Shown: positions 1 to 64,000 of the stretch, one piece after another
Position numbering within the stretch: position 1 is the stretch's first letter
How the letters are laid out: every line of letters starts with the position of its first letter
From: an uncultured Anaerolineae bacterium
GTDB taxonomy: Bacteria > Chloroflexota > Anaerolineae > JAADDB01
DNA length: 64,000 nucleotides
Assembly (NCBI GenBank): GCA_964413905.1
Contig: CAYPUG010000001.1
Coordinates: forward strand, 6,962-70,961
Direction: 5' to 3'
Made by a program: the position numbers and the translations under genes
The notes under the pieces: model-generated
What the model was told of the DNA's origin: nothing
The model's database searches: none
Seen by the model: only the letters and a program-made list of their open reading frames with translations

Positions 1-147
1 AAACGAACACATCGGGGGCCAGAGTGCGCACATACAACAAAAACGCCAGTATTCCCCAGACTCCCGGTAGCCTCCCCCGTATCGACGGCCAAAAAGAAGG
101 GAGGCGACGCAATACGCCGCCTCCCCCACGCAAAAGGTGCGCCATGT

Positions 148-1251
148 TTACTCCAACCGCTTCTCCGTCTTCGGGTCGAAGAGGTGCATGTGATCCATAT
201 TCACTACCAAATCCACCAGATCCCCATGGCGGACACGCACACGCGGGTCCACCCGGGCCACAAACGCCTTATTATCCGCGGTCAGACAGTACAGGAAGAT
301 CTCACTTCCCATCAACTCCGTCACATCCACTTTCGCCCGCATCTCGCCCGGGAAAATCTCAGGCGGAACGTACGGCTTCGCGTGGATATCCTCCGGACGA
401 ATACCGAAGATCACCTCCTTACCTTTATACTTACGGTAAATCTCGGCCTTATCCGGGGGCACCAGAAGGCGGAAAGAGCCGCCATCGACGAACAACTTGC
501 CGTCCGCCTCCACCAACGTCGCGTCGAAGAAATTCATGCTCGGGCTGCCGATGAATCCCGCAACGAAGACATTGCCCGGGCGCTCATAAAGGTTCTGCGG
601 CGTATCCACCTGCTGGAGCACACCGTCCCGCATGACCGCGATGCGCGTGGCCATGGTCATGGCCTCGACCTGATCGTGCGTCACATAAATAAACGTGGTT
701 CCCAGGCGCTGATGCAGTTTACTTAACTCCGCGCGGGTCTGGACGCGCAATTTCGCATCCAGGTTGGAGAGAGGCTCATCGAACAAGAAAACCTTGGGCT
801 GGCGCACAATCGCGCGCCCGACCGCCACACGCTGGCGCTGACCACCGGACAATTGCTTAGGCTTCCGGTCCAGCAGCTGCTCAATGCCCAAGATGCGGGC
901 CGCCTCATGCACCCGACGGTCAATCTCGTCCTTGGGAACTTTGCGCAACTTCAAGCCGAAGGCCATATTATCGTACACACTCATGTGAGGGTACAACGCG
1001 TAGGACTGAAACACCATCGCGATGTCCCGATCCTTAGGGGGAACATCGTTGACCAATCGGTCACCGATATAAATGTTTCCTGATGTGAGCTCCTCCAAAC
1101 CGGCCAGAAGACGCAACGTGGTGGTTTTTCCACAACCAGAAGGGCCTACAAAGACAAGGAATTCCTTATCCTCAATGTGAAGAGACAAGTCGTTAACCGC
1201 AATAACGTCTCCAAATCGCTTGGTCACGTGTTCAAAGGTTACACTCGCCAT
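148..1251 (-). CDS. Sugar ABC transporter ATP-binding protein, MalK/UgpC family. True start is at MASVTFEHV, not the upstream ORF extension.
   Basis: Walker A GPSGCGKTT, LSGGQRQR signature, Walker B FLFDEPLSNLD and a C-terminal MalK-type regulatory domain. GAGGGAAAT Shine-Dalgarno precedes the ATG at 1251. Confidence 0.85.
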   Translation of the reverse strand: MASVTFEHVTKRFGDVIAVNDLSLHIEDKEFLVFVGPSGCGKTTTLRLLAGLEELTSGNIYIGDRLVNDVPPKDRDIAMVFQSYALYPHMSVYDNMAFGLKLRKVPKDEIDRRVHEAARILGIEQLLDRKPKQLSGGQRQRVAVGRAIVRQPKVFLFDEPLSNLDAKLRVQTRAELSKLHQRLGTTFIYVTHDQVEAMTMATRIAVMRDGVLQQVDTPQNLYERPGNVFVAGFIGSPSMNFFDATLVEADGKLFVDGGSFRLLVPPDKAEIYRKYKGKEVIFGIRPEDIHAKPYVPPEIFPGEMRAKVDVTELMGSEIFLYCLTADNKAFVARVDPRVRVRHGDLVDLVVNMDHMHLFDPKTEKRLE

Positions 1252-1539
1252 ATTTCCCTCGGGCTCCATTAGGATGAGGTCGGAACGACCGCGGAGACCG
1301 AACTCTTCGGTCATCGGCCGGGCCTGGACGGCATCACCGGAGCGGAGCCAAACCCCGTAAGATGGCCGGCAGGGGATCCGACCGATGGGCATGAGCGCCT
1401 ATACCGTTCCCCGAAGTCATCCCCTTATTCAACAGCAGAATACCAAAGACGACCAACAACACAAGGAGAATGTTGAACACCTAAGTTCTCCGTCGACTTT
1501 CACCCCCTTTCCATGATATAACGTTTGGATGCCTCGCCT

Positions 1540-1662
1540 CTGATCGACTGACACCTTGGCTTTGAAGGAAGAAGGGAAATTCGTGGGCTTTTCGCGGCCT
1601 TCGGCCGCGAAAAGCCCACTCTTTACGCCGAAGTACATGAAACGCGATATGTCAGTCGATCA
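1540..1662. repeat. MITE-like element copy A. Terminal inverted repeats CTGATCGACTGACA / TGTCAGTCGATCA enclose a purine-rich tract, a 37-nt GC-rich hairpin (1583-1619) and TCTTTACG.
   Basis: Perfect 13-14 bp inverted repeats 95 bp apart. Internal sequence is homologous to copies at 14661-14765, 44877-44989 and 7505-7610. Confidence 0.7.
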
Positions 1663-1802
1663 AGTCTGATAAACGAACCACATCCGTACATGCATCTCGG
1701 CTTAAAGATACCGGAAAAACTATAGCACAAAAATCGGCGAAAGGTAAAATCCTCCAATTTTCAGAAAATGGACAGGCATCTGGTGAACCCACAACACGCG
1801 CA

Positions 1803-2819
1803 CTACGCCTCACGCATATGCACATCTACCTGAGGGAATGGAATCTCAATGCCTGCCCGGTCAAATGCCTCTTTAATGCGCCGCCGCATTATGCGCTGGG
1901 CAGTCCACTGTTGGCCGCCCTTCACACGGGCCACCAACCGGAAATTAATGGACGAATCGGCCAACGCTTCCGGCCCTAACGGGATGGGCGGTTCCAAGAA
2001 GATGTTGTCGGGATTCTCCTCGTACAACGTTTTGCCGACCTCGGTCAACACATCGAGGACATGTCCCAGGTCACTATCGTAGGCCACACCTACCTCCGCG
2101 ATCGCTCGGGCCCAATCTCGCGTCTTGTTGGACACGGTGGAAATCTCACTGTTGGGAATAATGTGCAGAATACCGTTGAAATCCCGCACCTTTGTCACCC
2201 GCAAAGTCATCTCTTCCACCACCCCGCTGATCCCCGCAATCTCGACACCGTCCCCTACGTGAAACTGATCCTCCAAGAGAATGAAAATACCCGCGATAAA
2301 ATCTTGTACTAACTTCTGTGCCCCCAGACCAACGGCCAAGCCCACCACGCCGGCGCCGGTGAGCAGCGGGGCAATATTAATGTCGAACACATCGAGCATC
2401 ATCGCAGCCGCACTGAACAAAATCACCACTCGGCCCGTCCAGCGGACAACGTTGCCGATGGTCAACACCCGCCGTTCATCCACCGCTTCATAGCGGGGCC
2501 ACCGGGATTTTAAAACGCTCACGGCCAGTTCAACGGCCTCCCATCCCACGTACGCGAACAACACGATAAGCATCACCCGCACGAATACGTCCTGTACCTC
2601 CCCCGCCGCGAAACCAAACGTGTCGGCCAAAAGTCGGATGAGTACATAACCGATGAGGCCGACCAACACCAACGAACCACCACGGCGCCCCACACGAAAC
2701 ATCCACGTTTCCCCTCTCACTATCCGACGTAAGAGCAGCAACAAGATAATTAAGCCGACAAGAAACACGAGATTCATCTCGTTCAAGACGTTCAAAATGC
2801 GGTTCATCAGCAAATCCAT
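1803..2819 (-). CDS. Mechanosensitive ion channel, MscS family
   Basis: N-terminal TM helices followed by the conserved MscS beta-domain (GAQKLVQDFIAGIFILLEDQFHVGDGVEI ... VRDFNGILHIIPNSEI). GGAGGG Shine-Dalgarno lies before the MDLLMNRIL start. Confidence 0.8.
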   Translation of the reverse strand: MDLLMNRILNVLNEMNLVFLVGLIILLLLLRRIVRGETWMFRVGRRGGSLVLVGLIGYVLIRLLADTFGFAAGEVQDVFVRVMLIVLFAYVGWEAVELAVSVLKSRWPRYEAVDERRVLTIGNVVRWTGRVVILFSAAAMMLDVFDINIAPLLTGAGVVGLAVGLGAQKLVQDFIAGIFILLEDQFHVGDGVEIAGISGVVEEMTLRVTKVRDFNGILHIIPNSEISTVSNKTRDWARAIAEVGVAYDSDLGHVLDVLTEVGKTLYEENPDNIFLEPPIPLGPEALADSSINFRLVARVKGGQQWTAQRIMRRRIKEAFDRAGIEIPFPQVDVHMREA

Positions 2820-2957
2820 AAGCCCTCCCTCGGTGTGTTCGAGGATCAATTTCCCCACAAATTATAACACACTCTTCACGTAACCCTTTTCCCCCATCCT
2901 TCATCCATCTAAATGAAAAAGTTTTTCGATAACGTCGGAGTAGGGTATGCTCACTCC

Positions 2958-3407
2958 ATGAAGGACATACACCTCATCATGCAAGCATTGCGAGAGCGGG
3001 GATACCGCATGACCGCAGCACGGCAGGCCATTCTAAACGTGCTGCTGACCAGTACACGTCCTCTTTCGCCTGCAGAACTTCATCGCAAGGCGAGAGAGGC
3101 ATACCGGGGTGTGGGACTGGTGACGGTCTACCGCACTATTGAAGCCCTGATCGACCTGGGCGTACTCCGCCGCGTTCACCGGGAAGACGGGTGTCACGGA
3201 TATGTGTACGTAGGCTATGGACACCGCCACATCGCGGTGTGTCGCGTGTGCGGGAAAGTACTCATTTTCTCGGGCACCGAAGACGTCTCAGTTCTAGAAG
3301 AAAAGTTGGAGAAAGAAACCGGTTTTCGGGTGGATGATCACTTGCTGCAATTCGTCGGCGTGTGTGCCGAATGCCAGGCTAAGGAAAAGGAGGGTGCCAA
3401 ACCATGA
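2958..3407 (+). CDS. zur: Fur-family metalloregulator, probably Zur given the znuACB genes downstream. The alternative start is 2913.
   Basis: Fur-family DNA-binding helix (RMTAARQAILNVL), HxH and CxxC ... CxxC metal sites. Stop overlaps the znuA start. Confidence 0.7.
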   Translation: MKDIHLIMQALRERGYRMTAARQAILNVLLTSTRPLSPAELHRKAREAYRGVGLVTVYRTIEALIDLGVLRRVHREDGCHGYVYVGYGHRHIAVCRVCGKVLIFSGTEDVSVLEEKLEKETGFRVDDHLLQFVGVCAECQAKEKEGAKP

Positions 3408-4327
3408 ATGGACGAATATCACGAATAATGATTGGGATGCTCATCGTTGCACTTGTGGGAAGCATTGGACTGCTGGCGGCATGCCAATCCCCCCGGCCCG
3501 AATCTCCCACGGGAAAAACGCATGAGGGGCCCCTATTGGTCGTGGTGAGTATCGCTCCGCTGGGGGACTTCGTGCGCCACGTGGGTGGAGATCGCGTACA
3601 CGTTGAGGTGTTAGTACCGCCGGGTGCGAGTCCACACACGTACGAACCTACACCCGGCCAAATGACGCTTCTGCACAAAGCGGACGTTTTAGTGCTCAAC
3701 GGCATCGGACTGGAATTCTGGAAGGACAAAGTACTGAACAGCATCAACAACCCAAAACTGCACGTGGTCGTTGCGGCTGAAGGACTCCACGTGGTGCAGA
3801 CGGGTGAACACGGACAGGGAGGCAATCCCCACGTGTGGCTGGATCCCATCAACGCGGCTCTGGAAGTCGCCCGCATTCGGGACGCGCTTATCAACGTCGA
3901 CCCCGGAGACAAGGATGTGTACCTGAGGAACGGCGCCGGTTACATCGAAGACCTGAAGACCCTGGATCGAGATATTATGCTCACCACCGCGACGTTTCCG
4001 AACAAGAAATTCATCGCCTTTCACCCGGCCTGGGAGTACTTCGCCCGACGCTATGGACTGGTACAAGCCGCGGTCATCGAGCGCACGCCGGGGTCGGAAC
4101 CCTCTCCTGGGGAGATCGCCGATATTGTGAGGACGGTGCAGGAAACCGGAGCCCGGGCGATCATCGCGGAGCCCCAATTTTCCACCAAAGCCGCGGACGC
4201 CATTGCTGCGGAGAGCGGGGCGAAAGTGGTGTTACTCAACCCGTTGGGAGATCCCCCGGATTTCGATTACATCAAGACCATGCGCCGTAACTTAGAACAA
4301 TTGAAGCGTGCTATGGCCGGCAAGTAG
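3404..4327 (+). CDS. znuA: Zinc/metal ABC transporter substrate-binding protein (ZnuA/TroA family)
   Basis: Signal/TM N-terminus and a TroA-like fold with conserved His residues. Lies in an operon with an ABC ATPase and permease. Confidence 0.8.
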   Translation: MNGRISRIMIGMLIVALVGSIGLLAACQSPRPESPTGKTHEGPLLVVVSIAPLGDFVRHVGGDRVHVEVLVPPGASPHTYEPTPGQMTLLHKADVLVLNGIGLEFWKDKVLNSINNPKLHVVVAAEGLHVVQTGEHGQGGNPHVWLDPINAALEVARIRDALINVDPGDKDVYLRNGAGYIEDLKTLDRDIMLTTATFPNKKFIAFHPAWEYFARRYGLVQAAVIERTPGSEPSPGEIADIVRTVQETGARAIIAEPQFSTKAADAIAAESGAKVVLLNPLGDPPDFDYIKTMRRNLEQLKRAMAGK

Positions 4328-4427
4328 GAAATTCACGGGATGATCACGGAGACCGTGATCATCCCGTGAATGACTCCCCTCTTTATGACAAACGCGACCC
4401 AGCAGTCCATCAAAGCGAGGAGGAAGG

Positions 4428-5279
4428 ATGACATTACAACAGGTAAAAACAGCAGCCGTGGTGCCCACGGGCAATGAACCTCCTGTTGTGGAATTGCACG
4501 ATGTTTCGGTGGCATTCGACAGTTTGATCGTGTTGGAGAACGTCAACCTGGAGGTTCGGCCCGGCCAGTTCGTCGCCATCATCGGGCCGAACGGCGCGGG
4601 AAAAACCACGCTGTTACGCGTTATCCTTGGACTTATCCGTCCCCAAAAAGGCACCGTCCGCGTGTTCGGCAGGCCACCGTGGGAAATGGGCGACGCGCGA
4701 CAGCGCATTGGATACGTGCCCCAAGTCCTTACTGTAGATCTGAAATTTCCTGTCACTGCGGGGGAAGTGGTCCTCATGGGCCGCTACGGACGCATCGGAT
4801 TATTCCGACGGCCGTCTAAGGCAGACATCGCTAAAGCCCGAGAGGTCATGGCCCAAGTAGGGGTAGAACACCTTTGGAACAAGCACTTCGGCCACCTTTC
4901 AGGTGGACAACGCCAACGGGTTCTCCTGGCCCGAGCGCTGGTCAACGATCCGGACTTACTCATCCTGGATGAACCGACAACCGGCGTAGACGTCACCGCC
5001 ACAGAAACCGTCTACAGTCTGTTACGCCACTTCCACGACCAAGGCATGACCATCATCGTCGTCTCCCACGATGTGGGGGTCGTTGCCACATTCGTGGACA
5101 CAGTTGCTTGTGTGAACCGCAAACTGATCGCACACGGCCGCCCGGAGGAAGTGCTTGGGTCTGAGGAACTGGCCCAAATGTACGGCTGTGATGTGGCCTT
5201 CTTCCACCATGGCCGCGTGCCTCACATGGTCGTCCAACCGGCACCGGAAGAAATAGAAGAGGAGGAGGTGGACTTCTGA
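4428..5279 (+). CDS. znuC: Zinc/metal ABC transporter ATP-binding protein
   Basis: Walker A GPNGAGKTT, LSGGQRQRV, Walker B ILDEPT. Confidence 0.85.
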   Translation: MTLQQVKTAAVVPTGNEPPVVELHDVSVAFDSLIVLENVNLEVRPGQFVAIIGPNGAGKTTLLRVILGLIRPQKGTVRVFGRPPWEMGDARQRIGYVPQVLTVDLKFPVTAGEVVLMGRYGRIGLFRRPSKADIAKAREVMAQVGVEHLWNKHFGHLSGGQRQRVLLARALVNDPDLLILDEPTTGVDVTATETVYSLLRHFHDQGMTIIVVSHDVGVVATFVDTVACVNRKLIAHGRPEEVLGSEELAQMYGCDVAFFHHGRVPHMVVQPAPEEIEEEEVDF

Positions 5280-6097
5280 TGGAGATACTTACATACACAT
5301 TCATGCAGCGCGCGTTACTTTCCGGAACGCTCATCGGCATCCTCTGCGCAACCGTGGGGGTGTATGTGGTCTTGCGCGGGATGTCCTTTATCGGTGCAGG
5401 AATCGCACACGCGTCCTTTGGCGGTGTGGCGGTGGGTTTTTTCCTGGGGATCAATCCCCTACTGAGCGCGGTAGTCTTTTGTTTGCTCGTCGCGTGGGGC
5501 ATTGCCGGAGTGGCCCGATCTGGACAAGTGAAAGAGGATACCGCGGTAGGTGTATTCTTTGCATCCACCATGGCCTTGGGCATTCTCATCATCGGGCTGA
5601 TGAAAGGCTACAATGTGGAGTTGTTCAGTTACCTGTTCGGCAGCATCCTGGCAGTGACCCCGACAGACGTGTGGTTGACCATTGGAATCAGCGTGGGGGT
5701 GTTGGGTGTAGTGGCCCTGCTCTACAAGGAACTGGAGTTCATTACCTTTGACGCGGAGATGGCTCAGGTGGTGGGATTACCCGTGACCGCGCTCTACTTC
5801 CTGCTCCTGACGTTAATTGCGCTGACCGTCGTCGTTTCCATCAAAGTTGTCGGCATTGTTCTCGTTTCCGCGCTCATTGTGACCCCGGCCGCGGCGGCGT
5901 GGCAACTCACATATCGCTTTCGCGTGATGATGGCGTTGTCCATGATGTTCGGAGCCTTTTCCACCATCGGCGGTCTCCTGCTCTCCTATTGGCTGAACAC
6001 AGCCTCCGGCGCGACGATTGTGTTGATCGCGACAACCCTCTTCTTCCTGGCTTTTCTCTTTTCACCCAAACGGGAACGCCCTTTATGGAGCCAATAA
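5279..6097 (+). CDS. znuB: Zinc/metal ABC transporter permease
   Basis: Polytopic membrane protein of the ABC-3 family. Start overlaps the znuC stop. Confidence 0.8.
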   Translation: MEILTYTFMQRALLSGTLIGILCATVGVYVVLRGMSFIGAGIAHASFGGVAVGFFLGINPLLSAVVFCLLVAWGIAGVARSGQVKEDTAVGVFFASTMALGILIIGLMKGYNVELFSYLFGSILAVTPTDVWLTIGISVGVLGVVALLYKELEFITFDAEMAQVVGLPVTALYFLLLTLIALTVVVSIKVVGIVLVSALIVTPAAAAWQLTYRFRVMMALSMMFGAFSTIGGLLLSYWLNTASGATIVLIATTLFFLAFLFSPKRERPLWSQ

Positions 6098-6172
6098 GCG
6101 AGAATCTCTGATCAATATTTTGGGATGTTCGCCGCCGATGACGACGAACATCCCAAAACCCGACTCTGTCTA

Positions 6173-6700
6173 TCAACCACCACGAATGTCCACTTCAACG
6201 CGCAGGAGCATATCTTCCAGATGGGTGTAAGTGGGCAGATGCGCTTTCTCAAGAATGTCCAAGATGCGAAGATTATCCGGATGGATGTAGGCGTAAAGCC
6301 GCGTGATGCCCAAGCGTCGGGCTCGGGCCACCAGTTCCAACAGCAGTTGAGTCCCGATGCCCCGACACTGATAATCATCCCGCACCACGACCGCCGCCTC
6401 CGCCAGGGGGCCATGATCCTCCCGCACACAGCGGGCACTTCCCACGATCTCATCCTTCACCAGAGCCACCAGGGCCACTTCCCGGTTCGGCATGACCTCC
6501 ACCGTCTCCCCGGCTCGCTCTAACAGGGACCTTCCTTCCACGTTGGGGAGAAACGTGTGGAACCGACGATAGCGGGTTTCGGGAGAGAGGCGCAGGAGAA
6601 AGTCCACCATGCGCTGAGCATCGTCGGGACGGACATCCCGAATGAGTACTTCTTGCCCCTCACGCGTCCAAAACCGCTTGACGTTCTCCTGCGCATCCAT
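6173..6700 (-). CDS. GNAT family N-acetyltransferase. Start is at MDAQENV; the longer upstream ORF extension overlaps the next gene and is rejected.
   Basis: GNAT motif A, QCRGIGTQLL. Confidence 0.7.
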   Translation of the reverse strand: MDAQENVKRFWTREGQEVLIRDVRPDDAQRMVDFLLRLSPETRYRRFHTFLPNVEGRSLLERAGETVEVMPNREVALVALVKDEIVGSARCVREDHGPLAEAAVVVRDDYQCRGIGTQLLLELVARARRLGITRLYAYIHPDNLRILDILEKAHLPTYTHLEDMLLRVEVDIRGG

Positions 6701-6704
6701 GGGG

Positions 6705-7481
6705 CTATCGTCCCTTCCACTCAGGTTGACGCTTTTCCACAAATGCGGCCATACCCTCTTTCTGATCCTCTGTGCTGAACAGCGCGTAGAAGAGGAGTCG
6801 TTCGTGCTGGAGACCGGCCTGCAATGTGCTTTCCAACGCGTAAAGCACCGCCTCCTTGCCGAAGCGGACGGCCAACGGTGCGCGGGAGGCGATCTTCGCA
6901 GCCAACTTGATGGCCTCATCCAAGTACGTCTCTACGGGGTAAACGTGATTAACCAGGCCGAAGCGTGCGGCTTCCTCCGCGGTGAGCCGGCGATCGTTGA
7001 GGACCATCTCCATGGTCAAATACTTACCGATGGTTCGCGTCAGCCGCTGAGTGCCTCCGGCGCCGGGGATGATGCCCAGGTTGATCTCAGGCTGACCGAA
7101 CACCGCGGTCTCACTGGCAATAATCATATCGCACGCCCAGGCCAACTCCGCTCCGCCGCCCAAGGCAAACCCAGACACCGCGGCAATGACCGGCTTCTTT
7201 GCCAGAGCCACCGCGTCCCAACCGTCCACAAAAGGTTCGGTTTTCATCTGTACGGGCGTCTTGTTCATCATTTCTTTGATGTCCGCGCCCGCGGCAAACG
7301 CCTTATCGTTCCCGGTGAGCACAATAGCCCGCACACTCTCGTCTTCATCCAATGCTTTGAACGCTTGAGCCAACTCCTTGAGAACGCCCAAGTTCAGCGC
7401 GTTGTACTGCTTGGGTCGATTCAGCCGCACCAGTGCGACCCCCTCTACCGGCTTCTCGATAATCAAGTATTCGTACGTCAT
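6705..7481 (-). CDS. Enoyl-CoA hydratase/isomerase (crotonase family)
   Basis: Crotonase fold with oxyanion motifs (GNDKAFAAGADI, GGGAELA). Strong GGAGGTGA Shine-Dalgarno before MTYEYL. Confidence 0.85.
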   Translation of the reverse strand: MTYEYLIIEKPVEGVALVRLNRPKQYNALNLGVLKELAQAFKALDEDESVRAIVLTGNDKAFAAGADIKEMMNKTPVQMKTEPFVDGWDAVALAKKPVIAAVSGFALGGGAELAWACDMIIASETAVFGQPEINLGIIPGAGGTQRLTRTIGKYLTMEMVLNDRRLTAEEAARFGLVNHVYPVETYLDEAIKLAAKIASRAPLAVRFGKEAVLYALESTLQAGLQHERLLFYALFSTEDQKEGMAAFVEKRQPEWKGR

Positions 7482-7504
7482 GGGATCACCTCCGAAAGGG
7501 TTTG

Positions 7505-7610
7505 ACCTGATGGACGGACTCATCATGTTCTATGTCCCTCGGCATATTAAGAACAGAATCAATCCTTCTGCTCGGCCAAGAGACATGCCCAGAGTTTGAT
7601 CCATCCATCA
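7505..7610. repeat. MITE-like element copy F (a hairpin-less variant) in the enoyl-CoA hydratase/queA intergenic region
   Basis: Starts with CTGATGGACGGAC. Internal segments align with copy C (CATGT..CCTCGGC, GGCCAAG, CAGAGTTT). Confidence 0.5.
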
Positions 7611-7622
7611 TCTCGCAAGGAT

Positions 7623-8702
7623 TTATAAAATAAGCATCGCATCACCGAAGGAATAAAACCGATAGCGTTCTCGAATCGCCTCCTCATAGGCCCGCATCAT
7701 CAACTCCCGTCCCATAAACGCGGCCACCAACACCAACAAGGTAGACCGAGGTACATGGAAGTTCGTGATCAAGGCATCCACCGCACGAAACTCAAAACCG
7801 GGCATAATATACAAATCTGTCCAACCCCGGAAAGGTACCAAAGGGCCTCGTCGCGCCTCCTCAGGAATATCCTCCGGCCATCCCACACGAGCATCCTCCC
7901 CGTGAACGTGCTCCGGATGTGTGGCCGTCTCCAAAACGCGCACGCTGGTTGTACCCACCGCGACGAGCCGCCGGCCTTCGATCTTGGCCCGGTTCAGGGC
8001 GATGGCCGTTTCCACATCCAACTCTGCCCACTCCATGTGAATACGGTGCGCCTCCACATGCTCTTCCGTAATCGGTCGAAACGTGTCCAAGCCCACATGC
8101 AAGGTGACAAAGTAAAACGCGAGCCCTCGCTGCTTCAACCGCTCCAACAAGCGGGGCGTAAAGTGCAAGCCCGCAGTCGGTGCAGCCGCGGAACCCTCCT
8201 CACGCGCGTACACGGTCTGATACCGATCGGGATCGTGGAGGGGCTTATGAATGTAAGGCGGTAAAGGCACATGACCGATGTGCTCCAACACCCCGTTCAG
8301 CGGCCGATTAAAACGCAGCAATCGTCCACCCGCAGGCGTAATGGCCACCACCTCGGCCACAATGTCCGGATCCTGTTCCAGATGTAGGTGCAATCCCGGT
8401 CGGACACGATGGCCGCGCACCAAGGCTTCCCACGTGGTGGCATCCTTGCGCACTAAGAGAAGAATCTCCACACGGCCGCCCGTGGGCTTGCGGGCGAAGA
8501 GACGGGCCGGAATCACTCGAGTATCATTGCCCACCAGAACGTCCCCGGGCTGCAACAGCGTGGGCAGATCGTAAAAACGGTGATGGGCAATCTCGCCCGT
8601 CTCCCGTCTCACCACCATGAGGCGGGCATGATCCCGGGGTTCCACCGGTTCCTGAGCAATCAGATCCTGGGGCAATGTGTAATCGAATTCATCCGTGCGC
8701 AT
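7623..8702 (-). CDS. queA: S-adenosylmethionine:tRNA ribosyltransferase-isomerase
   Basis: Full-length QueA with collinear similarity to QueA (e.g. LPQDLIAQEPVEPRD, FNRPLNGVLEHIGHVPLPPYI). Confidence 0.85.
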   Translation of the reverse strand: MRTDEFDYTLPQDLIAQEPVEPRDHARLMVVRRETGEIAHHRFYDLPTLLQPGDVLVGNDTRVIPARLFARKPTGGRVEILLLVRKDATTWEALVRGHRVRPGLHLHLEQDPDIVAEVVAITPAGGRLLRFNRPLNGVLEHIGHVPLPPYIHKPLHDPDRYQTVYAREEGSAAAPTAGLHFTPRLLERLKQRGLAFYFVTLHVGLDTFRPITEEHVEAHRIHMEWAELDVETAIALNRAKIEGRRLVAVGTTSVRVLETATHPEHVHGEDARVGWPEDIPEEARRGPLVPFRGWTDLYIMPGFEFRAVDALITNFHVPRSTLLVLVAAFMGRELMMRAYEEAIRERYRFYSFGDAMLIL

Positions 8703-8750
8703 CGCGTGGAATGTGCTCCTCCGAGTGCCGGATGGTATGGCCTCATCCTG

Positions 8751-8981
8751 TCACCGAATAAGCCGAATGATCACGTTCAGTATAATGGTTAACAAGATGC
8801 TGATTAAAATCATACTGGTTAGTGGGAAGAAGCAAGAGAAATTGTCCTTCTGGATCACAATATCCCCGGGCAGACGTCCCCAAGGGCCCATACGTCCCAT
8901 CAGCAGGAGAAAACCGCCGATGAAGACCAGAACAACGCCAAGGAACACTAACATTCGTCCCATCTCGGCCAATCCGTTCAT
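8751..8981 (-). CDS. DUF2905 family small membrane protein
   Basis: 76 aa with two TM helices and the GRLPGDI motif typical of DUF2905. Confidence 0.7.
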   Translation of the reverse strand: MNGLAEMGRMLVFLGVVLVFIGGFLLLMGRMGPWGRLPGDIVIQKDNFSCFFPLTSMILISILLTIILNVIIRLIR

Positions 8982-8994
8982 CGCACCACCTCCC

Positions 8995-11565
8995 CTATCC
9001 TCCGCAATCGGGGGTTATTGTGACCGTCGGGGTCGCCCCCTCCCGAGCAACGATCTTTACCCGCCACGTACACGCACAACTCCCATCCGAACCGGAAATC
9101 CGGGCCCGATACATGCCTTCCAAGCGTACACCTTCCCCCAACAACGCGGAAGGGGGAAGTCCTCGATCCAACCATTGCCATCCCCATCCGGGACTCATAA
9201 CCCAACGAATGGTTTGACCGTACGCCTCTAACAGGGAAGAAGGACGAGTATAGCCCATCGTGCCCCACACCGAAGCGTCTTCCAGGGGAAACGCTTGACC
9301 GCTCCAATGCCATGAACGGGTCTGTTGGCCGCGCTCTGTGTGCCAGGACCAGGTCACCCGTCCTTCCTGCACCACTTTACAGGCAGCCGCATTGCTCCCC
9401 CGTGTCAACGCGGCCACTACGGCCACGTTGGCCCGCACCAACGTATCTTCGGTGAGCACCGCAACGGACGGCCCCAACAATGGAGTGTCCCCCACAGACC
9501 AAGGAAGGGGCAAAGGCGAAGGGCCGGAAGTGAGCACCTGCAGCGAATCGCACCCACACGCGACCTGTTCATTCCAGTGAGAAGTCTCCGTATCGAGCAC
9601 GTACACGGCTTCATCGTACAATCCCGCCGCGTCCCTCACAGTAAGACGCACCACGTACGTACCCGGTGCGTACGTGTGTTGTACGCTTTCCCCCTCTCCC
9701 GTCTGCCCATCCCCAAAATCCCAATGATAGGAGACAATGTCCTCGTCATAATCCATGCTCCCCGAAGCGTTCAACAACACACGACCGTCATCCAGGAACG
9801 AAGCGGTGGCGTACGCGTAGGGAGGATGCTCAAACGTCACCTGGCGGATGACCTGATACAGACGGCCTCGGTGATCCCACATGCGGGCGCGTAGGTGGAC
9901 CTTCTTCAGGGCAGGTACCGGGTTCCACAAAACCTCCCACACCCCATCTTCGACGAGATTCTCCATATCCGAGAGAGTGGCCACAGGTTGCCACCGCCGT
10001 CCGTCCCAATAGGAAAGATCCGCTGCAACCACATCGGTCAGAGACGTCACCACCAACAGAGGGCTTGCCCCGATCACGGGCTTACCCCCTTCCGCACCGG
10101 CCCACGTCAGAGTAATGGTGGGGGTATCCACTCCCTGTTCGGTCGAGAATGCCCCCGAGTGCACGAGCGCCCGGTATCCTAACCAGGGGAAATGAACATC
10201 CGGCGCATACCATCGCAAGGGCAGACGCAACGCCGCAATAGGCCCTTCTCCTTGCGGGTGTGCACTCACAAGCAAGGAGTCCGCCGCGGTCAGTGTGGCC
10301 GTCAACGGCACCTGCAGGGTTACGGTGAGCGTCACGCCCTGTCCCACATCCAGGTTATCCACATGGGTTGGGGACACGTGCACAGAAATCCCTTCAGGCG
10401 CGGTGGCCTGCACCTCGACAGATGCGGGATCAATGCCCCAATTCGTGAGGGAAAGGGTCCAACGGGTGGATGCCCCGCGGCGCAAAGGTTCCCAATAACC
10501 CACACCCAACCGGAGGATAGGGAGTGGACGTGGAGCACCCACATCGAGAGGAGCGTCCACCACATCGGCTAATGTCACACCCTCTGCCAACTCCACCCGG
10601 TCTGGGTTCACCCGCATGTGGGCCATACCGCCGAAAACGATCAACGGAGGGAAGCGAAACCGGATGCCCTGTAAACTCAACGTGGAAACATCTGAACCCA
10701 CAACCCACAGGCCTCGGGATCGGGCCATGACCGCCGCGGTATCGATACCGCTTAAATCCACCACAGAATGCCCATCCACAGCGAAGAAAACACCGTTGCC
10801 CCCTACGCGAGTCCTGTGGCCGGACGCGAGCAAACCCGACGAGGAGCGCAAGATGGTGTCCCCGTACGTCGCCCCCTCCCCCCCTAACACCCGGGAATCG
10901 GACATGATGATGCTATGCCCCCACAGGACCACATCCCCGCCATGTCCCTGGGTGGATGTCCCCCCGCGCACCTCGCCTACTTGCCACACCGCGGCCTTCG
11001 CTGTCAAGAAAACCGCGCCGCCGGGGAAGCCCCGAGTGCCCGCGCCACCGCGTACTGTCCCCCAATTTTCCACCATCCCCTGTAGGGATTCCAAACGCAC
11101 GGAGCCACCGGGCGAACCGGTGCGTCCGCCGTCACCGCCCAAAACAAGCCCTTTATTCACTACACCGGCGGTCACCGACCGAAGTCGCACCCCACCGCCT
11201 GCGTGCGTGTCATCGCCGTACCCGCCTAACACAGCCCCCTCGATGGTAATCGCCTTCTCCGCGAGAATGTCCACATCACAGCCGGAGGCCGCCTGCAAAA
11301 TACCGCGCGAAGCCACAAACAGCGAATCCACGGAGGGCGTCTGCCCTTCCAAGGTAACCACTACATTATCGGGAATAAGCACCGTACTATCAGGCCCCGG
11401 GATGGTCTCTCCCGGCACGGGATCGCCCGTTCTGCCCCACGTGGTGGGATCGTCCCACCGGCCGGAATGGAGGGCTTGAAAGGTTGAGACCGCCGCGACA
11501 GGTTGTGAAGGTGCCAGAACACTTAACAACAGGCCGATCGCGATGACAGCCCAAACATGTCTCAT
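8995..11565 (-). CDS. Secreted multidomain protein with an N-terminal signal peptide, Gly-rich parallel beta-helix-like repeats and a PKD domain
   Basis: Signal peptide MRHVWAVIAIGLLLSVLAPSQPVAA. PKD signature WDFGDGQTGEGESVQHTYAPGTYVVRLTVRD. GGxGxxG repeats. Confidence 0.7.
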   Translation of the reverse strand: MRHVWAVIAIGLLLSVLAPSQPVAAVSTFQALHSGRWDDPTTWGRTGDPVPGETIPGPDSTVLIPDNVVVTLEGQTPSVDSLFVASRGILQAASGCDVDILAEKAITIEGAVLGGYGDDTHAGGGVRLRSVTAGVVNKGLVLGGDGGRTGSPGGSVRLESLQGMVENWGTVRGGAGTRGFPGGAVFLTAKAAVWQVGEVRGGTSTQGHGGDVVLWGHSIIMSDSRVLGGEGATYGDTILRSSSGLLASGHRTRVGGNGVFFAVDGHSVVDLSGIDTAAVMARSRGLWVVGSDVSTLSLQGIRFRFPPLIVFGGMAHMRVNPDRVELAEGVTLADVVDAPLDVGAPRPLPILRLGVGYWEPLRRGASTRWTLSLTNWGIDPASVEVQATAPEGISVHVSPTHVDNLDVGQGVTLTVTLQVPLTATLTAADSLLVSAHPQGEGPIAALRLPLRWYAPDVHFPWLGYRALVHSGAFSTEQGVDTPTITLTWAGAEGGKPVIGASPLLVVTSLTDVVAADLSYWDGRRWQPVATLSDMENLVEDGVWEVLWNPVPALKKVHLRARMWDHRGRLYQVIRQVTFEHPPYAYATASFLDDGRVLLNASGSMDYDEDIVSYHWDFGDGQTGEGESVQHTYAPGTYVVRLTVRDAAGLYDEAVYVLDTETSHWNEQVACGCDSLQVLTSGPSPLPLPWSVGDTPLLGPSVAVLTEDTLVRANVAVVAALTRGSNAAACKVVQEGRVTWSWHTERGQQTRSWHWSGQAFPLEDASVWGTMGYTRPSSLLEAYGQTIRWVMSPGWGWQWLDRGLPPSALLGEGVRLEGMYRARISGSDGSCACTWRVKIVAREGATPTVTITPDCGG

Positions 11566-12647
11566 GTGTACTCCTCCAGTCCGCGCGCTTTGAGTTCGGC
11601 TACGACGTTGCGCACGTCCTGTGCCCGATCACGCGGGCATACGAGGATGGCATCGGCCGTTTCGATGATGACCACATCCGAAAGACCGACCACGGCCACC
11701 AATCTCCCCCCACTCAACACCAGACTGCCCTGTGTATCCAAAAGAAGAACCTGTCCCTCCACCGCGTTGCCTTGTTCGTCCTTCGGGTACTCCTTATACA
11801 CAGCCTCCCAACTGCCCACATCATTCCACCCGATCTCTGCCGGAATCACCGCACCATCGGTAATGTATTCCATAATGCCGAAATCCACCGATTGGGAAGG
11901 CAATGTAGGCCACACCTCGTTCAGAACTCGCGTCTCCTCCGACGTGTCCATAGCCTCCGCGATGCGCATCAGGCCGGCGTACAAATCCGGCATGTGCTGC
12001 CGGATCTCCTCCAAAATGCGATCCACCCGCCAAATGAACATACCACTGTTCCACGAATAACGACCGGTTCGCAAAAATCGCTCCGCGGTAGCCCGGTCGG
12101 GTTTCTCCGTAAACCGAACCAAACGGTACACATCCAGCCCCTCCCACTGCCCAAGGAGATCCCCCCGTTCGATGTATCCGTATCCGGTCGCGGGCTCTGT
12201 GGGCTCGATGCCCAGGGTAACAATCCGCCCCTCCCGAGCCACCGCGGCCGCAGCCCGCAATACCTGTCGAAAGCGGTCCACCCGGGTAATAATGTGATCT
12301 GCGGTCAGTACAGCCATCACCGCGTCCGGGTCCCGTCGTTGCAGAACCACCGCGGCCCAGCCGACAGCAGGCGCGGTGTTCCGACCTTCGGGTTCGCCCA
12401 GGACGTTCTTCGGCGGCAAGGCCGGCAACTGATCGAGAACGCGAGCCACAAACCGACGGTTGGTCACCACGTACACATGGTCGGGAGAGGTTAACTCCAC
12501 CGCGCGCCGGTAAGATTCTTGCAGGAGCGTGTATGGGCTGTTGAAACGCAAGAACTGTTTGGGGTTATCGCCGCGACTTTGCGGCCAAAGGCGGGTACCA
12601 CTTCCTCCGGCCAGGATCACCGGATAAAAGTGCTCGATACGTGCCAT
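11562..12647 (-). CDS. manC: Mannose-1-phosphate guanylyltransferase (GDP-mannose pyrophosphorylase)
   Basis: N-terminal nucleotidyltransferase motif ILAGGSGTRLWP. GGGAGG Shine-Dalgarno before MARIEHF. The 4-bp overlap with the downstream gene (ATGA) suggests translational coupling. Confidence 0.8.
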   Translation of the reverse strand: MARIEHFYPVILAGGSGTRLWPQSRGDNPKQFLRFNSPYTLLQESYRRAVELTSPDHVYVVTNRRFVARVLDQLPALPPKNVLGEPEGRNTAPAVGWAAVVLQRRDPDAVMAVLTADHIITRVDRFRQVLRAAAAVAREGRIVTLGIEPTEPATGYGYIERGDLLGQWEGLDVYRLVRFTEKPDRATAERFLRTGRYSWNSGMFIWRVDRILEEIRQHMPDLYAGLMRIAEAMDTSEETRVLNEVWPTLPSQSVDFGIMEYITDGAVIPAEIGWNDVGSWEAVYKEYPKDEQGNAVEGQVLLLDTQGSLVLSGGRLVAVVGLSDVVIIETADAILVCPRDRAQDVRNVVAELKARGLEEYT

Positions 12648-12660
12648 GAGCAAGCCTCCC

Positions 12661-13221
12661 TCAAGTTGAGAGTTTTTCGGACCCACAAACATAAGCCATG
12701 CCGCAACGAGCACAACGTCGTGGGTCGTGATGGGAACGAGGCATCGTGTCCGCGTAAAGGGCCAACTGCATCTCTGTCAGCGTATCCAAAAGGGCCGTGC
12801 GCAATTCATCGGTGTACGGCACGCGCACGGTAGTATCACGATAGCGGATATACCCGTACGGAGGCCGTTGGCCATGGACCTCCTCGACCAACAGGCAGTA
12901 CGCGGCCAATTGAAGCATATGGCCCCAATAGGGACGCCCTTCCTTGGGTAGGTTGGCGGATTTGATCTCCACCGGAATAAGCCCGTCCTCGGTTTCTACC
13001 AAGTAATCCGGCTTTCCTACCAGACGCCATCGAGTGCTCACCAGCGCTTTTTCAGGCGGACGCCCCTCGTCCACGTCTTCGTAGACCACTTCGCCTTTAG
13101 GCATCCCGGTTGTCCGCCGTACCTGCCGTCCTCGATTCCACAAGACATACGCGATGCCGATGAGCAAAAAGCCCAGGAAGAGCGTGATGATGAGTGCGAT
13201 GAGTATGGGCATGATGTCCAA
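12661..13221 (-). CDS. C-terminal part of a Cas4-like RecB-family PD-(D/E)XK Fe-S nuclease with an N-terminal TM helix. TTG start, in frame with the upstream ORF after a TGA.
   Basis: Motif II D (GKPDYLV), motif III EIK, QxxxY (QLAAY) and a C-terminal Cx2Cx5C (CARCGMAYVC). Confidence 0.6.
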   Translation of the reverse strand: MDIMPILIALIITLFLGFLLIGIAYVLWNRGRQVRRTTGMPKGEVVYEDVDEGRPPEKALVSTRWRLVGKPDYLVETEDGLIPVEIKSANLPKEGRPYWGHMLQLAAYCLLVEEVHGQRPPYGYIRYRDTTVRVPYTDELRTALLDTLTEMQLALYADTMPRSHHDPRRCARCGMAYVCGSEKLST

Positions 13222-13224
13222 ACC

Positions 13225-13500
13225 TCACATAAAGATCCAGAGGATAGCCACTGCAATGAACAACAGCGCCAACCCCGCCACCGCGATCCACAAGGCGAGT
13301 TGGTGATACACATCGGCCTCGTGTACACGTCGACCGTGGCCTGCGTGGAATCGCTTCCCCCGCTCCAATTGGATGGGGTTTGCCGGTTCGTGGCCCCGCA
13401 CGTATTGCAGCCACCAGGCTCGATGACAGAAGTCCCAACGGGCCAACTCACTGGCCCGAATTAATCGCTTATACTGATCGCGCTCGCTCATGCTGTTCAC
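13225..13500 (-). CDS. N-terminal part of the same Cas4-like nuclease. Carries the conserved N-terminal Cys motif and a C-terminal TM helix, and ends at an in-frame TGA.
   Basis: RASELARWDFCHRAWWLQY resembles the Cas4 N-terminal C-P/H-R-R Fe-S ligand region. Hydrophobic stretch LALWIAVAGLALLFIAVAILWIF. Confidence 0.55.
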   Translation of the reverse strand: MNSMSERDQYKRLIRASELARWDFCHRAWWLQYVRGHEPANPIQLERGKRFHAGHGRRVHEADVYHQLALWIAVAGLALLFIAVAILWIFM

Positions 13501-13638
13501 CCAGAAAGAACTTGTACCACTACCCCCGGCCTGATTGATAACAGCCTATGCACCTCATTGATGAAGACACAAAACTCACCCGCTCCGGCAGCGAAAATAA
13601 CCGGCTCGATTGAAAAAACTCATGGAACCCTATGGGTA

Positions 13639-13657
13639 GGTAGGCGACGGCAGTGCC
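13639..13657 (+). repeat. 19-nt repeat GGTAGGCGACGGCAGTGCC, downstream of the translin-like gene
   Basis: Near-identical copy at 14499-14517 (GGTAGGCGACGGCATTGCC). Confidence 0.6.
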
Positions 13658-13680
13658 TTCACCTATCCACCACACCTCGC

Positions 13681-14310
13681 TCAATCGGCCTCGTCCGTTT
13701 TTCGACCTAACGCGCGGATAAGCCGATCATGCTGCAATGTGAGCGTTAAATCCCCTCTCGTGCGTTCCAGCACACCGCGCAGCACATCCACCTGCCGACG
13801 CAATCCACCGGTGATGGCGTCGGGATAATCAACCAGGATCAGCACGTCGTAGACGTCCTCCATGTAGGATAACAACAATTCGGCCCGTTCCAATTCCTGC
13901 CGACGCATCAGATCTAAAATGTGTCGACGCAACTCGGTGGCTGCCTCGGCCAACCCACCCAGGTACACGTGGTCGGGCACGTTCATACTTTCCGGGGTAG
14001 GCAGAGGGGCGCCCCTGACAAACGCCAAGAGAGTCTCGGCCTCTACCCACTCCTTCAACGCGTCCCCGGTATATCCCGTGAAGTAGAGGTCAGGGTGTTC
14101 CTCGAGGGGCTGCACCAATGCCTGAGCCTGACGTCGCGCGTCTTCCAGAAGGCGTTGAGCCTCCTCGAATTGATGACGGTGAACCGCTCGCGTGATCAGT
14201 CCGCACGTGCGAATCAACGTCCTGGATCGTTGCAGGGTCTCATCTCGAACGCGGTTCTTTGTTTCCAAGCGCCCGAGAATGCGCTCAATGGCTTCCTGTA
14301 ATCCATCCAC
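13681..14310 (-). CDS. Translin-family protein (all-alpha, nucleic-acid-binding), GTG start
   Basis: Translin hallmark motifs: YLGGLAEAATELRRHIL (compare YLLGVADLTGELMR) and the C-terminal LRRQVDVLRGVLE block. Confidence 0.6.
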   Translation of the reverse strand: MDGLQEAIERILGRLETKNRVRDETLQRSRTLIRTCGLITRAVHRHQFEEAQRLLEDARRQAQALVQPLEEHPDLYFTGYTGDALKEWVEAETLLAFVRGAPLPTPESMNVPDHVYLGGLAEAATELRRHILDLMRRQELERAELLLSYMEDVYDVLILVDYPDAITGGLRRQVDVLRGVLERTRGDLTLTLQHDRLIRALGRKTDEAD

Positions 14311-14498
14311 CGGTGTTCCGCTCCTCGTCGAGGTTGGGATGTGGTGAACAATGGCCGGCCACGATATTCCCGCGATGTCTTTGTGGCTTGAGTATATTCA
14401 CGATAAAGGGTTTTTCCAAATAGCGCGAATTCGCTCCTCCCGCGCTTACCGGGATACGAGAAGGCTCGTCGTGTCCCCGGGCTTTTCAGAGAGTTTAC

Positions 14499-14544
14499 GG
14501 GTAGGCGACGGCATTGCCGTGGCCTACCCGGCCGTCGCCTACCC
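14499..14544. repeat. Repeat cluster: one forward GGTAGGCGACGGCATTGCC followed by two tandem inverted copies (GCCGTGGCCTACCC, GCCGTCGCCTACCC)
   Basis: 13-14 bp perfect inverted repeats, read directly from the sequence, 190-240 bp upstream of the translin-like gene start. Confidence 0.6.
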
Positions 14545-14660
14545 GAGGGTCTTACGATGGCTCAACCGCCGATACAGCGCCTTCGCGTGTTAGAGCATTG
14601 AAAAACTCCGTCGTGCCCCCACGCGCTTGCCTCTCTTCATGCATCTTTGTACAATTTAGT

Positions 14661-14765
14661 CTGATTGACGGACATATCGCGTTTCATGTACCTCGGCGTA
14701 AAGAAGGAGTAGCCTTCCCCTTTCTAGGCCAAGGTGCATTCACAGAGTTTTTGTCAGTCAATCAG
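14661..14765. repeat. MITE-like element copy C (without the central hairpin), lying in the serS upstream region and flanked by the 9-bp direct repeat CAATTTAGT
   Basis: TIRs CTGATTGACGGACA / TGTCAGTCAATCAG. About 45 nt of near-identity to the reverse complement of copy A (GACATATCGCGTTTCATGTACYTCGGCGTAAAGA). Direct repeats at 14652-14660 and 14766-14774. Confidence 0.7.
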
Positions 14766-14867
14766 CAATTTAGTTTACAATAGAAATAGCTCATGAAGGC
14801 ACAGAAGCCAATCCCCCCATCCACGACCGCAACACCGAGGGGAATTTTACCGCGGGGAGGTACACGT

Positions 14868-16148
14868 ATGCTTGACATCACACTGATTCGAGAACACCCA
14901 GAAGTCGTCCGGGAGGGCTTGCGCAAACGACATGAAGACACCGATATTCTCGATCGCGTTCTGGAACTGGATCGCCGACGCCGCTCGCTCCTGCAAGAAG
15001 TAGAACACCTGCGCGCGGAACGGAATCGTGTGTCCAAGGAAATCGGCCGGACCAAGGACAGCGCGGAGCGGGACGCGAAAATCAAGGCCATGCGCGAACT
15101 CAAGACGCGCCTGGAACGCCTGGAGCAAGCACTCCGCGAAGTGGAGACCCAACTTCAGGATGCGCTCTCTCGCATCCCCAACCTCCCCCATGAATCCGTC
15201 CCCGAGGGTGTGGACGATCGGGACAACGTGGTCGTGAGAACATGGGGCGAACCGCGCACCTTTGACTTTACCCCCCTTCCCCACTGGGACTTGGGTCCCA
15301 TGTTAGACATCATTGATTTCGAACGCGCCGCGAAAATCTCCGGCAGTCGATTTTACATCCTCAAAGGTCTGGGCGCACGGTTACAGCGCGCGCTCATCAC
15401 CTGGATGTTGGACGTGCACACTCAAGAGCACGGGTATGTGGAGGTGTATCCTCCCGCGCTGGTGCGCTCACGGGCCCTTTACGGAACAGGAAACCTGCCC
15501 AAGTTCGCGGACGTGCTGTACAAGGACCACGAGGAAGACCTCTGGCTCATCCCCACCGCGGAAGTGCCTGTGACAAACCTGTACGCGGACGAAATTTTGC
15601 CGCCGGGAAGTCTCCCCATCTACCACACCGCGTACACACCCTGTTTCCGGCGGGAGAAAGTCGCGGCCGGCCGCGATGTGCGAGGTATCAAGCGAGTCCA
15701 CCAATTCGACAAGGTGGAATTGGTAAAATTCGTGGAACCAGAACAGGGGTGGGAGGAGTTACAAACCCTGTTGCAAAACGCGGAAGTCCTATTGCAACGG
15801 TTGGACCTGCCCTACCGTGTGGTGTTGCTCAGTACCGGGGACCTGGGCTTCAGCGCGAGCATCACCTATGACCTGGAAGTGTGGGCTCCGGGCAGTCAGG
15901 AATGGTTGGAAGTGTCCTCCTGCAGTTGGTTCACCGACTTCCAAGCACGACGAGCGAACATCCGCTACCGCCCGGCGTCGAACGCGAAACCGCGTTTCGT
16001 GCACACCCTCAACGGATCGGGGTTGGCTCTGCCACGCACCATGATCGCCATCCTGGAAAATTACCAACAACCGGACGGATCCGTGGTCATCCCGGAGGTC
16101 CTCCGTCCGTACATGGGCGTCGACAAGATAGAGAATCCGGGTATGTAG
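14868..16148 (+). CDS. serS: Seryl-tRNA synthetase
   Basis: N-terminal coiled-coil arm plus the class II core. GGAGG Shine-Dalgarno before MLDITLIREHPE. Confidence 0.9.
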   Translation: MLDITLIREHPEVVREGLRKRHEDTDILDRVLELDRRRRSLLQEVEHLRAERNRVSKEIGRTKDSAERDAKIKAMRELKTRLERLEQALREVETQLQDALSRIPNLPHESVPEGVDDRDNVVVRTWGEPRTFDFTPLPHWDLGPMLDIIDFERAAKISGSRFYILKGLGARLQRALITWMLDVHTQEHGYVEVYPPALVRSRALYGTGNLPKFADVLYKDHEEDLWLIPTAEVPVTNLYADEILPPGSLPIYHTAYTPCFRREKVAAGRDVRGIKRVHQFDKVELVKFVEPEQGWEELQTLLQNAEVLLQRLDLPYRVVLLSTGDLGFSASITYDLEVWAPGSQEWLEVSSCSWFTDFQARRANIRYRPASNAKPRFVHTLNGSGLALPRTMIAILENYQQPDGSVVIPEVLRPYMGVDKIENPGM

Positions 16149-16333
16149 GCGGGGCGGCAGGCCTGCCCATGGTGCAACCGTACGAATTCGCCTGCACCAT
16201 AGGACCTGTCTTTCCGGAACAGACGTGGAGTTGTACGGGCCGACATGGGCGCCTTCGATGGGGGGCCTCCTACTAATAAGCCGGATGCTTACGCCTACCA
16301 TCACTTTTTATTTCGTTACTTGGAGTCAGGACG

Positions 16334-18373
16334 ATGAACTTCTTCATGTTCGTGCTCCTGTTCAGTGTACTGGTGCGCTTTCTGGCCTTTCTCGTCGTGC
16401 TGGAACTGTACTATCGCTTCCGTGATGTACACATTCTCCTGATTGCCATCACCGTGCTTCTCATGTGTGCCCCTCCGGGATTCCGCCTGTGGCAATTACT
16501 TCAAGAACCGCCCCCCCAGCACCTCGCGCTGTGGATGGTCGTCTCCCTCCCGGTCGTCAGCATCCTTATCCTCTTTTCCACCCTGATTTTCCACCGCTAC
16601 ATCCCGGTTATTCTAGAAACACAAAAACAACAAGACCGGATGCTCAACCAGTTACGGCTTCTCTATAGCCTAAGTGATACACTGGCCCGTTCAAAATCCC
16701 TAGATGAGGTGTACTCCAACGCGTTGACCAACATTCTCCAAGCGCTAAACGCGGATCGTGCCGCTGTACTCCTTCGGGATCCCGATAACGTCGTCCGGTT
16801 TAAGGCGTGGCATGGGCTTAGCGAACAATATCGGCAATCCGTAAAGGGCCACTTCCCCTGGTCCTTTGATGATCCCCACCCGGAACCCATTCTCATCGCA
16901 GATGCGCTCGATGACGAACGAACGCTCCCCTTCCGAGACGCCCTGGAACAGGAGGGCATTCGTGCCATGGGCTTCATCCCTCTATACTACAAGGGACACC
17001 TGCTGGGAAAATTCATGGTCTACTGGAATGAACCCCACCCGTTCACGGAGGATGAAATCCGGCTGGCCCAAACCGTAGCCAACCACATTGCCGCGGCCAT
17101 CATCCGCAAACAACAGGAAGAAATGCTCGCCGAACAAGCACAGCGCCTCAACGCGCTTATCCAATCATCCGGCATTCTTGTGGCCGGACACCCCCTTGAT
17201 GAGGTGCTTCAACGCATCATCGCCATCGCGAACCAAGTCATACGGTCCGATTACACGGCCATTGTCCTGTTCAAAGAAGACGAAAACGACTTCTATGAAG
17301 CATTGAACAACATGCCGACCCTGCCCACTCTTCACTACACCCGTCGTCCAGATGGCCTATCCCATTGGATTAAAGAACATCGGCGCCTTGTCATCGTGGA
17401 CAAAGTCGACGGGGACGGAAACTTTTACCCTCCCTTAGGGGAAGACGCCCCCAAGACCGTCAACGAATATATCCGCCGCATGGGCATTCAATCCTTCGCG
17501 GGTATCCCTCTCGTCATACGAGACAGATTCCTCGGCATCATGTGGGTACACAATACCCGGCCCTTCACCTTTCACGGCCAAGAAGCCATCCTCCAGGCCT
17601 TTGGATACCTCGTCTCCATTGCACTGGAGAACGCTTCCCTATACACTTCTCTTAAACGAGCCTTACAAGCTAAGGATGAGATGATACAGAACGTCTCCCA
17701 TGAACTGAGAACTCCATTAACCATTATCCGGGGTTACACCGAACTCCTCCTCGACCCTACCCTCTGGGATCTTCCCGAAGAATTGCACCCCATCCTGAGC
17801 ACCGTGGACCGACAAGCGCGCCACCTCCACACGCTGGTGGAACGATTACTGTTGCTGCAAGCACTTGACCAACGTCCACTGCATTGGCAAATCTTGCACT
17901 TGGATACCTGGCTAGAGGAGATCGTTTCCGATTGGTACATCCGGGCCCAAAAACAAGGCCTTCACCTCCATCTAGACATTGAAAAACCTCTCCCCCCCGT
18001 CCGCGCCGACCCGGACTTGTTACGGGAAATCGTGATCAACCTCCTGGACAATGCGTTCAAATTTACCCCCCAAGGGCGCAACATCTATGTACGAGCCTTT
18101 ACTGAGAAACATGAAGTCATCGTCAGTGTCCAGGATGAAGGCGAGGGTATCCCCCCGGACAAATTGAACACCATCTTCCAACGCTTCTACCAAATCAACG
18201 GCAGCATCCACCGTAAGTACAGTGGTATGGGCATTGGCCTTTCCTTATGTCAAGCCATCATCGAACGACACGGTGGCCGCATATGGGCCGAAAGCGAAGG
18301 ACTCGGCCACGGCAGCACGTTCTCCTTTGCCCTTCCAATTCACACCGCGGGTGGAGATGAACATCATGGCTGA
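16334..18373 (+). CDS. Sensor histidine kinase with an N-terminal TM region, tandem GAF domains, HisKA and HATPase_c
   Basis: H-box ELRTPLTIIRGYTELL. G-boxes GMGIGLSL and GHGSTFSF. Confidence 0.8.
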   Translation: MNFFMFVLLFSVLVRFLAFLVVLELYYRFRDVHILLIAITVLLMCAPPGFRLWQLLQEPPPQHLALWMVVSLPVVSILILFSTLIFHRYIPVILETQKQQDRMLNQLRLLYSLSDTLARSKSLDEVYSNALTNILQALNADRAAVLLRDPDNVVRFKAWHGLSEQYRQSVKGHFPWSFDDPHPEPILIADALDDERTLPFRDALEQEGIRAMGFIPLYYKGHLLGKFMVYWNEPHPFTEDEIRLAQTVANHIAAAIIRKQQEEMLAEQAQRLNALIQSSGILVAGHPLDEVLQRIIAIANQVIRSDYTAIVLFKEDENDFYEALNNMPTLPTLHYTRRPDGLSHWIKEHRRLVIVDKVDGDGNFYPPLGEDAPKTVNEYIRRMGIQSFAGIPLVIRDRFLGIMWVHNTRPFTFHGQEAILQAFGYLVSIALENASLYTSLKRALQAKDEMIQNVSHELRTPLTIIRGYTELLLDPTLWDLPEELHPILSTVDRQARHLHTLVERLLLLQALDQRPLHWQILHLDTWLEEIVSDWYIRAQKQGLHLHLDIEKPLPPVRADPDLLREIVINLLDNAFKFTPQGRNIYVRAFTEKHEVIVSVQDEGEGIPPDKLNTIFQRFYQINGSIHRKYSGMGIGLSLCQAIIERHGGRIWAESEGLGHGSTFSFALPIHTAGGDEHHG

Positions 18374-19631
18374 GCGCGGTCGAATAAACTTGCGCCAACG
18401 ACTGCGTCGCCTGGGAACGCGCAGAAGCACCCGACCTACCCCTCAGCCCACTCCGTCGCCGGCTCGTGCCGTCCAGGAACATCCTCCATTGACCCACGTT
18501 ATCGGCGGGGATGAGATCTCCACGTCTCGGGGCACATTTCACCTGCGGGAAATCACCTACGACCCGCATCACATCCACGGTCGTTACCCACTCGGTCGCA
18601 TTTTGGACGCGCCCCTTCACCCCCTCAGATACTTAAGCACCAGGGCCTTGTCCGTGCTCCCACCGGTCACAGAGATGGCCTTTCTCGATACGGAGACCCT
18701 AGGGCTCTCCCGCGGAACGGGCACTACCGTCTTCCTGGTCGGACTGGGTTTCATCACCCCAACAAAAATTTACGTCCACCAGTATTTCATCCGAGACCTC
18801 CACGAAGAAGCCGCCATGCTAGAACACCTGGCAACGGCTCTCGCCCGAGCAACGATGGTTGTTACGTATAACGGTCGCTCCTTCGACCTCCCCCTTCTGA
18901 ACACCCGTTACACCTTGCACCTCATTCCCTCCCCACTGGAGAAGTTAGGGCACGTAGATCTCCTGGTGCAAGCCCGGCGCCTGTGGGGGCACCGGTTGCC
19001 CCGTTGCACCTTAGGGGATGTGGAACGAGGCATCCTCGGCCACCATCGGGAAGAATTGGACATCCCCGGCTGGTTGGTTCCCGTTCTGTATCGGGATTAC
19101 CTGCGCACCCGCGATCCGACACCTTTACGCCAAGTGTTTTACCACAACCTCCACGACATCCTCTCCCTCATCGCGCTAACCGACATCGTGCTTCGAGCCT
19201 GGGACGATCCTTGGTCAGAGCCGAGCGTCTACCCAGAGGACTTGGTAAGTCTGGCGATGTACTTCATGACCCATGGCGAGGAGGAACGGGCAGAAGTCCT
19301 CCTGCGTTACGCCATGCACCATGTCCATCACCCCCAACGTCGGCTGGATGTTTACCGAACGTTGGGACGGCTCCTCAAGCGCCGAGAACAGTGGGCCGAA
19401 GCCCTGTCCCTGTGGGAAACCTGGACCCAAGAACTCCCACTGCCCGACCTCACCCCGTTTGAAGAACTGGCGAAATATTATGAATGGCGGGCGCGCGACT
19501 TCCGGCAGGCACTCCACTGGACCGACGCGGGATTAGCCATCCTGGATCATGCGCCTCAAGATGTCCAACATCGATGGCGGCCAACGTTGGAACACCGTCG
19601 TCGTCGCCTTGTCCGACGTTTAAGGAGCTGA
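18354..19631 (+). CDS. YprB-like RNase H-fold predicted 3'-5' exonuclease with a C-terminal TPR-like region. The alternative start is 18366.
   Basis: AFLDTETLGL ... TTVFLVGLGF ... VTYNGRSFDLPLL, characteristic of the COG3359 RNase_H_2 domain. Start overlaps the kinase stop. Confidence 0.6.
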   Translation, partial: EMNIMAERGRINLRQRLRRLGTRRSTRPTPQPTPSPARAVQEHPPLTHVIGGDEISTSRGTFHLREITYDPHHIHGRYPLGRILDAPLHPLRYLSTRALSVLPPVTEMAFLDTETLGLSRGTGTTVFLVGLGFITPTKIYVHQYFIRDLHEEAAMLEHLATALARATMVVTYNGRSFDLPLLNTRYTLHLIPSPLEKLGHVDLLVQARRLWGHRLPRCTLGDVERGILGHHREELDIPGWLVPVLYRDYLRTRDPTPLRQVFYHNLHDILSLIALTDIVLRAWDDPWSEPSVYPEDLVSLAMYFMTHGEEERAEVLLRYAMHHVHHPQRRLDVYRTLGRLLKRREQWAEALSLWETWTQELPLPDLTPFEELAKYYEWRARDFRQALHWTDAGLAILDHAPQDVQHRWRPTLEHRRRRLVRRLRS

Positions 19632-19640
19632 GGTCCCACA

Positions 19641-22016
19641 ATGTGGAAGAAGAGCGTATGTCTTATCATTCTCTTGTGGGTTTTGACCGCGTGCCACTCA
19701 ACGGGCACACAGCCTTTAGCATCCCCCACATCTTTAACATCCCCTCTCCCCTCGCGACCGGCCCCCATTTCCCCATCCCCGCGCCTCTCCTACACCGAAC
19801 CGCCCGGCACGGCCGTGGCTCACCTTCCTTTGATGAGCCACCACAGCGCGGCCACGGCCACCCTGGAGTCCTCCCCTACGCTTCCCACGCCCACGAAACA
19901 TGCCCCCTCGCCAGCTCCCACCCATACCCCAACACCGCTCTTCTCGCGACGAACCCATATTCCTCTGGTATTCGGGAATCCTCCCCATCACGAAGAGGAG
20001 CCCCTAGTAGTGACAGGTCATCCCTTCGCGCTCATTGTGGACGCGTCGGCCTTCACTGCCCATCCCTGGGACGATCACGGGATATCCCGCTGGACAGCAC
20101 AACAATCGGTCATTCCGCGCGTGCTCCGGGACAGCCTGGCCCATGCCCGAATTGCCGTACAGCGATTGGGGGGAGAGGCCACAACCTGTGAAGGGAACAC
20201 CCAAACACTCATTACCATGCACCCCCTGCCCACCATCGACTGGACACAGATATGGGGGGGGCTCCAACCCACCGGAACCGTCCCTTTGGCCGAAGCCCTC
20301 TTGCAGGCCGCAAACGCCTTTCCGGCAGGAGTCCAACGGCCTATCTTGCTCATTTCTGCTGGAGAGGAGATATGTGGAGAAGATCCCTGCAATGCGGCTC
20401 GCGTGTTGGAACGCTCCGACGCAGATGTCACCGTGCACGTTGTGGACATCGGTGACGAGAACGAAGGACAATCCGTTTTACGTTGTATTGCCGAGGTCAC
20501 AGGCGGCACATACGCGCACGCAACCGGCCCCGATGACTTGGCGAGCGCTTTGCGTACGGCCATCCACCACGCGTTGGGGGGCCAACTCCGTGTGGAGGTG
20601 GTGGGTGTGAACGGACGTCCCCTCTTTCCTGTCGTCGTGGTGGGGCGAGGCGACGAAATCATCCGCACTTTTGACGCGTGGACCGATGCGGACCTGGCAG
20701 AAGGGACGTATACGGTGACGGTGGGCACTCCGTTACCCGGCATCTTCGAAAACGTGGTCATTCACCCAGGACGGCGGACCAAATTGCACATTCCGCTGGG
20801 GGAACTCCACGTGCGCCTGGTAGACACGCAACAGCGCCCCATTGCTGCCGAAATCAGCCTCTCGACGCCCCCCTTGGGGACGTTCTTTGGCAGTGAAGGG
20901 GAAAACATTATTGTGCCCCTGCCCACAGGATATTACACAGTCAGCGCATCCTTGGAAACGTCGCCGCCCCTAGCCTTCGCGCGCCATGTGCCCGTAGTGG
21001 TGGGTTCGGTGACCGAACGCACGGTACGGGTGCCGGTAGCGCGACTTCGGGTGGAACTCATCCACCGTGGCCAACCCGGCAGCGGGTTCATCACTCTATC
21101 CCGATGGGAAAACCCGGATGTCCAGATCGCGGGGGGATGGACAAACGGGGAGATGACGTTCCTGGTCCCCCAGGGATGGTATCAACTGGACATCGGTCAA
21201 TACGCGGAGCCAACCGACGCCCACGTTCTGATCCAACAACGCGTGGATGATCCCGTACACACGCCGGACATTCACTACATTCACCACGTAGACACGGGAA
21301 CCCTCCGAGTCCTGGACACCGCGTCCGACGGCGCATCGGTTTCCGGGTGGGTGCGGGTATATCCCGCGCGCCGGACTTCCCCCATCCTAGCCGAAGGCCC
21401 CATCCTCACCTCCTTCACCCTGCCTACCGGCATGTACGACGTTCAAGTTGTTGAGGAAAACGGGCGTTCTCTTTGGGCATGGGATATCGTGCTCCAACCC
21501 CAACAGCAGGTGGATCTGACCGTGCTACGGCCCCAAGCACGGGTGTGGATTCAAGCCACTACCCCGTGGGGAGAACCGCGGGTCGCCCACACGGTCCTTT
21601 ACCGGGAACCCGACCACACCCCCACGCTGGACGTGCACATCCCATGGCGGGCCGTCCTTCCCCCCGGCACGTACCAAGCGCAACTGGACGAATACAGTGC
21701 GGTCCCTCATACTACACTCTCCGAACCGTTCACCGTCCAAGACGGAGACACATACACACTGACGGGATCCCTCCCGCTGGCGTCACTCACCTTGGTCCCC
21801 ACCGACGTGGACGAGGTAGAAGTCACCATCTACGCCCAAGCCGATCCAACCACTCCCCTGGGAGGAGTACGCTCTGGGCTTCCCCACCTGCTTCTACCTG
21901 AGGGACATTATGCCTTCCACCTAAAAGATGTGGATAATCCGGAACGCTACGTGTGGGTGAGGGATGTTCGTCTGGCCGTAGGTGAACACCGGGAGGTTAT
22001 CGTTCACTTCCCCTGA
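19641..22016 (+). CDS. Lipoprotein with a Pro/Ser/Thr-rich linker, a von Willebrand factor A domain and repeated Ig-like/carboxypeptidase-regulatory-like beta-sandwich domains
   Basis: Lipobox LTAC. The VWA fold (ALIVDAS ... ILLISAGEE ... TVHVVDIGDE) is called from overall composition; the MIDAS DxSxS motif was not confirmed. Confidence 0.6.
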   Translation: MWKKSVCLIILLWVLTACHSTGTQPLASPTSLTSPLPSRPAPISPSPRLSYTEPPGTAVAHLPLMSHHSAATATLESSPTLPTPTKHAPSPAPTHTPTPLFSRRTHIPLVFGNPPHHEEEPLVVTGHPFALIVDASAFTAHPWDDHGISRWTAQQSVIPRVLRDSLAHARIAVQRLGGEATTCEGNTQTLITMHPLPTIDWTQIWGGLQPTGTVPLAEALLQAANAFPAGVQRPILLISAGEEICGEDPCNAARVLERSDADVTVHVVDIGDENEGQSVLRCIAEVTGGTYAHATGPDDLASALRTAIHHALGGQLRVEVVGVNGRPLFPVVVVGRGDEIIRTFDAWTDADLAEGTYTVTVGTPLPGIFENVVIHPGRRTKLHIPLGELHVRLVDTQQRPIAAEISLSTPPLGTFFGSEGENIIVPLPTGYYTVSASLETSPPLAFARHVPVVVGSVTERTVRVPVARLRVELIHRGQPGSGFITLSRWENPDVQIAGGWTNGEMTFLVPQGWYQLDIGQYAEPTDAHVLIQQRVDDPVHTPDIHYIHHVDTGTLRVLDTASDGASVSGWVRVYPARRTSPILAEGPILTSFTLPTGMYDVQVVEENGRSLWAWDIVLQPQQQVDLTVLRPQARVWIQATTPWGEPRVAHTVLYREPDHTPTLDVHIPWRAVLPPGTYQAQLDEYSAVPHTTLSEPFTVQDGDTYTLTGSLPLASLTLVPTDVDEVEVTIYAQADPTTPLGGVRSGLPHLLLPEGHYAFHLKDVDNPERYVWVRDVRLAVGEHREVIVHFP

Positions 22017-22077
22017 AGTGCGTTTAGATGGGTCCGTCAATCAGCACTTCGTTTCGAATGGAGACGGAGGTGGATCT

Positions 22078-22968
22078 ATGACACACTTACTGGTGGTTAT
22101 TCTAAATGATTTGCATGTCCTGCCCGATTTGCTGGACGCGTGGAAGCGCATTGGGGTTCCTGGTGTGACCCTGTGGAACAGCGTGGGAGGGTATCAAGCA
22201 GAAAATTGGCTACAAAAGATGGGGTTAGGAGGCCTAGGCCGTCTCCTAGGAGGCGAAAGCCAACAACGAACTCTCATTAGCCTTATCGATGACGACGACT
22301 TGTTAGAGCAGGCGATCGCCGAGGCCGACGAGATCGTCCAAGGCTTTGACCGTCCCCACAACGGTATTCTCTTTGTGCTCCCGGTGACCCGGGCTGTGGG
22401 ATTACGCAAGTGGACGGTGGAGGCCGAAGAGCAAGCGCGCCGAGAGGAGGAGGCCCGTACCGGTCTGCTTAAACGAGACCGGATGGCATATCAGGACCTG
22501 GTCGTGGCGGACATTATGGACGTGCTACGCTTGGATCCCGCGATTGTGTCCGCCGACGCCGCGGTAACCGACATCATCAAAACCATGCTCGCGCACCCGA
22601 ACGTGCAAGTGGCTTGTGTGGTCAATGAAGAGCAGCGGCTTGTGGGCGTGATTGATGTCCCCAGTCTCGCGGACGCCTTCCTCCTCACCGTGTTCCCCGA
22701 GGAGTTTATGAGCGCGGTTCAAGATGTGGCCGAAGCAGAGGAATTCGCGCGGCGGACACACATGCACCAAGCTTCGGATATCATGCGCGAGCCGGTGTAC
22801 GCTCACCTCAACGATTCGGTGCGCTCCGCCTTCCATACAATGCACCAAGCCAAATTGCCCGGCATTCCTGTGGTGGATGAGCAGTATCACGTGATCGGCT
22901 ACATTAACTTGCTGGAACTTATGGGCCTCTGCCTGGAATCCTCCATCCACCGAGGAGGGCCACAATGA
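22078..22968 (+). CDS. PII-like (GlnB-fold) N-terminal domain fused to a tandem CBS pair
   Basis: A beta-alpha-beta/T-loop/beta-alpha-beta pattern (LLVVILNDLHVLPDLLDAWKRIGVPGVTLWNSVGGYQ) followed by two CBS motifs. GGAGGTGGATCT Shine-Dalgarno. The 4-bp overlap with the next gene suggests coupling. Confidence 0.6.
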   Translation: MTHLLVVILNDLHVLPDLLDAWKRIGVPGVTLWNSVGGYQAENWLQKMGLGGLGRLLGGESQQRTLISLIDDDDLLEQAIAEADEIVQGFDRPHNGILFVLPVTRAVGLRKWTVEAEEQARREEEARTGLLKRDRMAYQDLVVADIMDVLRLDPAIVSADAAVTDIIKTMLAHPNVQVACVVNEEQRLVGVIDVPSLADAFLLTVFPEEFMSAVQDVAEAEEFARRTHMHQASDIMREPVYAHLNDSVRSAFHTMHQAKLPGIPVVDEQYHVIGYINLLELMGLCLESSIHRGGPQ

Positions 22969-24230
22969 ACGACGCGTGGATTGCCGCGGGTATCTTTCTC
23001 CTGACGTACGCGATGATCGTGAGCGAACGCGTGCCGCGCACCACCGCCGCCTTGGCCGGTGGCATGTTGATGATCCTCCTGGGCATTCTCCCCCAGGAAG
23101 AAGCGTTTCACGCGGTGGATCTGAACGTACTTTTCCTCCTAACGGGCATGATGGTCATTGCCCACCTGATGGGCGAAACCGGCTTTTTTCAGTGGTTGGC
23201 TGTCCACACGGTCCGCCTGAGCCAAGGCCGCCCCGTCCAGGTCATGGTGTTCATTGCGCTCATTACAGCCTTTGCGTCCGCATTCCTGGACAACGTAACG
23301 GTGGTGGTCCTCATTGCACCGGTAACATTGTACGTCGCCAGCACCTTAGGAGTCAGCCCTGTTCCTTTCCTCATCACGGAGGTGATGGCCTCCAACATCG
23401 GTGGGGCAACGACGCTCATCGGAGACCCACCGAATATTCTTATTGCCAGCCGAGCGAACATTGACTTTCTCCAGTTCCTCCTGAACATGGCACCGCCGGC
23501 TCTCCTCTCCCTGCTCGCTTATGTGGGCATCATGGTCGTCCAATTCCGGCACGCGCTTACCGTACCCGCGGAACGTCGACAGATGCTCATGCGCCTTAAG
23601 ACAGAGGGACTCATCACGAACAGAGCTCTGTTGGTGCAAACTCTCACCGTGCTGGCTGTGGTCATTGTGGGATTTCTCCTTCACGGCGTGCTCCACCTGG
23701 AGCCGGCCACCATTGCCCTTAGCGGCGCGACCTTGCTCCTGCTGTGGACAAAACGGGATCCGCACGCCATCTTTCAACATGTGGAATGGGCTACGTTGAT
23801 GTTCTTTGTAGGACTCTTCATCGCAGTGGAGGGGTTGGTCGCCACGGGGGTGATTGAACGTGTTGCCCACGCGCTGGCGCGCTTAACCTCCAGGAATGTA
23901 CGTATCACCACGTTCTTCATTCTGTGGTTCTCCGCGCTGGCCTCGGGAATCGTGGATAATATCCCCTATACCGCAACCATGCTCCCCATCGTGGAAACAC
24001 TGGGCCGGGTCATGCCTATCCGACCGTTGTGGTGGGCCCTCGCTCTGGGCGCGGATTTGGGGGGAAACTTGACCCTGGTGGGCGCTTCGGCCAATGTGGT
24101 AGTCGCCAGCATTGCTGAACGCAGTGGACACAAGTTAACGTTCGGCGAGTTTTTCCGCTACGGTCTGACAACCGTTACGGTCTCTTTGATTATCTCGTCC
24201 ATCTGGCTGTGGGTCATGTACCTCTCCTGA
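22965..24230 (+). CDS. ArsB/NhaD (CitMHS-type) family permease
   Basis: About 12 TM helices with a duplicated ion-transporter architecture. Confidence 0.7.
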   Translation: MNDAWIAAGIFLLTYAMIVSERVPRTTAALAGGMLMILLGILPQEEAFHAVDLNVLFLLTGMMVIAHLMGETGFFQWLAVHTVRLSQGRPVQVMVFIALITAFASAFLDNVTVVVLIAPVTLYVASTLGVSPVPFLITEVMASNIGGATTLIGDPPNILIASRANIDFLQFLLNMAPPALLSLLAYVGIMVVQFRHALTVPAERRQMLMRLKTEGLITNRALLVQTLTVLAVVIVGFLLHGVLHLEPATIALSGATLLLLWTKRDPHAIFQHVEWATLMFFVGLFIAVEGLVATGVIERVAHALARLTSRNVRITTFFILWFSALASGIVDNIPYTATMLPIVETLGRVMPIRPLWWALALGADLGGNLTLVGASANVVVASIAERSGHKLTFGEFFRYGLTTVTVSLIISSIWLWVMYLS

Positions 24231-24263
24231 TAGAACGATAAAACTCTGTGTACATACCGTGGC

Positions 24264-24896
24264 TTAAAGAGAAAGAAACGGATTCAAGCGACGTTCGGTA
24301 CCCACGGTGGTAAACTCGCCGTGACCGGGCAGGAGTTGATAATCATCGGGCAGCGCGAGGATAACGCGACGGATGCTCTCCATAAGGGTCGAGAAATCAC
24401 CTCCGGGAATATCCGTCCGGCCAATGCTGCCCGCGAAAATAACATCGCCCACAAAGGCCCGACGGTGGATGTGGTCTATGAGCGTGACCGATCCCGGGGA
24501 ATGACCCGGCGTGTGTGCGATCTCCAACGCGACCCCACACACGGGAAAAGGCATCCCCGGCTCCAGGTGAGCGTCCACCTTGGGCATGGGGCCGGGATCA
24601 AACCCCAACCATGAACGGGTAATCTCCCGCTGAACGGCCAATACCGGCTCATCGTCCGGATGCAGGTAAAAGGGAACGGGCCGCTCTTGCCGTAACGCGT
24701 CCACCGCTAACACATGGTCAAAATGGGCATGAGTGGCAATAATCGCTTGCAACCGCCACCCGTGCCGCCGTAAAACCGCTTGAATGGCCGTTGGATGGCC
24801 ACCGGGATCAATGACCACGGCCTCGTTCGTGTCCTCACAGCCGAGAACAAAACAATTAACTTGCAAGGGACCCACCACCACGTGTTCCAAAACCAT
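24264..24896 (-). CDS. MBL-fold metallo-hydrolase (glyoxalase II-like)
   Basis: HAHFDH zinc-binding motif. Confidence 0.8.
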   Translation of the reverse strand: MVLEHVVVGPLQVNCFVLGCEDTNEAVVIDPGGHPTAIQAVLRRHGWRLQAIIATHAHFDHVLAVDALRQERPVPFYLHPDDEPVLAVQREITRSWLGFDPGPMPKVDAHLEPGMPFPVCGVALEIAHTPGHSPGSVTLIDHIHRRAFVGDVIFAGSIGRTDIPGGDFSTLMESIRRVILALPDDYQLLPGHGEFTTVGTERRLNPFLSL

Positions 24897-24906
24897 TCAT
24901 CCCCCC

Positions 24907-27900
24907 TTACCAACGACGTAATCCTTCCAGGACACGCTCCAACCGGGAGCGCCAGTGAGCATCGATGGGGATGTACACCCGCCGTCGCCCGACCCGACAA
25001 CCTTCCGGCAGGCGGCGTTCCAGGGTCCGCCAGTCCGGCCGGTCCAGGTCCGAACGGTGTAACGCCAGACGATCCCCTTCTCGGCCGATGCGGTCCACCC
25101 GCGCCTCCCGAGCCAGGATTTTGATGCGTACGACGAATAACAAGTCCTCCGCTTCCTCGGGCATGGGCCCAAATCGGTCCACAAGTTCCTGCTCCATCGC
25201 TGTCAGAGCGTCTAAGTCCGTAATGGCCGCGACGCGCCGATAGAGCTGCAAGCGTAATTCCTCATCGGGCACATAGGCCGTGGGGAACCCTGCGCGCACG
25301 GGAAGATCCAGGTGCACGGCCGCAGGCAGCGGGTCCGGTGTCTCCCCGGTCGCGGGAAGGTCGAATTCCCCGCGCTCGCGCAATTCCTGAACGGCCTTAG
25401 CCAACAACCGCGCGTACAGGTCAAAGCCCACCGCGGCGATGTGACCGTGTTGCCGAGCGCCCAGGAGTTCGCCCGCACCCCGCAATTCCAAATCTTGCAT
25501 CGCGATACGGAACCCTGCGCCTAAATCAGAGGCTTCATAAATGGCCTGTAACCGACGTCGCGCTTCCGGGCTAAGCCGTTTCCCCTTGTCATACAAGAGA
25601 TACGCGTACGCGCGTACCGCGCCACGCCCTACCCGTCCCCGCAACTGGTACAACTGAGCCAAACCGAATTGATCCGCCCGGTTGATGATAATAGTGTTCG
25701 CGGTAGGGATGTCCAACCCGCTCTCAATGATGGTCGTGCTTACAAGAACGTCGATCTCCCCCCGGGCAAAGGCCAACATAGTTCGTTCCAACTCCCGTTC
25801 CGACATCTGCCCATGTGCCACGGCTACTCGCGCTTCGGGGACAATACGACGTATCTGGTTGGCGACGATCGCGATGCCTTGCACCCGATTGTGAACGAAG
25901 TACACCTGCCCACCTCGATCCAACTCCCGTAAAATAGCCTGGCGAATCAGATGCTCGTCATATTCTGCCACCGTGGTTTTCACGGGCAAACGTTCCTCCG
26001 GCGGAGTGGTCATCGTGCTCATGTCACGGATGCCCGTTAAACTCATATGGAGCGTGCGGGGAATAGGGGTCGCAGTCAACGTGAGCACATCCACGCTGGT
26101 TCGCAGCCGCTTCAACTTCTCTTTGTGCACTACACCGAACCGCTGCTCTTCATCGATGATGAGAAGTCCCAAGTCCTTGAATTCCACATCGTTGGAGAGC
26201 AAGCGGTGGGTGCCGATGACAATATCCACACTGCCCGCCTTCAATCCCTCGATGACTTTCTGCTGCTGGGAACGGGTAAGGAAGCGCGAGAGCATGGCAA
26301 CGTTCACAGGGAAAGGTGCCATGCGCTCCCGAAAGGTGTTATAGTGTTGCTGGGCGAGTACGGTCGTGGGCACCAGCACGGCCACTTGTTTCCCATCCAT
26401 CACGGCTTTGAACGCGGCCCGGACGGCCAATTCCGTTTTCCCGAACCCCACATCCCCCACCACCAAACGATCCATGGGCCGAGGTTGTTCCATGTCTCGC
26501 TTGATCTCTTCTGCGGCTCGAAGTTGATCTTCGGTCTCTTCGTACGGAAAGGCCGCCTCCAGTTCCTGCTGCCAGGGGGAATCCGGGCTGAACGCGTGGC
26601 CACGAATGGCGGCCCGCCGCGCGTACAACTCCAACAATTCCTTAGCCATCTCTGCCACAGCCCGACGCGCCCGACGCTTGACCATATCCCAATCCGCGGT
26701 GCCCAAACGGTTGAGCACAGGAGGCGTCCCGTGGGGGCCCACATAACGGGCCAAGCGTTCGGCCTGGTATACCGGGACGAACAACTTGTCCCCATGCGCG
26801 TACTCAATTTCTAGGTACTCCCGTTCCTCACCGTCAAAATTCCGCCGTACCAATCCTCGATAGATTCCGATGCCGTAATCCACATGAACCACGTAATCAC
26901 CGACTTTGACATCGGAGAAGAACGTCTCCGGCGCGGCAGGACGAACACGGGTCACGCGCCGGGGCACCCGTCGAAAACCGAACAATTCCTTGTCGGTGAA
27001 GAGGTGAAGGCGTCCTCCTGACTCGGGGTGGGGGGTCAACACAAACCCACCGGCCAATACCCCCCGCACCACCGCCATTCCCCCTTCACCGGGGAGATTC
27101 TCCAACGCAGCAAGCGGGGCAATGGTCCTCCCCGCGTCCGTGAGCATGTCGGCCAAACGGTCTGCCTGGCGGGACACGACCACCACCCGCTCCCGACGGC
27201 CGGACAATTCCAGCAAAGAGCGCACAATATGTCGTACTTTACCGCCGAAATAGGGCGCCGCGTGAAACACATCGCCCAACAGCGCCTCGGGCAAGGGATG
27301 CCCATCCAAGTCACTTTGCCCCAACACCCACACAGGCACACGATCAAAGCGAATTCGTATCTCTTCCCAAGTCCAGTAAGGGCGCACCACGTTGGCCGGG
27401 AGTTCGCGGGTAACGAGCAAGTCGTTTCGGACGTGTTCGGCCTGCTCCTGCAAGTCCCGCCACACACTCTGCAATTCTTCGCCGTCCTCAACGAGAACCA
27501 CGCTCTCCCGGGGCAGGTGATCGAGCAGCGTTGCGGGTTGGGAGTAAAAATAAGGAAGGTAAAACTCCAACAGCGGGAAACGACCGCCCTCGTTCAAAAG
27601 AGCGATCTCCTCTCGAATTTGCTCCGCTAAGGCCGTGTGACACGTGCTCAGGTCCAAGTCATGCAACCGTTGGGCTGCCCGTTGCGCGTGCCGGACAAGG
27701 GCCTCCGAGGCCGGGGTTAGGAGGATGCGAGAGGGACGGGGAACATCGGACAGGGTGCGCTGAGTTTCCACGTCGAAGTACCGCATGGAATCAATCTCAT
27801 CCCCGAAGAACTCTAACCGGACGGGCCACCGAGCATGCGGTGGGAACACATCTAAAATCCCGCCACGGCGTGAAAACATTCCCGGGCTATCTACCACAGA

Positions 27901-28488
27901 GGCTTCTGTGTACCCTAACGAAAGGAGCAGGGCGATGAGGTCGTGCATAGAGATGGCGTCTCCCACGCGTAGGGGGCGTACAGATAAACGCATTTCCCGC
28001 GGGGGCAAGGTCTTCCACATAAGCGCTCGAGCCGAGGCGACCACCACCGGGGCCTCGCTGAAGCCAGAACGCCGGGACAACGCGGCCAACGCGGCCAGGC
28101 GATCACGACGAGTGTCGGCGCTCCACACGAGACGCTCGTAAGGTAAAGCCTCGGGATCGGCGAAGAGAAACACCCGGGACGCATCCCCTAGCCAGATCCG
28201 AACGGCATCCGCAATTTCTCGCGCGCGGGAAGAGGTGGCGGTGACATAAAGAAGAGGGCGGTGAAGGTGGGACGCAAGGGCAGCAGCAACGTAGGGACGG
28301 GCTGTGCGGGGAACGCCCAAGCGCCTAGGGCGCCCCGGCTCAGGCGGAGCGTTTAAGACGCGACGATAGGATGGTGCCTCGGACACCAGATCCAGGGCAC
28401 CACGCAGGTGAAAGACATGCTTTTCGCCTTGGCTCTCCACAACCGACACGGACAATGATCCACGGCCCATGTTGTATCCATTACACAA
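24907..28488 (-). CDS. mfd: Transcription-repair coupling factor
   Basis: UvrB-homology N-terminus, RNAP-interacting domain and a RecG-like SF2 translocase ([16 protein letters not shown]) plus the TRG motif. The start may be at an internal Met. Confidence 0.9.
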
Positions 28489-28619
28489 CCCACGGCTGCG
28501 TGACCGACATTTCGCGTGTCACGGCGGCGACCTGGCGCCGCTTTGATATCTTTGGAGTGCAGCAACCTGTACGAAACCGCCCGGCCGAGTTGTCACCCCG
28601 TGGACGGCTTTTCAATGTA

Positions 28620-29234
28620 TCATCCCTTTTTCGCCGTTTTCTCCGTCCCCGGACGTTCCCCACCATGTCGCGCACGGGTGTTCACAAAACGCATGGCCGG
28701 TTCAATGCCCTGAGTGACCCATATTTCGATCGCGTCCGCGGCCTCCTCACGCACCACCCGCATCGCCTCCTCTTCCTCATCGGTGAACGGGTGCAAGACG
28801 AAGTCCGCGGGATCCATACGACCCGGCGGTCGCCCGATGCCCACGCGCAAACGCGGGAAATCGGACGTTCCCAAGTGCTGGATGATGGAACGCATCCCTT
28901 TGTGCCCGCCATCCCCGCCCTTGGGACGCATCCGCAATACACCAAACGCCAGATCAAGGTCGTCATACACTACCAAGATATCTGTCAAAGGTACCTTGTA
29001 GAACCGCACAATGGGAGCTACGGATTTTCCGCTCAAGTTCATGTACGTTTGCGGTTTGACCAACAACACCTCCCCTTCACCCATGCGCACTTTCACGGCC
29101 AACGCGTCGAACTTGTGCGGTGCGAACATGACCCCATGCCGCCGGGCGAGAATGTCCAAGATTTGAAAACCGACATTGTGTCGCGTGCGCTCATACGCCC
29201 GTCCGGGATTGCCCAAACCGAACACGATCTTCAT
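28620..29234 (-). CDS. pth: Peptidyl-tRNA hydrolase. True start is MKIVFGLGNPG; the 354-aa ORF-track extension is rejected.
   Basis: Pth signature GLGNPG ... HNVGF. The upstream gene ends 2 bp before this start. Confidence 0.85.
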   Translation of the reverse strand: MKIVFGLGNPGRAYERTRHNVGFQILDILARRHGVMFAPHKFDALAVKVRMGEGEVLLVKPQTYMNLSGKSVAPIVRFYKVPLTDILVVYDDLDLAFGVLRMRPKGGDGGHKGMRSIIQHLGTSDFPRLRVGIGRPPGRMDPADFVLHPFTDEEEEAMRVVREEAADAIEIWVTQGIEPAMRFVNTRARHGGERPGTEKTAKKG

Positions 29235-29236
29235 GG

Positions 29237-29986
29237 CTATGGTCTCACCCGTACCCATATCCAAAGGATAATACGTTTCAGCACTTCGTATCCGATCCAC
29301 ACCAAATACGCCCACAACGCGTATCGGGCACCGCGCAAAGCAGCCTTCCGAATCCGCTGACTGTTGAAAATCTGCCCAAATTGGCTGAAAATACCCCGCC
29401 CGGTTCCCTGATGTTGACCGGCCACTACCGTCGCCGTAGGTGTAGGCGAAGGGATAGGGGTAGGCGTAGGTATTTCGGGCAGGACCACCACGGCCGGTGT
29501 CGGGGTGGGTGCGGGGGTCGGAGTAAAGCGCGGTGTCGGGGTAACCGTCGGCGTGGGTGTGGGCGTAGGCCTGGTGTTTGCCACGTCCACACGCACAATG
29601 GGCGATTCGATGTAGTTGCCGTCGATTTTGACCACGCGGAGTTTCAGCGCGTAAGGACCATCCGGCAGGGGGCGCGTGTCCCACAAGCCTAACAGACCGT
29701 TGGGTTGTTGGTTGTAATGCGCTTCACCGATGAAAATCCACCCCTGATCCCCAGAAGGCGGTGGCCAGGGCGCATAATACAACTCGTACCTTTGGAATTG
29801 GGGATGAACGGCGACGCCGGAAATGCGCACTTCTCCGCGCACCACGTCACCGTTTTTGGGTATGGTAATCAACGCCTCTGCGCCTTGAGCGTGCACACCC
29901 GTACCGATAATTCCCCACGCTATGAACAAAGATACGAGCAAGATGGCCGCGAGCGACATCCATCCTCGTCGTGAATACATGTACAT
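29237..29986 (-). CDS. Secreted protein: signal peptide, a beta-sandwich domain, a Pro/Thr-rich linker and a C-terminal hydrophobic anchor
   Basis: Signal peptide LAAILLVSLFIAWGIIGTGVHA. (PT)n linker. GGAGAGG Shine-Dalgarno. Confidence 0.6.
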   Translation of the reverse strand: MYMYSRRGWMSLAAILLVSLFIAWGIIGTGVHAQGAEALITIPKNGDVVRGEVRISGVAVHPQFQRYELYYAPWPPPSGDQGWIFIGEAHYNQQPNGLLGLWDTRPLPDGPYALKLRVVKIDGNYIESPIVRVDVANTRPTPTPTPTVTPTPRFTPTPAPTPTPAVVVLPEIPTPTPIPSPTPTATVVAGQHQGTGRGIFSQFGQIFNSQRIRKAALRGARYALWAYLVWIGYEVLKRIILWIWVRVRP

Positions 29987-30017
29987 GTTCTAACCTCTCC
30001 ATCCAGCCCAGAGTATC

Positions 30018-31148
30018 TCATACTTCTTCATCAAAGAGCACTTCTGCTTTGATATCTTCTTCCTCTTCCAAGTTACCGCCCAACGCGCCGGCTACAACGC
30101 CAACAGATGCCATAAAGGCTGAATATCGTTCCAAGGACAGGGCGTGTGCGGTCGGCAAACCGGCCCACGCCGCGAACACATCTTTGGGTAAGACATAAGA
30201 AATCGTCAAGGAGACAACGAAGATAATAGCCCACAAAAATGTCATGCCCAAGAGTAAGGTGCCAAAAAGCACGATTTGTGTTCGGGCAATCTGCTCCCGT
30301 AAATGAACTTCACGCGTGATTTGGCCCATGTTCTGACCGTAGTACATGAGAAAAGTTGCCAAAAGTGTCGCACCTACCGGACCGGCCAGGATGAGGGAGA
30401 AAGGCAAATGTGCACCGATCTCCCACGCTTCCGCGGTCATCAACAAGAACACCGTGGACACCGCAGCCGCGGCCGTCAGGCGTCCCAAGTAAACGGGCAT
30501 CTCCCACGGCGCGTATCGCCAGATATCCAACAAAATTCCTCCCGGGTCGGTGAAGAAAGTGCGCACGTAAAAGGCCAACCGACCCCAATGAGGCCGCTGT
30601 TCCTCCAAGCGTGCGTCGGCGATAAGGTGCAGATGATGGTTAATGGCCTCGATGACCTCTTCTGGAAACGGTTCAATCTGCAACAGCGTTGGATCCTCTA
30701 TCGGCTGGGAGGGGCCGGTGAGGGTATGCTTTACGTCCCACAGGTGAGATAACATATGGAGCACTAAGCCCCCCAGACGTTCAGGCAACACATCCTTCGC
30801 CCCTAAGCGCGCGGTGGAAACCACCGCGACTTCCAGGGCGGAGGAGGGAATCCCCATCGTAGAGATCCGGTGCCGAGGGTTCAATTCGTTGGGAACCACC
30901 ACAATCGCGTAATCCCAGCGACGGAGGATCTTCTCCTCTGCCCCGATTTCCAACAAAGGCAGGGGATCCAATGCCCCCACGGGAACGTATACCCGCCGCT
31001 CTACAAAGGGCATCTCCCATTCAAAATCGGGGAACTGCTCCTGAAGAAGGGTCAACACCTCATCACGGGCTAAAGTATACGCGGCCAACATTTCCTCGTT
31101 ACGAAGGTCCGCAGCCAGCACCCAGCCCACGCTGACCACCGAACTCAT
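30018..31148 (-). CDS. Hypothetical membrane protein with an N-terminal soluble domain and four C-terminal TM helices
   Basis: ORF and hydropathy only. The 4-bp overlap with the hisA stop suggests coupling. Confidence 0.5.
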
Positions 31149-31903
31149 CGCAACACCTCGCGAACACGAGATAACGCAGCGGAAAGGTCCACGCGGCCGG
31201 CGTACAGCGCCTGACCGATGATGACTCCGGCCACGCCCCGATGAGCCACCGACAACAAGGCGTCAATATCGGCCAGACCGGCGACCCCACCCGAGGCAAT
31301 AACACGCAAACCGGTCTGTTCGGCCAGACGGGCCACGGCCTCCGCGTCCACCCCCGAGAGCATACCATCCCGTTGGATGTCCGTGTACACAGCCCAACGC
31401 ACCCCGGCTTCACGCATGGCCTGTCCCAACGCGACAACAGAGACCTCACTCACCTGGGCCCACCCGTGCGTAGCCACCCGCCCCTCACGCGCGTCTAGCC
31501 CCACGGCAATGCGCTCCGAGCCGAAGCGACGCAGGGCTTCCCGTACTATGTCAGGGCGGGTGACTGCAACCGTGCCCAACACCACCCGCGCGACTCCCAA
31601 ATCCAACACCGACCGAATATCCTCCAACGTCCGCAAACCTCCACCAAATTGTATCGGCACAGGAACCTCATTACAGATCGCAGCAAGAGCCTGAAGATTG
31701 GGAGATAACACCTCGGGGTCGAGAGAATCCCCCAACGCGCCGTCCAAGTTGACCACGTGCAACCACGTGGCGCCCTGGTCTACCCATCGCCGCGCGATCG
31801 CTACAGGATCGTCGCCGTACACCGTCTCCGCGTTCGGATCTCCTTGGCGCAACCGAACACACTTACCACGCCGCAGATCGATGGCCGGAAATATGTCAAA
31901 CAT
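31145..31903 (-). CDS. hisA: 1-(5-phosphoribosyl)-5-[(5-phosphoribosylamino)methylideneamino]imidazole-4-carboxamide isomerase (HisA/PriA-like)
   Basis: [18 protein letters not shown] ... GGGLRT ... GVARVVLGT. Confidence 0.8.
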
Positions 31904-32345
31904 GATGTTGTTACCCATGCCCTGGCCTCATCTTTTTTCCTGATGGACGGACAAAACGTCACGGATGCTATCGAAGCGGCGAGAGGTCGTCGCACTCCAA
32001 AAACTTTCCCAGGTACTCCTATGAAACAAGTACAATCTCGAGAATTTCCTAAAATCCCTTCCCAAAATCGGCGAAAGAAGTGTTCACTATTTTACCGCAC
32101 ATAAAGGACAGGGTGAAATGCACCGCGTCCTGTTCCGGGGCTTTCCAACAGTCTGATACGTGAAGATATTGTATCGGCCATTGAGTCGTTGCATGTCCTT
32201 TTTAGAAGGCTCTTGATAAGCGAAGGCAATGCCTCCACCTCCCCCCTGTGTGTTGAAAAAAGACTGGATTGTGTCCTTGCCGGGCTTGAAGTTCTTATTG
32301 AGTCGTGTTACACTGTGTTGTGGTAAGGAGGAGAAAAATCCGAGC

Positions 32346-32999
32346 ATGTACGCAGTTCGCTACAAGACCATTTGCAAACCCATAGACGCACCCGATGCCA
32401 TCGCCTTCGCGGTGTCCCTGCTGCGCACGGGACACGTTATCGCGGTGCCCACGGATACCGTGTACGGCATCGCCGCGGACGGCCTCAACCCCGACGCGAT
32501 CCGACGCCTGTACGAAGTGAAGGAACGTCCGACCGACAAACCTATTCCCTTGCTCCTGGCGGACATCGACGATGTGTGGCATGTTATCCGATCCTTTCCC
32601 GCGGGAGCCCACCGATTAGCGCAATCTTTTTGGCCTGGTCCCCTCACTCTGGTCCTCCCCGCGCGACCGGAACTCCCTCAAGTCCTCCTGGCCGGCGGGG
32701 ATACGGTCGGTGTCCGCATCCCCGCGTACAAGTTATTACGAACGTTAATTCGACGGCTGGGACACCCGCTGGCGGCCACAAGCGCCAACCTCAGCAATCA
32801 TCCACCTGCGCTCACCGCACAAGACGTGATGGAACAATTGGGTGGCCGTATCCCCCTCATACTGGACGGCGGCCCCACCCCCGGAGGTCAACCGTCCACG
32901 GTGGTGGACTGCACGGTCGACCCACCGGTCATTCTGCGTGAGGGCCCCATCCCTGCAGAAGAGATTTTACGTGTGTGGAGAGGTTCCCCCACCGCGTAA
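32346..32999 (+). CDS. tsaC: L-threonylcarbamoyladenylate synthase (YrdC/TsaC)
   Basis: YrdC fold (VIAVPTDTVYGIAAD, KPIPLLLAD). AGGAGGAG Shine-Dalgarno. Confidence 0.8.
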   Translation: MYAVRYKTICKPIDAPDAIAFAVSLLRTGHVIAVPTDTVYGIAADGLNPDAIRRLYEVKERPTDKPIPLLLADIDDVWHVIRSFPAGAHRLAQSFWPGPLTLVLPARPELPQVLLAGGDTVGVRIPAYKLLRTLIRRLGHPLAATSANLSNHPPALTAQDVMEQLGGRIPLILDGGPTPGGQPSTVVDCTVDPPVILREGPIPAEEILRVWRGSPTA

Positions 33000-33122
33000 G
33001 TCCCTTCCCTTCTCCGAGAGAGGACTCCGCCCCAAATGACGTGTGCTCCATTTGCGCCTGTCTTACAGGGGGACTAAGATCACCGCAAAACAGCAACGCA
33101 GACAAGGAGAATTTCGGCCACT

Positions 33123-34718
33123 ATGAACGAGGCGGATTTCTGGACCCTCATCCGGGAGCGACGGTCCATTCGCCGTTACCAGGATCGACCGGTCCCCCGC
33201 TCCCTAATTAACGCGCTCCTCGAGGCCGCGCGTTGGGCTCCCTCCACCCACAATCGACAACCCTGGCGGTTTATTATTATTAAACCGGGGCCCCAACGAG
33301 AACACATGGCACAACAAATGGCCCAACGCATGATCGCGGACTTGGTGGCCGATGGGTGGCCTCGGGAAGAAGCAGAAGCACGCGGCCAACGGTCCATCCG
33401 ACGTCTGACCACCGCACCGGTCCTCATCCTTCTCGTCCTGAACACCGAGGAATTGGACCATTACGAGGATGAACGTCGAGCGCGGGCAGGATATTTACTG
33501 GGGGTTCAAAGCGTGGCCGTAGCCGCCCAGAACATCCTCTTGGCTGCTCACCACTATGGACTGGGCGCGTGCTGGATATGTGCCCCTCTGTTTGCTCAAG
33601 ATATCCTGCGAGAGGTGTTAGACCTGCCTGAGACATGGGACCCCCAAGCGTTCATCACCGTTGGCTATCCGGCCGAACACCCTCTGCGTAGCCGTCGTCC
33701 GCTGGAGGAGATCACCATGACGCTACCGAAACCGTCGGAACACACCGAACCCACACCCGAGCCCGTTTCTCCTCCCCCTTCTCATCCTCTCGTTGTTGCA
33801 CTGGCCGGGGGCGTGGGAGGCGCCAAAGGCGCGTTGGGCTTGTATCGCATCCTCCCTCCCGATGCCCTAACCGTCATTGTAAACACGGGTGACGACTTTG
33901 AACACATCGGTCTTCCCATTTCCCCCGATTTGGACACGGTGATGTACACCCTGGCCGGCATCTACCACCGCGAACAGGGGTGGGGCATCGCAGAAGACAC
34001 CTTCCACGCGCTGGACATGTTAGGCCGTTACGGTGCACCCACCTGGTTCCGACTAGGAGACAAAGACCTGGCTACACACATTGTCCGCCGGTACCTCCAA
34101 GATCAAGGATGGCCCCTCAGCCGCATCACCGACCACCTCCGACGCGCTTTGGGTATACAAGCTCGTATCCTGCCGATGAGCGACGATCCCGTGCGCACCC
34201 TTATTGTCACCCCGGAGGGCACCTTACCCTTCCAAGAATACTTTGTGCAACGACGACAAGCCCCTCCTGTAAAAGCCATCCGTTTTCAACACGTGGACCA
34301 AGCCCGCCCTGCGCCCGGCGTCCTCCAAGCATTGCAGGACGCGCAAACAATTGTCATCGCACCGTCCAACCCCTACCTAAGCGTGGATCCTATCCTCAAA
34401 CTCCCAGGTGTGCGTGATCTCCTGCGCGCACGGCGGAAACGCGTGGTTGCCATCACTCCCATTGTGGGCGGAAATGCCGTCAAAGGCCCGTTGGCTAAAC
34501 TCATGCGGGAATTCGGTCATGAACCCTCGGCCCTGGTGGTCGCGCGTTATTACCAGGACATCCTAGGAGCGTTTGTCTTGGACGAACAAGATGCTCACCT
34601 CGCGGCGGACATCCGCGCCCTGGGCATTCGCGTCGCCATCACGAATACGTTAATGACATCCGATGAGGATAAAGAGCGCGTCGCGCGGGTGGCGTTGGCT
34701 CTCATAGAGAAGGAGTAA
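33123..34718 (+). CDS. cofD: Fusion protein: an N-terminal nitroreductase-fold domain (FbiB C-terminal-like) fused to 2-phospho-L-lactate/EPPG transferase CofD (FbiA)
   Basis: Residues 1-200 carry the nitroreductase fold ([15 protein letters not shown]). Residues 215-531 are CofD/YvcK-like ([13 protein letters not shown] ... [14 protein letters not shown]). Confidence 0.75.
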
Positions 34719-34722
34719 GCCC

Positions 34723-35439
34723 ATGAGTGTACCCGACTTGGCCATCTTCATTCCGCTGAAACCCGTTCACCGGGCCAAGCGCCGCCTCGCGTCCATCCTG
34801 CCTTTGGGTCCCCGTCGGGCTCTGACCCAACACCTGTTCACCCACGTGGTACGGGCCGCCCGAAACGCCCACATCCCCGCAGATGTATGGGTCATTGCCG
34901 GCGATCGGCGCGTAGCACGATGGGCTCGCCAAGAAGGCGTGGGCGCGTTGATGGAATCCGACGCCTGGCGCTTGAGTGTAGCAGACTTTGAGCAACCCCT
35001 TACGCCGGCTCGCGACACACGTTGGGACGTCCCCCTCAATCGGGCATTGAACGACGCTCTTGCCTGGGCAGACCATCAAGGGTACCAGGCCACCCTCATC
35101 CTGCCCGCGGACCTGCCACACGTGTTACCACAGGATGTGGAACGCTTATGGCATCTCTCCCGCACGTTCGAGCCCCCCATCGTGGTCATTGCCCCGGACC
35201 GACGAGGCGAGGGCACCAATGCCTTACTCCTGCGTCCGCCCCGCGTGATTTCCCCGGCTTTCGGACAGGGAAGTTTTACCCGTCATCTCATCCGGGCTAT
35301 GCAAGCCGGAGCGTCCGTGTACATCTACACATCCCCCGGTGTCCTCCACGATCTCGACACCCCGGAAGACTGGCAACATTACATGGTCGACGTCCCACAG
35401 CGTGACCACGACTTACAGGGAGAGAGACGTTCACCATGA
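34723..35439 (+). CDS. cofC: 2-phospho-L-lactate/phosphoenolpyruvate guanylyltransferase (CofC/FbiD)
   Basis: MobA-like nucleotidyltransferase fold typical of CofC (AIFIPLKPVHRAKRRLA). Sits immediately after cofD. Confidence 0.7.
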   Translation: MSVPDLAIFIPLKPVHRAKRRLASILPLGPRRALTQHLFTHVVRAARNAHIPADVWVIAGDRRVARWARQEGVGALMESDAWRLSVADFEQPLTPARDTRWDVPLNRALNDALAWADHQGYQATLILPADLPHVLPQDVERLWHLSRTFEPPIVVIAPDRRGEGTNALLLRPPRVISPAFGQGSFTRHLIRAMQAGASVYIYTSPGVLHDLDTPEDWQHYMVDVPQRDHDLQGERRSP

Positions 35440-38400
35440 GCACGCAGACCAAGCCCATCTATATAGAACCGCCAAGCTGGCGACGTGTTATTCTCACTTT
35501 TATCGTGCTCACTCTGGCCTTGGCCCCTATTCCCTTCCTCCTGAACCACATTCAACGCCAAACCCGGGGCGTGGTGTACGGTGTGCCCCCGCGTATGCCT
35601 CACACCCACGTCCAACCCTACGCGGTCAACGTGGACCTCCGCCCCCTTTCGCCTCCTGAGCGAGATCGAGCCCTCACCCGCGTTGTCCAAGGGGGATTTG
35701 GCTGGGTACGTATACGCTTTCCCTGGTTTGACATTGAGACCGAAGCGGGAAAGTATCACTGGACTCCCTACGACCAAATCGTCCAGGCCGTACACGAGCA
35801 AGGCCTAGGAATCATCGCACTCATTGACGGCACACCGTCCTGGCTGCGTCCGCCCGGGGAAAAGGATAATCCTGTCGTACCCCCCGCGGATCTAGACCTG
35901 TTTGCCCGCTTTGCCGCGACCTTGGCCCGACGCTACGGTGACCGTATCGATTACTATCAAGTGTGGGATCAACCCAACGTCACACCTTTCTGGGGCAACA
36001 AACGGGTAGACCCGGCTGGATACGTACAAATGTTGCGCCGGGTAGGACAAGCCATTCGCGAAGCGGACGAGAGCGCCTACATCCTTAGCGCCGGTCTAGC
36101 CCCTACTACCCTCCACAAGCCGTACAACATGAGCGATATAGATTATTTGGACGCGATGTATCGGGCCGGCGCAAAAGGAACATTCGATATCCTCGGGGCC
36201 AAAGCCTACGACCTTTACCAGAACAGCCCTTGGTCCCGGGACTACTCCCCCGACCACTTAGGCATCACTCGCTTGGTTCTCCTGCGAGAGGTTATGATCC
36301 GCCATCACGATGGGAACACCCCCATTTGGGTGGTCGGATGGGGACGTCACGCAACCCCACCCCATTGGAAAGGACGCCCCAGCATTTGGGGAACGGTAAG
36401 TGAAGAAGAACAAGCTCAATACGTCAAGGACGTGTACCGACGCAAACGTCAAGAATGGCCCTGGCTTGGGCTGCTTACCTGGGATCAATTTTATCCGAAC
36501 GTGCCGCCGGATGACCCGCTATGGGGATTTGCCCTGCTACGCCCCAACTGGCAACCCCGCCCGGTGTACCGTGCGTTTCAGGAACTGACCGCCCCCCCTC
36601 CTCTTATCGGTGTAGGACGCTATGGGCCTAACACGTGGATTTGGCGGTATCCCGATGCTCAATTTCGCCACACCATCCGCGCGGAGGGTAATCGAATCAG
36701 CATCATTGCGCGGGCATTGGTCGCGGTTGAAGCGAGTTTAGACGGCGAAGAGCGGTCCATCCTGCTGGACGCAAACCGCGAACACGTGTTGGGAGACCAC
36801 CTCCCACTTCAACCACACACGTTGGTCTTCCGCTTCGACCCGGCGGGAGTCACCACCCTGCTCATCGGGCGCAACCGTCCACTGGGCCCTTATATCGTGT
36901 TAGGCATACTCGCCATGCTTGCAGTGGGGGCGCTCATCCGGCTGGGACTTTGGGCTACATGGGCTCCCACAGAACCGGTCGTGTATCCCGGGCTTATCGC
37001 CATCTTGACCGTTTTCTACATGATGGCACCGACCTTGTGGACCAGTCTGATCACCTTAATGCTTTTGGCCGGGCTGATCTTCTACCGACCGGATTGGGGA
37101 TTAGTCGCCGCGTTGGGTGTTACACCCTTTGTGGCCGTGCCAAAGCGCCTGGGACACGTACAATTCAGCCTGGTGGAAACGTACATCATCCTGGTCACCC
37201 TGGCGTGGACCCTACGGCTGGCGGGAGAGATGATCATTATCGTCGTCGAGGCTCCAAACGTTCCTTGGCGACTTCGGCTTTACCGGGCGACCCGCGTGCT
37301 GGTCAACCGCGCGGGGCCGCGCAACGCGTTGGATGTGATGGTCCTCCTGTTCGTTCCCTTGGGCGTTTGGGCTGCGTGGGGAGCACGCTATCAAGATGTA
37401 GCCTGGCGAGAGATACGTTGGGTTGTGCTTGAACCCGTTCTCTTCTACGGCATCCTCCGCTCGCGCTGGCGCGACCACATCCATATTGCCCGAAAACACA
37501 TCCCCCAGCGAGCGCGATCCTGGCTATACCGTCACCGTGTGCTGATGACCACGGAGAGTGACATTCCCCAATTCGGCGCGTACCTGGTCAACGGCTTTCT
37601 GTGGGGCAGTAGCCTCGCCGTGCTGATAGGCATCGCGCTGCTCTTTTATCACCCAGAAGGCGCGTACGCGGAAGGGGTGTGGCGATTACGCGGCCTATAC
37701 GGATCACCCAACAACCTAGCGCTCATATTGGGCCGGGCGTTCGCCATCGCGGCCGCTTTGGCGCTGTTCCTGCCCTTTGACCAACCCTCACGTGGTCGTG
37801 GTCCATCGGTGGAAGAAAGAACATGGCCACGCGTGTTACCGGGGCTGCGCCCACGGCAGGGATACGCGGTCCTGGCCGGGTGGATCTTCCTAGGAATAAT
37901 GGGCACGTTCTCACGGGGGGCCCTCCTCGTAGGTCTTCCTGTCACCCTCCTCTTTCTGGGATGGATGCATGGCAAACGGGGAAGGATGTACGCGCTGGTC
38001 GCCATCCTTCTCCTCGCAAGCTTACAAATTCCCCTCTTGACAACCCCGCGCTTCCGCACACTGGTCACGGGCACAGGAACTCCTGCGCTACGCGTGGAAC
38101 TCTGGAGATCGTCCTTGCAAATGATCAAAGATCACTGGTGGAGAGGGGTCGGCCCGGACAATTTTCTATACTACTTCCGCACCCAATATCTCCCGCGACG
38201 AAATTTTCCTGAACCCAACCTCTCCCATCCTCACAACATTCTCCTCCACTTCTGGCTGGAATTCGGCTTTGGAGGAATCCTCTGGCTCGGTGCGACGTTG
38301 TGGCTGTTTTTCCACAAAGTGCAAGAAACCCTTCGCGTCCTGCCAACGCCATCCATGTCCCGCGCACTGGTCCTCGCGGCCGCGGGTGGCATCCTCTACG

Positions 38401-38507
38401 GCATATCCCACGGCCTTGTAGATCAATCCTTTCTCTTACCGGACCTGATGCTCCTGTTCGTTTGGCACCTCGGTATGGTCGCTTCGATTGAAGAACGGCG
38501 TTTGTAA
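35436..38507 (+). CDS. Large membrane protein: an N-terminal TM helix, a GH clan-A-like TIM-barrel domain (with a DQP variant of the NEP motif), a polytopic region and a C-terminal O-antigen ligase/polymerase (Wzy_C) domain
   Basis: The TIM-barrel domain is paralogous to 53386-54825 and to the C-terminus of 54935-58081. The Wzy_C region contains GSRGALLVGLPVTLLFLGW. Start overlaps the cofC stop (ATGA). Confidence 0.65.
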   Translation: MSTQTKPIYIEPPSWRRVILTFIVLTLALAPIPFLLNHIQRQTRGVVYGVPPRMPHTHVQPYAVNVDLRPLSPPERDRALTRVVQGGFGWVRIRFPWFDIETEAGKYHWTPYDQIVQAVHEQGLGIIALIDGTPSWLRPPGEKDNPVVPPADLDLFARFAATLARRYGDRIDYYQVWDQPNVTPFWGNKRVDPAGYVQMLRRVGQAIREADESAYILSAGLAPTTLHKPYNMSDIDYLDAMYRAGAKGTFDILGAKAYDLYQNSPWSRDYSPDHLGITRLVLLREVMIRHHDGNTPIWVVGWGRHATPPHWKGRPSIWGTVSEEEQAQYVKDVYRRKRQEWPWLGLLTWDQFYPNVPPDDPLWGFALLRPNWQPRPVYRAFQELTAPPPLIGVGRYGPNTWIWRYPDAQFRHTIRAEGNRISIIARALVAVEASLDGEERSILLDANREHVLGDHLPLQPHTLVFRFDPAGVTTLLIGRNRPLGPYIVLGILAMLAVGALIRLGLWATWAPTEPVVYPGLIAILTVFYMMAPTLWTSLITLMLLAGLIFYRPDWGLVAALGVTPFVAVPKRLGHVQFSLVETYIILVTLAWTLRLAGEMIIIVVEAPNVPWRLRLYRATRVLVNRAGPRNALDVMVLLFVPLGVWAAWGARYQDVAWREIRWVVLEPVLFYGILRSRWRDHIHIARKHIPQRARSWLYRHRVLMTTESDIPQFGAYLVNGFLWGSSLAVLIGIALLFYHPEGAYAEGVWRLRGLYGSPNNLALILGRAFAIAAALALFLPFDQPSRGRGPSVEERTWPRVLPGLRPRQGYAVLAGWIFLGIMGTFSRGALLVGLPVTLLFLGWMHGKRGRMYALVAILLLASLQIPLLTTPRFRTLVTGTGTPALRVELWRSSLQMIKDHWWRGVGPDNFLYYFRTQYLPRRNFPEPNLSHPHNILLHFWLEFGFGGILWLGATLWLFFHKVQETLRVLPTPSMSRALVLAAAGGILYGISHGLVDQSFLLPDLMLLFVWHLGMVASIEERRL

Positions 38508-38541
38508 GAGCGCGGCAATTTTCGCTATTCTTACTTTCAAA

Positions 38542-38569
38542 ATTGACAGAACCCTCCGAACTTCTATAA
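38542..38569 (+). promoter_or_regulatory. Consensus sigma-70-type promoter, TTGACA-N16-TATAAT, upstream of sufR
   Basis: TTGACA at 38542-38547 and TATAAT at 38564-38569, about 120 nt upstream of the sufR GTG. Confidence 0.6.
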
Positions 38570-38692
38570 TGGAACAAAAATCAGAGAGGAGCGGAGGGGG
38601 CTCATCGCATGGGCCTTGGCTGAAACAGGCCGGGGAAATCGGTCGCTACCATGAGGTACAAGGTAATACGTATTGGAACAGGAGCATGAGAC

Positions 38693-39322
38693 GTGACATT
38701 AGAAAAGTGGAGAGACACGGCCGCGGGGCAAGTCCTGGAAGTGCTTCTCCGGGAAGGGCCGAGGACGGTGAAGGAATTGCAGACATCTTTGGGACTCAGT
38801 GGGACGGCTATTCGCGCTCATTTATCGCGCTTGTTGGCCGAAGGTCTTATTGAAGTTCACACTGAACGGCATGGCGTGGGACGGCCCATTAAAGTGTACA
38901 CGTTGACCCCTCAGGCCCGAGCCGTCATGGGCCGCCACACCGACGCGTTTATCACCGCCTTGCTGGAAGAACTCTACCAGATGGAAGGAGAGGAAAAAGT
39001 TCGGCATCTTCTCCAGCGTGTATCACACCGCTTGGCGACAAAGTACCGAGACCAAATTCGAGGACGCACCATCGAAGAACGGGTGCGAACTTTGACCCAC
39101 CTACTCAACGAACAGGGCATCGTTGCGGACATGGTCGTCAACGGAGACCGCATTGAAATTCACGAATACACTTGTCCGTACCACGAACTTGCACACCAAC
39201 ACCGAAGCGTATGCGAGATGGAGCGCAGTATTATGTCCACCATGCTTGGCGTTCCGGTCTCCATGCGTCAATGCATGATGGAAGAAGATAAGGAATGTGT
39301 GTTTGAAATCCAAATATCTTAA
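38693..39322 (+). CDS. sufR: SufR-like Fe-S-responsive transcriptional regulator (winged HTH plus a C-terminal Cys cluster), GTG start
   Basis: HTH (VKELQTSLGLSGTAIRAHLSRLLAEGLI) and a C-terminal C..C..C..C. Lies directly upstream of sufCBDSU. Confidence 0.6.
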   Translation: MTLEKWRDTAAGQVLEVLLREGPRTVKELQTSLGLSGTAIRAHLSRLLAEGLIEVHTERHGVGRPIKVYTLTPQARAVMGRHTDAFITALLEELYQMEGEEKVRHLLQRVSHRLATKYRDQIRGRTIEERVRTLTHLLNEQGIVADMVVNGDRIEIHEYTCPYHELAHQHRSVCEMERSIMSTMLGVPVSMRQCMMEEDKECVFEIQIS

Positions 39323-39358
39323 ACCTATAACTTATCCAACCCCTTAGAAAGGAGAGAA

Positions 39359-40174
39359 GTGTTCGCTATGACAAGCGTATTGGAAATCCGAGATCTTCAT
39401 GCAGGCATCGAAGGCAAGGAAATTCTAAAAGGCGTGAATCTCACCCTACGCCAAGGGGAAATCCACGCGCTGATGGGCCCGAATGGGTCGGGCAAGAGCA
39501 CACTGGCCTACGTGATCATGGGCCACCCACAATATGAGGTGTATCGGGGCGATATTCTCCTGGACGGGAAAAGCATTCTGGACATGGAACCGGATGAGCG
39601 GGCCCGTGCAGGCATTTTCCTGGCCTTCCAGTACCCCGTCGCCATCCCCGGGGTAACATTGGCGCATTTCCTACGTCAGGCTGTGAGCGCAGTCCGGGGG
39701 TACACCGCGCAGAAGGATGACAGCGCGCCCATCGGGTCAAACCTGATGCCCATGCGAGAGTTCCGACAGGAACTGACGGAAAAAATGCAGATGCTGGGCA
39801 TTGACCCGTCCTTCGCCCGCCGTTACCTGAACGAAGGGTTCAGCGGTGGGGAGAAGAAGCGCGTCGAGATCCTCCAACTCGCGATGCTAAAACCCAAATT
39901 CGCCATCCTGGACGAGACCGACTCCGGGCTGGACATCGACGCGGTGCGGGCTGTGGCCGAAGGCGTGAACCGATTGGTGGGCCCTGATTTGGGTGTGCTC
40001 ATCATCACCCACTACCAACGCATCCTGAATTACATCCGCCCCCATCACGTGCACGTCTTCTACGACGGCCGTATTGTCCTCTCCGGTGGGCCGGAATTGG
40101 CCGAAGAACTGGAGGCTAAGGGGTATGACTGGATTCGGCAGCAATTCGGCGCTCAACCGGAACCGGTTGCCTGA
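39359..40174 (+). CDS. sufC: Fe-S cluster assembly ATPase SufC
   Basis: [31 protein letters not shown]. Confidence 0.9.
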
Positions 40175-40303
40175 GATAGAAGGCCGAAGGGACACCCCGG
40201 TCGACCGACACGACGCCACGGATGCATGTTGGCTTAAAACGACATGCATCGGTCCATCAGAAGAACTTTTTACGTTGAGGTCCATGTGAAGGAGGCAACA
40301 GGT

Positions 40304-41725
40304 ATGGCAACAAAGAGCGATAAGGAATTGTTGGAAGGGTTGAAGGAGGATTACGCGGAGCGATACGGCTTTCACGATGACGTGGAGTACGTGTTCAAAC
40401 CTCGTAAGGGGCTCGACCACGAAATCATCGATATCATTTCCGACATCAAGGGCGAGCCGGACTGGATGCGTCAATTCCGGCACAAGGCCCTGGATATATT
40501 CTGGTCTAAGCCCATGCCCACGTGGGGCGCGGACCTCTCCGGCATTGACTTTGACGACATATATTACTACATCAAGCCCACGGACCACCAGGCCCATTCC
40601 TGGGATGAGGTGCCCGAGGAGATCAAACGCACCTTCGACCGCCTGGGCATCCCCGAAGCTGAACGAAAATTCCTGGCCGGCGTGGGCGCGCAGTACGATA
40701 GCGAAGTGGTGTATCACTCCCTCAAAGAACAATGGGAGAAGCAGGGCATCATCTTCCTGGATACGGATACCGCGTTGAAGAAGTATCCCGATTTGTTCCG
40801 AGAATACTTCGCGACGGTGGTGCCCCCCAACGATAATAAATTTGCCGCGCTCAACAGCGCGGTCTGGTCGGGCGGGACCTTTATTTACGTACCCGAAGGC
40901 GTCCACGTGGACATCCCCTTGCAGGCGTACTTCCGTATTAACGCGCAAAACCTCGGCCAGTTCGAACGCACGCTGATCATCGCGGAGAAGGGGAGCTTCG
41001 TCCATTACGTGGAGGGATGCACGGCCCCCATCTACTCCAAGGACAGCCTGCATGCGGCTGTGGTGGAGATCATCGTCAAAGAGGGGGCACGCGTGCGCTA
41101 CTCCACCATCCAGAATTGGTCCCACAACGTGTACAACTTGGTGACCAAGCGAGCGGTCGCGTATGAAGGTGCGACCATGGAATGGGTGGACGGGAACCTG
41201 GGCTCCAAAGTGACGATGAAATACCCCGCGGTAATCCTGCGCGGACCCAAAGCCCACGGTGAAGTGCTCTCCATTGCCTTCGCGGGCCGGGGCCAGCACC
41301 AGGACGCGGGCGCGAAGATCATTCACGCCGCGCCTTACACCACCAGCCGGGTCATCTCCAAGTCCATCAGCAAGGACGGCGGACGTGCGTCATATCGCGG
41401 GTTGCTCAAAGTCACCCGCGGCGCACACCACGCCAAAGCCAACGTCGTATGTGACGCCTTACTTTTAGACCCTCAATCCCGATCGGACACGTATCCGTAC
41501 ATCGAGATCGCCGAAGATGACGTGGAGATCGGCCACGAGGCATCGGTGAGCAAGATCGGTGAGGAGCAACTCTTTTACTTGATGAGCCGAGGGCTGAGCG
41601 AGGAAGAGGCCACGGCCATGATTGTCGCGGGCTTTATCGAGCCCATGACCAAGGAACTTCCTATGGAGTACGCCATTGAACTGAACCGGCTCATCCAACT
41701 TCAGATGGAAGGCTCCATAGGGTAA
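40304..41725 (+). CDS. sufB: Fe-S cluster assembly protein SufB
   Basis: Full-length SufB similarity. GAAGGAGG Shine-Dalgarno before MATKSDKE. Confidence 0.9.
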
Positions 41726-41784
41726 ATCGAGAAAACTCCGCAAAGGAGGAAATTTGAACATCGCGCACAGGAGGCCATATACCC

Positions 41785-43134
41785 GTGAAGAGCACACGAA
41801 CGGTAGATACAATATTCAGCCAAGACGCGGTGAAGGCGCTCTCGGAAATGTTGGACGAACCGGGCTGGATGCTGGACTTGCGCCTGACCGCGTGGCGCAT
41901 CTTTGAGGAGATGCCTTGGCCTACGGGCAAAGAAGAAACATGGCGGAGGACTTCTCTCCGAGGGTTCCAATTGGAGGCGTTTCGCCCCTTTGTGGTCGAT
42001 GAGCGGGCCGAAGTCGCACACGAGGAGGATCTAGCCCGAATTTACCGAGATCACTTGGCCGAACTCACTTCCGCGGGCGAACTGGTCATGGTGGACGGTC
42101 AGGCCCTTTACCATCATTTGCAAGAGGACCTGACCGCGCAAGGTGTTATCTACACAGACCTCCACACGGCCGTACGGGAATACCCAGACTTGGTAAAGGA
42201 AACCTTTGCCCAAAATGTTCCCATCGATGCGAACAAATTTGCAGCGCTTCATTACGCATTTTGGCACGGGGGGACGTTTATTTACGTGCCCCGAAATGTG
42301 CATGTCACCTTACCCCTCCAAACGATTGCTCGATTGACCACGCCCGGATTGGCCGGTTTCTATCACACCATCGTCCTGGTTGAAGAAGGAGGGGCGGTCA
42401 CAGTCATGGAGGATTTCTTTGGCGGCGAGAGGGGAATGCACGCGGGCGTGGTGGAACTCTACCCCGGACCCAACAGTGATTTGAACTATGTCCACGTGCA
42501 GAATTGGGATCTCAGCTTGTGGAACTTCAGCACCCAACACATCGTCGCCAAACGGGATGCACGCGTCACCCACCTTATCGCGTCCTGGGGCAGTCGGTTG
42601 AGTAAGACGTGGATCACCCTGGACATGGTGGAACCCGGCGCGCAAGGCCAACTCCTGGGGCTGTACTTCACTACGGACAGTCAACACATCGATCACCACA
42701 CCATGCAACATCACAAAGCCCCCCGGTGTAGCAGCGACTTGCTTTACAAAGGGGCACTTCAGGATACGAGTAGATCGGTGTATCAGGGATACATTAAAGT
42801 GTGGCCGGGCGCACAGAAGACCGACGCGTACCAAGCCAATCGCAACCTCCTCCTGGACGGCCGGGCACGCGCGGACTCTATCCCCGGTTTGGAAATTGAA
42901 GCGGACGACGTACGATGCACGCACGGCGCAACCGCCGGACAAATTCCTGAAGAGTACATCTTCTACTTGCAGAGCCGCGGTTTGGATAGAAAGCAAGCCG
43001 AGCGATTGGTAGTGAGCGGATTTTTCGAGGAAGTCTTAGACCGCATCTATAATAAGGATGTGCAACGGAAGTTAGAGTGGACAATCGCCGAACGACTGGG
43101 CGTAGAACTGGCGGACGTGTGGCAAGAGGAATAG
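41785..43134 (+). CDS. sufD: Fe-S cluster assembly protein SufD
   Basis: SufB/SufD beta-helix family; follows sufB. GTG start. Confidence 0.8.
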   Translation: MKSTRTVDTIFSQDAVKALSEMLDEPGWMLDLRLTAWRIFEEMPWPTGKEETWRRTSLRGFQLEAFRPFVVDERAEVAHEEDLARIYRDHLAELTSAGELVMVDGQALYHHLQEDLTAQGVIYTDLHTAVREYPDLVKETFAQNVPIDANKFAALHYAFWHGGTFIYVPRNVHVTLPLQTIARLTTPGLAGFYHTIVLVEEGGAVTVMEDFFGGERGMHAGVVELYPGPNSDLNYVHVQNWDLSLWNFSTQHIVAKRDARVTHLIASWGSRLSKTWITLDMVEPGAQGQLLGLYFTTDSQHIDHHTMQHHKAPRCSSDLLYKGALQDTSRSVYQGYIKVWPGAQKTDAYQANRNLLLDGRARADSIPGLEIEADDVRCTHGATAGQIPEEYIFYLQSRGLDRKQAERLVVSGFFEEVLDRIYNKDVQRKLEWTIAERLGVELADVWQEE

Positions 43135-43199
43135 CATCCAAGGCGGGAAAAAGTGCCTTCTCCTTGGATGTTCACGCATATTCCAACAAGAGGGTGAGC

Positions 43200-44432
43200 A
43201 TGAACACATCGATAAATGTCCAACGTATCCGTGAGGATTTTCCCGTGCTCCAACAGGAGATTTACGGAAAACCCCTCACGTTCCTGGACAGCACGGCTTC
43301 AGCGCAGAAGCCGCGCCAGGTCATCGACGCCATGAACGAAATGTACACCCGGTACTACGCCAACGTCCACCGGGGTATCTACTACCTGAGCGAAAAGGCC
43401 ACGGAACTGTATGAGGAAGCTCGGCGTAAGATTGCACGCTTTATTAACGCCCGCTCCTGGCGGGAGGTGGTGTACGTGCGCAATGCGACCGAAGCTATCA
43501 ACCTGGTGGCCTACGCGTGGGGGTTGAACAACCTAAAGCCCGGGGATGAAATCCTGGTCACGGAAATGGAACACCACGCGAACATTGTGCCGTGGCAGTT
43601 GGTGTGCGAGCGCACCGGCGCCACCCTGCGTTGGGTGCCCATCCGGGATGACGGAACGTTGGACATGGACGCGTTGGATCGCCTGCTTACGGAACGCACC
43701 CGCCTGTTTGCCTTCACGGCCATGTCCAACGTGCTGGGCACCCAAACGCCTGTCCAAGAACTGGTAGAACGAGCCCACGCGGTGGGTGCGCTGGCCCTGG
43801 TCGATGGCGCGCAGAGCGTCCCCCACCTCCCTACGGATGTTCGAGCCTGGGATTGTGACTTCCTGGCGTTCTCGGGGCACAAAATGCTGGGCCCGACGGG
43901 CATCGGCGTCTTGTACGCCAAGCGGGAACTCCTGGAAGCGATGCCTCCGTTCCTCGCAGGAGGTGACATGATTCGCACGGTCACTTTTGAGAAAACCACC
44001 TGGAACGATGTGCCCTATAAGTTCGAGGCAGGGACCCCCGCGGTGGCCGAAGCGGTGGGCCTGGGCGCTGCCGTGGACTACCTTACGAACATCGGCATGG
44101 AAAACATCCTCGCCCACGAGCACCACATTGTGCGCTACGCGTTTGAGCGCCTGCAGGAGGTGGAAGGGCTGCGCATCCTAGGGCCGGGCCCGGATCAACG
44201 CGGGGGAGTGATCGCGTTCACCCTGGCCGCGGCTCATCCCCATGACGTGGCCGCCATCCTCGATCGGGAAGGGATCGCAGTCCGTGCCGGACACCACTGC
44301 GCGCAACCTGTCCATGATCATTACGGCATCGCGGCTACCACCCGGGCCAGTTTCTACATCTACAACGACGAAGCAGATGTAGACCGCCTGGTGGCAGCAC
44401 TGCATCGAGTTGTCGAAATCTTGGGGAGTTAA
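43200..44432 (+). CDS. sufS: Cysteine desulfurase SufS
   Basis: PLP fold with SGHKMLGPTGIGVLY and the active-site Cys region RAGHHCAQP. Confidence 0.9.
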   Translation: MNTSINVQRIREDFPVLQQEIYGKPLTFLDSTASAQKPRQVIDAMNEMYTRYYANVHRGIYYLSEKATELYEEARRKIARFINARSWREVVYVRNATEAINLVAYAWGLNNLKPGDEILVTEMEHHANIVPWQLVCERTGATLRWVPIRDDGTLDMDALDRLLTERTRLFAFTAMSNVLGTQTPVQELVERAHAVGALALVDGAQSVPHLPTDVRAWDCDFLAFSGHKMLGPTGIGVLYAKRELLEAMPPFLAGGDMIRTVTFEKTTWNDVPYKFEAGTPAVAEAVGLGAAVDYLTNIGMENILAHEHHIVRYAFERLQEVEGLRILGPGPDQRGGVIAFTLAAAHPHDVAAILDREGIAVRAGHHCAQPVHDHYGIAATTRASFYIYNDEADVDRLVAALHRVVEILGS

Positions 44433-44433
44433 C

Positions 44434-44823
44434 ATGTACGACCTCTACGCAGAAGAAATCCTAGACCATTACAAATTTCCCCGCAACAAGGGGAAAATGG
44501 ATAACCCCGACCTGGTGTACCACGATGAAAACCCCGTATGCGGGGACGAAATCACCATCATGCTCAAAGTGGAAGACGGTCGGGTCGTCGATGTGAAGTG
44601 GGAAGGCCGGGGCTGCACCATCAGTCAGGCATCCGCTTCTATGCTCTCGGAAGAGGTAAAAGGGAAAACCTTGGAAGAACTACGCCACTGGGGCAAGGAA
44701 GAGGTGCTGGACCTGTTGGGGATTCCCCTCGGCCCTGTACGTTTAAAATGTGCGCTTTTGCCGCTCAAAGCCCTGAAGGCCGCGGCTTGGGGTATCACAT
44801 CCTGGCCGGATGAGGAGGAATGA
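44434..44823 (+). CDS. sufU: SufU/IscU-like sulfur-transfer scaffold protein
   Basis: NPVCGDEITI ... GRGCTISQAS ... CALLP motifs. Confidence 0.85.
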   Translation: MYDLYAEEILDHYKFPRNKGKMDNPDLVYHDENPVCGDEITIMLKVEDGRVVDVKWEGRGCTISQASASMLSEEVKGKTLEELRHWGKEEVLDLLGIPLGPVRLKCALLPLKALKAAAWGITSWPDEEE

Positions 44824-44827
44824 GTTT

Positions 44828-44862
44828 CGTGGGATGTTCGCTAAAGGCGGAAACATCCCACG
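44828..44862 (+). terminator. GC-rich hairpin (copy B1 of the GTGGG...CCCAC hairpin family) 5 nt after the sufU stop, followed by a U/C-rich tract. Probable intrinsic terminator.
   Basis: CGTGGGATGTTCGC-taaag-GCGGAAACATCCCACG, then ACCTTTCTCCTCCTCTT. Confidence 0.5.
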
Positions 44863-44876
44863 ACCTTTCTCCTCCT

Positions 44877-44989
44877 CTTGATATATCGCCCAGGCTTAAA
44901 AGGAGAAGAGGGTGTGATTTTCGCCGCCTTCGGCGGTGAAAATCACACAAATCTCTACTCTTTCTTTACGTGATATATCAATCCATCAG
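44877..44989. repeat. MITE-like element copy B, with the central hairpin at 44912-44948
   Basis: The left arm CCTCCTCTTGATATATCG ... AAAAGGAGAAGAGGG and the right arm TCTTTACGTGATATATCAATCCATCAG are collinear with copy A. The hairpin GTGTGATTTTCGCCGCC-TTC-GGCGGTGAAAATCACAC shows compensatory changes relative to copy A. Confidence 0.65.
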
Positions 44990-45031
44990 CAGCCATGAGC
45001 CAAAAACCATACAGGAGGATAGAGTAAGACG

Positions 45032-45382
45032 ATGACAGAACAGCAACAGCAGCAGACTACAGAAGCATTTAACGTCACCGAAGATGACGTGCGCGAGGTC
45101 ATCCGCGAACACGTGTACGATCCGGAGATCGGCATCAACATCGTGGACCTAGGGCTGGTGTACGACATTAAGGTTCTGCCCGAAGAGCGCAAGGCCATCA
45201 TCACCATGACGTTAACCGCACCCGGATGTCCGGTGGGCCCTCAAATCCTGGCCAGCACCGAAGGGTGGGTACGGGAGAAATTTCCGGAACTGGAAGACGT
45301 CGAAATTAACCTCGTATGGTCACCTCCTTGGAACCCCTCTATGATGAGCGACGAGGCCAAAGACATGCTAGGAATTTACTAG
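45032..45382 (+). CDS. DUF59/MIP18-family Fe-S cluster assembly factor (SufT-like)
   Basis: Conserved DPEIGINIVDLGLVY ... TLTAPGCP motif. Confidence 0.8.
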   Translation: MTEQQQQQTTEAFNVTEDDVREVIREHVYDPEIGINIVDLGLVYDIKVLPEERKAIITMTLTAPGCPVGPQILASTEGWVREKFPELEDVEINLVWSPPWNPSMMSDEAKDMLGIY

Positions 45383-45393
45383 AGGACGCGCCT

Positions 45394-46482
45394 ATGGCAC
45401 ATCATTCAGAAAGACCCTTACCCGCCACCTTTACTCCAAACAATGAATCTGTAAAGAGGGTGGGTAAGGGTCCCTTTACACATATCCCCTTTCTTCTCCT
45501 CCTCTCCGGATTCTTCACAGCCATCCTGCTGAACGGCTGTCATCATGTCACCACACTCGTGCCTCCTACACCGTCCCTTTCCCCTACCGCGACCTGGACA
45601 CTGCCCCCCACCCCGCTTCGCTTGACCGAACGCGAAAAAGAATGCCAACGTCCGTGGCTAAACACCCAACACTTGGAGACCACGCCGTCCCCCTCCCTCA
45701 CACCATCGCCCACATCTACACCCACACCCAGCCCATCCGCTACAGCGACCGCGACGCCTACTCCCGGTCCCACACCGGACGGCATTCACCGCACCGCGCG
45801 CGTGCCCATCCTCATGTACCATCACATCGCCGTCCCTCCACCGGACGCAGACCCCATCCGTTACGATCTTTCCGTCCCACCCGACCGCTTTGAAGCCCAC
45901 CTAAAATACCTGAAAGAGGAAGGCTATACCTCCATCACCCTGGACGCGTTGGTATATCACCTCACCCGGGGATGGCCGCTGCCCGAGAAACCCATCATCC
46001 TCACGTTCGATGACGGCTATGTGGACAACTACGAAAACGCGTTTCCCCTCTTACAAAAATACGGATTCATCGCCGCGTTCTTCATCATTACCGATGTGGT
46101 AAATCACCAAACGCCCGGGTACATGACCTGGGATATGGTCAGGGAAATGCGGGCCGCGGGCATGGAATTTGGTGCGCATGGCCGCACTCACATCGATCTC
46201 GCCCAGGCGGACATGGACCAACTGGTGTGGCAAGCGCTAGGATCCACCGAAGTCTTCCAAGTGGAACTGGGAGAGCCCGCACGGTACATCGCCTACCCTT
46301 CCGGCAAATATGACAACGACGTCATAGCGGTGTATCATTCAGCCCACTACTGGGCCGGATTGACCACCCAATTCGGGGTGATACAGGACAGCGAACACCT
46401 CTTTGAATTGAAACGCCTACGTATTCACCACGACACCACCGTAGCCCAATTAAACGCTCTACTTCAAATCCGCACCCCGTAA
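45394..46482 (+). CDS. Polysaccharide deacetylase (NodB homology domain) with an N-terminal TM helix and a Pro/Thr-rich linker
   Basis: NodB motifs TFDDGY and HGRTH. Confidence 0.75.
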   Translation: MAHHSERPLPATFTPNNESVKRVGKGPFTHIPFLLLLSGFFTAILLNGCHHVTTLVPPTPSLSPTATWTLPPTPLRLTEREKECQRPWLNTQHLETTPSPSLTPSPTSTPTPSPSATATATPTPGPTPDGIHRTARVPILMYHHIAVPPPDADPIRYDLSVPPDRFEAHLKYLKEEGYTSITLDALVYHLTRGWPLPEKPIILTFDDGYVDNYENAFPLLQKYGFIAAFFIITDVVNHQTPGYMTWDMVREMRAAGMEFGAHGRTHIDLAQADMDQLVWQALGSTEVFQVELGEPARYIAYPSGKYDNDVIAVYHSAHYWAGLTTQFGVIQDSEHLFELKRLRIHHDTTVAQLNALLQIRTP

Positions 46483-46571
46483 GGGAGGTCGCAAAGGGAA
46501 GAAGTGCGATAAAGACGAAACCCGACATATCTGCCCATCGGGGCACCGAAAAGAAAACAGAGGAGGATTCT

Positions 46572-47789
46572 ATGAACCGCAAAGTCATTTGGCCAATCGT
46601 CACTCTCAGCATAATGATAATCATCCTCAGCGCATGTGGTGGCACGAAAAAGACCCCCACCGCAACGTCTGTACCGGTTACACCGGAAACACACGCCATG
46701 GCCACAACTCCACCCCCCCCGACACCTGTGCCCCCATCACCCACCAAAGCCAAACCCACCGTGGCCCCTGTGGCGACCAAAGTGGAAAAACCGGCTCCCA
46801 CCCCCATCCCCACAGAAACATCTCCGCAGGCCGAAGAGGAACAAGAGGAGACGCTCACCTTCACAACGCCTGACGAACTTCAAGACATCCAATCCTATCG
46901 GATGCGCATCCTGTATCGGACGACGTATAAAGGTGAAACCATCGATGTACTGAAATACCTCATCGAAGCCGTTAAGAATCCACCGGCCAAACATATGATT
47001 ATGGAGTACATCGAAGAACCCCCCGCGGCCAACCAGAAGCCCATGCCACAAAAACTGGAAATTGTCCAGAAGGAAAACAAAATTTGGTTCAAGATGGGGG
47101 ACACCTGGATCTCCGGACAGGCCCCAGAACAGCAGAATAACATTCAGTACGGAGAGGAAATCCGCTTTTACACATCAACGGAACTGGGCACCGGTTGGAA
47201 AAAAGTAGGCACCGAAGAGATCAACGGATTCAAAACCGTCCATTACCGTAATGAAAACGTGCCTTATGAAGCAGAGGTCTCTCCCTTCTTCCCCTGGTAC
47301 AACTGGTTTGCTTCGCCGGGAGAACAACCCAAAGTGACCGTGAAACGCATCACGGCCGATGTCTACATCTCCGATAAAAATTTTGCAGTAAAAGAAATCA
47401 TTCACTGGGATGTGGATTTGGAACACGGAGGCAAAACAGAACATGCCCAAACCGAACTCATCACCGAAATCCTGGAGTTGAACCCGGACATCACCATCAA
47501 CATTCCGGAAGAAAAAGCCGGGCAGAATGCCCCCATTCCTTTACCTGGAGAACCCACATCGGTCATGGCGACTCAAGGCATGTGGATCTACGCCATCCCG
47601 GGGACCACCGTTGAAAACGTAGTCGCGTACTTCAACACCGAACTTCCCAAACAAGGGTACAACGTCCAATCGAATCCTATGATGCCGGGCATGCTCACCA
47701 TGACCACACCGGAGGGCAAAACGTACACGGTCACCGTTACCGAAGAAGGCAACAACGTCCACGTCATGATCCAGGGTCAAACCCCGTGA
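46572..47789 (+). CDS. Lipoprotein of unknown function with a Pro/Thr-rich linker
   Basis: Lipobox LSAC. The stop lies 3 bp before rqcH. Confidence 0.6.
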   Translation: MNRKVIWPIVTLSIMIIILSACGGTKKTPTATSVPVTPETHAMATTPPPPTPVPPSPTKAKPTVAPVATKVEKPAPTPIPTETSPQAEEEQEETLTFTTPDELQDIQSYRMRILYRTTYKGETIDVLKYLIEAVKNPPAKHMIMEYIEEPPAANQKPMPQKLEIVQKENKIWFKMGDTWISGQAPEQQNNIQYGEEIRFYTSTELGTGWKKVGTEEINGFKTVHYRNENVPYEAEVSPFFPWYNWFASPGEQPKVTVKRITADVYISDKNFAVKEIIHWDVDLEHGGKTEHAQTELITEILELNPDITINIPEEKAGQNAPIPLPGEPTSVMATQGMWIYAIPGTTVENVVAYFNTELPKQGYNVQSNPMMPGMLTMTTPEGKTYTVTVTEEGNNVHVMIQGQTP

Positions 47790-47792
47790 CGG

Positions 47793-49532
47793 GTGTGGGG
47801 GAAAATCACGCCGATGAAACCTATATTCACCTTTGACGCCTGGGTCACCGCGGCCATAGCCGACGAAATAAGGCAAACGTGTTTGCCCGGACGAGTACAA
47901 GAGATCATCCAGCCGGACGAATACACTTACGCGCTGGAAATCTATGCACGCCGACAGCGTCACCACCTTATCATCTCCGCGCATCCCCAACTCGCCCGCA
48001 CGCACCTCGCCCGGCAAAAACCCCGACGCGGCCTGATGACCCCGACCCCCCTTCTCCTGCTCATGCGCAAGTGGCTGCGAGGAGCGCACGTGGAGCGCGT
48101 AGAACAGACACCCTTTGAGCGGATACTCACCTTCACCTTTGATCATCCCGAGCAAGGCACTTCTTCCCTCGTCGCCGAAATCATGGGCCGATACGCGAAC
48201 ATCCTCCTCCTCAACGCGGAAGGTCGCATCCTCCATGCGGTGAAGATCGTCGGGCCGGACCGCAATCCCGTGCGCACCACTCGGCCCGGCGATCTGTATC
48301 GGCCGCCCCCGCCCCAGGACAAACTCCTGCCCATCGCGATGACGGAAAAACACTTGCGTCACTGGCTGGCCGAAGCTCCGGCCCACCATCCTGTCTGGCG
48401 CCTCCTCGTCGGGCACATAGCAGGTATCAGTCCGCTGCTGGCCCGGGAAATCACCTACCGCGCCCTAGGAGATCCACTGGCGGTGGCCGAAGATGCACGT
48501 ACACAAGGGCCATCACGACTGCTCACCGCTCTCGCCATCTTCCTCAATCAATTGGCCACCTCGGCCTGGGAACCCAGCATCGTGCGTGAAGAGGATAGAG
48601 TCATCGCTTTCGCCCCTTACCAACTAACCCATCTGGGCTCGCCAGAACCGGTGAACACCCTCAGCGAAGCGATTGAACAATGGCTCGAAAGTCACGGTCA
48701 GGCCGATCCTTACGCAGGTCAGAGGGAACGCGTCCGGCGTATATTGGAGGACGCAATATCCCAAGTCACCCACCGCATTGAAGCCCTCGAACGAGAACTG
48801 ACCGAAGCACAGAATCCAGAGGAGTGGAAGCGCAAGGCAGATTGGCTCCTTACTTACGCGTACCAAATTCCCGAAGGCGCGTCCGAAGTGACCCTAGAAA
48901 CCGACAACGGTCCTTTGACCCTCTCCCTGGATCCTGCGCTCACCCCGGTGGAAAACGCGCAGAAGTTCTACCGACGGTATCAAAAAGCCAAACGAGCCCA
49001 GAAGGAGATCCCGGCACGACTGGAAGAGGCGCGCCACACCCTCGAATTCCTAAGACAACTGACAACAGACCTCACGCTTGCCCAGGACGCCTCGGAAATC
49101 GCAGAGGTGGAACGGGCCTTGGTGGACGCCGGATTTGCCCGCCGGGACCGGAAACGAGTTCCGCCTCCCCCGGCCAAACCGTACACCTTTACCACGCCCG
49201 AAGGGTTCACCGTCCTGGTGGGGCGCAGTGCGCGACTGAACGATGAGATCACCTTCCGGCGGGCCGCGCCGGACGACCTGTGGTTCCATGCCCGTAATGT
49301 GCCCGGCGCCCATGTTGTACTGCGCAGCGGCGGCCGCCCTATCTCCCAGGAAACGTTGCGCCGAGTCGCGGCCCTGGCTGCATACTATTCTGCGGCCCGG
49401 GAAAACACCACGGTAGATGTGCAGATTGCACGAGTACGTGACATACGCCGCCATCCTTCCGGACGCCCGGGCCAAGTGCTCTTACGACGGGAAAACGTCA
49501 TCCGTGTAACACCTGCGCCTTGGGAGGAGTAA
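47793..49532 (+). CDS. rqcH: Ribosome quality-control protein RqcH (NFACT family, Rqc2/FbpA homolog)
   Basis: NFACT-N domain, coiled-coil middle and a C-terminal NFACT-R (FHARNVPGAHVVLR). Confidence 0.75.
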   Translation: MWGKITPMKPIFTFDAWVTAAIADEIRQTCLPGRVQEIIQPDEYTYALEIYARRQRHHLIISAHPQLARTHLARQKPRRGLMTPTPLLLLMRKWLRGAHVERVEQTPFERILTFTFDHPEQGTSSLVAEIMGRYANILLLNAEGRILHAVKIVGPDRNPVRTTRPGDLYRPPPPQDKLLPIAMTEKHLRHWLAEAPAHHPVWRLLVGHIAGISPLLAREITYRALGDPLAVAEDARTQGPSRLLTALAIFLNQLATSAWEPSIVREEDRVIAFAPYQLTHLGSPEPVNTLSEAIEQWLESHGQADPYAGQRERVRRILEDAISQVTHRIEALERELTEAQNPEEWKRKADWLLTYAYQIPEGASEVTLETDNGPLTLSLDPALTPVENAQKFYRRYQKAKRAQKEIPARLEEARHTLEFLRQLTTDLTLAQDASEIAEVERALVDAGFARRDRKRVPPPPAKPYTFTTPEGFTVLVGRSARLNDEITFRRAAPDDLWFHARNVPGAHVVLRSGGRPISQETLRRVAALAAYYSAARENTTVDVQIARVRDIRRHPSGRPGQVLLRRENVIRVTPAPWEE

Positions 49533-49536
49533 CTCT

Positions 49537-50607
49537 GTGGCGGAAGATGTCGTCATTGTCCACGAACGTGAGGATTGGAACCGTGGGTTGGCTTCCCTGC
49601 CCACTCCGCATGTGCTCCAAACATGGGAATGGGGGCAGGTGAAAAGGCAGACAGGATGGCATCCTCTTCCCCTACGGCTGCAAACAAGCAACCGCATTCA
49701 GGGGCAGGCCTTAATCCTCCGGCGCCGGTTACCCGCCTTGCCCTGGGCGTTGGGATATGTGCCTAAGGGCCCTATCGTGGACTGGTCCGACCCGGACGCG
49801 GTGGAAGCCATGCTGGCCATGCTGGAACGCACCGCTCGTCAACAACGTTTACTCTTCCTCAAAATCGACCCCGACGTAGACCCGAACACACCGACCGGAC
49901 AGGCGATTATTCAGCGGCTAACATCCCGCGGATGGCGCCCGTCACCGCAAGCTATCCAGTTCCGAAACACGGTGCTGGTAGATCTGCGAGGCACCGAAGA
50001 GGAACTCTTGGCGCGTATGAAATCCAAGTGGCGCTACAACATTCGCCTGGCGCGACGACGGGGCGTACGTGTGCGAGAGGGAACAGTGGCAGATCTGCCG
50101 CGATTCTATGCTCTGTACGAAGAGACGGCCCGGCGGGACGCGTTCCTCATCCGCCCGTACGCGTACTACGAACACACCTGGCGCACGTTCATGTCCAGTG
50201 AGATGGCCGTTCTCCTCCTCGCCGAGTGGGAAGGCACGACGATCGCCGGCCTCATGCTCTTCCTATTTGGCTCACGCGCCTGGTACATGTACGGTGCGTC
50301 CGCAAGCGGAGAGGTGCGTAAACACATGCCGAACCACCTGCTCCAATGGGAAGCCATGCGCACCGCCCGGGCTCGAGGGTGCTCCGTGTACGATATGTGG
50401 GGAGCGCCTGACGTGTTGGATGAACGTGATCCCATGTGGGGTGTATATCGTTTCAAAATGGGATTCGGCGGCACATTTCAACGTTGGATCGGCGCGTGGG
50501 ATTTCCCTGTCTACCCGAGAGCATATCACATTTATGTGTCCACCCTCCCCCGGGTGATGCACACACTCTCCCGTGCACTGACGCGGTTGCGCGCTTGGCG
50601 GTTATGA
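49537..50607 (+). CDS. FemAB-family aminoacyl-tRNA-dependent peptidyl/aminoacyl transferase
   Basis: FemAB/GNAT-fold pair with ALYEETARRDAF ... LFLFGSRAWYMYGAS. Confidence 0.65.
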   Translation: MAEDVVIVHEREDWNRGLASLPTPHVLQTWEWGQVKRQTGWHPLPLRLQTSNRIQGQALILRRRLPALPWALGYVPKGPIVDWSDPDAVEAMLAMLERTARQQRLLFLKIDPDVDPNTPTGQAIIQRLTSRGWRPSPQAIQFRNTVLVDLRGTEEELLARMKSKWRYNIRLARRRGVRVREGTVADLPRFYALYEETARRDAFLIRPYAYYEHTWRTFMSSEMAVLLLAEWEGTTIAGLMLFLFGSRAWYMYGASASGEVRKHMPNHLLQWEAMRTARARGCSVYDMWGAPDVLDERDPMWGVYRFKMGFGGTFQRWIGAWDFPVYPRAYHIYVSTLPRVMHTLSRALTRLRAWRL

Positions 50608-51180
50608 CCGGCTACGCTGCCACGCGATCACCATGCGCTGTACGGCCGTCAAATTCGTCAGTGGAGCCAGAATCCACAGGGTCCATTCGACTCGGTTAAA
50701 CAGCAGACCTAAAATTAGGATGGCCAACCGCTCAAAGCGGGTGAGCAAACCCTCCCGCACAGGAATATTTACCGACTCCGCTTTGGCCCGCGCGTAGGAG
50801 ATAATCAGAGAACCAACGATTGTCAAGTAAATAAGCAGAATAGGGATTTCCTGATGATGGCGAGTATAGTACACCAACAGGCCAAAGTATAGAATCCCCT
50901 CCGCATACCGATCCAACGTCGCGTCCAAAAACGCGCCAAAAGGCGTCACTTGATCACTCATACGTGCCAACGTACCGTCCACCGCATCAAACCAGACGGT
51001 AAGAAGTAACAGAAGGCCTGCCAGTTGAAAATAGCCCAAGACGATCACCACAGATACACTGGCAACCACCCAGAACGCGCCGAACGTCAACATGTTCGGC
51101 GTCACGTGAAATTTAAGGAAAATTCGTGCCGTACCTTGCAAAAAACCGGTTGCCCATCGTCGGGCCGCATCACTGAACAT
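50602..51180 (-). CDS. CDP-alcohol phosphatidyltransferase family protein
   Basis: DG(x)2AR ... G(x)3D(x)3D motif (AVDGTLARM ... GAFLDATLDRYAEG). Confidence 0.75.
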   Translation of the reverse strand: MFSDAARRWATGFLQGTARIFLKFHVTPNMLTFGAFWVVASVSVVIVLGYFQLAGLLLLLTVWFDAVDGTLARMSDQVTPFGAFLDATLDRYAEGILYFGLLVYYTRHHQEIPILLIYLTIVGSLIISYARAKAESVNIPVREGLLTRFERLAILILGLLFNRVEWTLWILAPLTNLTAVQRMVIAWQRSRS

Positions 51181-51226
51181 ACGTCTATCCCCCTCGTCGT
51201 GTTGAAAAACAAATCCAACAGTCGGG

Positions 51227-52340
51227 CTACGATGTGCTCTCCTCCGCCCCCACCTGACTTTTTAGATAAGCCTCAATAAACGGATCCAGGTCACCGTCCA
51301 ATACCGCCTGCACATTCCCCGTCTCATAGCCGGTGCGCAAGTCTTTCACCATCTGGTAAGGCTGCAACACGTAGGACCGAATTTGGTTGCCCCAGCCCGC
51401 TTCCACGTGTTTTCCTTTAAGTCGGGCCATCTCCTGTTCACGCTTCTCCAGTTCCAGCGCGTACAAGCGGGCCCGCAAGATGCGCATGGCCATTTCCCGA
51501 TTTTGATGCTGGCTGCGCTCGTTCTGGCACTGAACCACAATGCCCGTGGGGAGATGCACAATGCGCACCGCGGTCGCGTTTTTCTGGACGTGCTGGCCTC
51601 CGGCCCCCGCGGACTTGTACACATCAATGCGCAGGTCGTTTGGGTTAATCTCAACCTCGATATCGTCTTCGATGAGAGGCATCACCTCTACCAGAGCAAA
51701 GGAGGTGTGCCGCCGCGCGGACGCATCAAAGGGAGAAATGCGTACCAACCGGTGCACACCCTTCTCCGCTTTCAAGTATCCGTACGCGTACGGACCCCGT
51801 ACCGTCATGGTCACACTTTTGATCCCGGCCTCTTCACCGGGGGTCATATCGGTGATCTCCACCTCATACCCTTTCCGTTCGGCCCAGCGGGTATACATTC
51901 GCAGGAGCATTTCCGCCCAATCCTGGGCTTCGGTGCCTCCGGCCCCCGCGTGAATGGAAAGGACCGCGTCTCCCTTATCATGGGGCCCGGAAAGGGCCAA
52001 CTCGAACTCATGCCGTTCGACTTCCTGCGCCAAGGCCGTGGTCTCTTCTTCGATAACGGCCAGCGTTTCCTCGTCCTCTTCCGCCTCGGCCATGTCCAGC
52101 AGGTCGAGAGCATCCTGGACATGCTGGGCGAATTCATCCCACATTTTCACTTGGGTGCGCAGAGCAGCCGCCTCCTGGGACAGGCGTCGCGCTTCCTCCG
52201 GATCGTCCCAGAAGGAGGGGGAACCCATCGCAATCTCTATATCCTGCAGGCGTCGCTTCTTGCCAGGGATGTCAAAGACGCCTCCGTATATCTTCGATGT
52301 GTTGCTGTAATTGTACAAGTCGCTCACGTAGTTCGTTCAT
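51227..52340 (-). CDS. prfB: Peptide chain release factor 2, requiring a programmed +1 ribosomal frameshift at CUU_UGA_C (52271-52277)
   Basis: Frame 0 encodes MNELRERLVQLQQHIEDIRRRL and then TGA, with an internal Shine-Dalgarno-like GGAGG 3 nt upstream of CTT. The +1 frame continues DIPGKKRRL ... and includes SPQG and GGQHVQ motifs. Confidence 0.85.
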
Positions 52341-52342
52341 GT

Positions 52343-53299
52343 TCACCTCCCATGCTCCTGAAACAATCCGTCCACAAAGGCTACCGGGTCGAACTCCGCA
52401 AAATCTTCCACCGTCTCACCGGTTCCCACCCAACGCACCGGCACTCCTAACTCCCGTTGAATGGCAAACACCATGCCGCCTTTGGCCGTACCGTCCAGTT
52501 TTGTCAAAATCACACCGGTGATGTCTACAGCTTCCTTGAACTTCTTGGCCTGGATAATCGCATTCTGACCGGTGGTTGCGTCCAGAACCAGGTACGTCTC
52601 ATGGGGAGCCCGATGCACCTGACGAGCACAGATGTTGCGGATTTTGGCTAACTCCTTCATCAAATTGTACTTTGTATGTAGTCGCCCCGCAGTGTCAATA
52701 ATCAATACATCCGCCTGCCGCGACTCTTGAGCCGCGCGAATGGCATCGTACACCACCGCACCTGGGTCACTGCCCGGCTGATGGGAAATCACTTCCACAC
52801 CAATGCGGTCCCCCCACATGCGTAACTGGTCAATCGCTGCAGCCCGATACGTATCTGCCGCGGCCAGTAGGACCTTCTTCCCCTGCTGCTTTAAATGATA
52901 CGCCAATTTTGCAATACTGGTTGTCTTACCGGAGCCGTTCACCCCCACCACAAGAACTACCGTGAGCAAGCGCGGTTGATCCAACGCGGGCGGAGGGGCC
53001 TCTGCCAGGAGAGCGATCATCTCCTCCTTGAGCAGATTGTAAGCATCCGCCGCCCGTCTGATACCGGCTTGACGCACCCGCTCTTTGAACCGTTCGAGGA
53101 GATAAAAGGTCGTATCCACGCCTACATCGGCCTGGATGAGAAGCGCTTCCAAGTCCTCCCAGAATTCATCATCCAGTTCATTGGCTTGAAACAGCGTTGC
53201 GATTTGTCCAAAAACCCCGCGTCGCGTCTTGGAGAGGCTGCGTTCCAGTTTTTCTTGGTCCTCTTTAGGCGCCCGCTTAAATAATTTTCCAAGTACCAC
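52343..53299 (-). CDS. ftsY: Signal recognition particle receptor FtsY (GTG start)
   Basis: NG domain with [15 protein letters not shown] and TKLD motifs. Its TGA stop lies within the prfB Shine-Dalgarno (GGGAGGTGA). Confidence 0.85.
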
Positions 53300-53385
53300 C
53301 GTTCCCTCCTCACCGCCGTTCACACATCTGCATGCCCACGGATAGGCGAAGAACGTGCCTTCGTCTACCCGTTCCAACCTCCATT

Positions 53386-54825
53386 TTACTTTTTACATCG
53401 ATCCTCGATAATGCCCTTCGTCAAATAGTTTTTCACCATGACATAGGGAGCCCGCACACGCCATTCCCCTAAAGGACTGGGCTCAACAATGGACCACCAC
53501 CACTGTTCGTCATCAGGCGTCCACTCTAACTTGGGCATATAGATGAGCGTCATCACCCCGATCCAGGGACGCCAATGATGTTTGGCCCACTCGAACGCGC
53601 GCACAATGTAACACCCTTGGACAAAGAAATCAATACCTGCCCCTGCGCCGTGCCAGTAATAGGGCGAATCGGGCCGGTTGTCGGTCGTCCAACCGAACTC
53701 CAAAATAACCACCCTTTTGTCCTCATCCCCGTTCTCCACCATGATACGACGGATGTCCTCTACATGTCGGAAAGTGAAGAAGCGTTCGCCTCCGTACTTG
53801 GCCTTGTTCGCCGCGGCTTCTTCAGGACTGACTTCGGGGGGCGCCGCGAACCCCGCGCCGTGAACGCCCAGCATGTCAAAGTAGCCGTCACTGTTGCCCC
53901 CCATGGCCCGATACATCTCCCTGTAGAATTTTTCATCGGGCATGGCAATCTCATTATCCGTGCCTGTGGGAGCCATCCCTGCACTGATGACAATGGCGTT
54001 CGGATCGGCACTCTTGATGGCCGTGTACGCGGCCTTCAACATTTGCACGTACTCCGCGGGGTTCGGACGCTTGCCGCCCCACTCTCGCGCCAAGTTAGGT
54101 TCGTTCCATATCTGATAGGCGTGAATGCGGCCTCGATACCGGGACGCCATGGCGTGCAAAAAGTCGGCAAAATCGCGGATGTTCTGGGGCGGTGGGCCGG
54201 CCCACTTTACCCCCCCTTGAGGATCGGTACTCACCCGCGCGATCAACTTCAATCCCTTACTGTTGACCTGCTCAACCACTCGATCCGCTTGGGTCCAATT
54301 GAAATGCCCTTTTCCGGCCCCCTCAATATCCTCCCACGCGAACGTCTGTTTAACCCACCGGAAGCCCGCTTCCTTGATCTTGTTCAAATCCCGATCCGCG
54401 ACTTCCGGCCGCCACCACAAGAAGGCCTGGATGCCGTAATCGGGTGAGGACATGATGTCCATATAATCCGACGCGTGAACCGGTTCCGGAGTGGGCGTCG
54501 GCGGAACAGGTGTCGGCGTAAACGTCGGAGGTACCGGGGTGGCCGTCGGAGGGGGCAACGTCGGTGTGGCCGGTTCCCTTGTAGCCATAGGCTGAACGCC
54601 GGATTCCGTGGACTGGGCCGTAGGCTTGGAAGGGACCGGTGTGGCGGTAGCGATAATCAGCGTAGGCCGTACGGGCAACGGGGTTGGCGTGGACGTTGAC
54701 ATCCCCACAGGAGTGGGGGTCTTCGTGGGCGTAGGTGTGAAGGTAGGGGTGGGTGCAGCACACCCGGAGATCATCACCGCAAGGACGAGGACAATGGCAA
54801 GCCACAGAGCGTTCATACGACGCAT
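53386..54825 (-). CDS. Lipoprotein glycoside hydrolase (clan GH-A TIM barrel) with a Pro/Thr-rich linker
   Basis: Lipobox ISGC. Putative acid/base motif IWNEPN. GAAGGAGG Shine-Dalgarno. Confidence 0.65.
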
Positions 54826-54934
54826 AAAAACCTCCTTCGTTCTCTTCAACGTACTCACACGGAAGACGCGCACGTGCGCGGCGCTTTGACGTGTGAGACG
54901 CCAAACACGCCGCGCACGTTCCCCATTGACAACA

Positions 54935-57900
54935 TTAGCAGGATCCGTTCTCCCGACACGCCTTTAGCGCGTTAAACGCGGGGAGCGGACTCCAATCCGG
55001 GGCCACAATACCCCATTGCGCTTGCTCGGATCCGGGGGCTACAACGCGGAAATTCAAATTCCAGAGGAAGGCCACTCCGACCCACCCCCACTGTTTCATC
55101 ATCTGATAGGCCCGCACGGTGAACTGGGCCTGCTCTTCCAGCGTGTTATCGGCCGCGTACTCGTAACCGGGTACCGGGTTAGGGTTCGATGCCCAACCAA
55201 ACTCCGTCGGCCAGATACGCTTCCCTGCATCGCCATACCGCACCATGATGGTCCGATACCCCTCCATCGTCTGCCGGAAGGACCACGAGTGATGTGGGTT
55301 CTCGCACGGGCCGCGGAACGTCTGCACGTTAGGATGGCACCCGGTGGCATCAGGCGGCACGTTGTAACCGCTGGGATGTGCACCGATGGCGTCGGAGTAC
55401 TGCTTGAGCCCATGTTGGTACATGCCTTCCAGGTATGCGAAGTCGTCCATGGCCAACGGCGGCGGCGCACCGGTCGGTGTGAGCGCACCGCTGATAACGA
55501 TCATACTGGGACACGCCCGCTTGATAGAGGTATACGCGGCCTTAAGCAACTGCATGTATCGGGCCGGATCAATGGGCTCATGGCCCCACTCATACCACAA
55601 GTTCTGCTCATTCCACACTTCGATGGCCTTCAAGCTACGACCACAATATCGCTGAGCTACCGCCCCCACGAAATCCGCGTAATCCTGCGGGTTCTGGGGC
55701 GGACCGTTCACGCTGAAGTCCGTGTTCCCCGGTCGGGCCCAGCGCGGGGCTTTCACAATACTGAACATGACCTTGATGCCCTTCTGATCGCCCGTGTTGA
55801 CGATCATGTCCATCATGCCCCAGTCAATTTGACCCTTATTTGGCTCCATGCGGAACCACTCAATTTGCTGTTTAACCCAATGGAAGTGCATGAGATTGAT
55901 CATGTCCATGACCTTCGCGGTCATGCCCGGGCTGTCCATATGCGCCTGGATGCCGTAATCAAAGAAGCCCGGCGCCCGAGCCGCGACCGGGCGAGGCCGG
56001 GGGGTGGGTTCCGGCGGGATGTTTTTGGCCACCTGAACGTTCTCCACCGGGCCGATTAACTTCACCAGCTTGCCGAACACCCAGCCTAACTTACCTCCGC
56101 CCAGGTCGATCTGCCACCACGTTCCCTGCTTGTTCTTACCCACAATCTTGAACTCTTGTCCCTGAGAGACCTGAGTCACCACCCCGTAATTGGTGCTCGG
56201 CCCCTGGCGCACGTTCATCTTCGTCGCCTGGATACGGGCAATCGCGACCATGGGTGTCGGGGTCATCGTCGGGGTAGGCGTCGCGCTGGGTACCGGGGTC
56301 GGCGTGGGTGTGGCAGTCGCTACGGCCATGTACATCTCACTGGGTTCGCCGATGACATACCCCCCTTGGCGCAATACCGTCTGCAAGCGATAGTTCCCCT
56401 TCTCAGGAGCCTGTACGTGAATCACTTGCGATCCGACCGGGATCTCTCCTTGCTGAACAATGTTGCCCTGGCTGTCCACAATGACCCAAGACACACTATA
56501 ATCGGACGGAGCAACGGAGACCTGCGCTTCACTCTGATACGCGCGTAACACATCCCAAATCGCGGGATCCGCGTCGCCGGAAAGCAGGTGCTGGCTGGTT
56601 ACCCCCGCGATGTTAAACTTGTCGAGGATTTCCAGTTTATGGGCTAAACTGGCCGCATTCTCGATGTACACCGTGCGCTGGTTGCCTTGCTCATCCAGAT
56701 ACGTGTACCAGTATTGGAACAATTCTTCGTCAAACTGAAGCGGGCTGACCGGACGCTGTGTGGTCACGGATACCTGAACATCCTGACCGGGTTGCACGAC
56801 CTGCTCTTTCGCCCCTTGGATTTGGGCCACAATCGGCGCCAAAGCCTCGCTGTACGACCGGAGGAAGTAGTAAGCCCCTGCCACCTCCACACTGCGAGCA
56901 GGCAGGACGACTTCGATCTTATGTCGGTCGATCTCACCGACAGCCCATTGGAGCATTTGCTCGAACGCGCCGCCGTTTCGATAGGCTTCGGGATCCACCG
57001 GCGCGGGAATGCGGACCACGTCCACGGCTCGGCCAATTTTACGCCAATCGTACCCTCCGGTCAGCCAGACGCCCTCGGCAATCTGGCGGGGGAGCCCCAC
57101 GCGCACACTGAGAATCTTCCCTTCCGCGTGAAGTCGGTCGGCCAGCGCCTTGATGAATTCGGTGAACTGGGCCCGCATAAGGGGATCCACATCGCGGTAA
57201 TCGATGTCCACCCCCGCGTAGCCGTTCTTCACCACCAACTCTACAATCGAGTCAATATTGTTCTTTCCCCACTGTTCATTCGCCAGAATATTCCACGTTA
57301 GATCGGTACGCACCACGCCTTCTTTATAATTACGAATGGTGGGCACAATCTGATAGGAAACCCCACTCCCTGGAGCGGGTACGGCCACCTCGCCGTCTAA
57401 GAACCCCTCATCCCCCACATAAATCCCCACAGGATGCACCTCAGCCACTGCAGTGGCACCGGCATCAGGCAGGACCATACCCTCGGGCAGATCGACATCG
57501 GCCACTTTGGGGCCGGGCGTGGTCTGCATAACCATGAAATTGGAGGGAATCCAATCCAATACCGCCTCGATGGTATCATCCGCGGCGACACGATGGTGAG
57601 GCAACCACATCCAGGTATGGGATTCCACATCCCACGTGTACAGGTCAAGCGTCTCATAGGGCATAGCATCGTTCGGGGTAGGAATGCTAATGTACACGGC
57701 TTTGGGCAGGCTGCCCTTCAGATCAAGCATGTAAAAGGGGCTCTTCGGGATCAGACCTTGAGCCTCTACAGCCTTCACGGCCTCGCTCAACGAATCGGGC
57801 ACATGCCCGGCCACGAACTCTTGCATGGGGATGGATGTCAACTTAGCCTTTAAAGGCCCGGTCAACGATGCATCGGGAAACGTCACTTGGGTACCGTCCG

Positions 57901-58081
57901 GATCGCGAACGTCCCCCCGGACGGGGGTGATGTCCACGTAGCCGCGATAGCGAATCCGATCCAGCGCGGAGATAGGCGGCAACAGGATAGCCGCCATCAA
58001 GGCCAGAATAATGAGCACACTGAGCACAATATTCAATGTGCGATTTTGCGAAGGTGACGCCGACATATGCGTACTTGTCAT
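54935..58081 (-). CDS. Large membrane-anchored multidomain glycosidase: an N-terminal TM helix, a GH18-like domain (GVDIDYRD), a bacterial SH3 domain, a PT linker and a C-terminal clan GH-A domain (VWNEQN)
   Basis: Domain-level motif reading. The C-terminal domain is paralogous to 53386-54825. Confidence 0.6.
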
Positions 58082-58197
58082 GGTGAATACACTCCTCCAG
58101 CACTAAGATGCGGGCGATTGTACCATAGTCCTGTTATCGTTGCAAACGGATTAGCGGAAAGGTGCCCTGCAAATTCGGACGTGCCATCACAATCTTC

Positions 58198-58932
58198 TCA
58201 ACGTAAGCGCCGGGAGGGTAGATGGAAAAGCCAGTGCGCTCGCGGCACCAGAAGAACATTGTGCGGTCGTGCGACATCCTGCGCGTCCAGCACCCCTAAG
58301 TGCCGGAGAACAGGCATGGCTATCTTCGTTACACGGGCCACACGTGGTTGAAAGCGTGGGTGCCACACGGCCATTTCTCTCACCTTTCCTTCCCCCCCGA
58401 ACAGAGTGACCAGCGCATCCGTGAAATAAATGACCGCTTCTGAGGGCGAAGCAAAGGGGGCCAAAGAGTCCAACCGTGGCGCGATCTCATCCGCTTCCAC
58501 CTCCACGGTTCCCAGCCAAGATCCTTCCATTCGATAACCGCGATACCGCAGCCGCTCATCTCTATCCGGTGTAATCCTAAAATCCGCGAAGTCCACCCTC
58601 ATGCCCATAAACCGAGCCAACCGCACAGCCCCCATCACGGTCATCGCGCCATGAAGGTGATACGTAGCATGTTCTCCGGTGTGAGGATGCTTCACATATG
58701 TACACACATGAACCTGATAATACGTGAACCGAGGAGAAGGAAGACGGGCGGCCTTTGCCTCCCGGACGAAACTCATCACTACCGACAAGAATACGTGCTC
58801 ATCATCCACTGTATCCAAGGCAAGGTGAGAAGGAACCAGGGGACGCACGCGGTCCGAGGGTAAAAGGTAAGAAATGTAGAGCACATCGTACAAGATCATC
58901 TCCAGGGACGTCAACCGAGCAGGCAAGTTCAT
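58198..58932 (-). CDS. Hypothetical protein, possibly of the DUF2071 family
   Basis: ORF with only weak family resemblance. Confidence 0.4.
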   Translation of the reverse strand: MNLPARLTSLEMILYDVLYISYLLPSDRVRPLVPSHLALDTVDDEHVFLSVVMSFVREAKAARLPSPRFTYYQVHVCTYVKHPHTGEHATYHLHGAMTVMGAVRLARFMGMRVDFADFRITPDRDERLRYRGYRMEGSWLGTVEVEADEIAPRLDSLAPFASPSEAVIYFTDALVTLFGGEGKVREMAVWHPRFQPRVARVTKIAMPVLRHLGVLDAQDVARPHNVLLVPRAHWLFHLPSRRLR

Positions 58933-58944
58933 TGTTGACTTACC

Positions 58945-60153
58945 TCACCGGGTCACCCCATAGGATTTCAGGATCTTCTCTCGCTTTTCCGCGCCCTCTT
59001 CGATAACCTGCAACAGCCTCTGGGCCTCACCCAGCTGATGCGAACCGATGTGTTCCTGTAACCGCCAAATCGCATCCAACAACTCACCGTACATGGCCAA
59101 TTGCTTCTGCACGGCTTTGAGCACTTCATCCAACGCATCAATGCGCCGGTTTTGCTCCTGCCACTTATAGTCCCATTCCAGTACTTGTTTCTTCCAACGC
59201 TTCTCCTGTTCACTTTCAAACTCACGCATGGCCCGACGAAGGGCTTCTTCGGCCACGCGTTGCGCTTCCCGGATTTCGTGAACATCCTTGTGCAGGCTCT
59301 CCTTCCACCGTTCAATATCCGCAACCGCCCGAACCGCTTTATCGTACTGGACCTCAAAGCGCTCGAACCGCTTCAGAGCGTCTGCCACCTGGGCTTTCAT
59401 TTCCTCAAAGACCTTTTGCCACTCATGCACCTTCTTCTCCCGATCCACCTCGGCTTGACGCACCTCTTCCAGAAACGCGGACTCCTCACGTCGAATGCTC
59501 TCTACCACCTCACGCACATCTCTAACAATGTTATCCTGACGCTGCAATTTCTCCTCAAGCAGCGGTAACTTTCCTGCAAGAGCTTCTAAGCGCCGAAACA
59601 ATTCCACCGTTTCGCCCTGCAATTGTCCGATACGCTTGTGGTCCTGAGAGCGTTGTTCGCTTAACAAGGTGACCGTGCGCAACGCTTCCTCCGAGCGCCG
59701 GTCGATCTCCACCACCTGCTCCCGCAAGCGCATAACCTGCTCACCTAGGCGCCGATCTTCGGCCTTAAAGCCGTCCAGGATTTCCTCCAATGCGGCAATT
59801 CGTTCCAGTTCCTTGCGCAGTTCCGCGATCTCGCGGCCCCACTTTTCCCGTTCCGCAGCCCGCAGCCGTTCCTGATCCCGCTCTCGCGCCAACCGTTCTT
59901 CCTCGCGACGTTCAATCGTGGCTCGCACGTCCTTGCGCAAGTTCTCCAGTGCCTCCTGCAAGGAAGCATACTCGGCCAGTTGGGAACGGGCAGCCGCAAG
60001 TTCACTTTCCAACTGTTGAATGCGTCGGGCCTGATCCTCAATGATGCCGGCCTGGCTGGTCAGGCGCTGTTCCAGTTTACGCATCTCCTGATCGGTCCGG
60101 CGACGTTGTTGATCCAGCCAAGTGACCATTTGCTCCAATTGCGTCAGGTCCAT
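58945..60153 (-). CDS. Highly charged coiled-coil protein (402 aa, Glu/Arg/Lys/Leu/Gln-rich heptads)
   Basis: AAAGGAGGGGG Shine-Dalgarno before MDLTQLEQ. Coiled-coil character throughout. Confidence 0.6.
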   Translation of the reverse strand: MDLTQLEQMVTWLDQQRRRTDQEMRKLEQRLTSQAGIIEDQARRIQQLESELAAARSQLAEYASLQEALENLRKDVRATIERREEERLARERDQERLRAAEREKWGREIAELRKELERIAALEEILDGFKAEDRRLGEQVMRLREQVVEIDRRSEEALRTVTLLSEQRSQDHKRIGQLQGETVELFRRLEALAGKLPLLEEKLQRQDNIVRDVREVVESIRREESAFLEEVRQAEVDREKKVHEWQKVFEEMKAQVADALKRFERFEVQYDKAVRAVADIERWKESLHKDVHEIREAQRVAEEALRRAMREFESEQEKRWKKQVLEWDYKWQEQNRRIDALDEVLKAVQKQLAMYGELLDAIWRLQEHIGSHQLGEAQRLLQVIEEGAEKREKILKSYGVTR

Positions 60154-60499
60154 AAAAACTGCCCCCTCCTTTGAGTGGTCAACCTGATCGACCGATAGCC
60201 CTCCGCATGTGCACTTTGGCTTAAAAGAGCGATGTCGCAATGCCTTCGTCTACCCGTTGAAGTTCGGCCGGTCAATCAGGCATGTTCTTTTTGGTCTATA
60301 CGTGGGAGATATTTTACCATAAGGCGCAAAGAATCATAATCGAACCGGCCCGCACGCCGGGTTTTCCATATGCACAGGTTTGATGGACCGATAACACATC
60401 ATCCGAGATGGAGGAAATGCGTGAGATTTTTACCACTCTCGGTGGCGTAAATCCCGCTCGTATATCTACTAATGAACACGTATTCGCACGGGGGCAAAC

Positions 60500-60973
60500 A
60501 TGAGTGAGGATGTACACATTGAGGGCGTAGAGATTAAACCTCTGATTACCCATCGGGATGCTCGTGGATTCTTCCGGGAAATTATTCGTGTCACCGACGA
60601 TTTCTTCGGCGAAGGATTTGGCCAATGGAGCCACAGCCGCATGTTCGCGGGAGTGGCTAAAGCCTGGCACATTCATTGGAAACAGGTGGATTGGTGGTAC
60701 GTGCCCATCGGCAACGTCAAAGCCGTACTCTGTGACTTGCGCCCGGAATCCCCTACGTACAAGATCATCCAAGAAGTGTACATGGGGGACAATTACGATC
60801 CCATTGTGCTGAAGATCCCGCCCGGAGTCGCCCACGGGGTAAAAGTCCTCAGCGGCGAAGCGCACCTCTTCTACATCACGTCCCGTGTGTACGATCCCGA
60901 AGATGAAGGACGCATTCCTCATGACGATCCGGACATAGGGTACGACTGGACGGCTCTACCACCCATCAAATGA
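60500..60973 (+). CDS. dTDP-4-dehydrorhamnose 3,5-epimerase-like cupin (RmlC family)
   Basis: RmlC-like motifs DARGFFRE and WHIHWKQ. Confidence 0.65.
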   Translation: MSEDVHIEGVEIKPLITHRDARGFFREIIRVTDDFFGEGFGQWSHSRMFAGVAKAWHIHWKQVDWWYVPIGNVKAVLCDLRPESPTYKIIQEVYMGDNYDPIVLKIPPGVAHGVKVLSGEAHLFYITSRVYDPEDEGRIPHDDPDIGYDWTALPPIK

Positions 60974-61006
60974 TCCTGGCAACGCGAACGGGGAGGAGAA
61001 TCACCG

Positions 61007-62317
61007 ATGACCCTGCGAATGGTCGATATCATCGTTAAAAAACGAGACGGGGGAGAGCACACACAAGAGGAGATTAACTTCTTCATCCACGGGTACGTGA
61101 AAGATGAGATCCCCGACTACCAAGCGAGCGCCTGGTGTATGGCCGTGTACTTCCAGGGCATGACACCTCGGGAGACGGCTTGGCTCACCGAAGCCATGGC
61201 CCGATCAGGCGCTATGTTAGACCTGCACGACGTGGCCCCCATTATTGTGGACAAACACTCCAGCGGTGGTGTGGGCGATAAGACCAGTCTAGCCGTGGGA
61301 CCCATTGTCGCGGCCAACGGCTTGCCCGTAGGGAAGATGAGCGGCCGTGGCCTGGCACATACCGGAGGCACCCTCGACAAGTTGGAATCCTTTCGCGGCT
61401 GGCGTGCCGAGCTCTCCTTTGAGGAATTTAAGCGCCAACTGCGTGAAGTGGGCTTGGTTATCGCGGGCGCCACCCATGATCTGGCCCCCGCGGACAAGAA
61501 ACTCTACGCACTGCGGGATGTGACGGGCACGGTGCCCAGCATCCCACTGATCGCCGCGAGCATTATGAGCAAGAAGATCGCCACAGGCTCCGATGCCATC
61601 GTCCTGGATGTGAAGGTAGGCAAGGGCGCGTTTATGAAGACCTTGGAAGATGCCCGTACGTTGGCCCAACGCATGGTGGACATCGGCACTCGTCTGGGAC
61701 GCCGCATGTCCGCGGTGATCAGCGATATGAACCAACCCCTGGGACGAGCCGTGGGAAATGCCTTGGAGGTGAAGGAAGCCATCGCCACTCTGCGCGGGGA
61801 AGGGCCCTCCGACTTCACGGAACTGGTCCACACCGTAGCCGGAGAAATGCTGCGTCTGGGAGGGAAAGCAGATACCCACGAAGCCGCCCGGAAATTGGTC
61901 GATAAAGTCATCGAGGATGGAAGCGCCCTACGTAAGTTCCGCGAGTTCATCGCGGCTCAGGGCGGAGATGTACGTCAAGTAGATAACCCCGACCTGTTGC
62001 CCAAAGCCCGATATGTGTTCTACCTACCTAGCCCCCGTAGCGGATACGTTGCAGAGATTGACGCGCTGGCCGTGGGGGTCACAACAATGATCCTGGGCGG
62101 AGGGCGTGAAAAGAAGGGCGATCCCATTGACCATGCAGTAGGCGTTGTGCTCCGCAAAAAGATAGGAGACCGGGTAGAAGCAGGAGAACCCTTGTGCGAA
62201 ATTCACGCGAACGACGAGGCCAAAGCAGAAGAGGCCCGACAACGGCTCCTCAACGCCTATCGCATCGACGCCACCCCTACTACCCCGCCCCCTTTGATTT
62301 ACGAGATTCTCTCCTAA
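61007..62317 (+). CDS. pdp: Pyrimidine-nucleoside (thymidine) phosphorylase
   Basis: [13 protein letters not shown] phosphate-binding loop plus a glycosyltransferase family 3 core. Confidence 0.9.
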
Positions 62318-62404
62318 CGGATGAGCCTTTACTAAGAGGTGGAAAAACGCCTCCATTCGGCGACATGGAGGTCTCTGACAGAGCCGCCTCTTCTGCACCG
62401 AAGA

Positions 62405-62884
62405 CTAGGTTCTAAAACGCTCCTGCAAGGCGCGGGCCACGTTAGGCGTCACCATTCGGGAAACATCACCGTGGTGACGGGCTACATCCTTGACGATCGT
62501 CGAACTCAAAAACGCGTATTCCACTCGCGCCATAAGACATACCGTCTCCACGTCCGGGGCCAGTTCCCGGTTGGTCAATGCCAACTGTAGTTCCCATTCA
62601 AAATCGGAGATGGCTCGCAACCCTCGCACAATGACGTTAGCGCCCAGACGCCGAACCAAGTCCACGGTTAAGTCCGTATAGGTAATCACCGAAACGTTCG
62701 GCACATCGGCCAGAGCGTCCTCGGCCAAAGCCCGACGTTCCTCAACGCTGAACAATATATTCTTCAGGGGGCGGGCATAAATGGCAAAGTACACGTGATC
62801 AAACAACCGCGAGGCACGGCGAGCAATATCCACATGCCCCATGTGGATCGGATCAAACGACCCTGGGTATACAGCAATGGCCAT
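62405..62884 (-). CDS. coaD: Phosphopantetheine adenylyltransferase
   Basis: YPGSFDPIHMGH nucleotidyltransferase motif; 159 aa. Confidence 0.9.
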   Translation of the reverse strand: MAIAVYPGSFDPIHMGHVDIARRASRLFDHVYFAIYARPLKNILFSVEERRALAEDALADVPNVSVITYTDLTVDLVRRLGANVIVRGLRAISDFEWELQLALTNRELAPDVETVCLMARVEYAFLSSTIVKDVARHHGDVSRMVTPNVARALQERFRT

Positions 62885-62895
62885 TGAACGCTCCT

Positions 62896-64000
62896 TTAGC
62901 TAAAATCCGTTTGTTGTTCCCAAAACACCCGCACCCGTTCGGCCAGAGCCGTGTGCTCGGGTTGGGAGAGGGCCGGATCTTCCTCGTAAATGTGCCGCGC
63001 CACACGACGAGCTAATTCCAACGTTTGGGTATCACTGAGTTTGGCTAAGCGCAACGGGGGCAATCCACTTTGGCGGGTACCGAAGAAATCACCAGGGCCC
63101 CGCAATTCCAAATCTTTCTCGGCCAGCCGAAAGCCATCCTGAATGGTTTCCATGGCCCGCAGACGCTCTACCGCCTCGGGTGTTTCCCCCGGGGAGATGA
63201 GAATACAATACGACTTGTGTTTTCCCCGGCCCACACGACCGCGGAACTGATGCAACTGTGCCAATCCGAAGCGTTCCGCAGATTCTATCATAATCACTGT
63301 CGCGTTGGGAACGTCAATGCCTACTTCCACCACCGAGGTGGAAACAAGGATATCGATCTCGCTCGCGGCAAACGCGCGCATGATTTTGTCCTTCTCGCTG
63401 CCCTTCATGCGCCCGTGAAGAAGACCCAAGCGGAATTTAGGGAAAATGTCCTTCTGAAGACGCTGATACGCGTTGACCGCCGCCTTCTCTTCAGCCTCCT
63501 CGTCGTCCCCCTCCACGCGAGGGTAAATAATGAACGCTTGCCGCCCTTCCTCCACCTGCTTACGAATGAACGCGTAGGCTCGTTCCCGCTCCGTGGGCTT
63601 CAGCCAGCGGGTGAGAATGGGCTGGCGTCCCGGAGGCAGTTCATCGATCACAGAAACGTCTAAGTCGCCGTACACCGTTAGGGCTAATGTACGAGGAATG
63701 GGCGTGGCACTCATCACCAAAAGGTGCGGATGGGATCCCTTACTTCGCAAGGCCGCCCGCTGTTCCACGCCGAAGCGATGTTGCTCATCCACAACCGCAA
63801 AGGCCAAATCCCGAAACGTGACCCCTTGTTGAATAAGCGCGTGGGTGCCTACCACAATGTGGACCCGCCCCGCCGCGATGTCCGCCAAAAGAGCCTCCCG
63901 CTCCTTGCCCCGCACACTGCCGGTCAGTAAAGCAATGCGCAAGGGCGTACCGTCGGGTAACGTCATCTCCTCAAGAAGGGTACTTAAACTACGGAAGTGT
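62896..64000 (-). CDS. recG: ATP-dependent DNA helicase RecG, C-terminal part. The ORF stays open to the window edge, so the N-terminus lies beyond 64000.
   Basis: SF2 helicase motifs [29 protein letters not shown] and the TRG-type C-terminus. No stop between 63967 and 64000 in frame. Confidence 0.75.

Follow-up and report, generated by a model that had tools for sequence, protein, structure and literature searches.

The short intergenic repeats found in the DNA of one uncultured Chloroflexota species are very probably copies of a non-autonomous DNA transposon (MITE). The whole stretch of DNA that was analyzed, 64 kb in length, is called the window below. A preliminary description of this stretch had proposed that its intergenic DNA holds a MITE-like family whose inverted ends read CTGATYGAC...GTCRATCAG, and we found this proposal to be supported by target-site duplications, by the nesting of one copy within another element, by copies elsewhere in the genome, and by the absence of the family from the sampled DNA of sister species. 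The family is new; the kind of element, a bacterial MITE, is well known. Literature searches returned no publication on a MITE family of Chloroflexota.

Homologous copies in the window

The family HMM was derived from ten full copies, of which two lie in the window and eight on other contigs of the species; an HMM of the element arm was used alongside it for solo ends. With up to two mismatches allowed, the terminal motif CTGATYGACNGACA was observed 12 times in the window, compared to 2.7 ± 1.6 times in shuffled sequence, and none of 100 shuffles reached 12. The four copies listed originally (A, B, C and F) are all homologous according to the family HMM, with E values from 5e-7 to 8.5e-31, and their coordinates had been right to within a few bases. 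The similarity reported between copy C and the reverse complement of copy A was likewise confirmed, over 43 nt at 93% identity and in inverted orientation. This is the only long pairwise similarity inside the window, and copies B and F share little beyond their ends; the support that the window by itself gives to B and F is thus weak.

Copy C (14661-14765, plus strand) is a complete short form of 105 nt with both 14-nt ends (nhmmer E value of 8.5e-31), located between an 80-amino-acid ORF and serS. It is flanked by a 9-bp target-site duplication, CAATTTAGT, which was read directly on the left (14652-14660) and on the right (14766-14774). Identity to copy C is 94 to 96% for short and long copies at other places in the genome, and three further assemblies of the species contain copy C unchanged. 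Similarly to copy C, copy A (1540-1663, minus strand) begins and ends with CTGATYGACNGACA and its inverse. It is a 124-nt variant (nhmmer E value of 4e-30 over 1540-1662) that has the central GC hairpin (1583-1619) and has lost internal parts of both arms; its neighbours are an mscS-like and a malK-like gene, each encoded on the minus strand. Only two bases past copy A, we observed an older partial arm on the plus strand (CTGATAAACGAACC...CTCGGCTTAAAGA, 1666-1715), to which the arm HMM gave a weak match (1686-1708, E value of 0.03), so that the two form a back-to-back layout (1663-1715).

Copies F and B are diverged. Copy F (7507-7610, plus strand), a short form of 104 nt, was detected with an E value of 5e-7 (nhmmer, model positions 1 to 148), and both of its arms match the arm HMM (3e-9 and 1e-7). 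This copy, which we call old, is 52 to 68% identical to the other copies; its start lies 25 nt upstream of the start codon of an enoyl-CoA hydratase gene and its end 12 nt after the stop codon of queA. Copy B (44872-44989, minus strand; nhmmer E value of 8e-12 over 44887-44989) is located between sufU and the FeS_assembly_P gene, has shortened arms and a truncated left end, and bears a hairpin with compensatory changes.

Six further features had been missed in the preliminary description: those at 24227-24315, 40197-40260, 22031-22044 and 1666-1715 and the hairpins at 6117-6158 and 44826-44866. A right-half fragment on the minus strand (24227-24315) matched model positions 63 to 149 with an E value of 3.9e-6 (nhmmer) and the arm HMM with an E value of 2e-3. 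Element G (40197-40260, plus strand), a 64-nt variant with the ends CCGGTCGACCGACA ... CATCGGTCCATCAG, is placed between sufC and sufB and gave weak HMM matches (E values of 0.04 to 0.5). The solo terminal motif CTGATTGACGGACC (22031-22044, minus strand), upstream of a CBS-domain gene, has one mismatch and an arm-HMM E value of 0.07, and may be a chance match.

Two stretches, 31943-32110 and 60268-60400, had been proposed as decayed copies, and this was correct only in part. At the first, about 20 to 35 nt of one arm are recognisable from position 31940 and the remainder is unrelated. This solo arm remnant (31940-31975, plus strand; motif with one mismatch, borderline arm-HMM E value of 0.02) starts 21 nt upstream of the start codon of the His_biosynth gene, and by eye about 15 of 19 nt are identical to the left arm of element G. 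At the second, the genuine pieces are 60184-60279 and 60382-60470, which do not fill the proposed interval. The former, element E (plus strand, 96 nt), carries both family ends around a different interior; its left arm (60184-60232) was detected with E values of 1.3e-4 and 1.3e-3, its right end, CTGATTGACCGGCC, has two mismatches to the motif, and it lies upstream of a minus-strand gene (58945-60153) of unknown function. The latter is a diverged fragment on the minus strand, upstream of the RmlC-like gene (nhmmer E value of 1.1e-3).

The census of the 64 kb thus comprises four clear copies, the short variants E and G, in each of which two ends are present, and about five fragments. It had been stated that this load is far denser than is typical of REP or MITE sequences. 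This does not hold, since the spacing of ~16 kb per clear copy, or of ~6 kb when fragments are counted, matches that of Correia elements in Neisseria.

Other repeats were noticed in the same DNA. A second short, hairpin-capable family, GGTAGGCGACGGCAnTGCC...CCTACC(C), occurs mostly in or beside intergenic DNA (13639-13668, 14500-14529, 32215-32244, 53341-53370 and 60243-60262 in the window; ~2716-2749 in contig L194); one partial copy lies inside element E, and the one in L194 follows a solo MITE end. Repeats of the GGTGTCGGGGT type, with an 18-nt period, are found within long ORFs (29496-29560, 54509-54756 and 56253-56317), namely, the gene of an N-terminally extended peptidyl-tRNA hydrolase and two genes that are glycosyl-hydrolase-like. 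These probably encode Pro/Thr-rich linkers and are unrelated to the MITE. The window contains no tRNA genes.

Anatomy of the element

The element is bounded by 14-nt terminal inverted repeats, CTGATTGACTGACA ... TGTCAGTCAATCAG, which are nearly invariant among 12 aligned copies; two positions vary and tend to agree between both ends of a copy. The two arms, of ~48 nt or more, can be aligned with each other and are imperfectly complementary. Two main sizes were observed. The long form (153 to 154 nt), CTGATTGACTGACATATCGCGTTTCATGTACCTCGGCGTAAAGAAGGAGTAGAAATTCGTGGGATTTTCGCCGCC-TTCG-GGCGGCGAAAATCCCACGAATTTCCCTTCCTCTTTCTAGGCCAAGGTGCATTCGCAGAGTTTTGTCAGTCAATCAG, contains a perfect, GC-rich central hairpin of 20 to 24 bp. 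In the common short form (104 to 105 nt), the central ~50 nt with the hairpin are missing. Odd deletion forms of 124 nt (copy A) and 78 nt also exist. One short copy, on contig L123, retains GAAATTC at the deletion point, which suggests that the short form arose from the long form through loss of the palindrome. The long element folds over its entire length (-92 kcal/mol, z score of -14.6), and copy C also folds as an end-to-end hairpin (-39 kcal/mol, z score of -5.8).

With a length of 78 to 154 nt, full copies are too short for a transposase and have no coding capacity. Pairwise identity among copies ranges from 52 to 96%, with F and B at the low end (52%) against the rest; insertions of older and younger age thus exist side by side. 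Even the best pair, at 96%, is not identical.

Evidence of movement

Perfect 9-bp direct repeats were found exactly at the junctions of 6 of the 10 full copies, no two of which share the same 9-mer: CAATTTAGT (copy C), TCCCGTTGC, GCCACACAA, CATACTTAT, ATATCCCGT and GGTCGAAGT. The probability of one such 9-bp match by chance is ~4e-6. The other four, copy A among them, have no recognisable duplication. In addition, contig L188 carries one long copy nested inside another element. When the inner copy and one GGTCGAAGT are removed, a complete 109-nt short-form element is restored, which matches the full model with an E value of 1e-17 (nhmmer). Every assembly of the species in which the window is covered has the same copies, and no strain-level insertion polymorphism was observed among them. 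An empty serS site, if one is ever seen, would read TACAATTTAGTTTACAATAG, with the flanks joined and a single 9-mer.

From these features we infer that a transposase encoded elsewhere would bind the terminal repeats and insert the element at staggered cuts 9 bp apart, the repair of which would duplicate the 9-bp target. Copies would survive almost only between genes, where diverged copies, solo arms and fragments would be left as they decay.

Copies elsewhere in the genome of the species

Confinement of the motif to the window had been named as an observation that would speak against the family. Further copies were found on other contigs of the same species. Collections were scanned with the end pattern TGATNGAYNGAYATATCRCG, derived from the better-conserved end. 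In metagenomes, at least eight contigs carry full elements, all from JGI Ga0256833, and these are the only real members among the matches listed. One of these contigs, L166, matches 4.3 kb of the contig JBPMQQ010000183 (L208) at 99.9% identity; L208 belongs to the metagenome-assembled genome (MAG) GCA_054022975.1, which also holds near-identical versions of the serS and suf loci of the window. The Ga0256833 contigs are thus other parts of the genome of the same species. L208 itself contains about six copies or fragments in 12.8 kb.

Outside the species, the end-pattern scans gave chance hits only, among the matches listed in the case of metagenomes. With one genome per GTDB species, a set in which the source species is evidently not included, we obtained 73 isolated hits in unrelated taxa, with no family sequence past the pattern. 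Viral contigs gave four chance hits with the same pattern, and a BLAST search of plasmid and phage collections with the full element gave no match. According to homologues of SufB and RtcB, the species belongs to Chloroflexota; its nearest named relatives by SufB (78 to 80% identity) are Caldilineales, Litorilinea and Ardenticatena. The short-read Logan contig L003 (SRR8439172_426462) has its first position inside copy C, which fits a repeat family that breaks short-read assemblies of this species.

Absence from sister species

Loci of sister species were reached through homologues of SufB (97, 95 and 89% identity) and RtcB (93 and 89%), for a total of ~109 kb. These species have ~76 to 84% nucleotide identity to the source species, and the DNA compared is orthologous or neighbouring, including the suf and rtcB loci. 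L200, L202 and L203 to L205 (76 kb) contained no terminal motif at up to one mismatch and no arm-HMM hit. The family HMM found no arm or end in L200 to L205, its sole hit being a central hairpin in L200 (E value of 2e-4), and L209 and L210 (33 kb) gave no family or arm hit at an E value below 0.1. The spacers differ in length: the sufC-sufB spacer measures 43 nt in L200 versus 129 nt in the window, where it holds element G, and the spacer downstream of sufU measures 93 nt versus 208 nt with copy B. The spacers of the sister species have diverged beyond alignment, and for sufC-sufB, sufU-downstream and moaA-rtcB the comparison therefore consists of length differences and motif absence rather than of an exact empty site. 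The absence could in principle reflect loss.

The same spacers in sister species carry other simple repeats (L203 ~7200-7340, L202 ~9905-10000 and L209 8690-8870), such as runs of the TACGCATTACGAATTACGC type and groups of TAACGAGTAA in which direct and inverted repeats both occur.

Abundance in one species, together with absence from the sampled DNA of relatives at ~80% nucleotide identity, makes the family a clean strain or species marker. It is relevant to the annotation and binning of these Chloroflexota genomes, and it offers a modest example of a recent MITE burst in a phylum that has received little study; what is known of the MITE mechanism is left unchanged by it.

Gene context of the copies

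All copies in the window lie between genes or at gene edges, and the gene contexts named at the outset were correct (serS for copy C, the His_biosynth gene at 31145-31918 and the RmlC-like gene at 60500-60973). Copies occupy leaders or spacers of housekeeping genes, namely serS, the suf operon and a histidine-biosynthesis gene; elements G and B are both inside the suf cluster. The fragment at 24227-24315 is placed between convergent genes: the TGA stop codon (24228-24230) of a CitMHS transporter gene falls within its CTGATAG end, and it covers the last ~17 codons of an MBL-fold gene on the minus strand (24264-24896).

A consensus scan identified a promoter-like site, TTGCCT-17-TACAAT (14627-14655, plus strand), just upstream of copy C and outside the element. 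If this site is used, copy C would be transcribed within the serS leader. More generally, copies within transcription units, such as those in the serS leader and the suf operon spacers, would put a long RNA hairpin into the transcript. In the stretch upstream of serS (14775-14867), neither a T-box nor another Rfam leader was detected; what the leader contains is copy C.

Such positions raise the question of a conserved cis-regulatory sequence or structured RNA (an operator, leader or terminator cassette) that is immobile and selected near gene starts, with CTGATNGACNGACA as the motif that a regulator would have to bind. Indeed, many element ends lie 20 to 45 nt upstream of start codons, the hairpin is highly paired with frequent both-side changes (see below), and related solo hairpins occur at terminator-like sites, one of them in a sister species. 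However, short intergenic spacers alone suffice to explain ends close to start codons. Moreover, the neighbouring genes are functionally unrelated, the flanking 9-bp repeats differ at every copy, one copy is nested in another and the orthologous spacers of sister species lack the element. Promoter or terminator consensus sequences, which the copies might supply according to the preliminary description, were not found inside them either: simple consensus scans of A, B and C detected no sigma-70-like promoter and no stem-plus-T-run terminator. We consider an immobile regulatory sequence highly improbable. A terminal motif acting as a regulatory site at a fixed distance from the start codon was rejected, since the variable duplications, the nesting and the unrelated neighbours speak against it.

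The central hairpin

Seven hairpins were compared, six within elements and one solo hairpin from the sister species contig L200. In this alignment, 92% of hairpin cells are paired and both-side changes affect 10 of 20 pairs. Neither a shuffle nor a slid register reached the observed pairing, the observed both-side changes (in pairs or in cells) or the covariation score. The loop occurs in both orientations, TTCG and GAAG. The stem has been kept intact either by selection or by palindrome-specific repair.

Solo GC-rich hairpins of the GGGATGTTCGCC...GGCGAACATCCC type were found at two sites in the window and one in L200 (19293-19335), all at terminator-like positions. The first (44826-44866) lies just after sufU and matches the hairpin part of the family HMM (44802-44878, E value of 7.5e-5); the second (6117-6158) lies between convergent genes (family HMM, 6117-6170, E value of 6e-4) and is 91% identical over 35 nt to the L166 hairpin; the one in L200 lies between two genes. 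Since a solo hairpin exists in a sister species free of the MITE, the hairpin may predate the MITE or be independent of it. It is conceivable, if rather improbable, that a host hairpin cassette of terminator-like or REP-like kind was captured by the MITE, or else that the family was moved by a type of transposase undescribed in Chloroflexota. If capture took place, the long form would distribute a working bidirectional hairpin (terminator or RNA-stability element) among operons, and the short form would result wherever this hairpin is precisely lost.

No Rfam family reached its gathering score in the window. When a full copy was searched permissively, only generic long-hairpin models were returned, at 18 to 39 bits versus thresholds of 72 to 120.

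Source of the transposase

Pfam scans detected no transposase domain in any annotated gene of the window or of the related loci, and the 10 largest ORFs scanned in L166 and L194 had none. Nor did the window or the related loci yield an autonomous insertion sequence whose ends match those of the family. Members of the IS4 family (IS10/IS50 type) generate 9-bp target duplications and have ends that start with 5'-CTG, the IS10 end reading CTGATGAATCC... and the IS50 end CTGACTCTT...; duplications of 8 to 9 bp are also produced by IS1, by the IS903 group of IS5 and by IS256. An IS4/IS10-like source, suggested by the 9-bp duplication and the CTG ends, is therefore only a lead: the family shares the 9-bp duplication with IS4 elements, but its transposase gene was not found in the sampled DNA, and no IS10-like target consensus is visible in its six duplications.

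The copies might instead be fossils, that is, former MITEs that lost their parent insertion sequence and persist as immobile, inert intergenic debris. In favor of this reading, the sampled DNA of the species yielded no transposase, the best copy-to-copy identity is 96% with none identical, and the assemblies compared show no insertion polymorphism. The sampling, however, covers only ~100 kb of the genome, and six perfect 9-bp duplications together with the clean nesting argue for fairly recent events. We regard a fossil family as unlikely, though with a real chance of being right, and favor a MITE family that may still be mobilized in trans.

Comparison with known systems

Spread by a RAYT (IS200/IS605-like) enzyme, as for a REP/REPIN-type palindromic repeat, rather than by a cut-and-paste DDE enzyme, is extremely improbable for this family. 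REP sequences are not known to duplicate their target upon insertion. A published account describes REP elements as palindromes of 20 to 40 bp, mostly tagged with GTAG or CGTC at one end (PMC3733652). In both systems, palindromic repeats are abundant between genes and are found singly as well as in inverted doublets; indeed, the ~48-nt arm of our family is present both in inverted pairs and as solo arms, and the elements are strongly hairpin forming. In contrast, the unit of the present family is 104 to 154 nt, starts with CTGAT and is flanked by 9-bp duplications. A REPIN identity was dropped, since the defining features are lacking and no RAYT gene is present among the scanned genes.

MITEAba12 of Acinetobacter and other Moraxellaceae is a non-coding element of 113 bp; its inverted ends are imperfect and 16 bp long, it is flanked by 9-bp duplications, and it can fuse with the ends of neighbouring genes (PMC6382973). 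The fragment at 24227-24315 resembles such a gene-end fusion. MITEAba12 is 78% AT, has few copies per genome and has a parent, ISAba12, with matching ends, and its movement was seen experimentally (PMC6382973). In contrast, the family described here is not AT rich, has many copies and a central GC hairpin, and no parent was found for it.

In its architecture, the family is close to the Correia element (CREE, also called nemis) of Neisseria, although membership in that family was rejected, since the ends, the 9-bp duplication and the Chloroflexota host differ and the resemblance is one of architecture only. Neisseria genomes are roughly 2.2 Mb in size, and CREE duplicates a TA dinucleotide, compared to 9 bp here. 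The ends of CREE are a different 26-bp repeat with no evident sequence relation to ours. For CREE, promoters, IHF binding and RNase III effects have been demonstrated. CREE commonly measures 153 to 157 or 104 to 108 bp, often lies 5' of genes and is present in about 120 to 250 copies per genome (PMC2649163). Both families are intergenic, have inverted ends and two sizes that differ by an internal deletion of ~50 bp, can form a long hairpin if transcribed, and occur at a similar density.

Follow-up and report, generated by a model that had tools for sequence, protein, structure and literature searches.

The Correia elements (CREE) of Neisseria are abundant intergenic MITEs, small non-coding transposons whose terminal repeats fold the whole transcribed element into a long hairpin. 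Their target is TA. The long form of 153-157 bp carries a central IHF site that has been proposed to aid synapsis of the ends, and the short form measures about 105 bp (PMC2649163). A resident DDE transposase acts in trans to move MITEs of the MITEAba12 type, and MITEAba12 and ISAba12 make a 9-bp duplication (PMC6382973). REP sequences are 20-40 nt long, have a GTAG or CGTC head, and are devoid of TIRs and target duplications (PMC3733652). Furthermore, template switching at inverted repeats has been documented to invert the spacer, homogenise the arms and expand them (PMC8794818, PMC8604942), and the same three outcomes are described in another report (PMC13100816). Such switching has been proposed to give rise, in the absence of selection, to perfect stems and to compensatory changes of several bases, and to maintain them (PMC8794818; PMC8604942).

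In this study, we analysed a window of 64 kb, a single stretch of DNA from an uncultured Anaerolineae bacterium, in which the original prediction had described a hairpin at 1583-1619 that recurs with paired base changes. We consider it probable that this hairpin forms the palindromic centre of a MITE, a small transposon with no coding sequence, which has spread through an uncultured Chloroflexota genome; this judgement covers the whole explanation, that is, the MITE identity together with an account of the paired changes by re-templating of the arms on each other. The family is previously undescribed, of a known kind, and belongs to an uncultured Chloroflexota lineage. About nine intergenic repeats of the window, insertions in the suf and znu operons included, would accordingly be transposon sequence and not a regulatory RNA family.

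In its organisation, the element has its closest analogue in the Correia element. Both are abundant in intergenic regions, both have terminal repeats that fold the whole transcribed element into a long hairpin, and here also a long form of 154 bp occurs beside a short form of about 105 bp that is devoid of a central block of about 50 bp. In contrast, the two have no sequence similarity, the central block here is a perfect palindrome in place of the IHF site, the host belongs to the phylum Chloroflexota, and the target duplication is 9 bp. MITEAba12 is likewise non-coding, about 110-150 bp long, bounded by TIRs and 9-bp duplications, and patchily distributed in a strain-specific manner. It differs in its richness in AT, in its weak folding (-24 to -27 kcal/mol) and in its known descent from ISAba12; the element described here is palindromic over nearly its whole length, and its core is perfect. 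The start of the TIR, CTGAT, and the 9-bp duplication presumably resemble those of IS10/IS50-type IS4 elements. REP/BIME sequences, which are associated with RAYT transposases, are also short palindromic intergenic repeats in many copies. Unlike these, the Chloroflexota element has TIRs and a 9-bp duplication and shows no GTAG or CGTC head at the hairpin, and its identification as a REP/RAYT palindrome was therefore rejected.

Structure of the element and its copies in the window

In contigs of the metagenome Ga0256833, the intact element was exactly 154 nt long in 12 copies, and a 13th hairpin-bearing copy had a truncated right end. The 12 intact copies and the hairpin-less copies alike had TIRs of about 14 bp (CTGATTGACTGACA / TGTCAGTCAATCAG) at either end. 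Conservation of the left TIR reached up to 18 nt, the end reading CTGATTGACTGACA(AAAC) and the right end being its inverted complement. A 9-bp target-site duplication, different in sequence at each locus, was observed at 12 of the 13 hairpin-bearing copies and at two hairpin-less copies. The centre of the element is a 51-nt perfect palindrome, GAAATTCGTGGGATTTTCGCCGCC-TTC/GAA-GGCGGCGAAAATCCCACGAATTTC, with a 24-bp stem, a 3-nt loop and a predicted folding energy of about -50 kcal/mol. Between the TIRs and the palindrome lie asymmetric arms that are imperfectly complementary, and whole elements fold as a single long stem-loop (z of -5 to -8.5). The copies range from 104 to 154 nt and are non-coding; the 64-kb window contains about nine copies or remnants, and the contigs of the same metagenome contain at least 20. 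The features by which a MITE is recognised were found, namely TIRs, a target-site duplication of fixed length, small size, no coding sequence, multiple copies and empty sites. The exception is an autonomous partner: the window and about 77 kb of contigs from the same metagenome yielded no transposase gene enclosed by a matching pair of TIRs.

Solitary TIR-like sites with no recognisable partner end were seen at 31940-31957 of the window (e.g. CTGATGGACGGACAAAAC) and at 2834 of L020 and 2428 of L054, two other contigs. Such sites may be remnants; alternatively, they may terminate a longer element that is possibly autonomous.

The copies in the window were located with a profile of the element. 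Copy A (1540-1663, plus strand) is an old, hairpin-bearing copy of 124 nt with the TIRs CTGATCGACTGACA / TGTCAGTCGATCA; 16 nt are missing from its left arm and 14 nt from the part right of the hairpin, and no target duplication was recognisable. Its core palindrome, hairpin A (1583-1619), reads GTGGGCTTTTCGCGGCC-TTC-GGCCGCGAAAAGCCCAC and forms a perfect stem of 17 Watson-Crick pairs, exactly as originally described. As RNA, it was predicted to fold with -36 kcal/mol on either strand (z = -7.1), and none of 200 shuffled sequences folded as well. Copy B (44878-44988, plus strand) is diverged and internally deleted, and its right end (...GATATATCAATCCATCAG) matches the right TIR of the family. 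Both A and B are old, internally deleted insertions. Hairpin B within the latter (44912-44948), GTGTGATTTTCGCCGCC-TTC-GGCGGTGAAAATCACAC, has 16 Watson-Crick pairs and one G·U on the plus strand (z = -8.4). Between A and B we observed three differences in the left arm, each compensated on the right arm, plus one change from G-C to G·U; the claim that the hairpin recurs in copy B with paired changes was thus borne out.

Next to copy B, a remnant at 44799-44881 (plus strand), corresponding to model positions 30-116, adjoins the sufU stop codon and contains the third hairpin (44828-44862). As had been predicted, this hairpin begins just past the stop codon of sufU (NifU_N/SufU; stop at 44821-44823), the gap being 4-5 nt. 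Its outer stem, CGTGGGAT/ATCCCACG, equals the family consensus, and its apex is shortened. The match at the left edge of the remnant is weak and overlaps native sufU codons. A MITE origin of the sufU C-terminus or stop codon was rejected, the WPDEEE tail being common to homologues.

Two further remnants lie in the znu region. That in the znuA-znuC spacer (4327-4412, plus strand) ends on the right in CAGTCCATCA and has a strongly diverged hairpin at 4331-4371, ATTCACGGGATGATCACGG-AGA-..., with a perfect 19-bp stem in which about half of the positions equal the consensus. The other (6108-6176, plus strand) is internally deleted and lies between the convergent znuB and acetyltransferase genes; its hairpin (6120-6156), TTGGGATGTTCGCCGCC-GAT-GACGACGAACATCCCAA, forms 15 Watson-Crick pairs and two A·C/G·T oppositions. 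Although it is seemingly solitary, this hairpin is still bounded by the TIR-like ends CTGATCAAT and GTCTATCA. In addition, the left half of a decayed copy was found between convergent genes (24227-24313, plus strand), and a degenerate hairpin-bearing copy (60381-60470, plus strand) has the left TIR-like end TGATGGACCGATAAC and a weakened hairpin at about 60420-60460 (-16 kcal/mol).

The statement that some copies of the element are hairpin-less was confirmed at two places. The copy at 7507-7612 (minus strand) belongs to a subfamily with TIRs of the CTGATGGAC type. The copy at 14661-14765 (minus strand) is young, comprises 105 nt corresponding to model positions 1-52 and 103-154, and retains an intact 9-bp duplication, CAATTTAGT, at 14652-14660 and 14766-14774.

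Other repeats were also noticed in the window. A second pair of related intergenic repeats (40190-40270 and 60177-60275), with the ends CCGGTCGACCGACA / CTGATCGACCGATA and the motif TTGGCTTAAAA, did not match the 154-nt model and may represent a further subfamily of MITEs. G-rich repeats with an 18-nt period (GGTGTCGGGGT...) at 29496-29560, 54509-54756 and 56253-56317 lie inside long minus-strand ORFs and are probably repetitive linker-coding sequence of large secreted or glycoside-hydrolase-like proteins.

Copies outside the window and empty sites

Reference genomes of 185,579 species, one genome each, were scanned with the pattern GTGNGNTTTTCNC-N11-GNGAAAANCNCAC, the source species being absent from this collection. 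The scan returned no member of the family; its seven hits were unrelated palindromes of other phyla. Viral contigs gave no family match. When JGI metagenome contigs were searched for TTTTCGCNNCCTTCGGNNGNGAAAA, 41 loci were obtained, of which about two were estimated to occur by chance. As many as 19 of the 41 came from one metagenome, Ga0256833, in which young copies are located on 18 contigs besides the one identical to part of the window. The search pattern fixes 20 of the 25 central bases, and conservation of the inner stem among the young copies is accordingly in part an effect of ascertainment. The possibility, raised with the original prediction, that only three copies exist does not hold, since further copies were found in the window and on the Ga0256833 contigs.

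Among the Ga0256833 contigs, L056 matches positions 1077-5779 of the window with 99.98% identity, and a gene on another, L054, is also present in the MAG and the ENA sample of the window. The Ga0256833 contigs therefore sample the organism or population from which the window derives. Contigs of the MAG GCA_054022975.1, of ENA and of Logan are 99.9% identical to the window, and each of these assemblies encodes one window protein without any difference. Those SufU homologues that bear a taxon name are assigned to Chloroflexi or Chloroflexota, which places the source in this phylum. A young 154-nt MITE at 3584-3737 of L054, the same as 11104-11257 of L067, is nested within an older family member, in its right end (flank at 11076-11102 of L067), with the target duplication AACGGACAC inside ...GATGTGTCCGTT. 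The NCBI and Logan contigs of this locus break within the MITE, as repeats would.

Six orthologous spacers of related Chloroflexota were devoid of the element, with gene order kept. The spacer between sufU and the FeS-assembly gene measures 208 nt here versus 29-34 nt in the relatives; that of znuA-znuC, 100 nt versus 33 and 2 nt; that of znuB and the acetyltransferase gene, 75 nt versus 0 nt; that of ECH-queA, 141 nt versus 22 nt; and that of the M23 peptidase gene and apbA, 263 nt versus 54-111 nt. In the ABC-mscS spacer, where copy A lies in the window, a relative showed no match to the element. The relatives compared in the znu region have ZnuC proteins 89% and 77% identical to that of the window.

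An nhmmer search over about 150 kb of related Chloroflexota detected a single homologous element, at 8130-8240 of L011, a contig of a related species. At 10432-11713 of the same contig, the spacer between sufU and the FeS-assembly gene contains inserted genes for a PhdYeFM antitoxin-like protein, a Rieske protein and a nucleotidyltransferase; in this lineage, the spacer has thus received insertions more than once. Perfect palindromes with stems of 21 bp and 19 bp were also observed near the suf regulator of L011 (3242-3286) and in the sufC-sufB spacer of L012 (5860-5900), respectively. The motif TTCCGAA is common to both, and these palindromes could be an operator or another palindromic repeat. 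In a different metagenome, Ga0099364 (L035, L044, L045, L046, L048 and L055), an unrelated repeat family contains TTTTCGCGGCCTTCGGCCGCGAAAA, exactly the core of 25 nt in hairpin A; its flanks there are CCCCGTC / TCCACCCC, after which come CCCCTCCC-N4-GGAGGGGAATTT hairpins. Either the two families converged on a hairpin of very high stability, or they have a module in common.

Paired changes of the arms and inversion of the loop

Subsequently, covariation was examined with 14 distinct hairpin variants aligned on the 24-pair helix. Paired cells amounted to 89.5%, versus 38-50% when the partner was slid by 1-3 columns. Changes on both sides were present in 12 of the 24 stem pairs (20 cells), and none of 500 shuffles reached the observed values of pairing or covariation. 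Compensated changes include GTGGAA/TTCCAC in L037; GTGCGA/TCGCAC and GAAATTT/AAATTTC in L027; GGGC/GCCC and CGCGGCC/GGCCGCG in window copy A; GTGTGA/TCACAC in window copy B; and TGTT/AACA in the third hairpin, the hairpin at 6120-6156 and L032b. Old copies kept 15-19 of 17-19 pairs, while their flanks were only 78-89% identical to the consensus. In the copy of the related species (L011), the inner stem is changed at 8 of 17 positions, all of them compensated, and the geometry of 24 bp plus 3 nt is the same. Its perfect symmetry reaches 34 bp and so extends into arms that are imperfect in the consensus, and its inner stem has diverged more than its flanks (47% versus 18%); the stem and flank values of L011 and L032b were taken by direct reading of the sequences. 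That the arms co-vary and that pairing is kept even in strongly diverged copies is thus supported by both the alignment and the old copies.

The copies were then oriented by their flanks, which are asymmetric about the palindrome; read in the host frame, the loop was GAA in six copies and TTC in 14. Among the 12 full-length copies, six variable flank sites showed all four combinations with the state of the loop. The 3-nt loop has therefore been inverted more than once, which is not explicable by point mutation. Independent assemblies agreed base for base on all window copies and on the loop of one young copy, so that assembly error is an unlikely source of the flips in the copies checked. The loop orientation of the other young copies was read from single metagenome assemblies, in which repeat assembly can mix variants and inflate the four-combination signal.

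Substitution rates were compared between the palindrome and its flanks. Private substitutions were found at 1.28% in the outer stem, which is unconstrained by the search pattern, and at 1.86% in the flanks, a difference that was not significant; these similar rates argue against strong purifying selection after insertion. Variants common to several copies occupied no cells in the stem versus 39 in the flanks (P = 0.002). The rate of the stem is thus significantly lower only when shared variants are counted, and the comparison was therefore not counted as evidence of selection at the level of the host. We also compared the strands of transition mismatches in co-directional copies: G·U lay on the transcribed strand in one case (copy B) and A·C in two (L032b and L037), a comparison of few cases.

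The original prediction took the covariation as an argument for selection on the structure itself. This does not follow, because template switching within a palindrome gives symmetric arm changes without selection, and both the loop found either way round and the six four-combination flank sites point to it. Judging from the sequences, the paired changes can arise by DNA copying between the arms, and so do not prove a selected RNA or terminator function. It had also been considered that simple palindrome symmetry, and not selection on pairing, might explain the differences, and template switching amounts essentially to that. The switching is inferred from its footprints, which match those known from quasipalindromes: arm homogenisation, multi-base "compensatory" changes, expansion of the perfect arms, and inversion of the spacer or loop (PMC8794818, PMC8604942). 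The known cases, in contrast, are rRNA and microRNA hairpins and inverted repeats of yeast and E. coli, whereas here the footprints lie in dispersed copies of a transposon. Neutral template switching alone may perhaps be insufficient for pairing in every old copy, and some selection on structure, at the DNA or RNA level, may act as well. The family is a cautionary case, in that significant covariation can stem from a palindromic mobile element, with flipped loops betraying arms that were re-templated. Dozens of dispersed, datable copies of the palindrome also represent natural replicates for comparing rates of template switching and loop inversion with that of point mutation.

Origin and possible roles of the palindrome

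In the history that we propose, a DDE-type transposase encoded elsewhere, for which the 9-bp duplication suggests an IS4- or IS5/IS903-like type, presumably mobilises the 154-bp element and makes the 9-bp target duplications, and the element would in this way have colonised intergenic spacers of the uncultured Chloroflexota genome. During replication, the palindrome would be re-templated repeatedly on itself by intramolecular template switching at the hairpin. One arm would thereby be copied from the other, by which a single mutation is either erased or turned into a "compensated" pair, and the loop would sometimes be inverted. Those lineages that keep transposing seem to be under an additional constraint. 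The hairpin is invariant in the source lineages and the geometry of 24 bp plus 3 nt recurs in a related species; hence, the palindrome may help the element, possibly as a cruciform or bend that joins the two ends of a very short transposon. It is nevertheless dispensable for transposition, because hairpin-less copies moved too.

The hairpin-less copies and the gene contexts bear on two alternatives. Two of these copies, at 14661-14765 of the window and 2530-2633 of L021, miss exactly model positions 53-102, as would be expected if the palindrome of 50-51 nt were a separate mobile module that lands repeatedly, either way round, in the apex of a 104-nt MITE. The loop occurring both ways round relative to the flanks, and the identical 25-nt core in the unrelated repeats of another metagenome, are also consistent with such a module, akin to the independent insertion that was first suggested. 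A third hairpin-less copy, however, at 1888-1989 of L032, has other deletion end points, and the hairpin form is old, since a related species has a hairpin-bearing copy of the same geometry (L011). Deletion is thus likelier than repeated insertion of a module. Apart from the precise 50-nt block, the hairpin-less copies fall within the sequence diversity of the hairpin-bearing ones, and those of 104-105 bp seem to have arisen by deletion and to have gone on transposing. Moreover, the palindrome always occupies one position of the MITE and has no target duplication of its own, flank haplotypes are common to TTC and GAA copies, and the reference genomes and viral contigs yielded no family member. 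In the window and the Ga0256833 contigs, every copy of the hairpin was inside a MITE or a recognisable remnant, which speaks equally against an autonomous structural motif. We therefore regard a separately mobile palindrome as highly improbable. Somewhat less improbable, and still quite unlikely, is that the hairpin is an RNA cis element under selection by the host, such as an intrinsic or bidirectional terminator, a stabiliser of mRNA 3' ends or an RNase III site, with the MITE merely as its vehicle. The stem-loops predicted on both strands are very stable (-36 to -50 kcal/mol), many copies lie directly past stop codons or between co-directional or convergent genes, diverged copies retain pairing, the single unpaired change of copy B is a G·U on the transcribed strand, and the transcribed Correia hairpins of Neisseria can be substrates of RNase III (PMC2649163). 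Like intrinsic terminators, the hairpins are GC-rich, very stable and intergenic, often just past a stop codon. Unlike them, they have no T-tract after the stem, the tails being GAATTTCTACTCC or TCTTTACGCC; their stems of 17-24 bp are far longer than typical, and they are embedded in repeats bounded by TIRs and target duplications. The terminator scan flagged none of the hairpins, and terminator-like sites were not enriched in the genome. By rough ORF calls, about 14 copies lie between co-directional genes, about four between convergent genes and about five between divergent genes, that is, in promoter regions. The suggestion of a terminator is consequently weak, and a terminator as a general explanation was rejected. 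Elements and loops occur in both orientations, A·C and not G·U lies on the transcribed strand in two of the three co-directional mismatch cases, private mutation of the outer stem is not below that of the flanks, and the faster inner stem of L011 is the opposite of classical compensatory evolution. The comparison with Rfam that had been recommended returned nothing meaningful: there were no hits at gathering thresholds in the whole window, and permissive E-values with a consensus-like copy gave only sub-threshold eukaryotic microRNA-precursor models and other unrelated models.

A further alternative is that the palindrome acts as a DNA-level site, whose cruciform or protein-bound bend would favour synapsis of the two ends, and that selection for transposition keeps its symmetry. 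In accordance with this, the hairpin is invariant in the source lineages of young copies while the flanks hold the shared variants (0 versus 39 cells), L011 keeps the 24-bp-plus-3-nt geometry despite differences at 8 of 17 core positions, and in Correia elements a central IHF site proposed for end synapsis is present in the long form and absent from the short one (PMC2649163). On the other hand, hairpin-less copies with identical deletion ends occur at two loci, each with its own 9-bp duplication, and so moved without a hairpin; the invariance of the inner stem is, moreover, partly due to ascertainment by the search. Such a site is rather unlikely in our view. A broader possibility, to which we likewise give a small probability, is that the palindrome serves as an organ of the transposon, either as a self-maintaining cruciform whose bending brings about synapsis or as a target of the transposase or of a host protein, or else that copies were co-opted by the host as sites of RNA processing or stability in suf and znu. 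As an organ, it would have its symmetry renewed by template switching, and the geometry of 24 bp plus 3 nt would persist from species to species while the sequence turns over. Since the 154-bp and 104-105-bp forms closely parallel those of Correia elements, one may ask whether very short transposons have repeatedly arrived at a bending or cruciform module in their centre.

Returning to the explanation that we prefer, a MITE whose arms are re-templated on each other, any influence that a very stable stem-loop has on host genes by way of read-through transcripts would be incidental; such an effect is possible by analogy with Correia elements (PMC2649163). No tRNA genes were detected in the window. 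The young hairpin-less copy at 14661-14765 ends 27 nt upstream of serS (seryl-tRNA synthetase, 14793-16148), where no T-box or other Rfam leader was found. Immediately ahead of the MITE is a TACAAT-like -10 box. This insertion may part the gene from its promoter or provide a new one.

Follow-up and report, generated by a model that had tools for sequence, protein, structure and literature searches.

The two adjacent minus-strand genes described here, which we denote cas4N and cas4C, very likely constitute a genuine and ancient two-subunit, membrane-tethered solo-Cas4, as judged from comparative genomics and structural modeling. It is virtually certain that these are two real, conserved and separate genes, and there is a high probability, again given sequence comparison together with the predicted structure, that their products assemble into a single nuclease. 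If this is the case, the active site and the Fe-S cluster are spread over two membrane-anchored chains, an unusual arrangement for the PD-(D/E)XK/Cas4 superfamily, and the locus would present a natural case in which transmembrane helices serve to put together a soluble fold that is divided between two chains.

Within the window (the whole 64-kb stretch of DNA that was analyzed), two open reading frames that share a frame are located on the minus strand at 13225-13500 (91 aa from a GTG) and 12661-13221 (186 aa from a TTG) and are separated by a TGA codon at 13225-13227 (reverse complement ...ATC TTT ATG TGA GGT TTG GAC ATC ATG...), as originally described. The conserved start of cas4N is the ATG at 13489-13491, so the gene occupies 13225-13491 on the minus strand, ends with this TGA and encodes an 88-aa N-terminal subunit (MSERDQY...). 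The conserved start of cas4C is the ATG at 13210-13212, and the gene (12661-13212, minus strand) encodes a 183-aa C-terminal subunit (MPILIAL...). The two are separated by a spacer of 12 nt (13213-13224, minus strand), and an SD-like GAGG at 13223-13226 overlaps the TGA 10 nt ahead of the cas4C ATG; for this reason, expression of cas4N and cas4C in the window is probably translationally coupled. The GAGG and the 10-nt gap to the ATG are retained in three relatives, L001, L002 and L003, in which the spacer between the two genes is 13 nt and the frame is accordingly shifted; in L001, moreover, an in-frame TAA is found 9 nt 5′ of the conserved cas4C ATG. The original prediction had offered three readings of this junction, among which the split two-subunit enzyme proved to be the correct one, whereas the proposed reinitiation at the TTG did not hold, the conserved start being the ATG that lies 9 nt further on, after the GAGG. 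An Rfam scan of 12000-15000 returned nothing meaningful, and promoter and terminator scans gave no signal above shuffled background.

With respect to the other two readings, a recent nonsense mutation (e.g., TGG to TGA), if it had interrupted a Cas4 formerly made as one chain containing a membrane hairpin, would make the locus a fresh pseudogene or a decaying gene, and this account would fit both the disposition of the window ORFs, which are in the same frame with only the TGA and a few codons between them, and the existence of rare single-chain forms (P0339 and P0016). However, L001, a relative at 90% protein identity in which synonymous change is saturated, has the cas4N stop at the same position, with one additional nucleotide in the spacer and the two ORFs in different frames; the stop is also the same in L002 and L003, where the frames again differ. 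Over 32 adjacent homologous pairs, the frame relations 0, 1 and 2 occur 5, 13 and 14 times, respectively. Because a shared frame is expected by chance in one third of adjacent same-strand gene pairs and is found in 5 of these 32, it does not exceed chance, and the common reading frame of cas4N and cas4C in the window is, from the sequence comparison, a coincidence. Furthermore, both ORFs evolve under strong purifying selection, given that synonymous differences from L001 far outnumber non-synonymous ones (48.5 versus 7.5 in cas4N, with a saturated pS of 0.82 and a pN of 0.037; omega 0.034 for cas4C), and in thousands of clusters the N and C proteins normally occur as separate chains. The notion that, in this genome, an in-frame TGA arose and broke up a gene is not sustained, and a nonsense mutation is scarcely credible.

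Programmed recoding, be it read-through of the TGA, insertion of selenocysteine or tryptophan there, or a frameshift, would yield one protein of 270-280 aa; the TGA is indeed in frame in the window, and P0339, a natural fusion, indicates that a single chain is viable. Against this stands the observation that TAA or TAG terminates homologous N-genes nearly as often as TGA (60 TGA, 28 TAG and 26 TAA among 116 distinct N-genes). The downstream gene, moreover, has no fixed frame, may overlap the upstream one by 16-28 nt, or may lie beyond an entire YkuD or FMN-reductase gene; cas4C is preceded by its own SD-like GAGG and begins with a conserved ATG; and no Rfam element was detected at the junction. 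The chance that recoding operates here is minute, and the comparison of the junction in relatives, with respect to both frames and stop codons, leads us to reject it together with the nonsense mutation, the more so as the genes are separated or unlinked in some lineages.

The split form is the rule among relatives. Whenever the locus contains an N-gene, it is encoded upstream of the C-gene on the same strand. A paired-profile search, in which fusions should rank at the top, returned C-only proteins of 167-194 aa as 118 of its best 120 matches; the remaining two, P0339 and P0016, are natural fusions with the N-then-C order. Uninterrupted forms do exist, if only as these two among the best 120, and the P0339 fusion has both transmembrane helices, with about 45 aa of loop connecting them. 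Among stand-alone proteins, the best 150 relatives of cas4N in a set of 1.84 billion representatives all fall within 65-133 aa, with matches that end a few residues short of the C-terminus; at 50% identity, the family resolves into about 1,006 clusters. For cas4C, the related clusters at 90% identity number at least 4,800, and almost all are of 167-194 aa. In Caldilineaceae, cas4C is found in a different gene context, with no cas4N within 10 kb (flanks of up to 10 kb), and eight cas4N loci lack cas4C within at least 2 kb downstream; cas4C may act alone in some lineages. The family is represented in at least 580 species genomes of Chloroflexota, where the N-C pair is common, and the pair is also present in some Acidobacteriota. 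Because conservation in Chloroflexota is broad and syntenic and purifying selection is strong, inheritance of the family looks vertical rather than patchy.

The larger subunit, cas4C, is a supported member of the Cas4/PD-(D/E)XK family according to profile searches: without the N-piece it reaches 71.3 bits for TIGR00372 (cut-off 65), where it matches positions 58-179, and 35.6 bits for PF01930 (cut-off 22.7), with PF12705 also matched, which bears out the family assignment that had been made for the C-terminal piece by eye. The motifs that had been listed for both pieces are all present. In cas4C these are D69 (PDY), E82-x-K84 (EIK), Q101xxxY105 (QLAAY), H161 and C167-x2-C170-x5-C176 (CARCGMAYVC); across 86 distinct pairs, D69, E82, K84, Q101 and Y105 are invariant and the three cysteines are at least 98% conserved. 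An extra cysteine, Cys106, immediately follows QxxxY and is mostly conserved, yet falls below 95% in the wider set; compared with the invariant Cys22 of cas4N, it is an unlikely alternative fourth ligand. Relatives of cas4C are named ‘CRISPR-associated protein Cas4’ in databases. For Chloroflexota and Acidobacteriota, this creates an annotation problem that extends to thousands of entries, because the proteins of about 170-190 aa under this name correspond to the C-terminal two thirds only, with the small partner annotated as hypothetical or left uncalled.

The soluble part of cas4N contains Cys22 (codon 13426-13428) within DFCHRAWWLQY, the G45xxxH49 signature (His codon 13345-13347) and H52; C22, W26, G45 and H49 are 100% conserved in the 86 distinct pairs. 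Matches to individual Cas4 profiles are weak (E from 0.0014 to 0.5), including positions 3-44 of TIGR00372 at E 0.075 and the PADLOC Cas4 models at E 0.0014. Alignment to the solved Cas4 structures 8D3L and 4R5Q places FChRAWW opposite FCkRqW and YCpRllW, and GtaaH opposite GqhlH and GrilH. Together with the profile matches, this alignment agrees with the earlier claim that the N-piece supplies the first Cas4 cysteine, and the identification of cas4N as the missing Cas4 N-terminus, with its Fe-S cysteine and motif-I histidine, is supported at the level of predicted homology.

Each piece has one predicted transmembrane helix, as had been anticipated, with Kyte-Doolittle 19-residue window maxima of 2.89 for cas4N and 3.03 for cas4C. 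Helix 1 (13228-13311, minus strand) comprises cas4N residues 61-88 and extends to the final residue, with no residues after it, in the manner of a tail anchor; helix 2 (13132-13212, minus strand) comprises cas4C residues 1-27 and resembles a signal anchor, with only 2-3 residues preceding the helix and 5 Lys/Arg within the 15 residues that follow, from which the positive-inside rule predicts a cytoplasmic location of the cas4C catalytic domain.

When the two products are concatenated, they score 80.7 bits against TIGR00372 in two stretches, separated by an insert of about 90 aa relative to the Cas4 profile (the hairpin had been put at roughly 100 aa) in which N 58-91, in ORF numbering, and C 1-56 replace positions 45-57. 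The chain is interrupted after motif I and before motif II, and each of the resulting ends carries a hydrophobic helix. The four cluster cysteines of the Cas4 family, recognized by sequence, are all accounted for, one on cas4N and three on cas4C, and the motif-I histidine, a metal ligand located after the first cysteine, is on cas4N. An AlphaFold2 model of the joined window halves is very confident (pLDDT 94.3, pTM 0.89) and depicts a complete Cas4 fold with two long antiparallel helices, one continuous over 39-86 and the other at 92-123, that form a hairpin; because the halves had been joined artificially into one chain and the alignment was unpaired, the docking in this model is guided by the learned Cas4 fold, not by coevolution. 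The best Foldseek match is the type I-C Cas4 8D3L_I (E 8e-7, target-normalized TM 0.68), with an alignment that runs across both halves, and 9IAB and 9IAC are matched as well; a model of the P0339 fusion matches Dna2 (5EAX), AdnAB (6PPU) and Cas4 nuclease domains. In addition, the pairwise identities of N-pieces and C-pieces correlate (r = 0.71).

Conceivably, there is no joint enzyme, with cas4C being a self-sufficient nuclease anchored in the membrane and the small protein an independent membrane protein (regulator, inhibitor or unrelated neighbor) whose likeness to the Cas4 N-terminus is superficial. Such an interpretation would be in line with the weakness of every individual profile match of the N-piece, the lack of linkage between N and C genes in some lineages and the mostly conserved Cys106 of the C-piece; furthermore, certain Cas4 enzymes, namely solo-Cas4 and Leptospira Cas4 variants, remain active without the cluster, according to PMC13621843 (citing PMC12501428) and PMC8610317. 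However, the C-piece lacks the region of the first cysteine and motif-I histidine, whereas the N-piece has both, in the correct order and spacing and with complete conservation; Cys106, as noted, is the less conserved candidate; the natural fusions are in the N-then-C order; the N-gene, where present in the locus, is invariably upstream on the same strand; and the joined halves are modeled with high confidence as one fold. We therefore consider independent functions of the two proteins improbable and favor the two-subunit nuclease.

Under the two-subunit model, we propose that cas4N is inserted as a tail-anchored protein, N-terminus in and C-terminus out, and cas4C as a signal-anchored protein, N-terminus out and C-terminus in. 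Given these orientations, the soluble parts of both would face the cytoplasm, and helices 1 and 2 would associate within the membrane in a hairpin-like manner, joining the halves. The composite active site would consist of His49 of cas4N together with Asp69, Glu82, Lys84, Gln101 and Tyr105 of cas4C, and the ligands of a [4Fe-4S] cluster would come from both chains, namely Cys22 of cas4N and Cys167, Cys170 and Cys176 of cas4C. The complete enzyme would require both chains, neither being sufficient alone.

Canonical Cas4 proteins (PF01930/TIGR00372; SSO0001, 4IC1; Pcal_0546, 4R5Q; type I-C, 8D3L; the Cas4-Cas1 fusion 7MI4) are predicted to have the same fold as the N-C pair and share its motif set, i.e., the N-terminal Cys, GxxxH, D, ExK, QxxxY and Cx2Cx5C. 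They are soluble single chains or Cas1 fusions, whereas here a single soluble polypeptide containing all motifs is replaced by two polypeptides from two genes, with one transmembrane helix in each; about 90 aa take the place of some 13 profile positions, and neither cas1/cas2 nor an array is present. The iron-staple RecB-family domains of Dna2, AddB and AdnAB likewise combine a PD-(D/E)XK core with a 4-Cys cluster that clasps it, in the same arrangement of one N-terminal and three C-terminal cysteines, but these are domains of large soluble helicase-nucleases, in contrast to the stand-alone, split and membrane-anchored N-C domain. Dna2 acts on ssDNA flaps that are covered with RPA, a protein of the SSB type, and this activity echoes the ssb neighborhood of the N-C pair. 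The Chloroflexi solo-Cas4 clade of Hudaiberdiev et al. (2017; PMC5704561) is very probably the same clade as cas4C. The words ‘transmembrane’, ‘split’ and ‘translin’ do not occur in the main text of that article, where the sole match to ‘membrane’ is a gene-name gloss, and our literature search retrieved nothing relevant on a membrane-anchored or split Cas4 or on a TRAX-Cas4 link; neither the small partner gene nor the membrane helices nor the TRAX/ssb link appears to have been reported in the literature searched. The ‘novel Cas4-like clade’ paper on JCVI-syn3.0 was considered and set aside, as it concerns a different family, DUF2779.

As for the genomic context, the absence of a CRISPR array and cas genes nearby, which had been pointed out before, holds over the window: TRF detected no CRISPR-like array in the 64 kb, and PADLOC, applied to 50 window ORFs, detected no cas operon, cas1, cas2 or effector and no defense system besides generic Cas4 models, the Cas4 matches all coming from this gene and the rest consisting of weak generic helicase/ATPase matches and one weak Csa3. 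In the related loci that were examined, the called genes likewise include no cas1, cas2 or effector. With none of these alongside, the N-C pair qualifies as a solo-Cas4, and it probably has no part in CRISPR adaptation. The gene at 13681-14310 (minus strand), which adjoins cas4N upstream, encodes a TRAX/translin-like (C3PO-type) nuclease. Its product matches archaeal AfTRAX (3ZC0/3ZC1) nearly over its full length (3ZC1, E 6.8e-19, residues 8-200), with AEAATELRR opposite ADAVGELRR in the acidic ELRR helix, and also NEQ131 (5JR9, E 2.6e-10); the Pfam Translin model gives 22.1 bits, under its cut-off of 25.9. By these matches, it is assigned to the TRAX/translin superfamily, with the acidic catalytic helix predicted to be present. 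Bacterial translin-superfamily genes are reported from Chloroflexi only (PMC5100593, citing Gupta 2012). A TRAX-like gene is encoded on the same strand upstream of cas4N in 36 of 87 sources (the window and L001-L086) and directly upstream in 26 of the 44 loci in which an N-gene was found and the sequence extends far enough upstream, and it is the usual partner of the N-C pair in Chloroflexota. Same-strand upstream ssb is present in 26 loci and DUF3467 in 24, ssb-DUF3467-TRAX-N-C being a frequent gene string; other neighbors are housekeeping genes (manC, serS, NAD kinase, recN-like).

Taken by itself, the gene neighborhood offers tentative grounds for viewing the N-C pair as a membrane-tethered housekeeping nuclease, a possibility that falls somewhat short of even odds. 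Such an enzyme might process ssDNA (or RNA) ends at the membrane in cooperation with the TRAX/C3PO-like nuclease; in many relatives SSB and DUF3467, whose genes lie immediately upstream, might take part as well. With still greater reserve, we put forward the fuller scheme: an obligate two-chain, membrane-embedded nuclease of the Cas4/Dna2 type, whose [4Fe-4S] cluster and active site span chains paired by their transmembrane helices, would operate with C3PO (TRAX), SSB and DUF3467 as a previously unrecognized, vertically inherited, membrane-associated nucleic acid-processing system of Chloroflexota, with the N-C core present also in Acidobacteriota. Regardless of the exact role, the side-by-side occurrence of solo-Cas4 and prokaryotic C3PO/TRAX genes, often near ssb, provides a genetic handle on the function of both.

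Alternatively, the same two-subunit enzyme could function in anti-phage or anti-plasmid defense, cutting foreign DNA at the membrane during its entry, as described for SNIPE. In its domains and nuclease family, SNIPE differs from the N-C pair. SNIPE is an anti-phage nuclease that resides constitutively at the inner membrane (bioRxiv 10.1101/2025.11.03.685801), and a membrane-tethered DNA nuclease would embody the same principle by analogy; in addition, Cas4-family enzymes participate in immunity, both in CRISPR adaptation and with pAgo (ACE1, PMC12094033; the structural matches 9IAB and 9IAC). However, no homology between SNIPE and the N-C pair was found and PADLOC gave no match, the possible likeness being functional, a nuclease at the membrane; SNIPE, moreover, is a single protein in a defense context, whereas the N-C pair consists of two chains with housekeeping neighbors. 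Furthermore, PADLOC identified no defense system beyond its generic Cas4 models, the neighbors are housekeeping genes and ssb rather than defense islands, and the pair is conserved broadly and in synteny in at least 580 species genomes of Chloroflexota under strong purifying selection. A role in defense is accordingly unlikely, and a housekeeping nuclease remains our preferred, tentative, reading. For the scanning of genomes in general, the locus illustrates how a stop codon that interrupts a domain in frame can mark a conserved gene boundary, as opposed to a lesion or a recoding site.

Upstream, the TRAX-like gene and cas4N are separated in the window by a spacer of 189 nt (13492-13680, minus strand). 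This spacer is missing in a close relative, in which the two genes overlap (ATAATG), and within it, at 13639-13668, there is a degenerate copy of the palindromic repeat located at 14498-14545.

The region 12661-13500 of the window carries two open reading frames (ORFs) on the minus strand, an upstream one at 13225-13500 (91 aa counted from a GTG) and a downstream one at 12661-13221 (186 aa counted from a TTG), which share one frame and meet at the junction ATG TGA GGT TTG GAC ATC ATG, with the TGA stop at 13225-13227. The observation behind the original prediction, a Cas4-like nuclease split by an in-frame TGA, was reproduced, since the ORFs, their common frame and every listed motif (DFCHRAWWLQY, PDY, EIK, QLAAY and CARCGMAYVC, with one strongly hydrophobic helix per piece) were recovered. 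The conserved start of the N-terminal piece, cas4N, is the ATG at 13489-13491 (88 aa, N-terminus MSERDQY), and that of the C-terminal piece, cas4C, is the ATG at 13210-13212 (183 aa, N-terminus MPILIAL), in front of which a GAGG overlaps the cas4N stop. The TTG previously taken as the downstream start has to be replaced by this ATG because, in a close relative, an in-frame TAA stands before it.

This closest relative, an uncultured Anaerolineae MAG (homologous loci L001-L003 and L007) whose proteins are 90-92% identical to those of the window, shares both genes and the TGA, but its spacer between cas4N and cas4C is 13 nt, compared with 12 nt in the window, so that its two ORFs lie in different frames. 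Between the window and L001, synonymous sites of cas4N are saturated (pS 0.82) and pN is 0.037, and the omega value for cas4C is 0.034; thus, both ORFs are, by these substitution patterns, real and strongly constrained protein-coding genes. Two samples were collected, 80 genome loci via the C-piece and 80 metagenome loci via the N-piece. Among 32 adjacent N-C pairs, from loci outside the metagenome sample, the frame relations 0, 1 and 2 occur 5, 13 and 14 times, and the stop codons of 116 distinct N-genes include 60 TGA, 28 TAG and 26 TAA. Moreover, about ten loci have a whole gene between N and C, mostly encoding a YkuD L,D-transpeptidase and in one case an FMN reductase, and the gap reaches about 2.4-2.6 kb in three loci. 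Because the junctions in relatives vary in frame, stop codon, gap and linkage, two of the three readings proposed for the TGA are excluded: a recent nonsense mutation, and recoding. The common frame in the window is a one-in-three coincidence and the TGA a conserved gene boundary, so that describing it as an in-frame interruption was misleading. The third reading, a genuinely split two-subunit enzyme, proved to be the right one, with N and C as conserved complementary Cas4 halves.

The linkage of the halves varies in other lineages. In three Caldilineaceae chromosomes (L087-L089; gene 10001-10570 of these loci), cas4C has a different, conserved setting, after genes for a zinc alcohol dehydrogenase (ADH) and a MaoC dehydratase, in that order, with no cas4N or TRAX gene (a translin-superfamily gene discussed below) within 10 kb; for eight N-loci, in turn, a downstream stretch of at least 2 kb contains no C-gene. 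In Acidobacteriota (Pyrinomonadaceae/Blastocatellia; L017, L018, L022, L042, L054 and L072), cas4N and cas4C overlap by 16 nt, the C-piece is enlarged behind the GLPxG segment by an additional insertion some 13 columns long (e.g., ...FAVGKIAPARLNA...), and the loci examined contain the N-C pair only, with no TRAX gene detected. The intervening YkuD gene, which encodes a membrane-anchored protein, is found in L012, L013, L019, L025, L029, L045, L059, L070 and L083 (the two scanned have Pfam YkuD E values of 1e-15 to 1e-17), and the FMN reductase gene lies between cas4N and cas4C in L073.

The Cas4 motif set is divided between the two conserved genes, whose products complement each other and each carry one hydrophobic helix at the broken end. 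The C-piece matches TIGR00372 with 71.3 bits (cut-off 65) over profile positions 58-179 of 180, as well as PF01930 and PF12705, which bears out its earlier assignment to the Cas4 family. The N-piece matches Cas4 profile positions 3-44 weakly (E 0.075 for NCBIfam, E 0.0014 for the PADLOC Cas4 models), and the concatenation of the two scores 80.7 bits against the Cas4 profile in two stretches. When the profile of N-piece homologues is compared with the Cas4 structures 8D3L and 4R5Q, FChRAWW pairs with FCkRqW and YCpRllW, which hold the first Fe-S cysteine, and GtaaH pairs with GqhlH and GrilH, which hold the motif-I histidine. On the strength of this alignment, the small protein would contribute Cys22 as a cluster ligand and His49 as a catalytic residue, and the large protein would supply Asp69, Glu82-x-Lys84, Gln101-x3-Tyr105, Cys167, Cys170 and Cys176. 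In a comparison of 86 distinct pairs of N and C taken from related loci, the Cas4 motif residues of both pieces are 98-100% conserved. A fifth cysteine of cas4C, Cys106 (codon 12895-12897), directly follows QxxxY (QLAAYC). Present in every one of the first 31 pairs, it drops below 95% conservation when all 86 are considered, and is not among the canonical Cas4 cluster ligands.

With the window halves joined as a forced single chain, and N and C homologues unpaired in the alignment, AlphaFold2 predicts a complete Cas4 fold with high confidence (mean pLDDT 94.3, pTM 0.89). In this model, helix 39-86 holds His49 and runs on into transmembrane helix 1; after a short break, helix 92-123 comprises transmembrane helix 2 and its continuation, followed by the α/β nuclease core. 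The top Foldseek match in the PDB is the type I-C Cas4 8D3L_I (E 8e-7, TM 0.68 normalised to the target), with an alignment covering both halves, followed by Cas4-Cas1 7MI5, SSO0001, the pAgo-associated ACE1 and MGME1. The hydrophobic segments occupy residues 61-88 of N (Kyte-Doolittle maximum 2.89), beyond which there are no residues, and residues 1-27 of C (maximum 3.03), with five K/R within the following 15 residues. The N-piece would accordingly be tail-anchored (N-in, C-out) and the C-piece signal-anchored (N-out, C-in), leaving both soluble parts in the cytoplasm, as an Fe-S enzyme needs. We propose that the two transmembrane helices pair as a split hairpin, doubling as membrane tether and assembly device, and that the halves come together on the cytoplasmic side of the membrane to form a single nuclease, whose active site would be composite and whose [4Fe-4S] cluster would be shared between the chains; where N and C are adjacent, their translation is probably coupled.

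The family is large, and its members are overwhelmingly split. Searched against 1.84 billion representative proteins, the N-piece profile matches 1,006 clusters with E <= 1e-3, of which 362 reach E <= 1e-10; the top 150 all measure 65-133 aa, with the aligned region stopping at most a few residues short of the C-terminus. The paired N+C profile detects at least 4,800 clusters (90% identity) and, although full-length fusions would be expected at the top of this search, 118 of its best 120 matches consist of the C-piece alone, at 167-194 aa. The other two, P0016 and P0339, are single-chain fusions in which N precedes C, and such rare fusions in this order argue that both products act together. 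P0016 (L004 347-1057, 236 aa), from a 1.2-kb contig, has a single hydrophobic segment, which, if it spans the membrane, would place the halves on opposite sides; it may reflect a deletion or faulty assembly. P0339 (L170 1692-2552, 286 aa) retains both transmembrane helices, linked by a low-complexity loop some 45 aa long; its AlphaFold model has the same fold (pLDDT 83.7) with this loop disordered, and matches the nuclease domains of Dna2, Cas4, AdnAB and MGME1. The P0339 gene adjoins one for an RseP-like M50 protease. At least 580 species genomes carry the family, which, among the best 80 genome loci, is found in Chloroflexota (Anaerolineae, Caldilineae, Ardenticatenia, Thermoflexales and some Chloroflexia) and in Acidobacteriota (Pyrinomonadaceae/Blastocatellia).

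The cas4 genes are linked to TRAX. Directly upstream of cas4N, the window encodes a TRAX/C3PO-like protein (13681-14310, minus strand; AfTRAX 3ZC1 E 6.8e-19, NEQ131 E 2.6e-10), which may escape routine annotation because its Pfam Translin score of 22.1 bits falls just under the cut-off of 25.9. Of 87 sources examined, 36 have such a gene upstream of cas4N and on its strand; of the 44 N-found loci with enough upstream sequence, 26 have it directly upstream. Farther upstream on the same strand, 26 loci (including L005, L006 and L010) have ssb, and 24 have a DUF3467 gene between ssb and TRAX, yielding the common same-strand string ssb-DUF3467-TRAX-cas4N-cas4C; neither ssb nor DUF3467 was found in the 64 kb of the window.

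Motifs, score and fold place cas4N/cas4C in the Cas4 family, as a 'solo' enzyme. Canonical Cas4 is a single soluble, CRISPR-associated polypeptide, whereas the split family consists of two chains with membrane helices, and the pair in the window occurs without a CRISPR array or cas operon anywhere in the 64 kb, in line with the original remark that none lies nearby. Among 50 window ORFs, PADLOC reports Cas4 matches from the split-gene locus alone, weak generic helicase/ATPase matches and one weak Csa3. It also matches the ORF at 151-1392 (minus strand) strongly to SspA/DndA (E 2.7e-51), which may be a housekeeping cysteine desulfurase, up to three ORFs to mad3/mad8/AriA-type ATPases, and two weakly to Cas3-type helicases. 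A defence role at the membrane, by analogy with SNIPE (bioRxiv 10.1101/2025.11.03.685801), is a minority possibility. The vertical-looking distribution, housekeeping neighbours and strong purifying selection tentatively suggest instead a housekeeping role, in which the enzyme would work with TRAX and SSB to process the ends of ssDNA (or RNA).

A monophyletic solo-Cas4 clade has been reported in many Chloroflexi (Hudaiberdiev et al., 2017; PMC5704561), in a paper whose main text, by term search, does not mention transmembrane helices, split or translin, and translin-superfamily genes in bacteria are stated to be confined to Chloroflexi (Zhang et al., 2016; PMC5100593, citing Gupta, 2012). Our literature search found no description of a split or membrane-anchored Cas4 and nothing linking bacterial translin/TRAX to solo-Cas4. 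The split pair is an abundant and mis-annotated form of a well-known nuclease, unusual in its architecture, and the bacterial C3PO makes an intriguing conserved partner for it.

In the window, the order is TRAX, a 189-nt spacer, cas4N, cas4C, manC and a PKD-domain protein gene, with serS on the other side. The ManC-like mannose-1-phosphate guanylyltransferase gene (11562-12650, minus strand) starts 14 nt after cas4C with its own GGGAGG, and is followed by that of the PKD-domain protein (8995-11565, minus strand; 856 aa); the 90%-identical relative retains the cas4C-manC-PKD order, which more distant loci do not have. In L001 the spacer is missing, and the TRAX-like gene and cas4N overlap. The 13-mer GCCGTCGCCTACC occurs four times in the 64-kb window (0.07 expected), and every copy flanks the TRAX-like gene. 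Upstream of this gene, at 14498-14545, there is a near-perfect palindrome (CGGGTAGGCGACGGC...GCCGTCGCCTACCCG), of which the 189-nt spacer contains a degenerate 30-nt copy at 13639-13668; this palindromic repeat might represent an operator, a REP-like hairpin or an insertion remnant.

Follow-up and report, generated by a model that had tools for sequence, protein, structure and literature searches.

The window, by which we mean the whole 64,000-nucleotide stretch of Anaerolineae DNA that was analysed, encodes a 296-amino-acid protein that joins a PII-like domain to a CBS pair, directly upstream of an ArsB/NhaD-type permease. This protein probably serves the permease as a soluble regulatory subunit with two modules. 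That reading draws on the predicted folds of the two domains and their homology to PII and CBS proteins, the near-obligate pairing and overlap of the two genes, a single origin of the fusion, and a correlation between T-loop class and partner class, all of which are demonstrated below. The first-pass annotation had taken the architecture to be uncharacterised, and in agreement with this, structure searches found no solved structure that matches the full-length regulator, and the literature searched contained no description of a PII-CBS fusion or of a PII-like/CPA pairing, although coverage of that literature was incomplete and absence from it is not proof.

The regulator-permease gene pair

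The regulator gene occupies positions 22078–22968 of the forward strand, stop included, with its ATG at 22078–22080, its TGA at 22966–22968 and a Shine-Dalgarno-like GGAGG at 22066–22070, 7 nt 5′ of the ATG. The start is backed by an N-terminal M-x-x-L-L-V-V-I-L motif that is kept in an alignment of 61 homologues; the homologue search as a whole returned 244 proteins of 288–324 amino acids. The permease gene (22965–24230, forward strand, 421 amino acids) begins with an ATG at 22965–22967, preceded by a second Shine-Dalgarno-like GGAGG at 22954–22958, within the last codons of the regulator. The regulator stop overlaps this ATG in an ATGA at 22965–22968, exactly where the first-pass annotation had placed it, and it is fairly likely that translation of the two genes is coupled. 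A promoter/terminator scan turned up no promoter-like site in the 61-nt gap upstream of the regulator, and an Rfam search returned no RNA family.

Assignment of the permease to the ArsB/NhaD/CitMHS class, within the IT superfamily, is confirmed by Pfam matches that are above threshold and span the full length: CitMHS at 313.8 bits (cut-off 31.9, E = 1.8e-93) and ArsB at 81.5 bits (cut-off 22.2, E = 1e-22). PDB matches include ArsB (10tp, 4e-17) and VcINDY (1e-12), homologues carry the name 'ArsB/NhaD family transporter', and a crude hydropathy scan showed many hydrophobic segments in this putatively 12-TM protein. The permease resembles ArsB, NhaD and MamN, but differs from all three in that its NCBIfam equivalog scores are far under the cut-offs (MamN, the best, 215.8 of 500 bits; ArsB, 126.9 of 457; NhaD, 57 of 577.1). 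Given these scores, and with no ars-type family among the clustered neighbours, we rejected a role in arsenic resistance as unlikely. The PII-CBS-linked clade is set off by just six permease positions (E71, G86, L216, W261, M350 and S387); considered as a docking site, and read without a reliable topology, they were uninformative and pointed to no obvious docking loop.

The first-pass annotation had named co-occurrence of the gene pair across genomes as a check on its proposal, and the pairing proved near-exceptionless. A PII-CBS gene overlapping an ArsB/NhaD-type permease gene occurs in about 100 Chloroflexota genomes or metagenome contigs. Among 79 species-representative loci, a permease homologue lies directly downstream on the same strand in 74 (74 of the 78 with room); of the other five, one is on a contig that ends too early and four are orphan paralogues. 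The 4-nt overlap of the window recurs in 36 of 64 related pairs with called ORFs, and overlaps of 1 nt (6 pairs) and 8 nt (3 pairs) bring the overlapping pairs to 45; most of the other 19 are artefacts of ATG-only start calling. Regulators in the paired loci are only 40–60% identical, and the pairing is far beyond chance.

A converse search, starting from the permease, found a PII-CBS gene upstream in 21 loci, an orthologue consisting of the CBS pair only in 13 (and 4 more that were cut), no partner in 26 and no room in 16. In a neighbour-joining tree of 148 permeases, all 84 PII-CBS-linked permeases fall into one clade, whose only other members are three without room and two start-call artefacts, and the CBS-only-linked permeases form a grade adjacent to it. 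One CBS-only/permease pair was confirmed on a 2.2-Mb contig, again with a 4-nt overlap, and VPEEFL and GY(I/V)DQLELL are motifs common to the CBS-only orthologues. Loci, overlaps, converse search and tree therefore agree on the conserved adjacency and co-translation expected of a transporter and its regulator. The PII-CBS fusion arose once. Since the sister-grade permeases are coupled to a protein with the CBS pair only, the CBS half has been the partner for longer and the PII domain is the later addition, and the same coupling means that the PII domain is not needed for the partnership. The 26 related permeases with no detectable upstream partner indicate that the permease can also work alone. 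The matches listed contained no Rosetta-stone protein joining regulator and permease.

The two modules of the regulator

The N-terminal domain (22078–22413, residues 1–112) had been read as GlnB/PII-like, with a fold prediction offered as a way to refute this. The AlphaFold models instead bear it out, showing the ferredoxin-like β-α-β-β-α-β core of the PII superfamily with the T-loop between β2 and β3 and the B-loop between α2 and β4. The model of the full regulator has a pLDDT of 81.5, and its pTM of 0.52 makes the relative orientation of the PII-like and CBS domains uncertain. Homology to GlnB/GlnK is detectable by hhalign (alignment A6, 92.6% probability, E = 4.7e-7 over 93 columns). Against Pfam P-II (PF00543) the domain alone scores 21.5 bits and the full regulator 20.1 bits (E = 8e-4, profile positions 9–100 of 102), both under the gathering cut-off of 25 that marks canonical PII proteins, and weak matches of this kind occur in 20 of 27 N-domains.

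The domain also departs from canonical PII in detail. The B-loop equivalent and β4 (22339–22383, residues 88–102, QGFDRPHNGILFVLP) align to T83–V93 of GlnB, in E. coli GlnB numbering. Residues G89, F90, P93, G96 and L98 are invariant among 61 homologues, and P102 is invariant in a 27-sequence set and at least 90% conserved in the 61-homologue alignment. The G-D-G-K signature of PII is replaced, the aligned segment reading F-D-R-P-H-N-G-I-L-F versus T-G-x-x-G-D-G-K-I-F. In canonical PII proteins K90, R101 and R103 are the basic residues that hold the phosphates of ATP or ADP; in the aligned N-domains K90 becomes I or L, R101 becomes an invariant G108 and R103 is variable, leaving neither the B-loop signature nor these phosphate contacts.

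The T-loop equivalent (22183–22263, residues 36–62, GGYQAENWLQKMGLGGLGRLLGGESQ) is a Gly-rich, amphipathic, low-confidence loop between β2 and β3. Its Gly-rich stretch QKMGLGGLGRLLGGES (residues 46–61), previously described as a T-loop-like insertion, does sit at the PII T-loop position in both AlphaFold models. Among the 61 homologues G37 never varies, and W44, L45, G49 and L50 each reach at least 90% conservation. The loop holds no motif of the Y-R-G-[AS]-E-Y type, the site of Tyr51 uridylylation or Ser49 phosphorylation.

A charged linker (22414–22494, residues 113–139) follows, with low pLDDT, a predicted helix at 114–131 and a length that varies in the alignment, and leads into the CBS pair, or Bateman module (22495–22950, residues 140–291). 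The two CBS motifs reported earlier hold up well: Pfam CBS matches two stretches at 55.2 bits (cut-off 24, E = 8.9e-15), and they are predicted to fold as a pair at pLDDT 89–98 over residues 141–280. The family profile matched TM0935 (1o50) in the PDB at 5.7e-23, and Foldseek returned 4esy (E = 5e-11) and 1o50 (7.6e-10), together with CBSX2, MJ0100, OpuCA, MgtE and CorC, matches that include CorC with ATP and OpuCA with c-di-AMP. Between CBS1 and CBS2 lies a conserved FPEEF insertion (P207, E208, E209). A kinship with anti-phage CBS proteins was rejected (NF053863, 21 bits against a cut-off of 260). In CBS domains that bind adenosyl ligands, the ribose is contacted by the Thr/Ser and Asp of a G-h-h-T-x-x-D motif. 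By our reading of the alignment these Thr/Asp positions are substituted here, as G190-x-x-D193-x-x-S196 in CBS1 and G274-x-x-N277-x-x-E280 in CBS2, so nucleotide sensing is not assured, although the substitutions are compatible with binding.

Standalone relatives and the proposed mode of action

The PII-CBS protein is part of a broader, undescribed group of PII-like proteins with genes beside those of cation antiporters. Searches with the N-domain found standalone relatives in 654 representatives at E ≤ 1e-3, most of them about 112–126 amino acids long, and four standalone relatives (P0182, P0156, P0160 and P0161) exceed the 25-bit Pfam P-II threshold. Sixteen of the 21 standalone relatives seen in context follow a Na_H_Exchanger gene at a distance of 0–73 nt, and four in total, including P0196, are linked to Na_Ca_ex. 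T-loop class tracks partner class (permease, CPA or CaCA), the PII-CBS loop differing from both the CPA-linked and the CaCA-linked classes. When P0176 and P0196 were picked by loop class, the Na_Ca_ex neighbour was predicted correctly for both. The PII-CBS loop is conserved with or without the upstream membrane gene described below, and is altered in the four orphan paralogues that have no permease, three of which have lost W44. The family is distributed in Chloroflexota and, by synteny, in Bacillota.

As a regulatory subunit, the protein would dock at the cytoplasmic side of the permease most likely through the CBS pair, the older partner, which would transmit small-ligand binding to the permease as it does in MgtE, CorC/CNNM and OpuA/OpuC. 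The PII-like domain would have been fused later, in one Chloroflexota lineage, after recruitment from the family of small standalone proteins whose genes are partnered by those of Na+/H+ (CPA) and Na+/Ca2+ (CaCA) exchangers, and its long, conserved, partner-specific T-loop may add a second input or contact. The net outcome would be post-translational gating of an ion permease within cation/pH homeostasis. What we infer here comprises physical binding, the sign of the regulation (activating or inhibitory), ligand and substrate, and the oligomeric state, along with any use of the T-loop as a plug. Against this reading stand the missing ATP-phosphate residues of canonical PII, the substituted CBS ribose positions, the partnerless related permeases, the few clade-specific permease positions and the lack of a regulator-permease fusion among the matches listed. 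A further point against it is symmetry: PII proteins are trimers, and CBS modules and transporters of the IT superfamily and CPA are dimers.

The first-pass annotation had envisaged a T-loop plug combined with adenylate or SAM sensing. Its PII-like fold, CBS pair, permease class and gene pairing stand, but the PII domain is dispensable for the partnership, and the plug and sensing idea is qualified by the CBS-only partners, the loss of K90 and R101, and the substituted ribose positions. A plug of the GlnK-AmtB/SbtB-SbtA type, in which the PII-like domain would be the main effector, its T-loop entering the cytoplasmic cavity of the permease and blocking it while the CBS pair only tunes this via its ligand, is doubtful. 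It would suit a T-loop that is long, flexible and strongly conserved in the permease-linked clade, that forms a loop class of its own and that loses W44 in orphan paralogues; however, a partnership that predates the PII domain and does without it in sister permeases speaks against it, as does the mismatch between trimer and dimer. We put forward equally tentatively the broader idea that the window protein represents, in fused form, a broad and unrecognised family that binds and gates secondary cation transporters of at least three unrelated folds (CPA, CaCA and IT superfamily) via partner-specific T-loops, with the fusion of a trimer-prone PII domain to a dimer-prone CBS pair making a symmetry-mismatched hub that could tie together two types of transporter or more than one permease dimer.

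It is improbable that the two halves serve different transporters, the CBS pair acting on the downstream permease and the PII-like half on a CPA exchanger or an upstream membrane protein, so that two transport activities are coordinated. Standalone N-domain relatives do follow Na_H_Exchanger genes, one locus (L148) has the order Na_H_Exchanger, PII-CBS, permease, and a conserved membrane protein of 355–397 amino acids with no assigned family lies directly upstream on the same strand in 28 of 79 loci. But of the 92 PII-CBS loci with room, just one has a recognisable Na_H_Exchanger directly upstream, for which reason we rejected the exchanger as a general third partner; the window contains neither the exchanger nor the membrane protein; and the PII-CBS T-loop is unlike the CPA-linked class and indifferent to the upstream membrane gene. 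That membrane protein was also considered as a divergent Na+/H+ exchanger and rejected (hhalign probability 0.4%, no Pfam or PDB match).

That the genes are merely co-expressed, with PII-CBS a general nucleotide or energy sensor of a soluble enzyme or transcription factor, is very unlikely: soluble targets are well established for stand-alone CBS-pair and PII-like proteins (e.g. DarA/DarB, CBSX), and the four orphan paralogues and few clade-specific permease positions would fit, but near-obligate adjacency and stop/start overlap persist over about 100 diverged loci, the fusion-linked permeases are monophyletic, the pairing logic recurs with CBS-only, CPA and CaCA partners, and to our knowledge soluble-target regulators rarely keep such a pattern.

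Relation to known regulators

Regulation of a permease by a subunit of this kind would have precedents in GlnK-AmtB, SbtB-SbtA and CBS-regulated transporters (PMC10710835). Like GlnK and SbtB, the present protein is encoded beside a transporter gene and has a conserved, partner-specific T-loop. It differs in its partner, an IT-superfamily ArsB/NhaD permease rather than Amt or SbtA, in the fusion of its PII domain to a CBS pair, and in lacking the PII B-loop signature, the K90/R101 phosphate ligands, the Tyr51/Ser49 motif and a Pfam P-II score above threshold. SbtB is further set apart by its C-terminal redox loop (R-loop), in place of which β4 is here followed by the linker and CBS pair, and by its pairing with sbtA, which is absent here. 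PII gating seems limited to transporters working as trimers, according to a recent review (PMC10710835). The partner here is expected to be dimeric.

The C-terminal half qualifies as a true CBS pair of the kind associated with ion transporters, as in MgtE, CorC/CNNM, OpuA/OpuCA and ClC. In contrast to these, it is not fused to the transporter but sits in a protein of its own, whose gene precedes that of the permease; it shares the FPEEF insertion with TM0935 (1o50) and 4esy, has substituted ribose positions, and is joined to an extra PII-like domain. Both regulator domain types are also known c-di-AMP receptor folds (DarA/PstA for PII-like; DarB/CbpB/OpuCA for CBS), and in the literature c-di-AMP controls cation/proton antiporters and osmolyte uptake, which for this regulator is a lead only. 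The likeness to DarA/PstA and CbpB does not extend to an above-threshold sequence match (CbpB, NF041630, 22.5 bits against a cut-off of 125).

A parallel for a PII-family gene linked to a cation/proton antiporter is PII-NG, whose genes cluster with czcABC (Sant'Anna et al., 2009, as cited in PMC7726332). As described there, PII-NG proteins are proteobacterial, have a conserved PF00543 domain and are partnered by tripartite RND pumps. On this description the present family is set apart by its divergence, lying mostly at or below the PF00543 threshold, and by partners that are single-gene CPA, CaCA and IT-superfamily transporters.

If the pairs described here are real complexes, PII-like regulation would reach cation/pH homeostasis and dimeric secondary transporters, and the pairs would exemplify the modular assembly of two sensors, PII-like and CBS, on one permease. 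Few signalling proteins are as widespread as the PII proteins, and their known transporter targets are the nitrogen and carbon importers AmtB, Nrt, Urt and SbtA. Family-wide gating by partner-specific T-loops, if true, would carry PII-type plug regulation beyond carbon and nitrogen and beyond trimeric transporters, and the rule that T-loop class follows partner class is directly testable. Real complexes would also give functional handles to the many annotations 'ArsB/NhaD family transporter', 'CBS domain-containing protein' and the mis-named 'nitrogen regulatory protein PII' in Chloroflexota, an abundant and poorly studied phylum. The PII-CBS neighbourhoods are themselves rich in ion transporters (CNNM/CorC, P-type ATPase and Na_H_Exchanger families), and also contain Usp.

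A coupled gene pair and its conservation

The putative regulator is encoded in the window by a 296-aa ORF on the forward strand (22078-22968), preceded by a GGAGG at 22066-22070. The stop codon TGA (22966-22968) shares bases with the ATG (22965-22967) that opens a 421-aa permease ORF, which ends at 24230 on the same strand, and a second GGAGG lies just 5' of that ATG (22954-22958). The regulator start codon is assigned correctly, because 61 aligned homologues open with the same M-x-x-L-L-V-V-I-L. Using Pfam, we found two CBS motifs in the regulator (55.2 bits, cut-off 24) and a sub-threshold but end-to-end P-II match (20.1 bits, cut-off 25, profile positions 9-100 of 102), while the permease matched CitMHS (313.8 bits) and ArsB (81.5 bits). 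These coordinates and matches agree with the pair, domains and overlap described in the first-pass annotation. A 791-aa putative secreted protein (19641-22016, forward strand) is encoded 61 nt upstream of the regulator gene, an arrangement repeated in L080 and L081, the two longest contigs with an identical regulator. This protein has no family above threshold, its sole match being a weak CarboxypepD_reg-like stretch; judged by eye, its N-terminus is hydrophobic and signal-peptide-like. Downstream of the permease, in convergent orientation, are an MBL-fold hydrolase and mfd. No Rfam family reached its gathering score within the 64-kb window (1-64000).

Homologues of the regulator (n=244) are nearly all 288-324 aa long, carry no annotation beyond 'CBS domain-containing protein' or, from JGI, 'nitrogen regulatory protein P-II 1', and, where a taxon is named, all come from Chloroflexota/Anaerolineae MAGs. 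Co-occurrence of the gene pair was checked across genomes, with one genome per species: in 74 of 79 regulator loci a permease homologue (56-74% identical) lies directly 3' on the same strand. Among 64 pairs with called ORFs, the overlap is a 4-nt ATGA in 36, 1 nt in six and 8 nt in three; apparent gaps are mostly artefacts of ATG-only start calling. One of the five remaining loci is on a contig that ends too early, and four are diverged orphan paralogues with no adjacent permease (L016:4335-5255, L035:6001-6939, L046:6001-6939 and L062:3689-4636), having a changed T-loop and a lengthened linker in which an N-L-x-x-W motif is conserved. The L035 orphan adjoins a TetR-like gene, and its MAG also has a normal pair (L072).

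The two halves of the regulator

AlphaFold models of the full-length protein (61 homologues as input, pLDDT 81.5) and of residues 1-115 (27 N-domains as input, pLDDT 76.8) gave the same N-domain layout: strand 2-9, helix 12-25, strand 31-36, a low-confidence loop 36-61, strand 62-70, helix 73-87 and strand 97-103. Compared with known structures, this domain scored 10.3 against Chlamydomonas PII (4ush), 10.0 against GlnB bound to the NrtBCD transporter (8wm7_E), 9.8 against the DUF3240 PII-like protein (3ce8), 9.5 against PEPE_1480 (3m05), 9.4 against SbtB (6mm2), and 8.3-8.8 against CutA, TM0021 and CPII. Weak Pfam P-II matches were present in 20 of 27 N-domains, and a 40-member family profile aligned with GlnB/GlnK sequences over 93 columns (92.6% probability, E 4.7e-7). 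The models, structure comparison and profile alignment thus bear out the PII-like fold proposed for this domain. The β2 G-x-x-G-x-T motif is retained (G26, G29, T31), but in the alignment to GlnB/GlnK the B-loop G-D-G-K signature is lost from the family, and the phosphate-binding K90 and R101 of PII are replaced by I/L and an invariant G108. Because homology to GlnB/GlnK is kept while these features are lost, the N-domain is a non-canonical member of the PII superfamily, and PII rules give no basis for inferring its ligand.

The C-terminal half is a confidently modelled CBS pair (pLDDT 89-98). Among solved structures, TM0935 (1o50; E 5.7e-23 when searched with the family profile) and the Sphaerobacter protein 4esy are nearest; further structural matches are CBSX2 with AMP, MJ0100 with SAM/MTA, OpuCA with c-di-AMP, MgtE, and CorC with ATP. 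No solved structure in the PDB search covered both halves (query-normalised TM-score ≤0.40). Since D193/S196 in CBS1 and N277/E280 in CBS2 occupy the positions that usually contact ribose, binding of an adenosyl ligand is possible, though not assured.

Partners of the permease and relatives of the N-domain

The permease family is very large (>8000 matches), and the best 120 matches, all at least 60% identical, are named 'ArsB/NhaD family transporter'. A metagenome scan with the permease alignment gave 80 loci, from 60% down to 44% identity, in which upstream partners were sought by profile searches of six-frame ORFs. A full PII-CBS protein precedes the permease in 21 loci (permease profile score 520-710), and a CBS-pair-only protein whose gene abuts or overlaps the permease start in 13 (545-608), with four more cut by contig ends; 26 permeases are partner-less (489-578), and in 16 there is no room upstream (score not applicable). 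The CBS-only proteins (171-194 aa) share a VPEEFL insertion and a GY(I/V)DQLELL motif with the C-terminal half of the regulator, of which they are true orthologues. At least 654 occur in the protein collection, the named ones from Limnocylindria and other Chloroflexota. On a 2.2-Mb contig, a CBS-only gene has the same 4-nt overlap onto a 422-aa ArsB/CitMHS gene (L174:6001-7793), as in L126, L152, L120 and others; just upstream of the L174 pair is a divergently transcribed Na_H_Exchanger-TrkA_N gene. A neighbour-joining tree of 148 permeases places every one of the 84 PII-CBS-linked sequences in a single clade, whose only other members are three without upstream sequence and two start-call artefacts, and the CBS-only-linked permeases form an adjacent grade, intermixed with partner-less ones. 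From this tree and the partner breakdown, the CBS protein is therefore the older partner of the permease lineage, and the PII-like domain was added once.

Searching 1.84 billion representative proteins with the N-domain profile returned 654 matches at E≤1e-3, of which 197 reach E≤1e-10. Ranked after the PII-CBS proteins are numerous standalone proteins of about 112-126 aa that match the domain in full; they are labelled 'nitrogen regulatory protein PII' by automatic JGI annotation, or else 'hypothetical protein'. Several clear the Pfam P-II threshold, including P0182 (36.4 bits), P0156 (27.5) and P0160 (26.8). In one 422-aa database protein, P0217, a PII-like domain is fused to a PrmC-type methyltransferase; this fusion may be a gene-calling artefact. 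Of 21 standalone copies in an initial set of loci, 16 lay 0-73 nt downstream of, or overlapping, a Na+/H+ exchanger gene (Na_H_Exchanger; 112-135 aa, L084:1538-1912, L085:721-1074, L086:2921-3265, L020:3620-3982, L148:1272-1646 and others). Four lie just upstream of a Na+/Ca2+ exchanger gene (Na_Ca_ex): L148b, P0167, P0176 and P0196, the last two from outside that set. The coordinates of these four genes are L088:2015-2353, L171:3001-3378, L173:403-768 and L148:5295-5651. The order prmC, Na_H_Exchanger, PII-like, sua5, LMW phosphatase, rpiB, upp around L086:766-3265 resembles Bacillota synteny, which suggests that standalone members also occur outside Chloroflexota.

T-loop class tracks partner class. 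Copies beside Na_H_Exchanger carry R-(D/E)-D-x-P-L-x-P-S-(L/I/M) (15 of 16), those beside Na_Ca_ex a hydrophobic, Gly-rich loop such as MFMGFGGAFG or AMMRFGGMFG (4 of 4), and PII-CBS proteins W-L-x-(R/K)-x-G-L-G-G-L-x-R-L, conserved clade-wide (G37 invariant; W44, L45, G49 and L50 at least 90% conserved in the 61-homologue alignment). P0176 and P0196 were picked by loop type alone, and both proved to have Na_Ca_ex immediately downstream; W44 is missing in three of the four orphans. The best available evidence, correlative and drawn from few independent lineages, therefore points to the T-loop as the partner-recognition element.

Mechanism and substrate

We consider it fairly probable that the regulator acts as a soluble regulatory subunit, produced at a constant ratio to the permease. 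On this view, the CBS pair would be the ancestral module for docking and sensing, and the PII-like domain would be a second input gained later, with a T-loop that touches the permease. The main difficulty lies in symmetry: PII folds form trimers, but CBS modules, IT-superfamily permeases and CPA exchangers form dimers. The stricter proposal of the first-pass annotation, that the T-loop plugs the permease as in GlnK-AmtB or SbtB-SbtA, is possible but seems to us less likely; the CBS-only pairs show that such a plug is not required. There is some support for a cross-talk hub, in which the PII half serves another transporter. L148:71-6649 encodes on a single strand Na_H_Exchanger, PII-like, Na_H_Exchanger, PII-CBS, ArsB/NhaD permease, PII-like and Na_Ca_ex, and a membrane protein gene lies upstream in 28 of 79 loci; however, a recognisable exchanger is directly upstream in just 1 of 92 loci, and the window has none. 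Given how the pair is conserved, mere co-expression of regulator and permease, with no contact between them, is unlikely.

That upstream membrane protein is conserved, polytopic and 355-397 aa long; its gene lies directly 5' of, and co-directional with, the PII-CBS gene (L012:4785-5975, L052:4506-5570 and 26 other loci; alignment A4). It is absent from the window and matches nothing in Pfam or the PDB, and no relation to Na+/H+ exchangers could be detected. It may be a third component of the system.

The components and logic are already known: PII-like plugs, CBS sensors and, according to PMC7726332, PII-NG genes that adjoin czcABC. Neither the PII-CBS architecture, nor its near-obligate pairing with an ArsB/NhaD permease, nor a broader family of PII-like proteins that partner CPA and CaCA antiporters was found in the PDB or in the literature searched, whose coverage is incomplete, consistent with the earlier remark that the architecture was uncharacterised as far as known.

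For the permease substrate, functional equivalog models all fell far short of their cut-offs (MamN 216/500 bits, ArsB 127/457, DASS 115/199, NhaD 57/577), and neighbour clustering recovered no ars-type gene family. The genes flanking the pair in the window give no hint either. Because ion-homeostasis genes abound in the neighbourhoods from other genomes, we favour, with low confidence, a small inorganic ion or a cation/proton function. CNNM/CorC is near the regulator in 16 loci, a P-type cation ATPase in 7-8, and Na_H_Exchanger in 11 of 79 (about 1.5 per 100 kb), a density estimated at an order of magnitude above the typical genome average. DedA and Usp are also among the neighbourhood genes.
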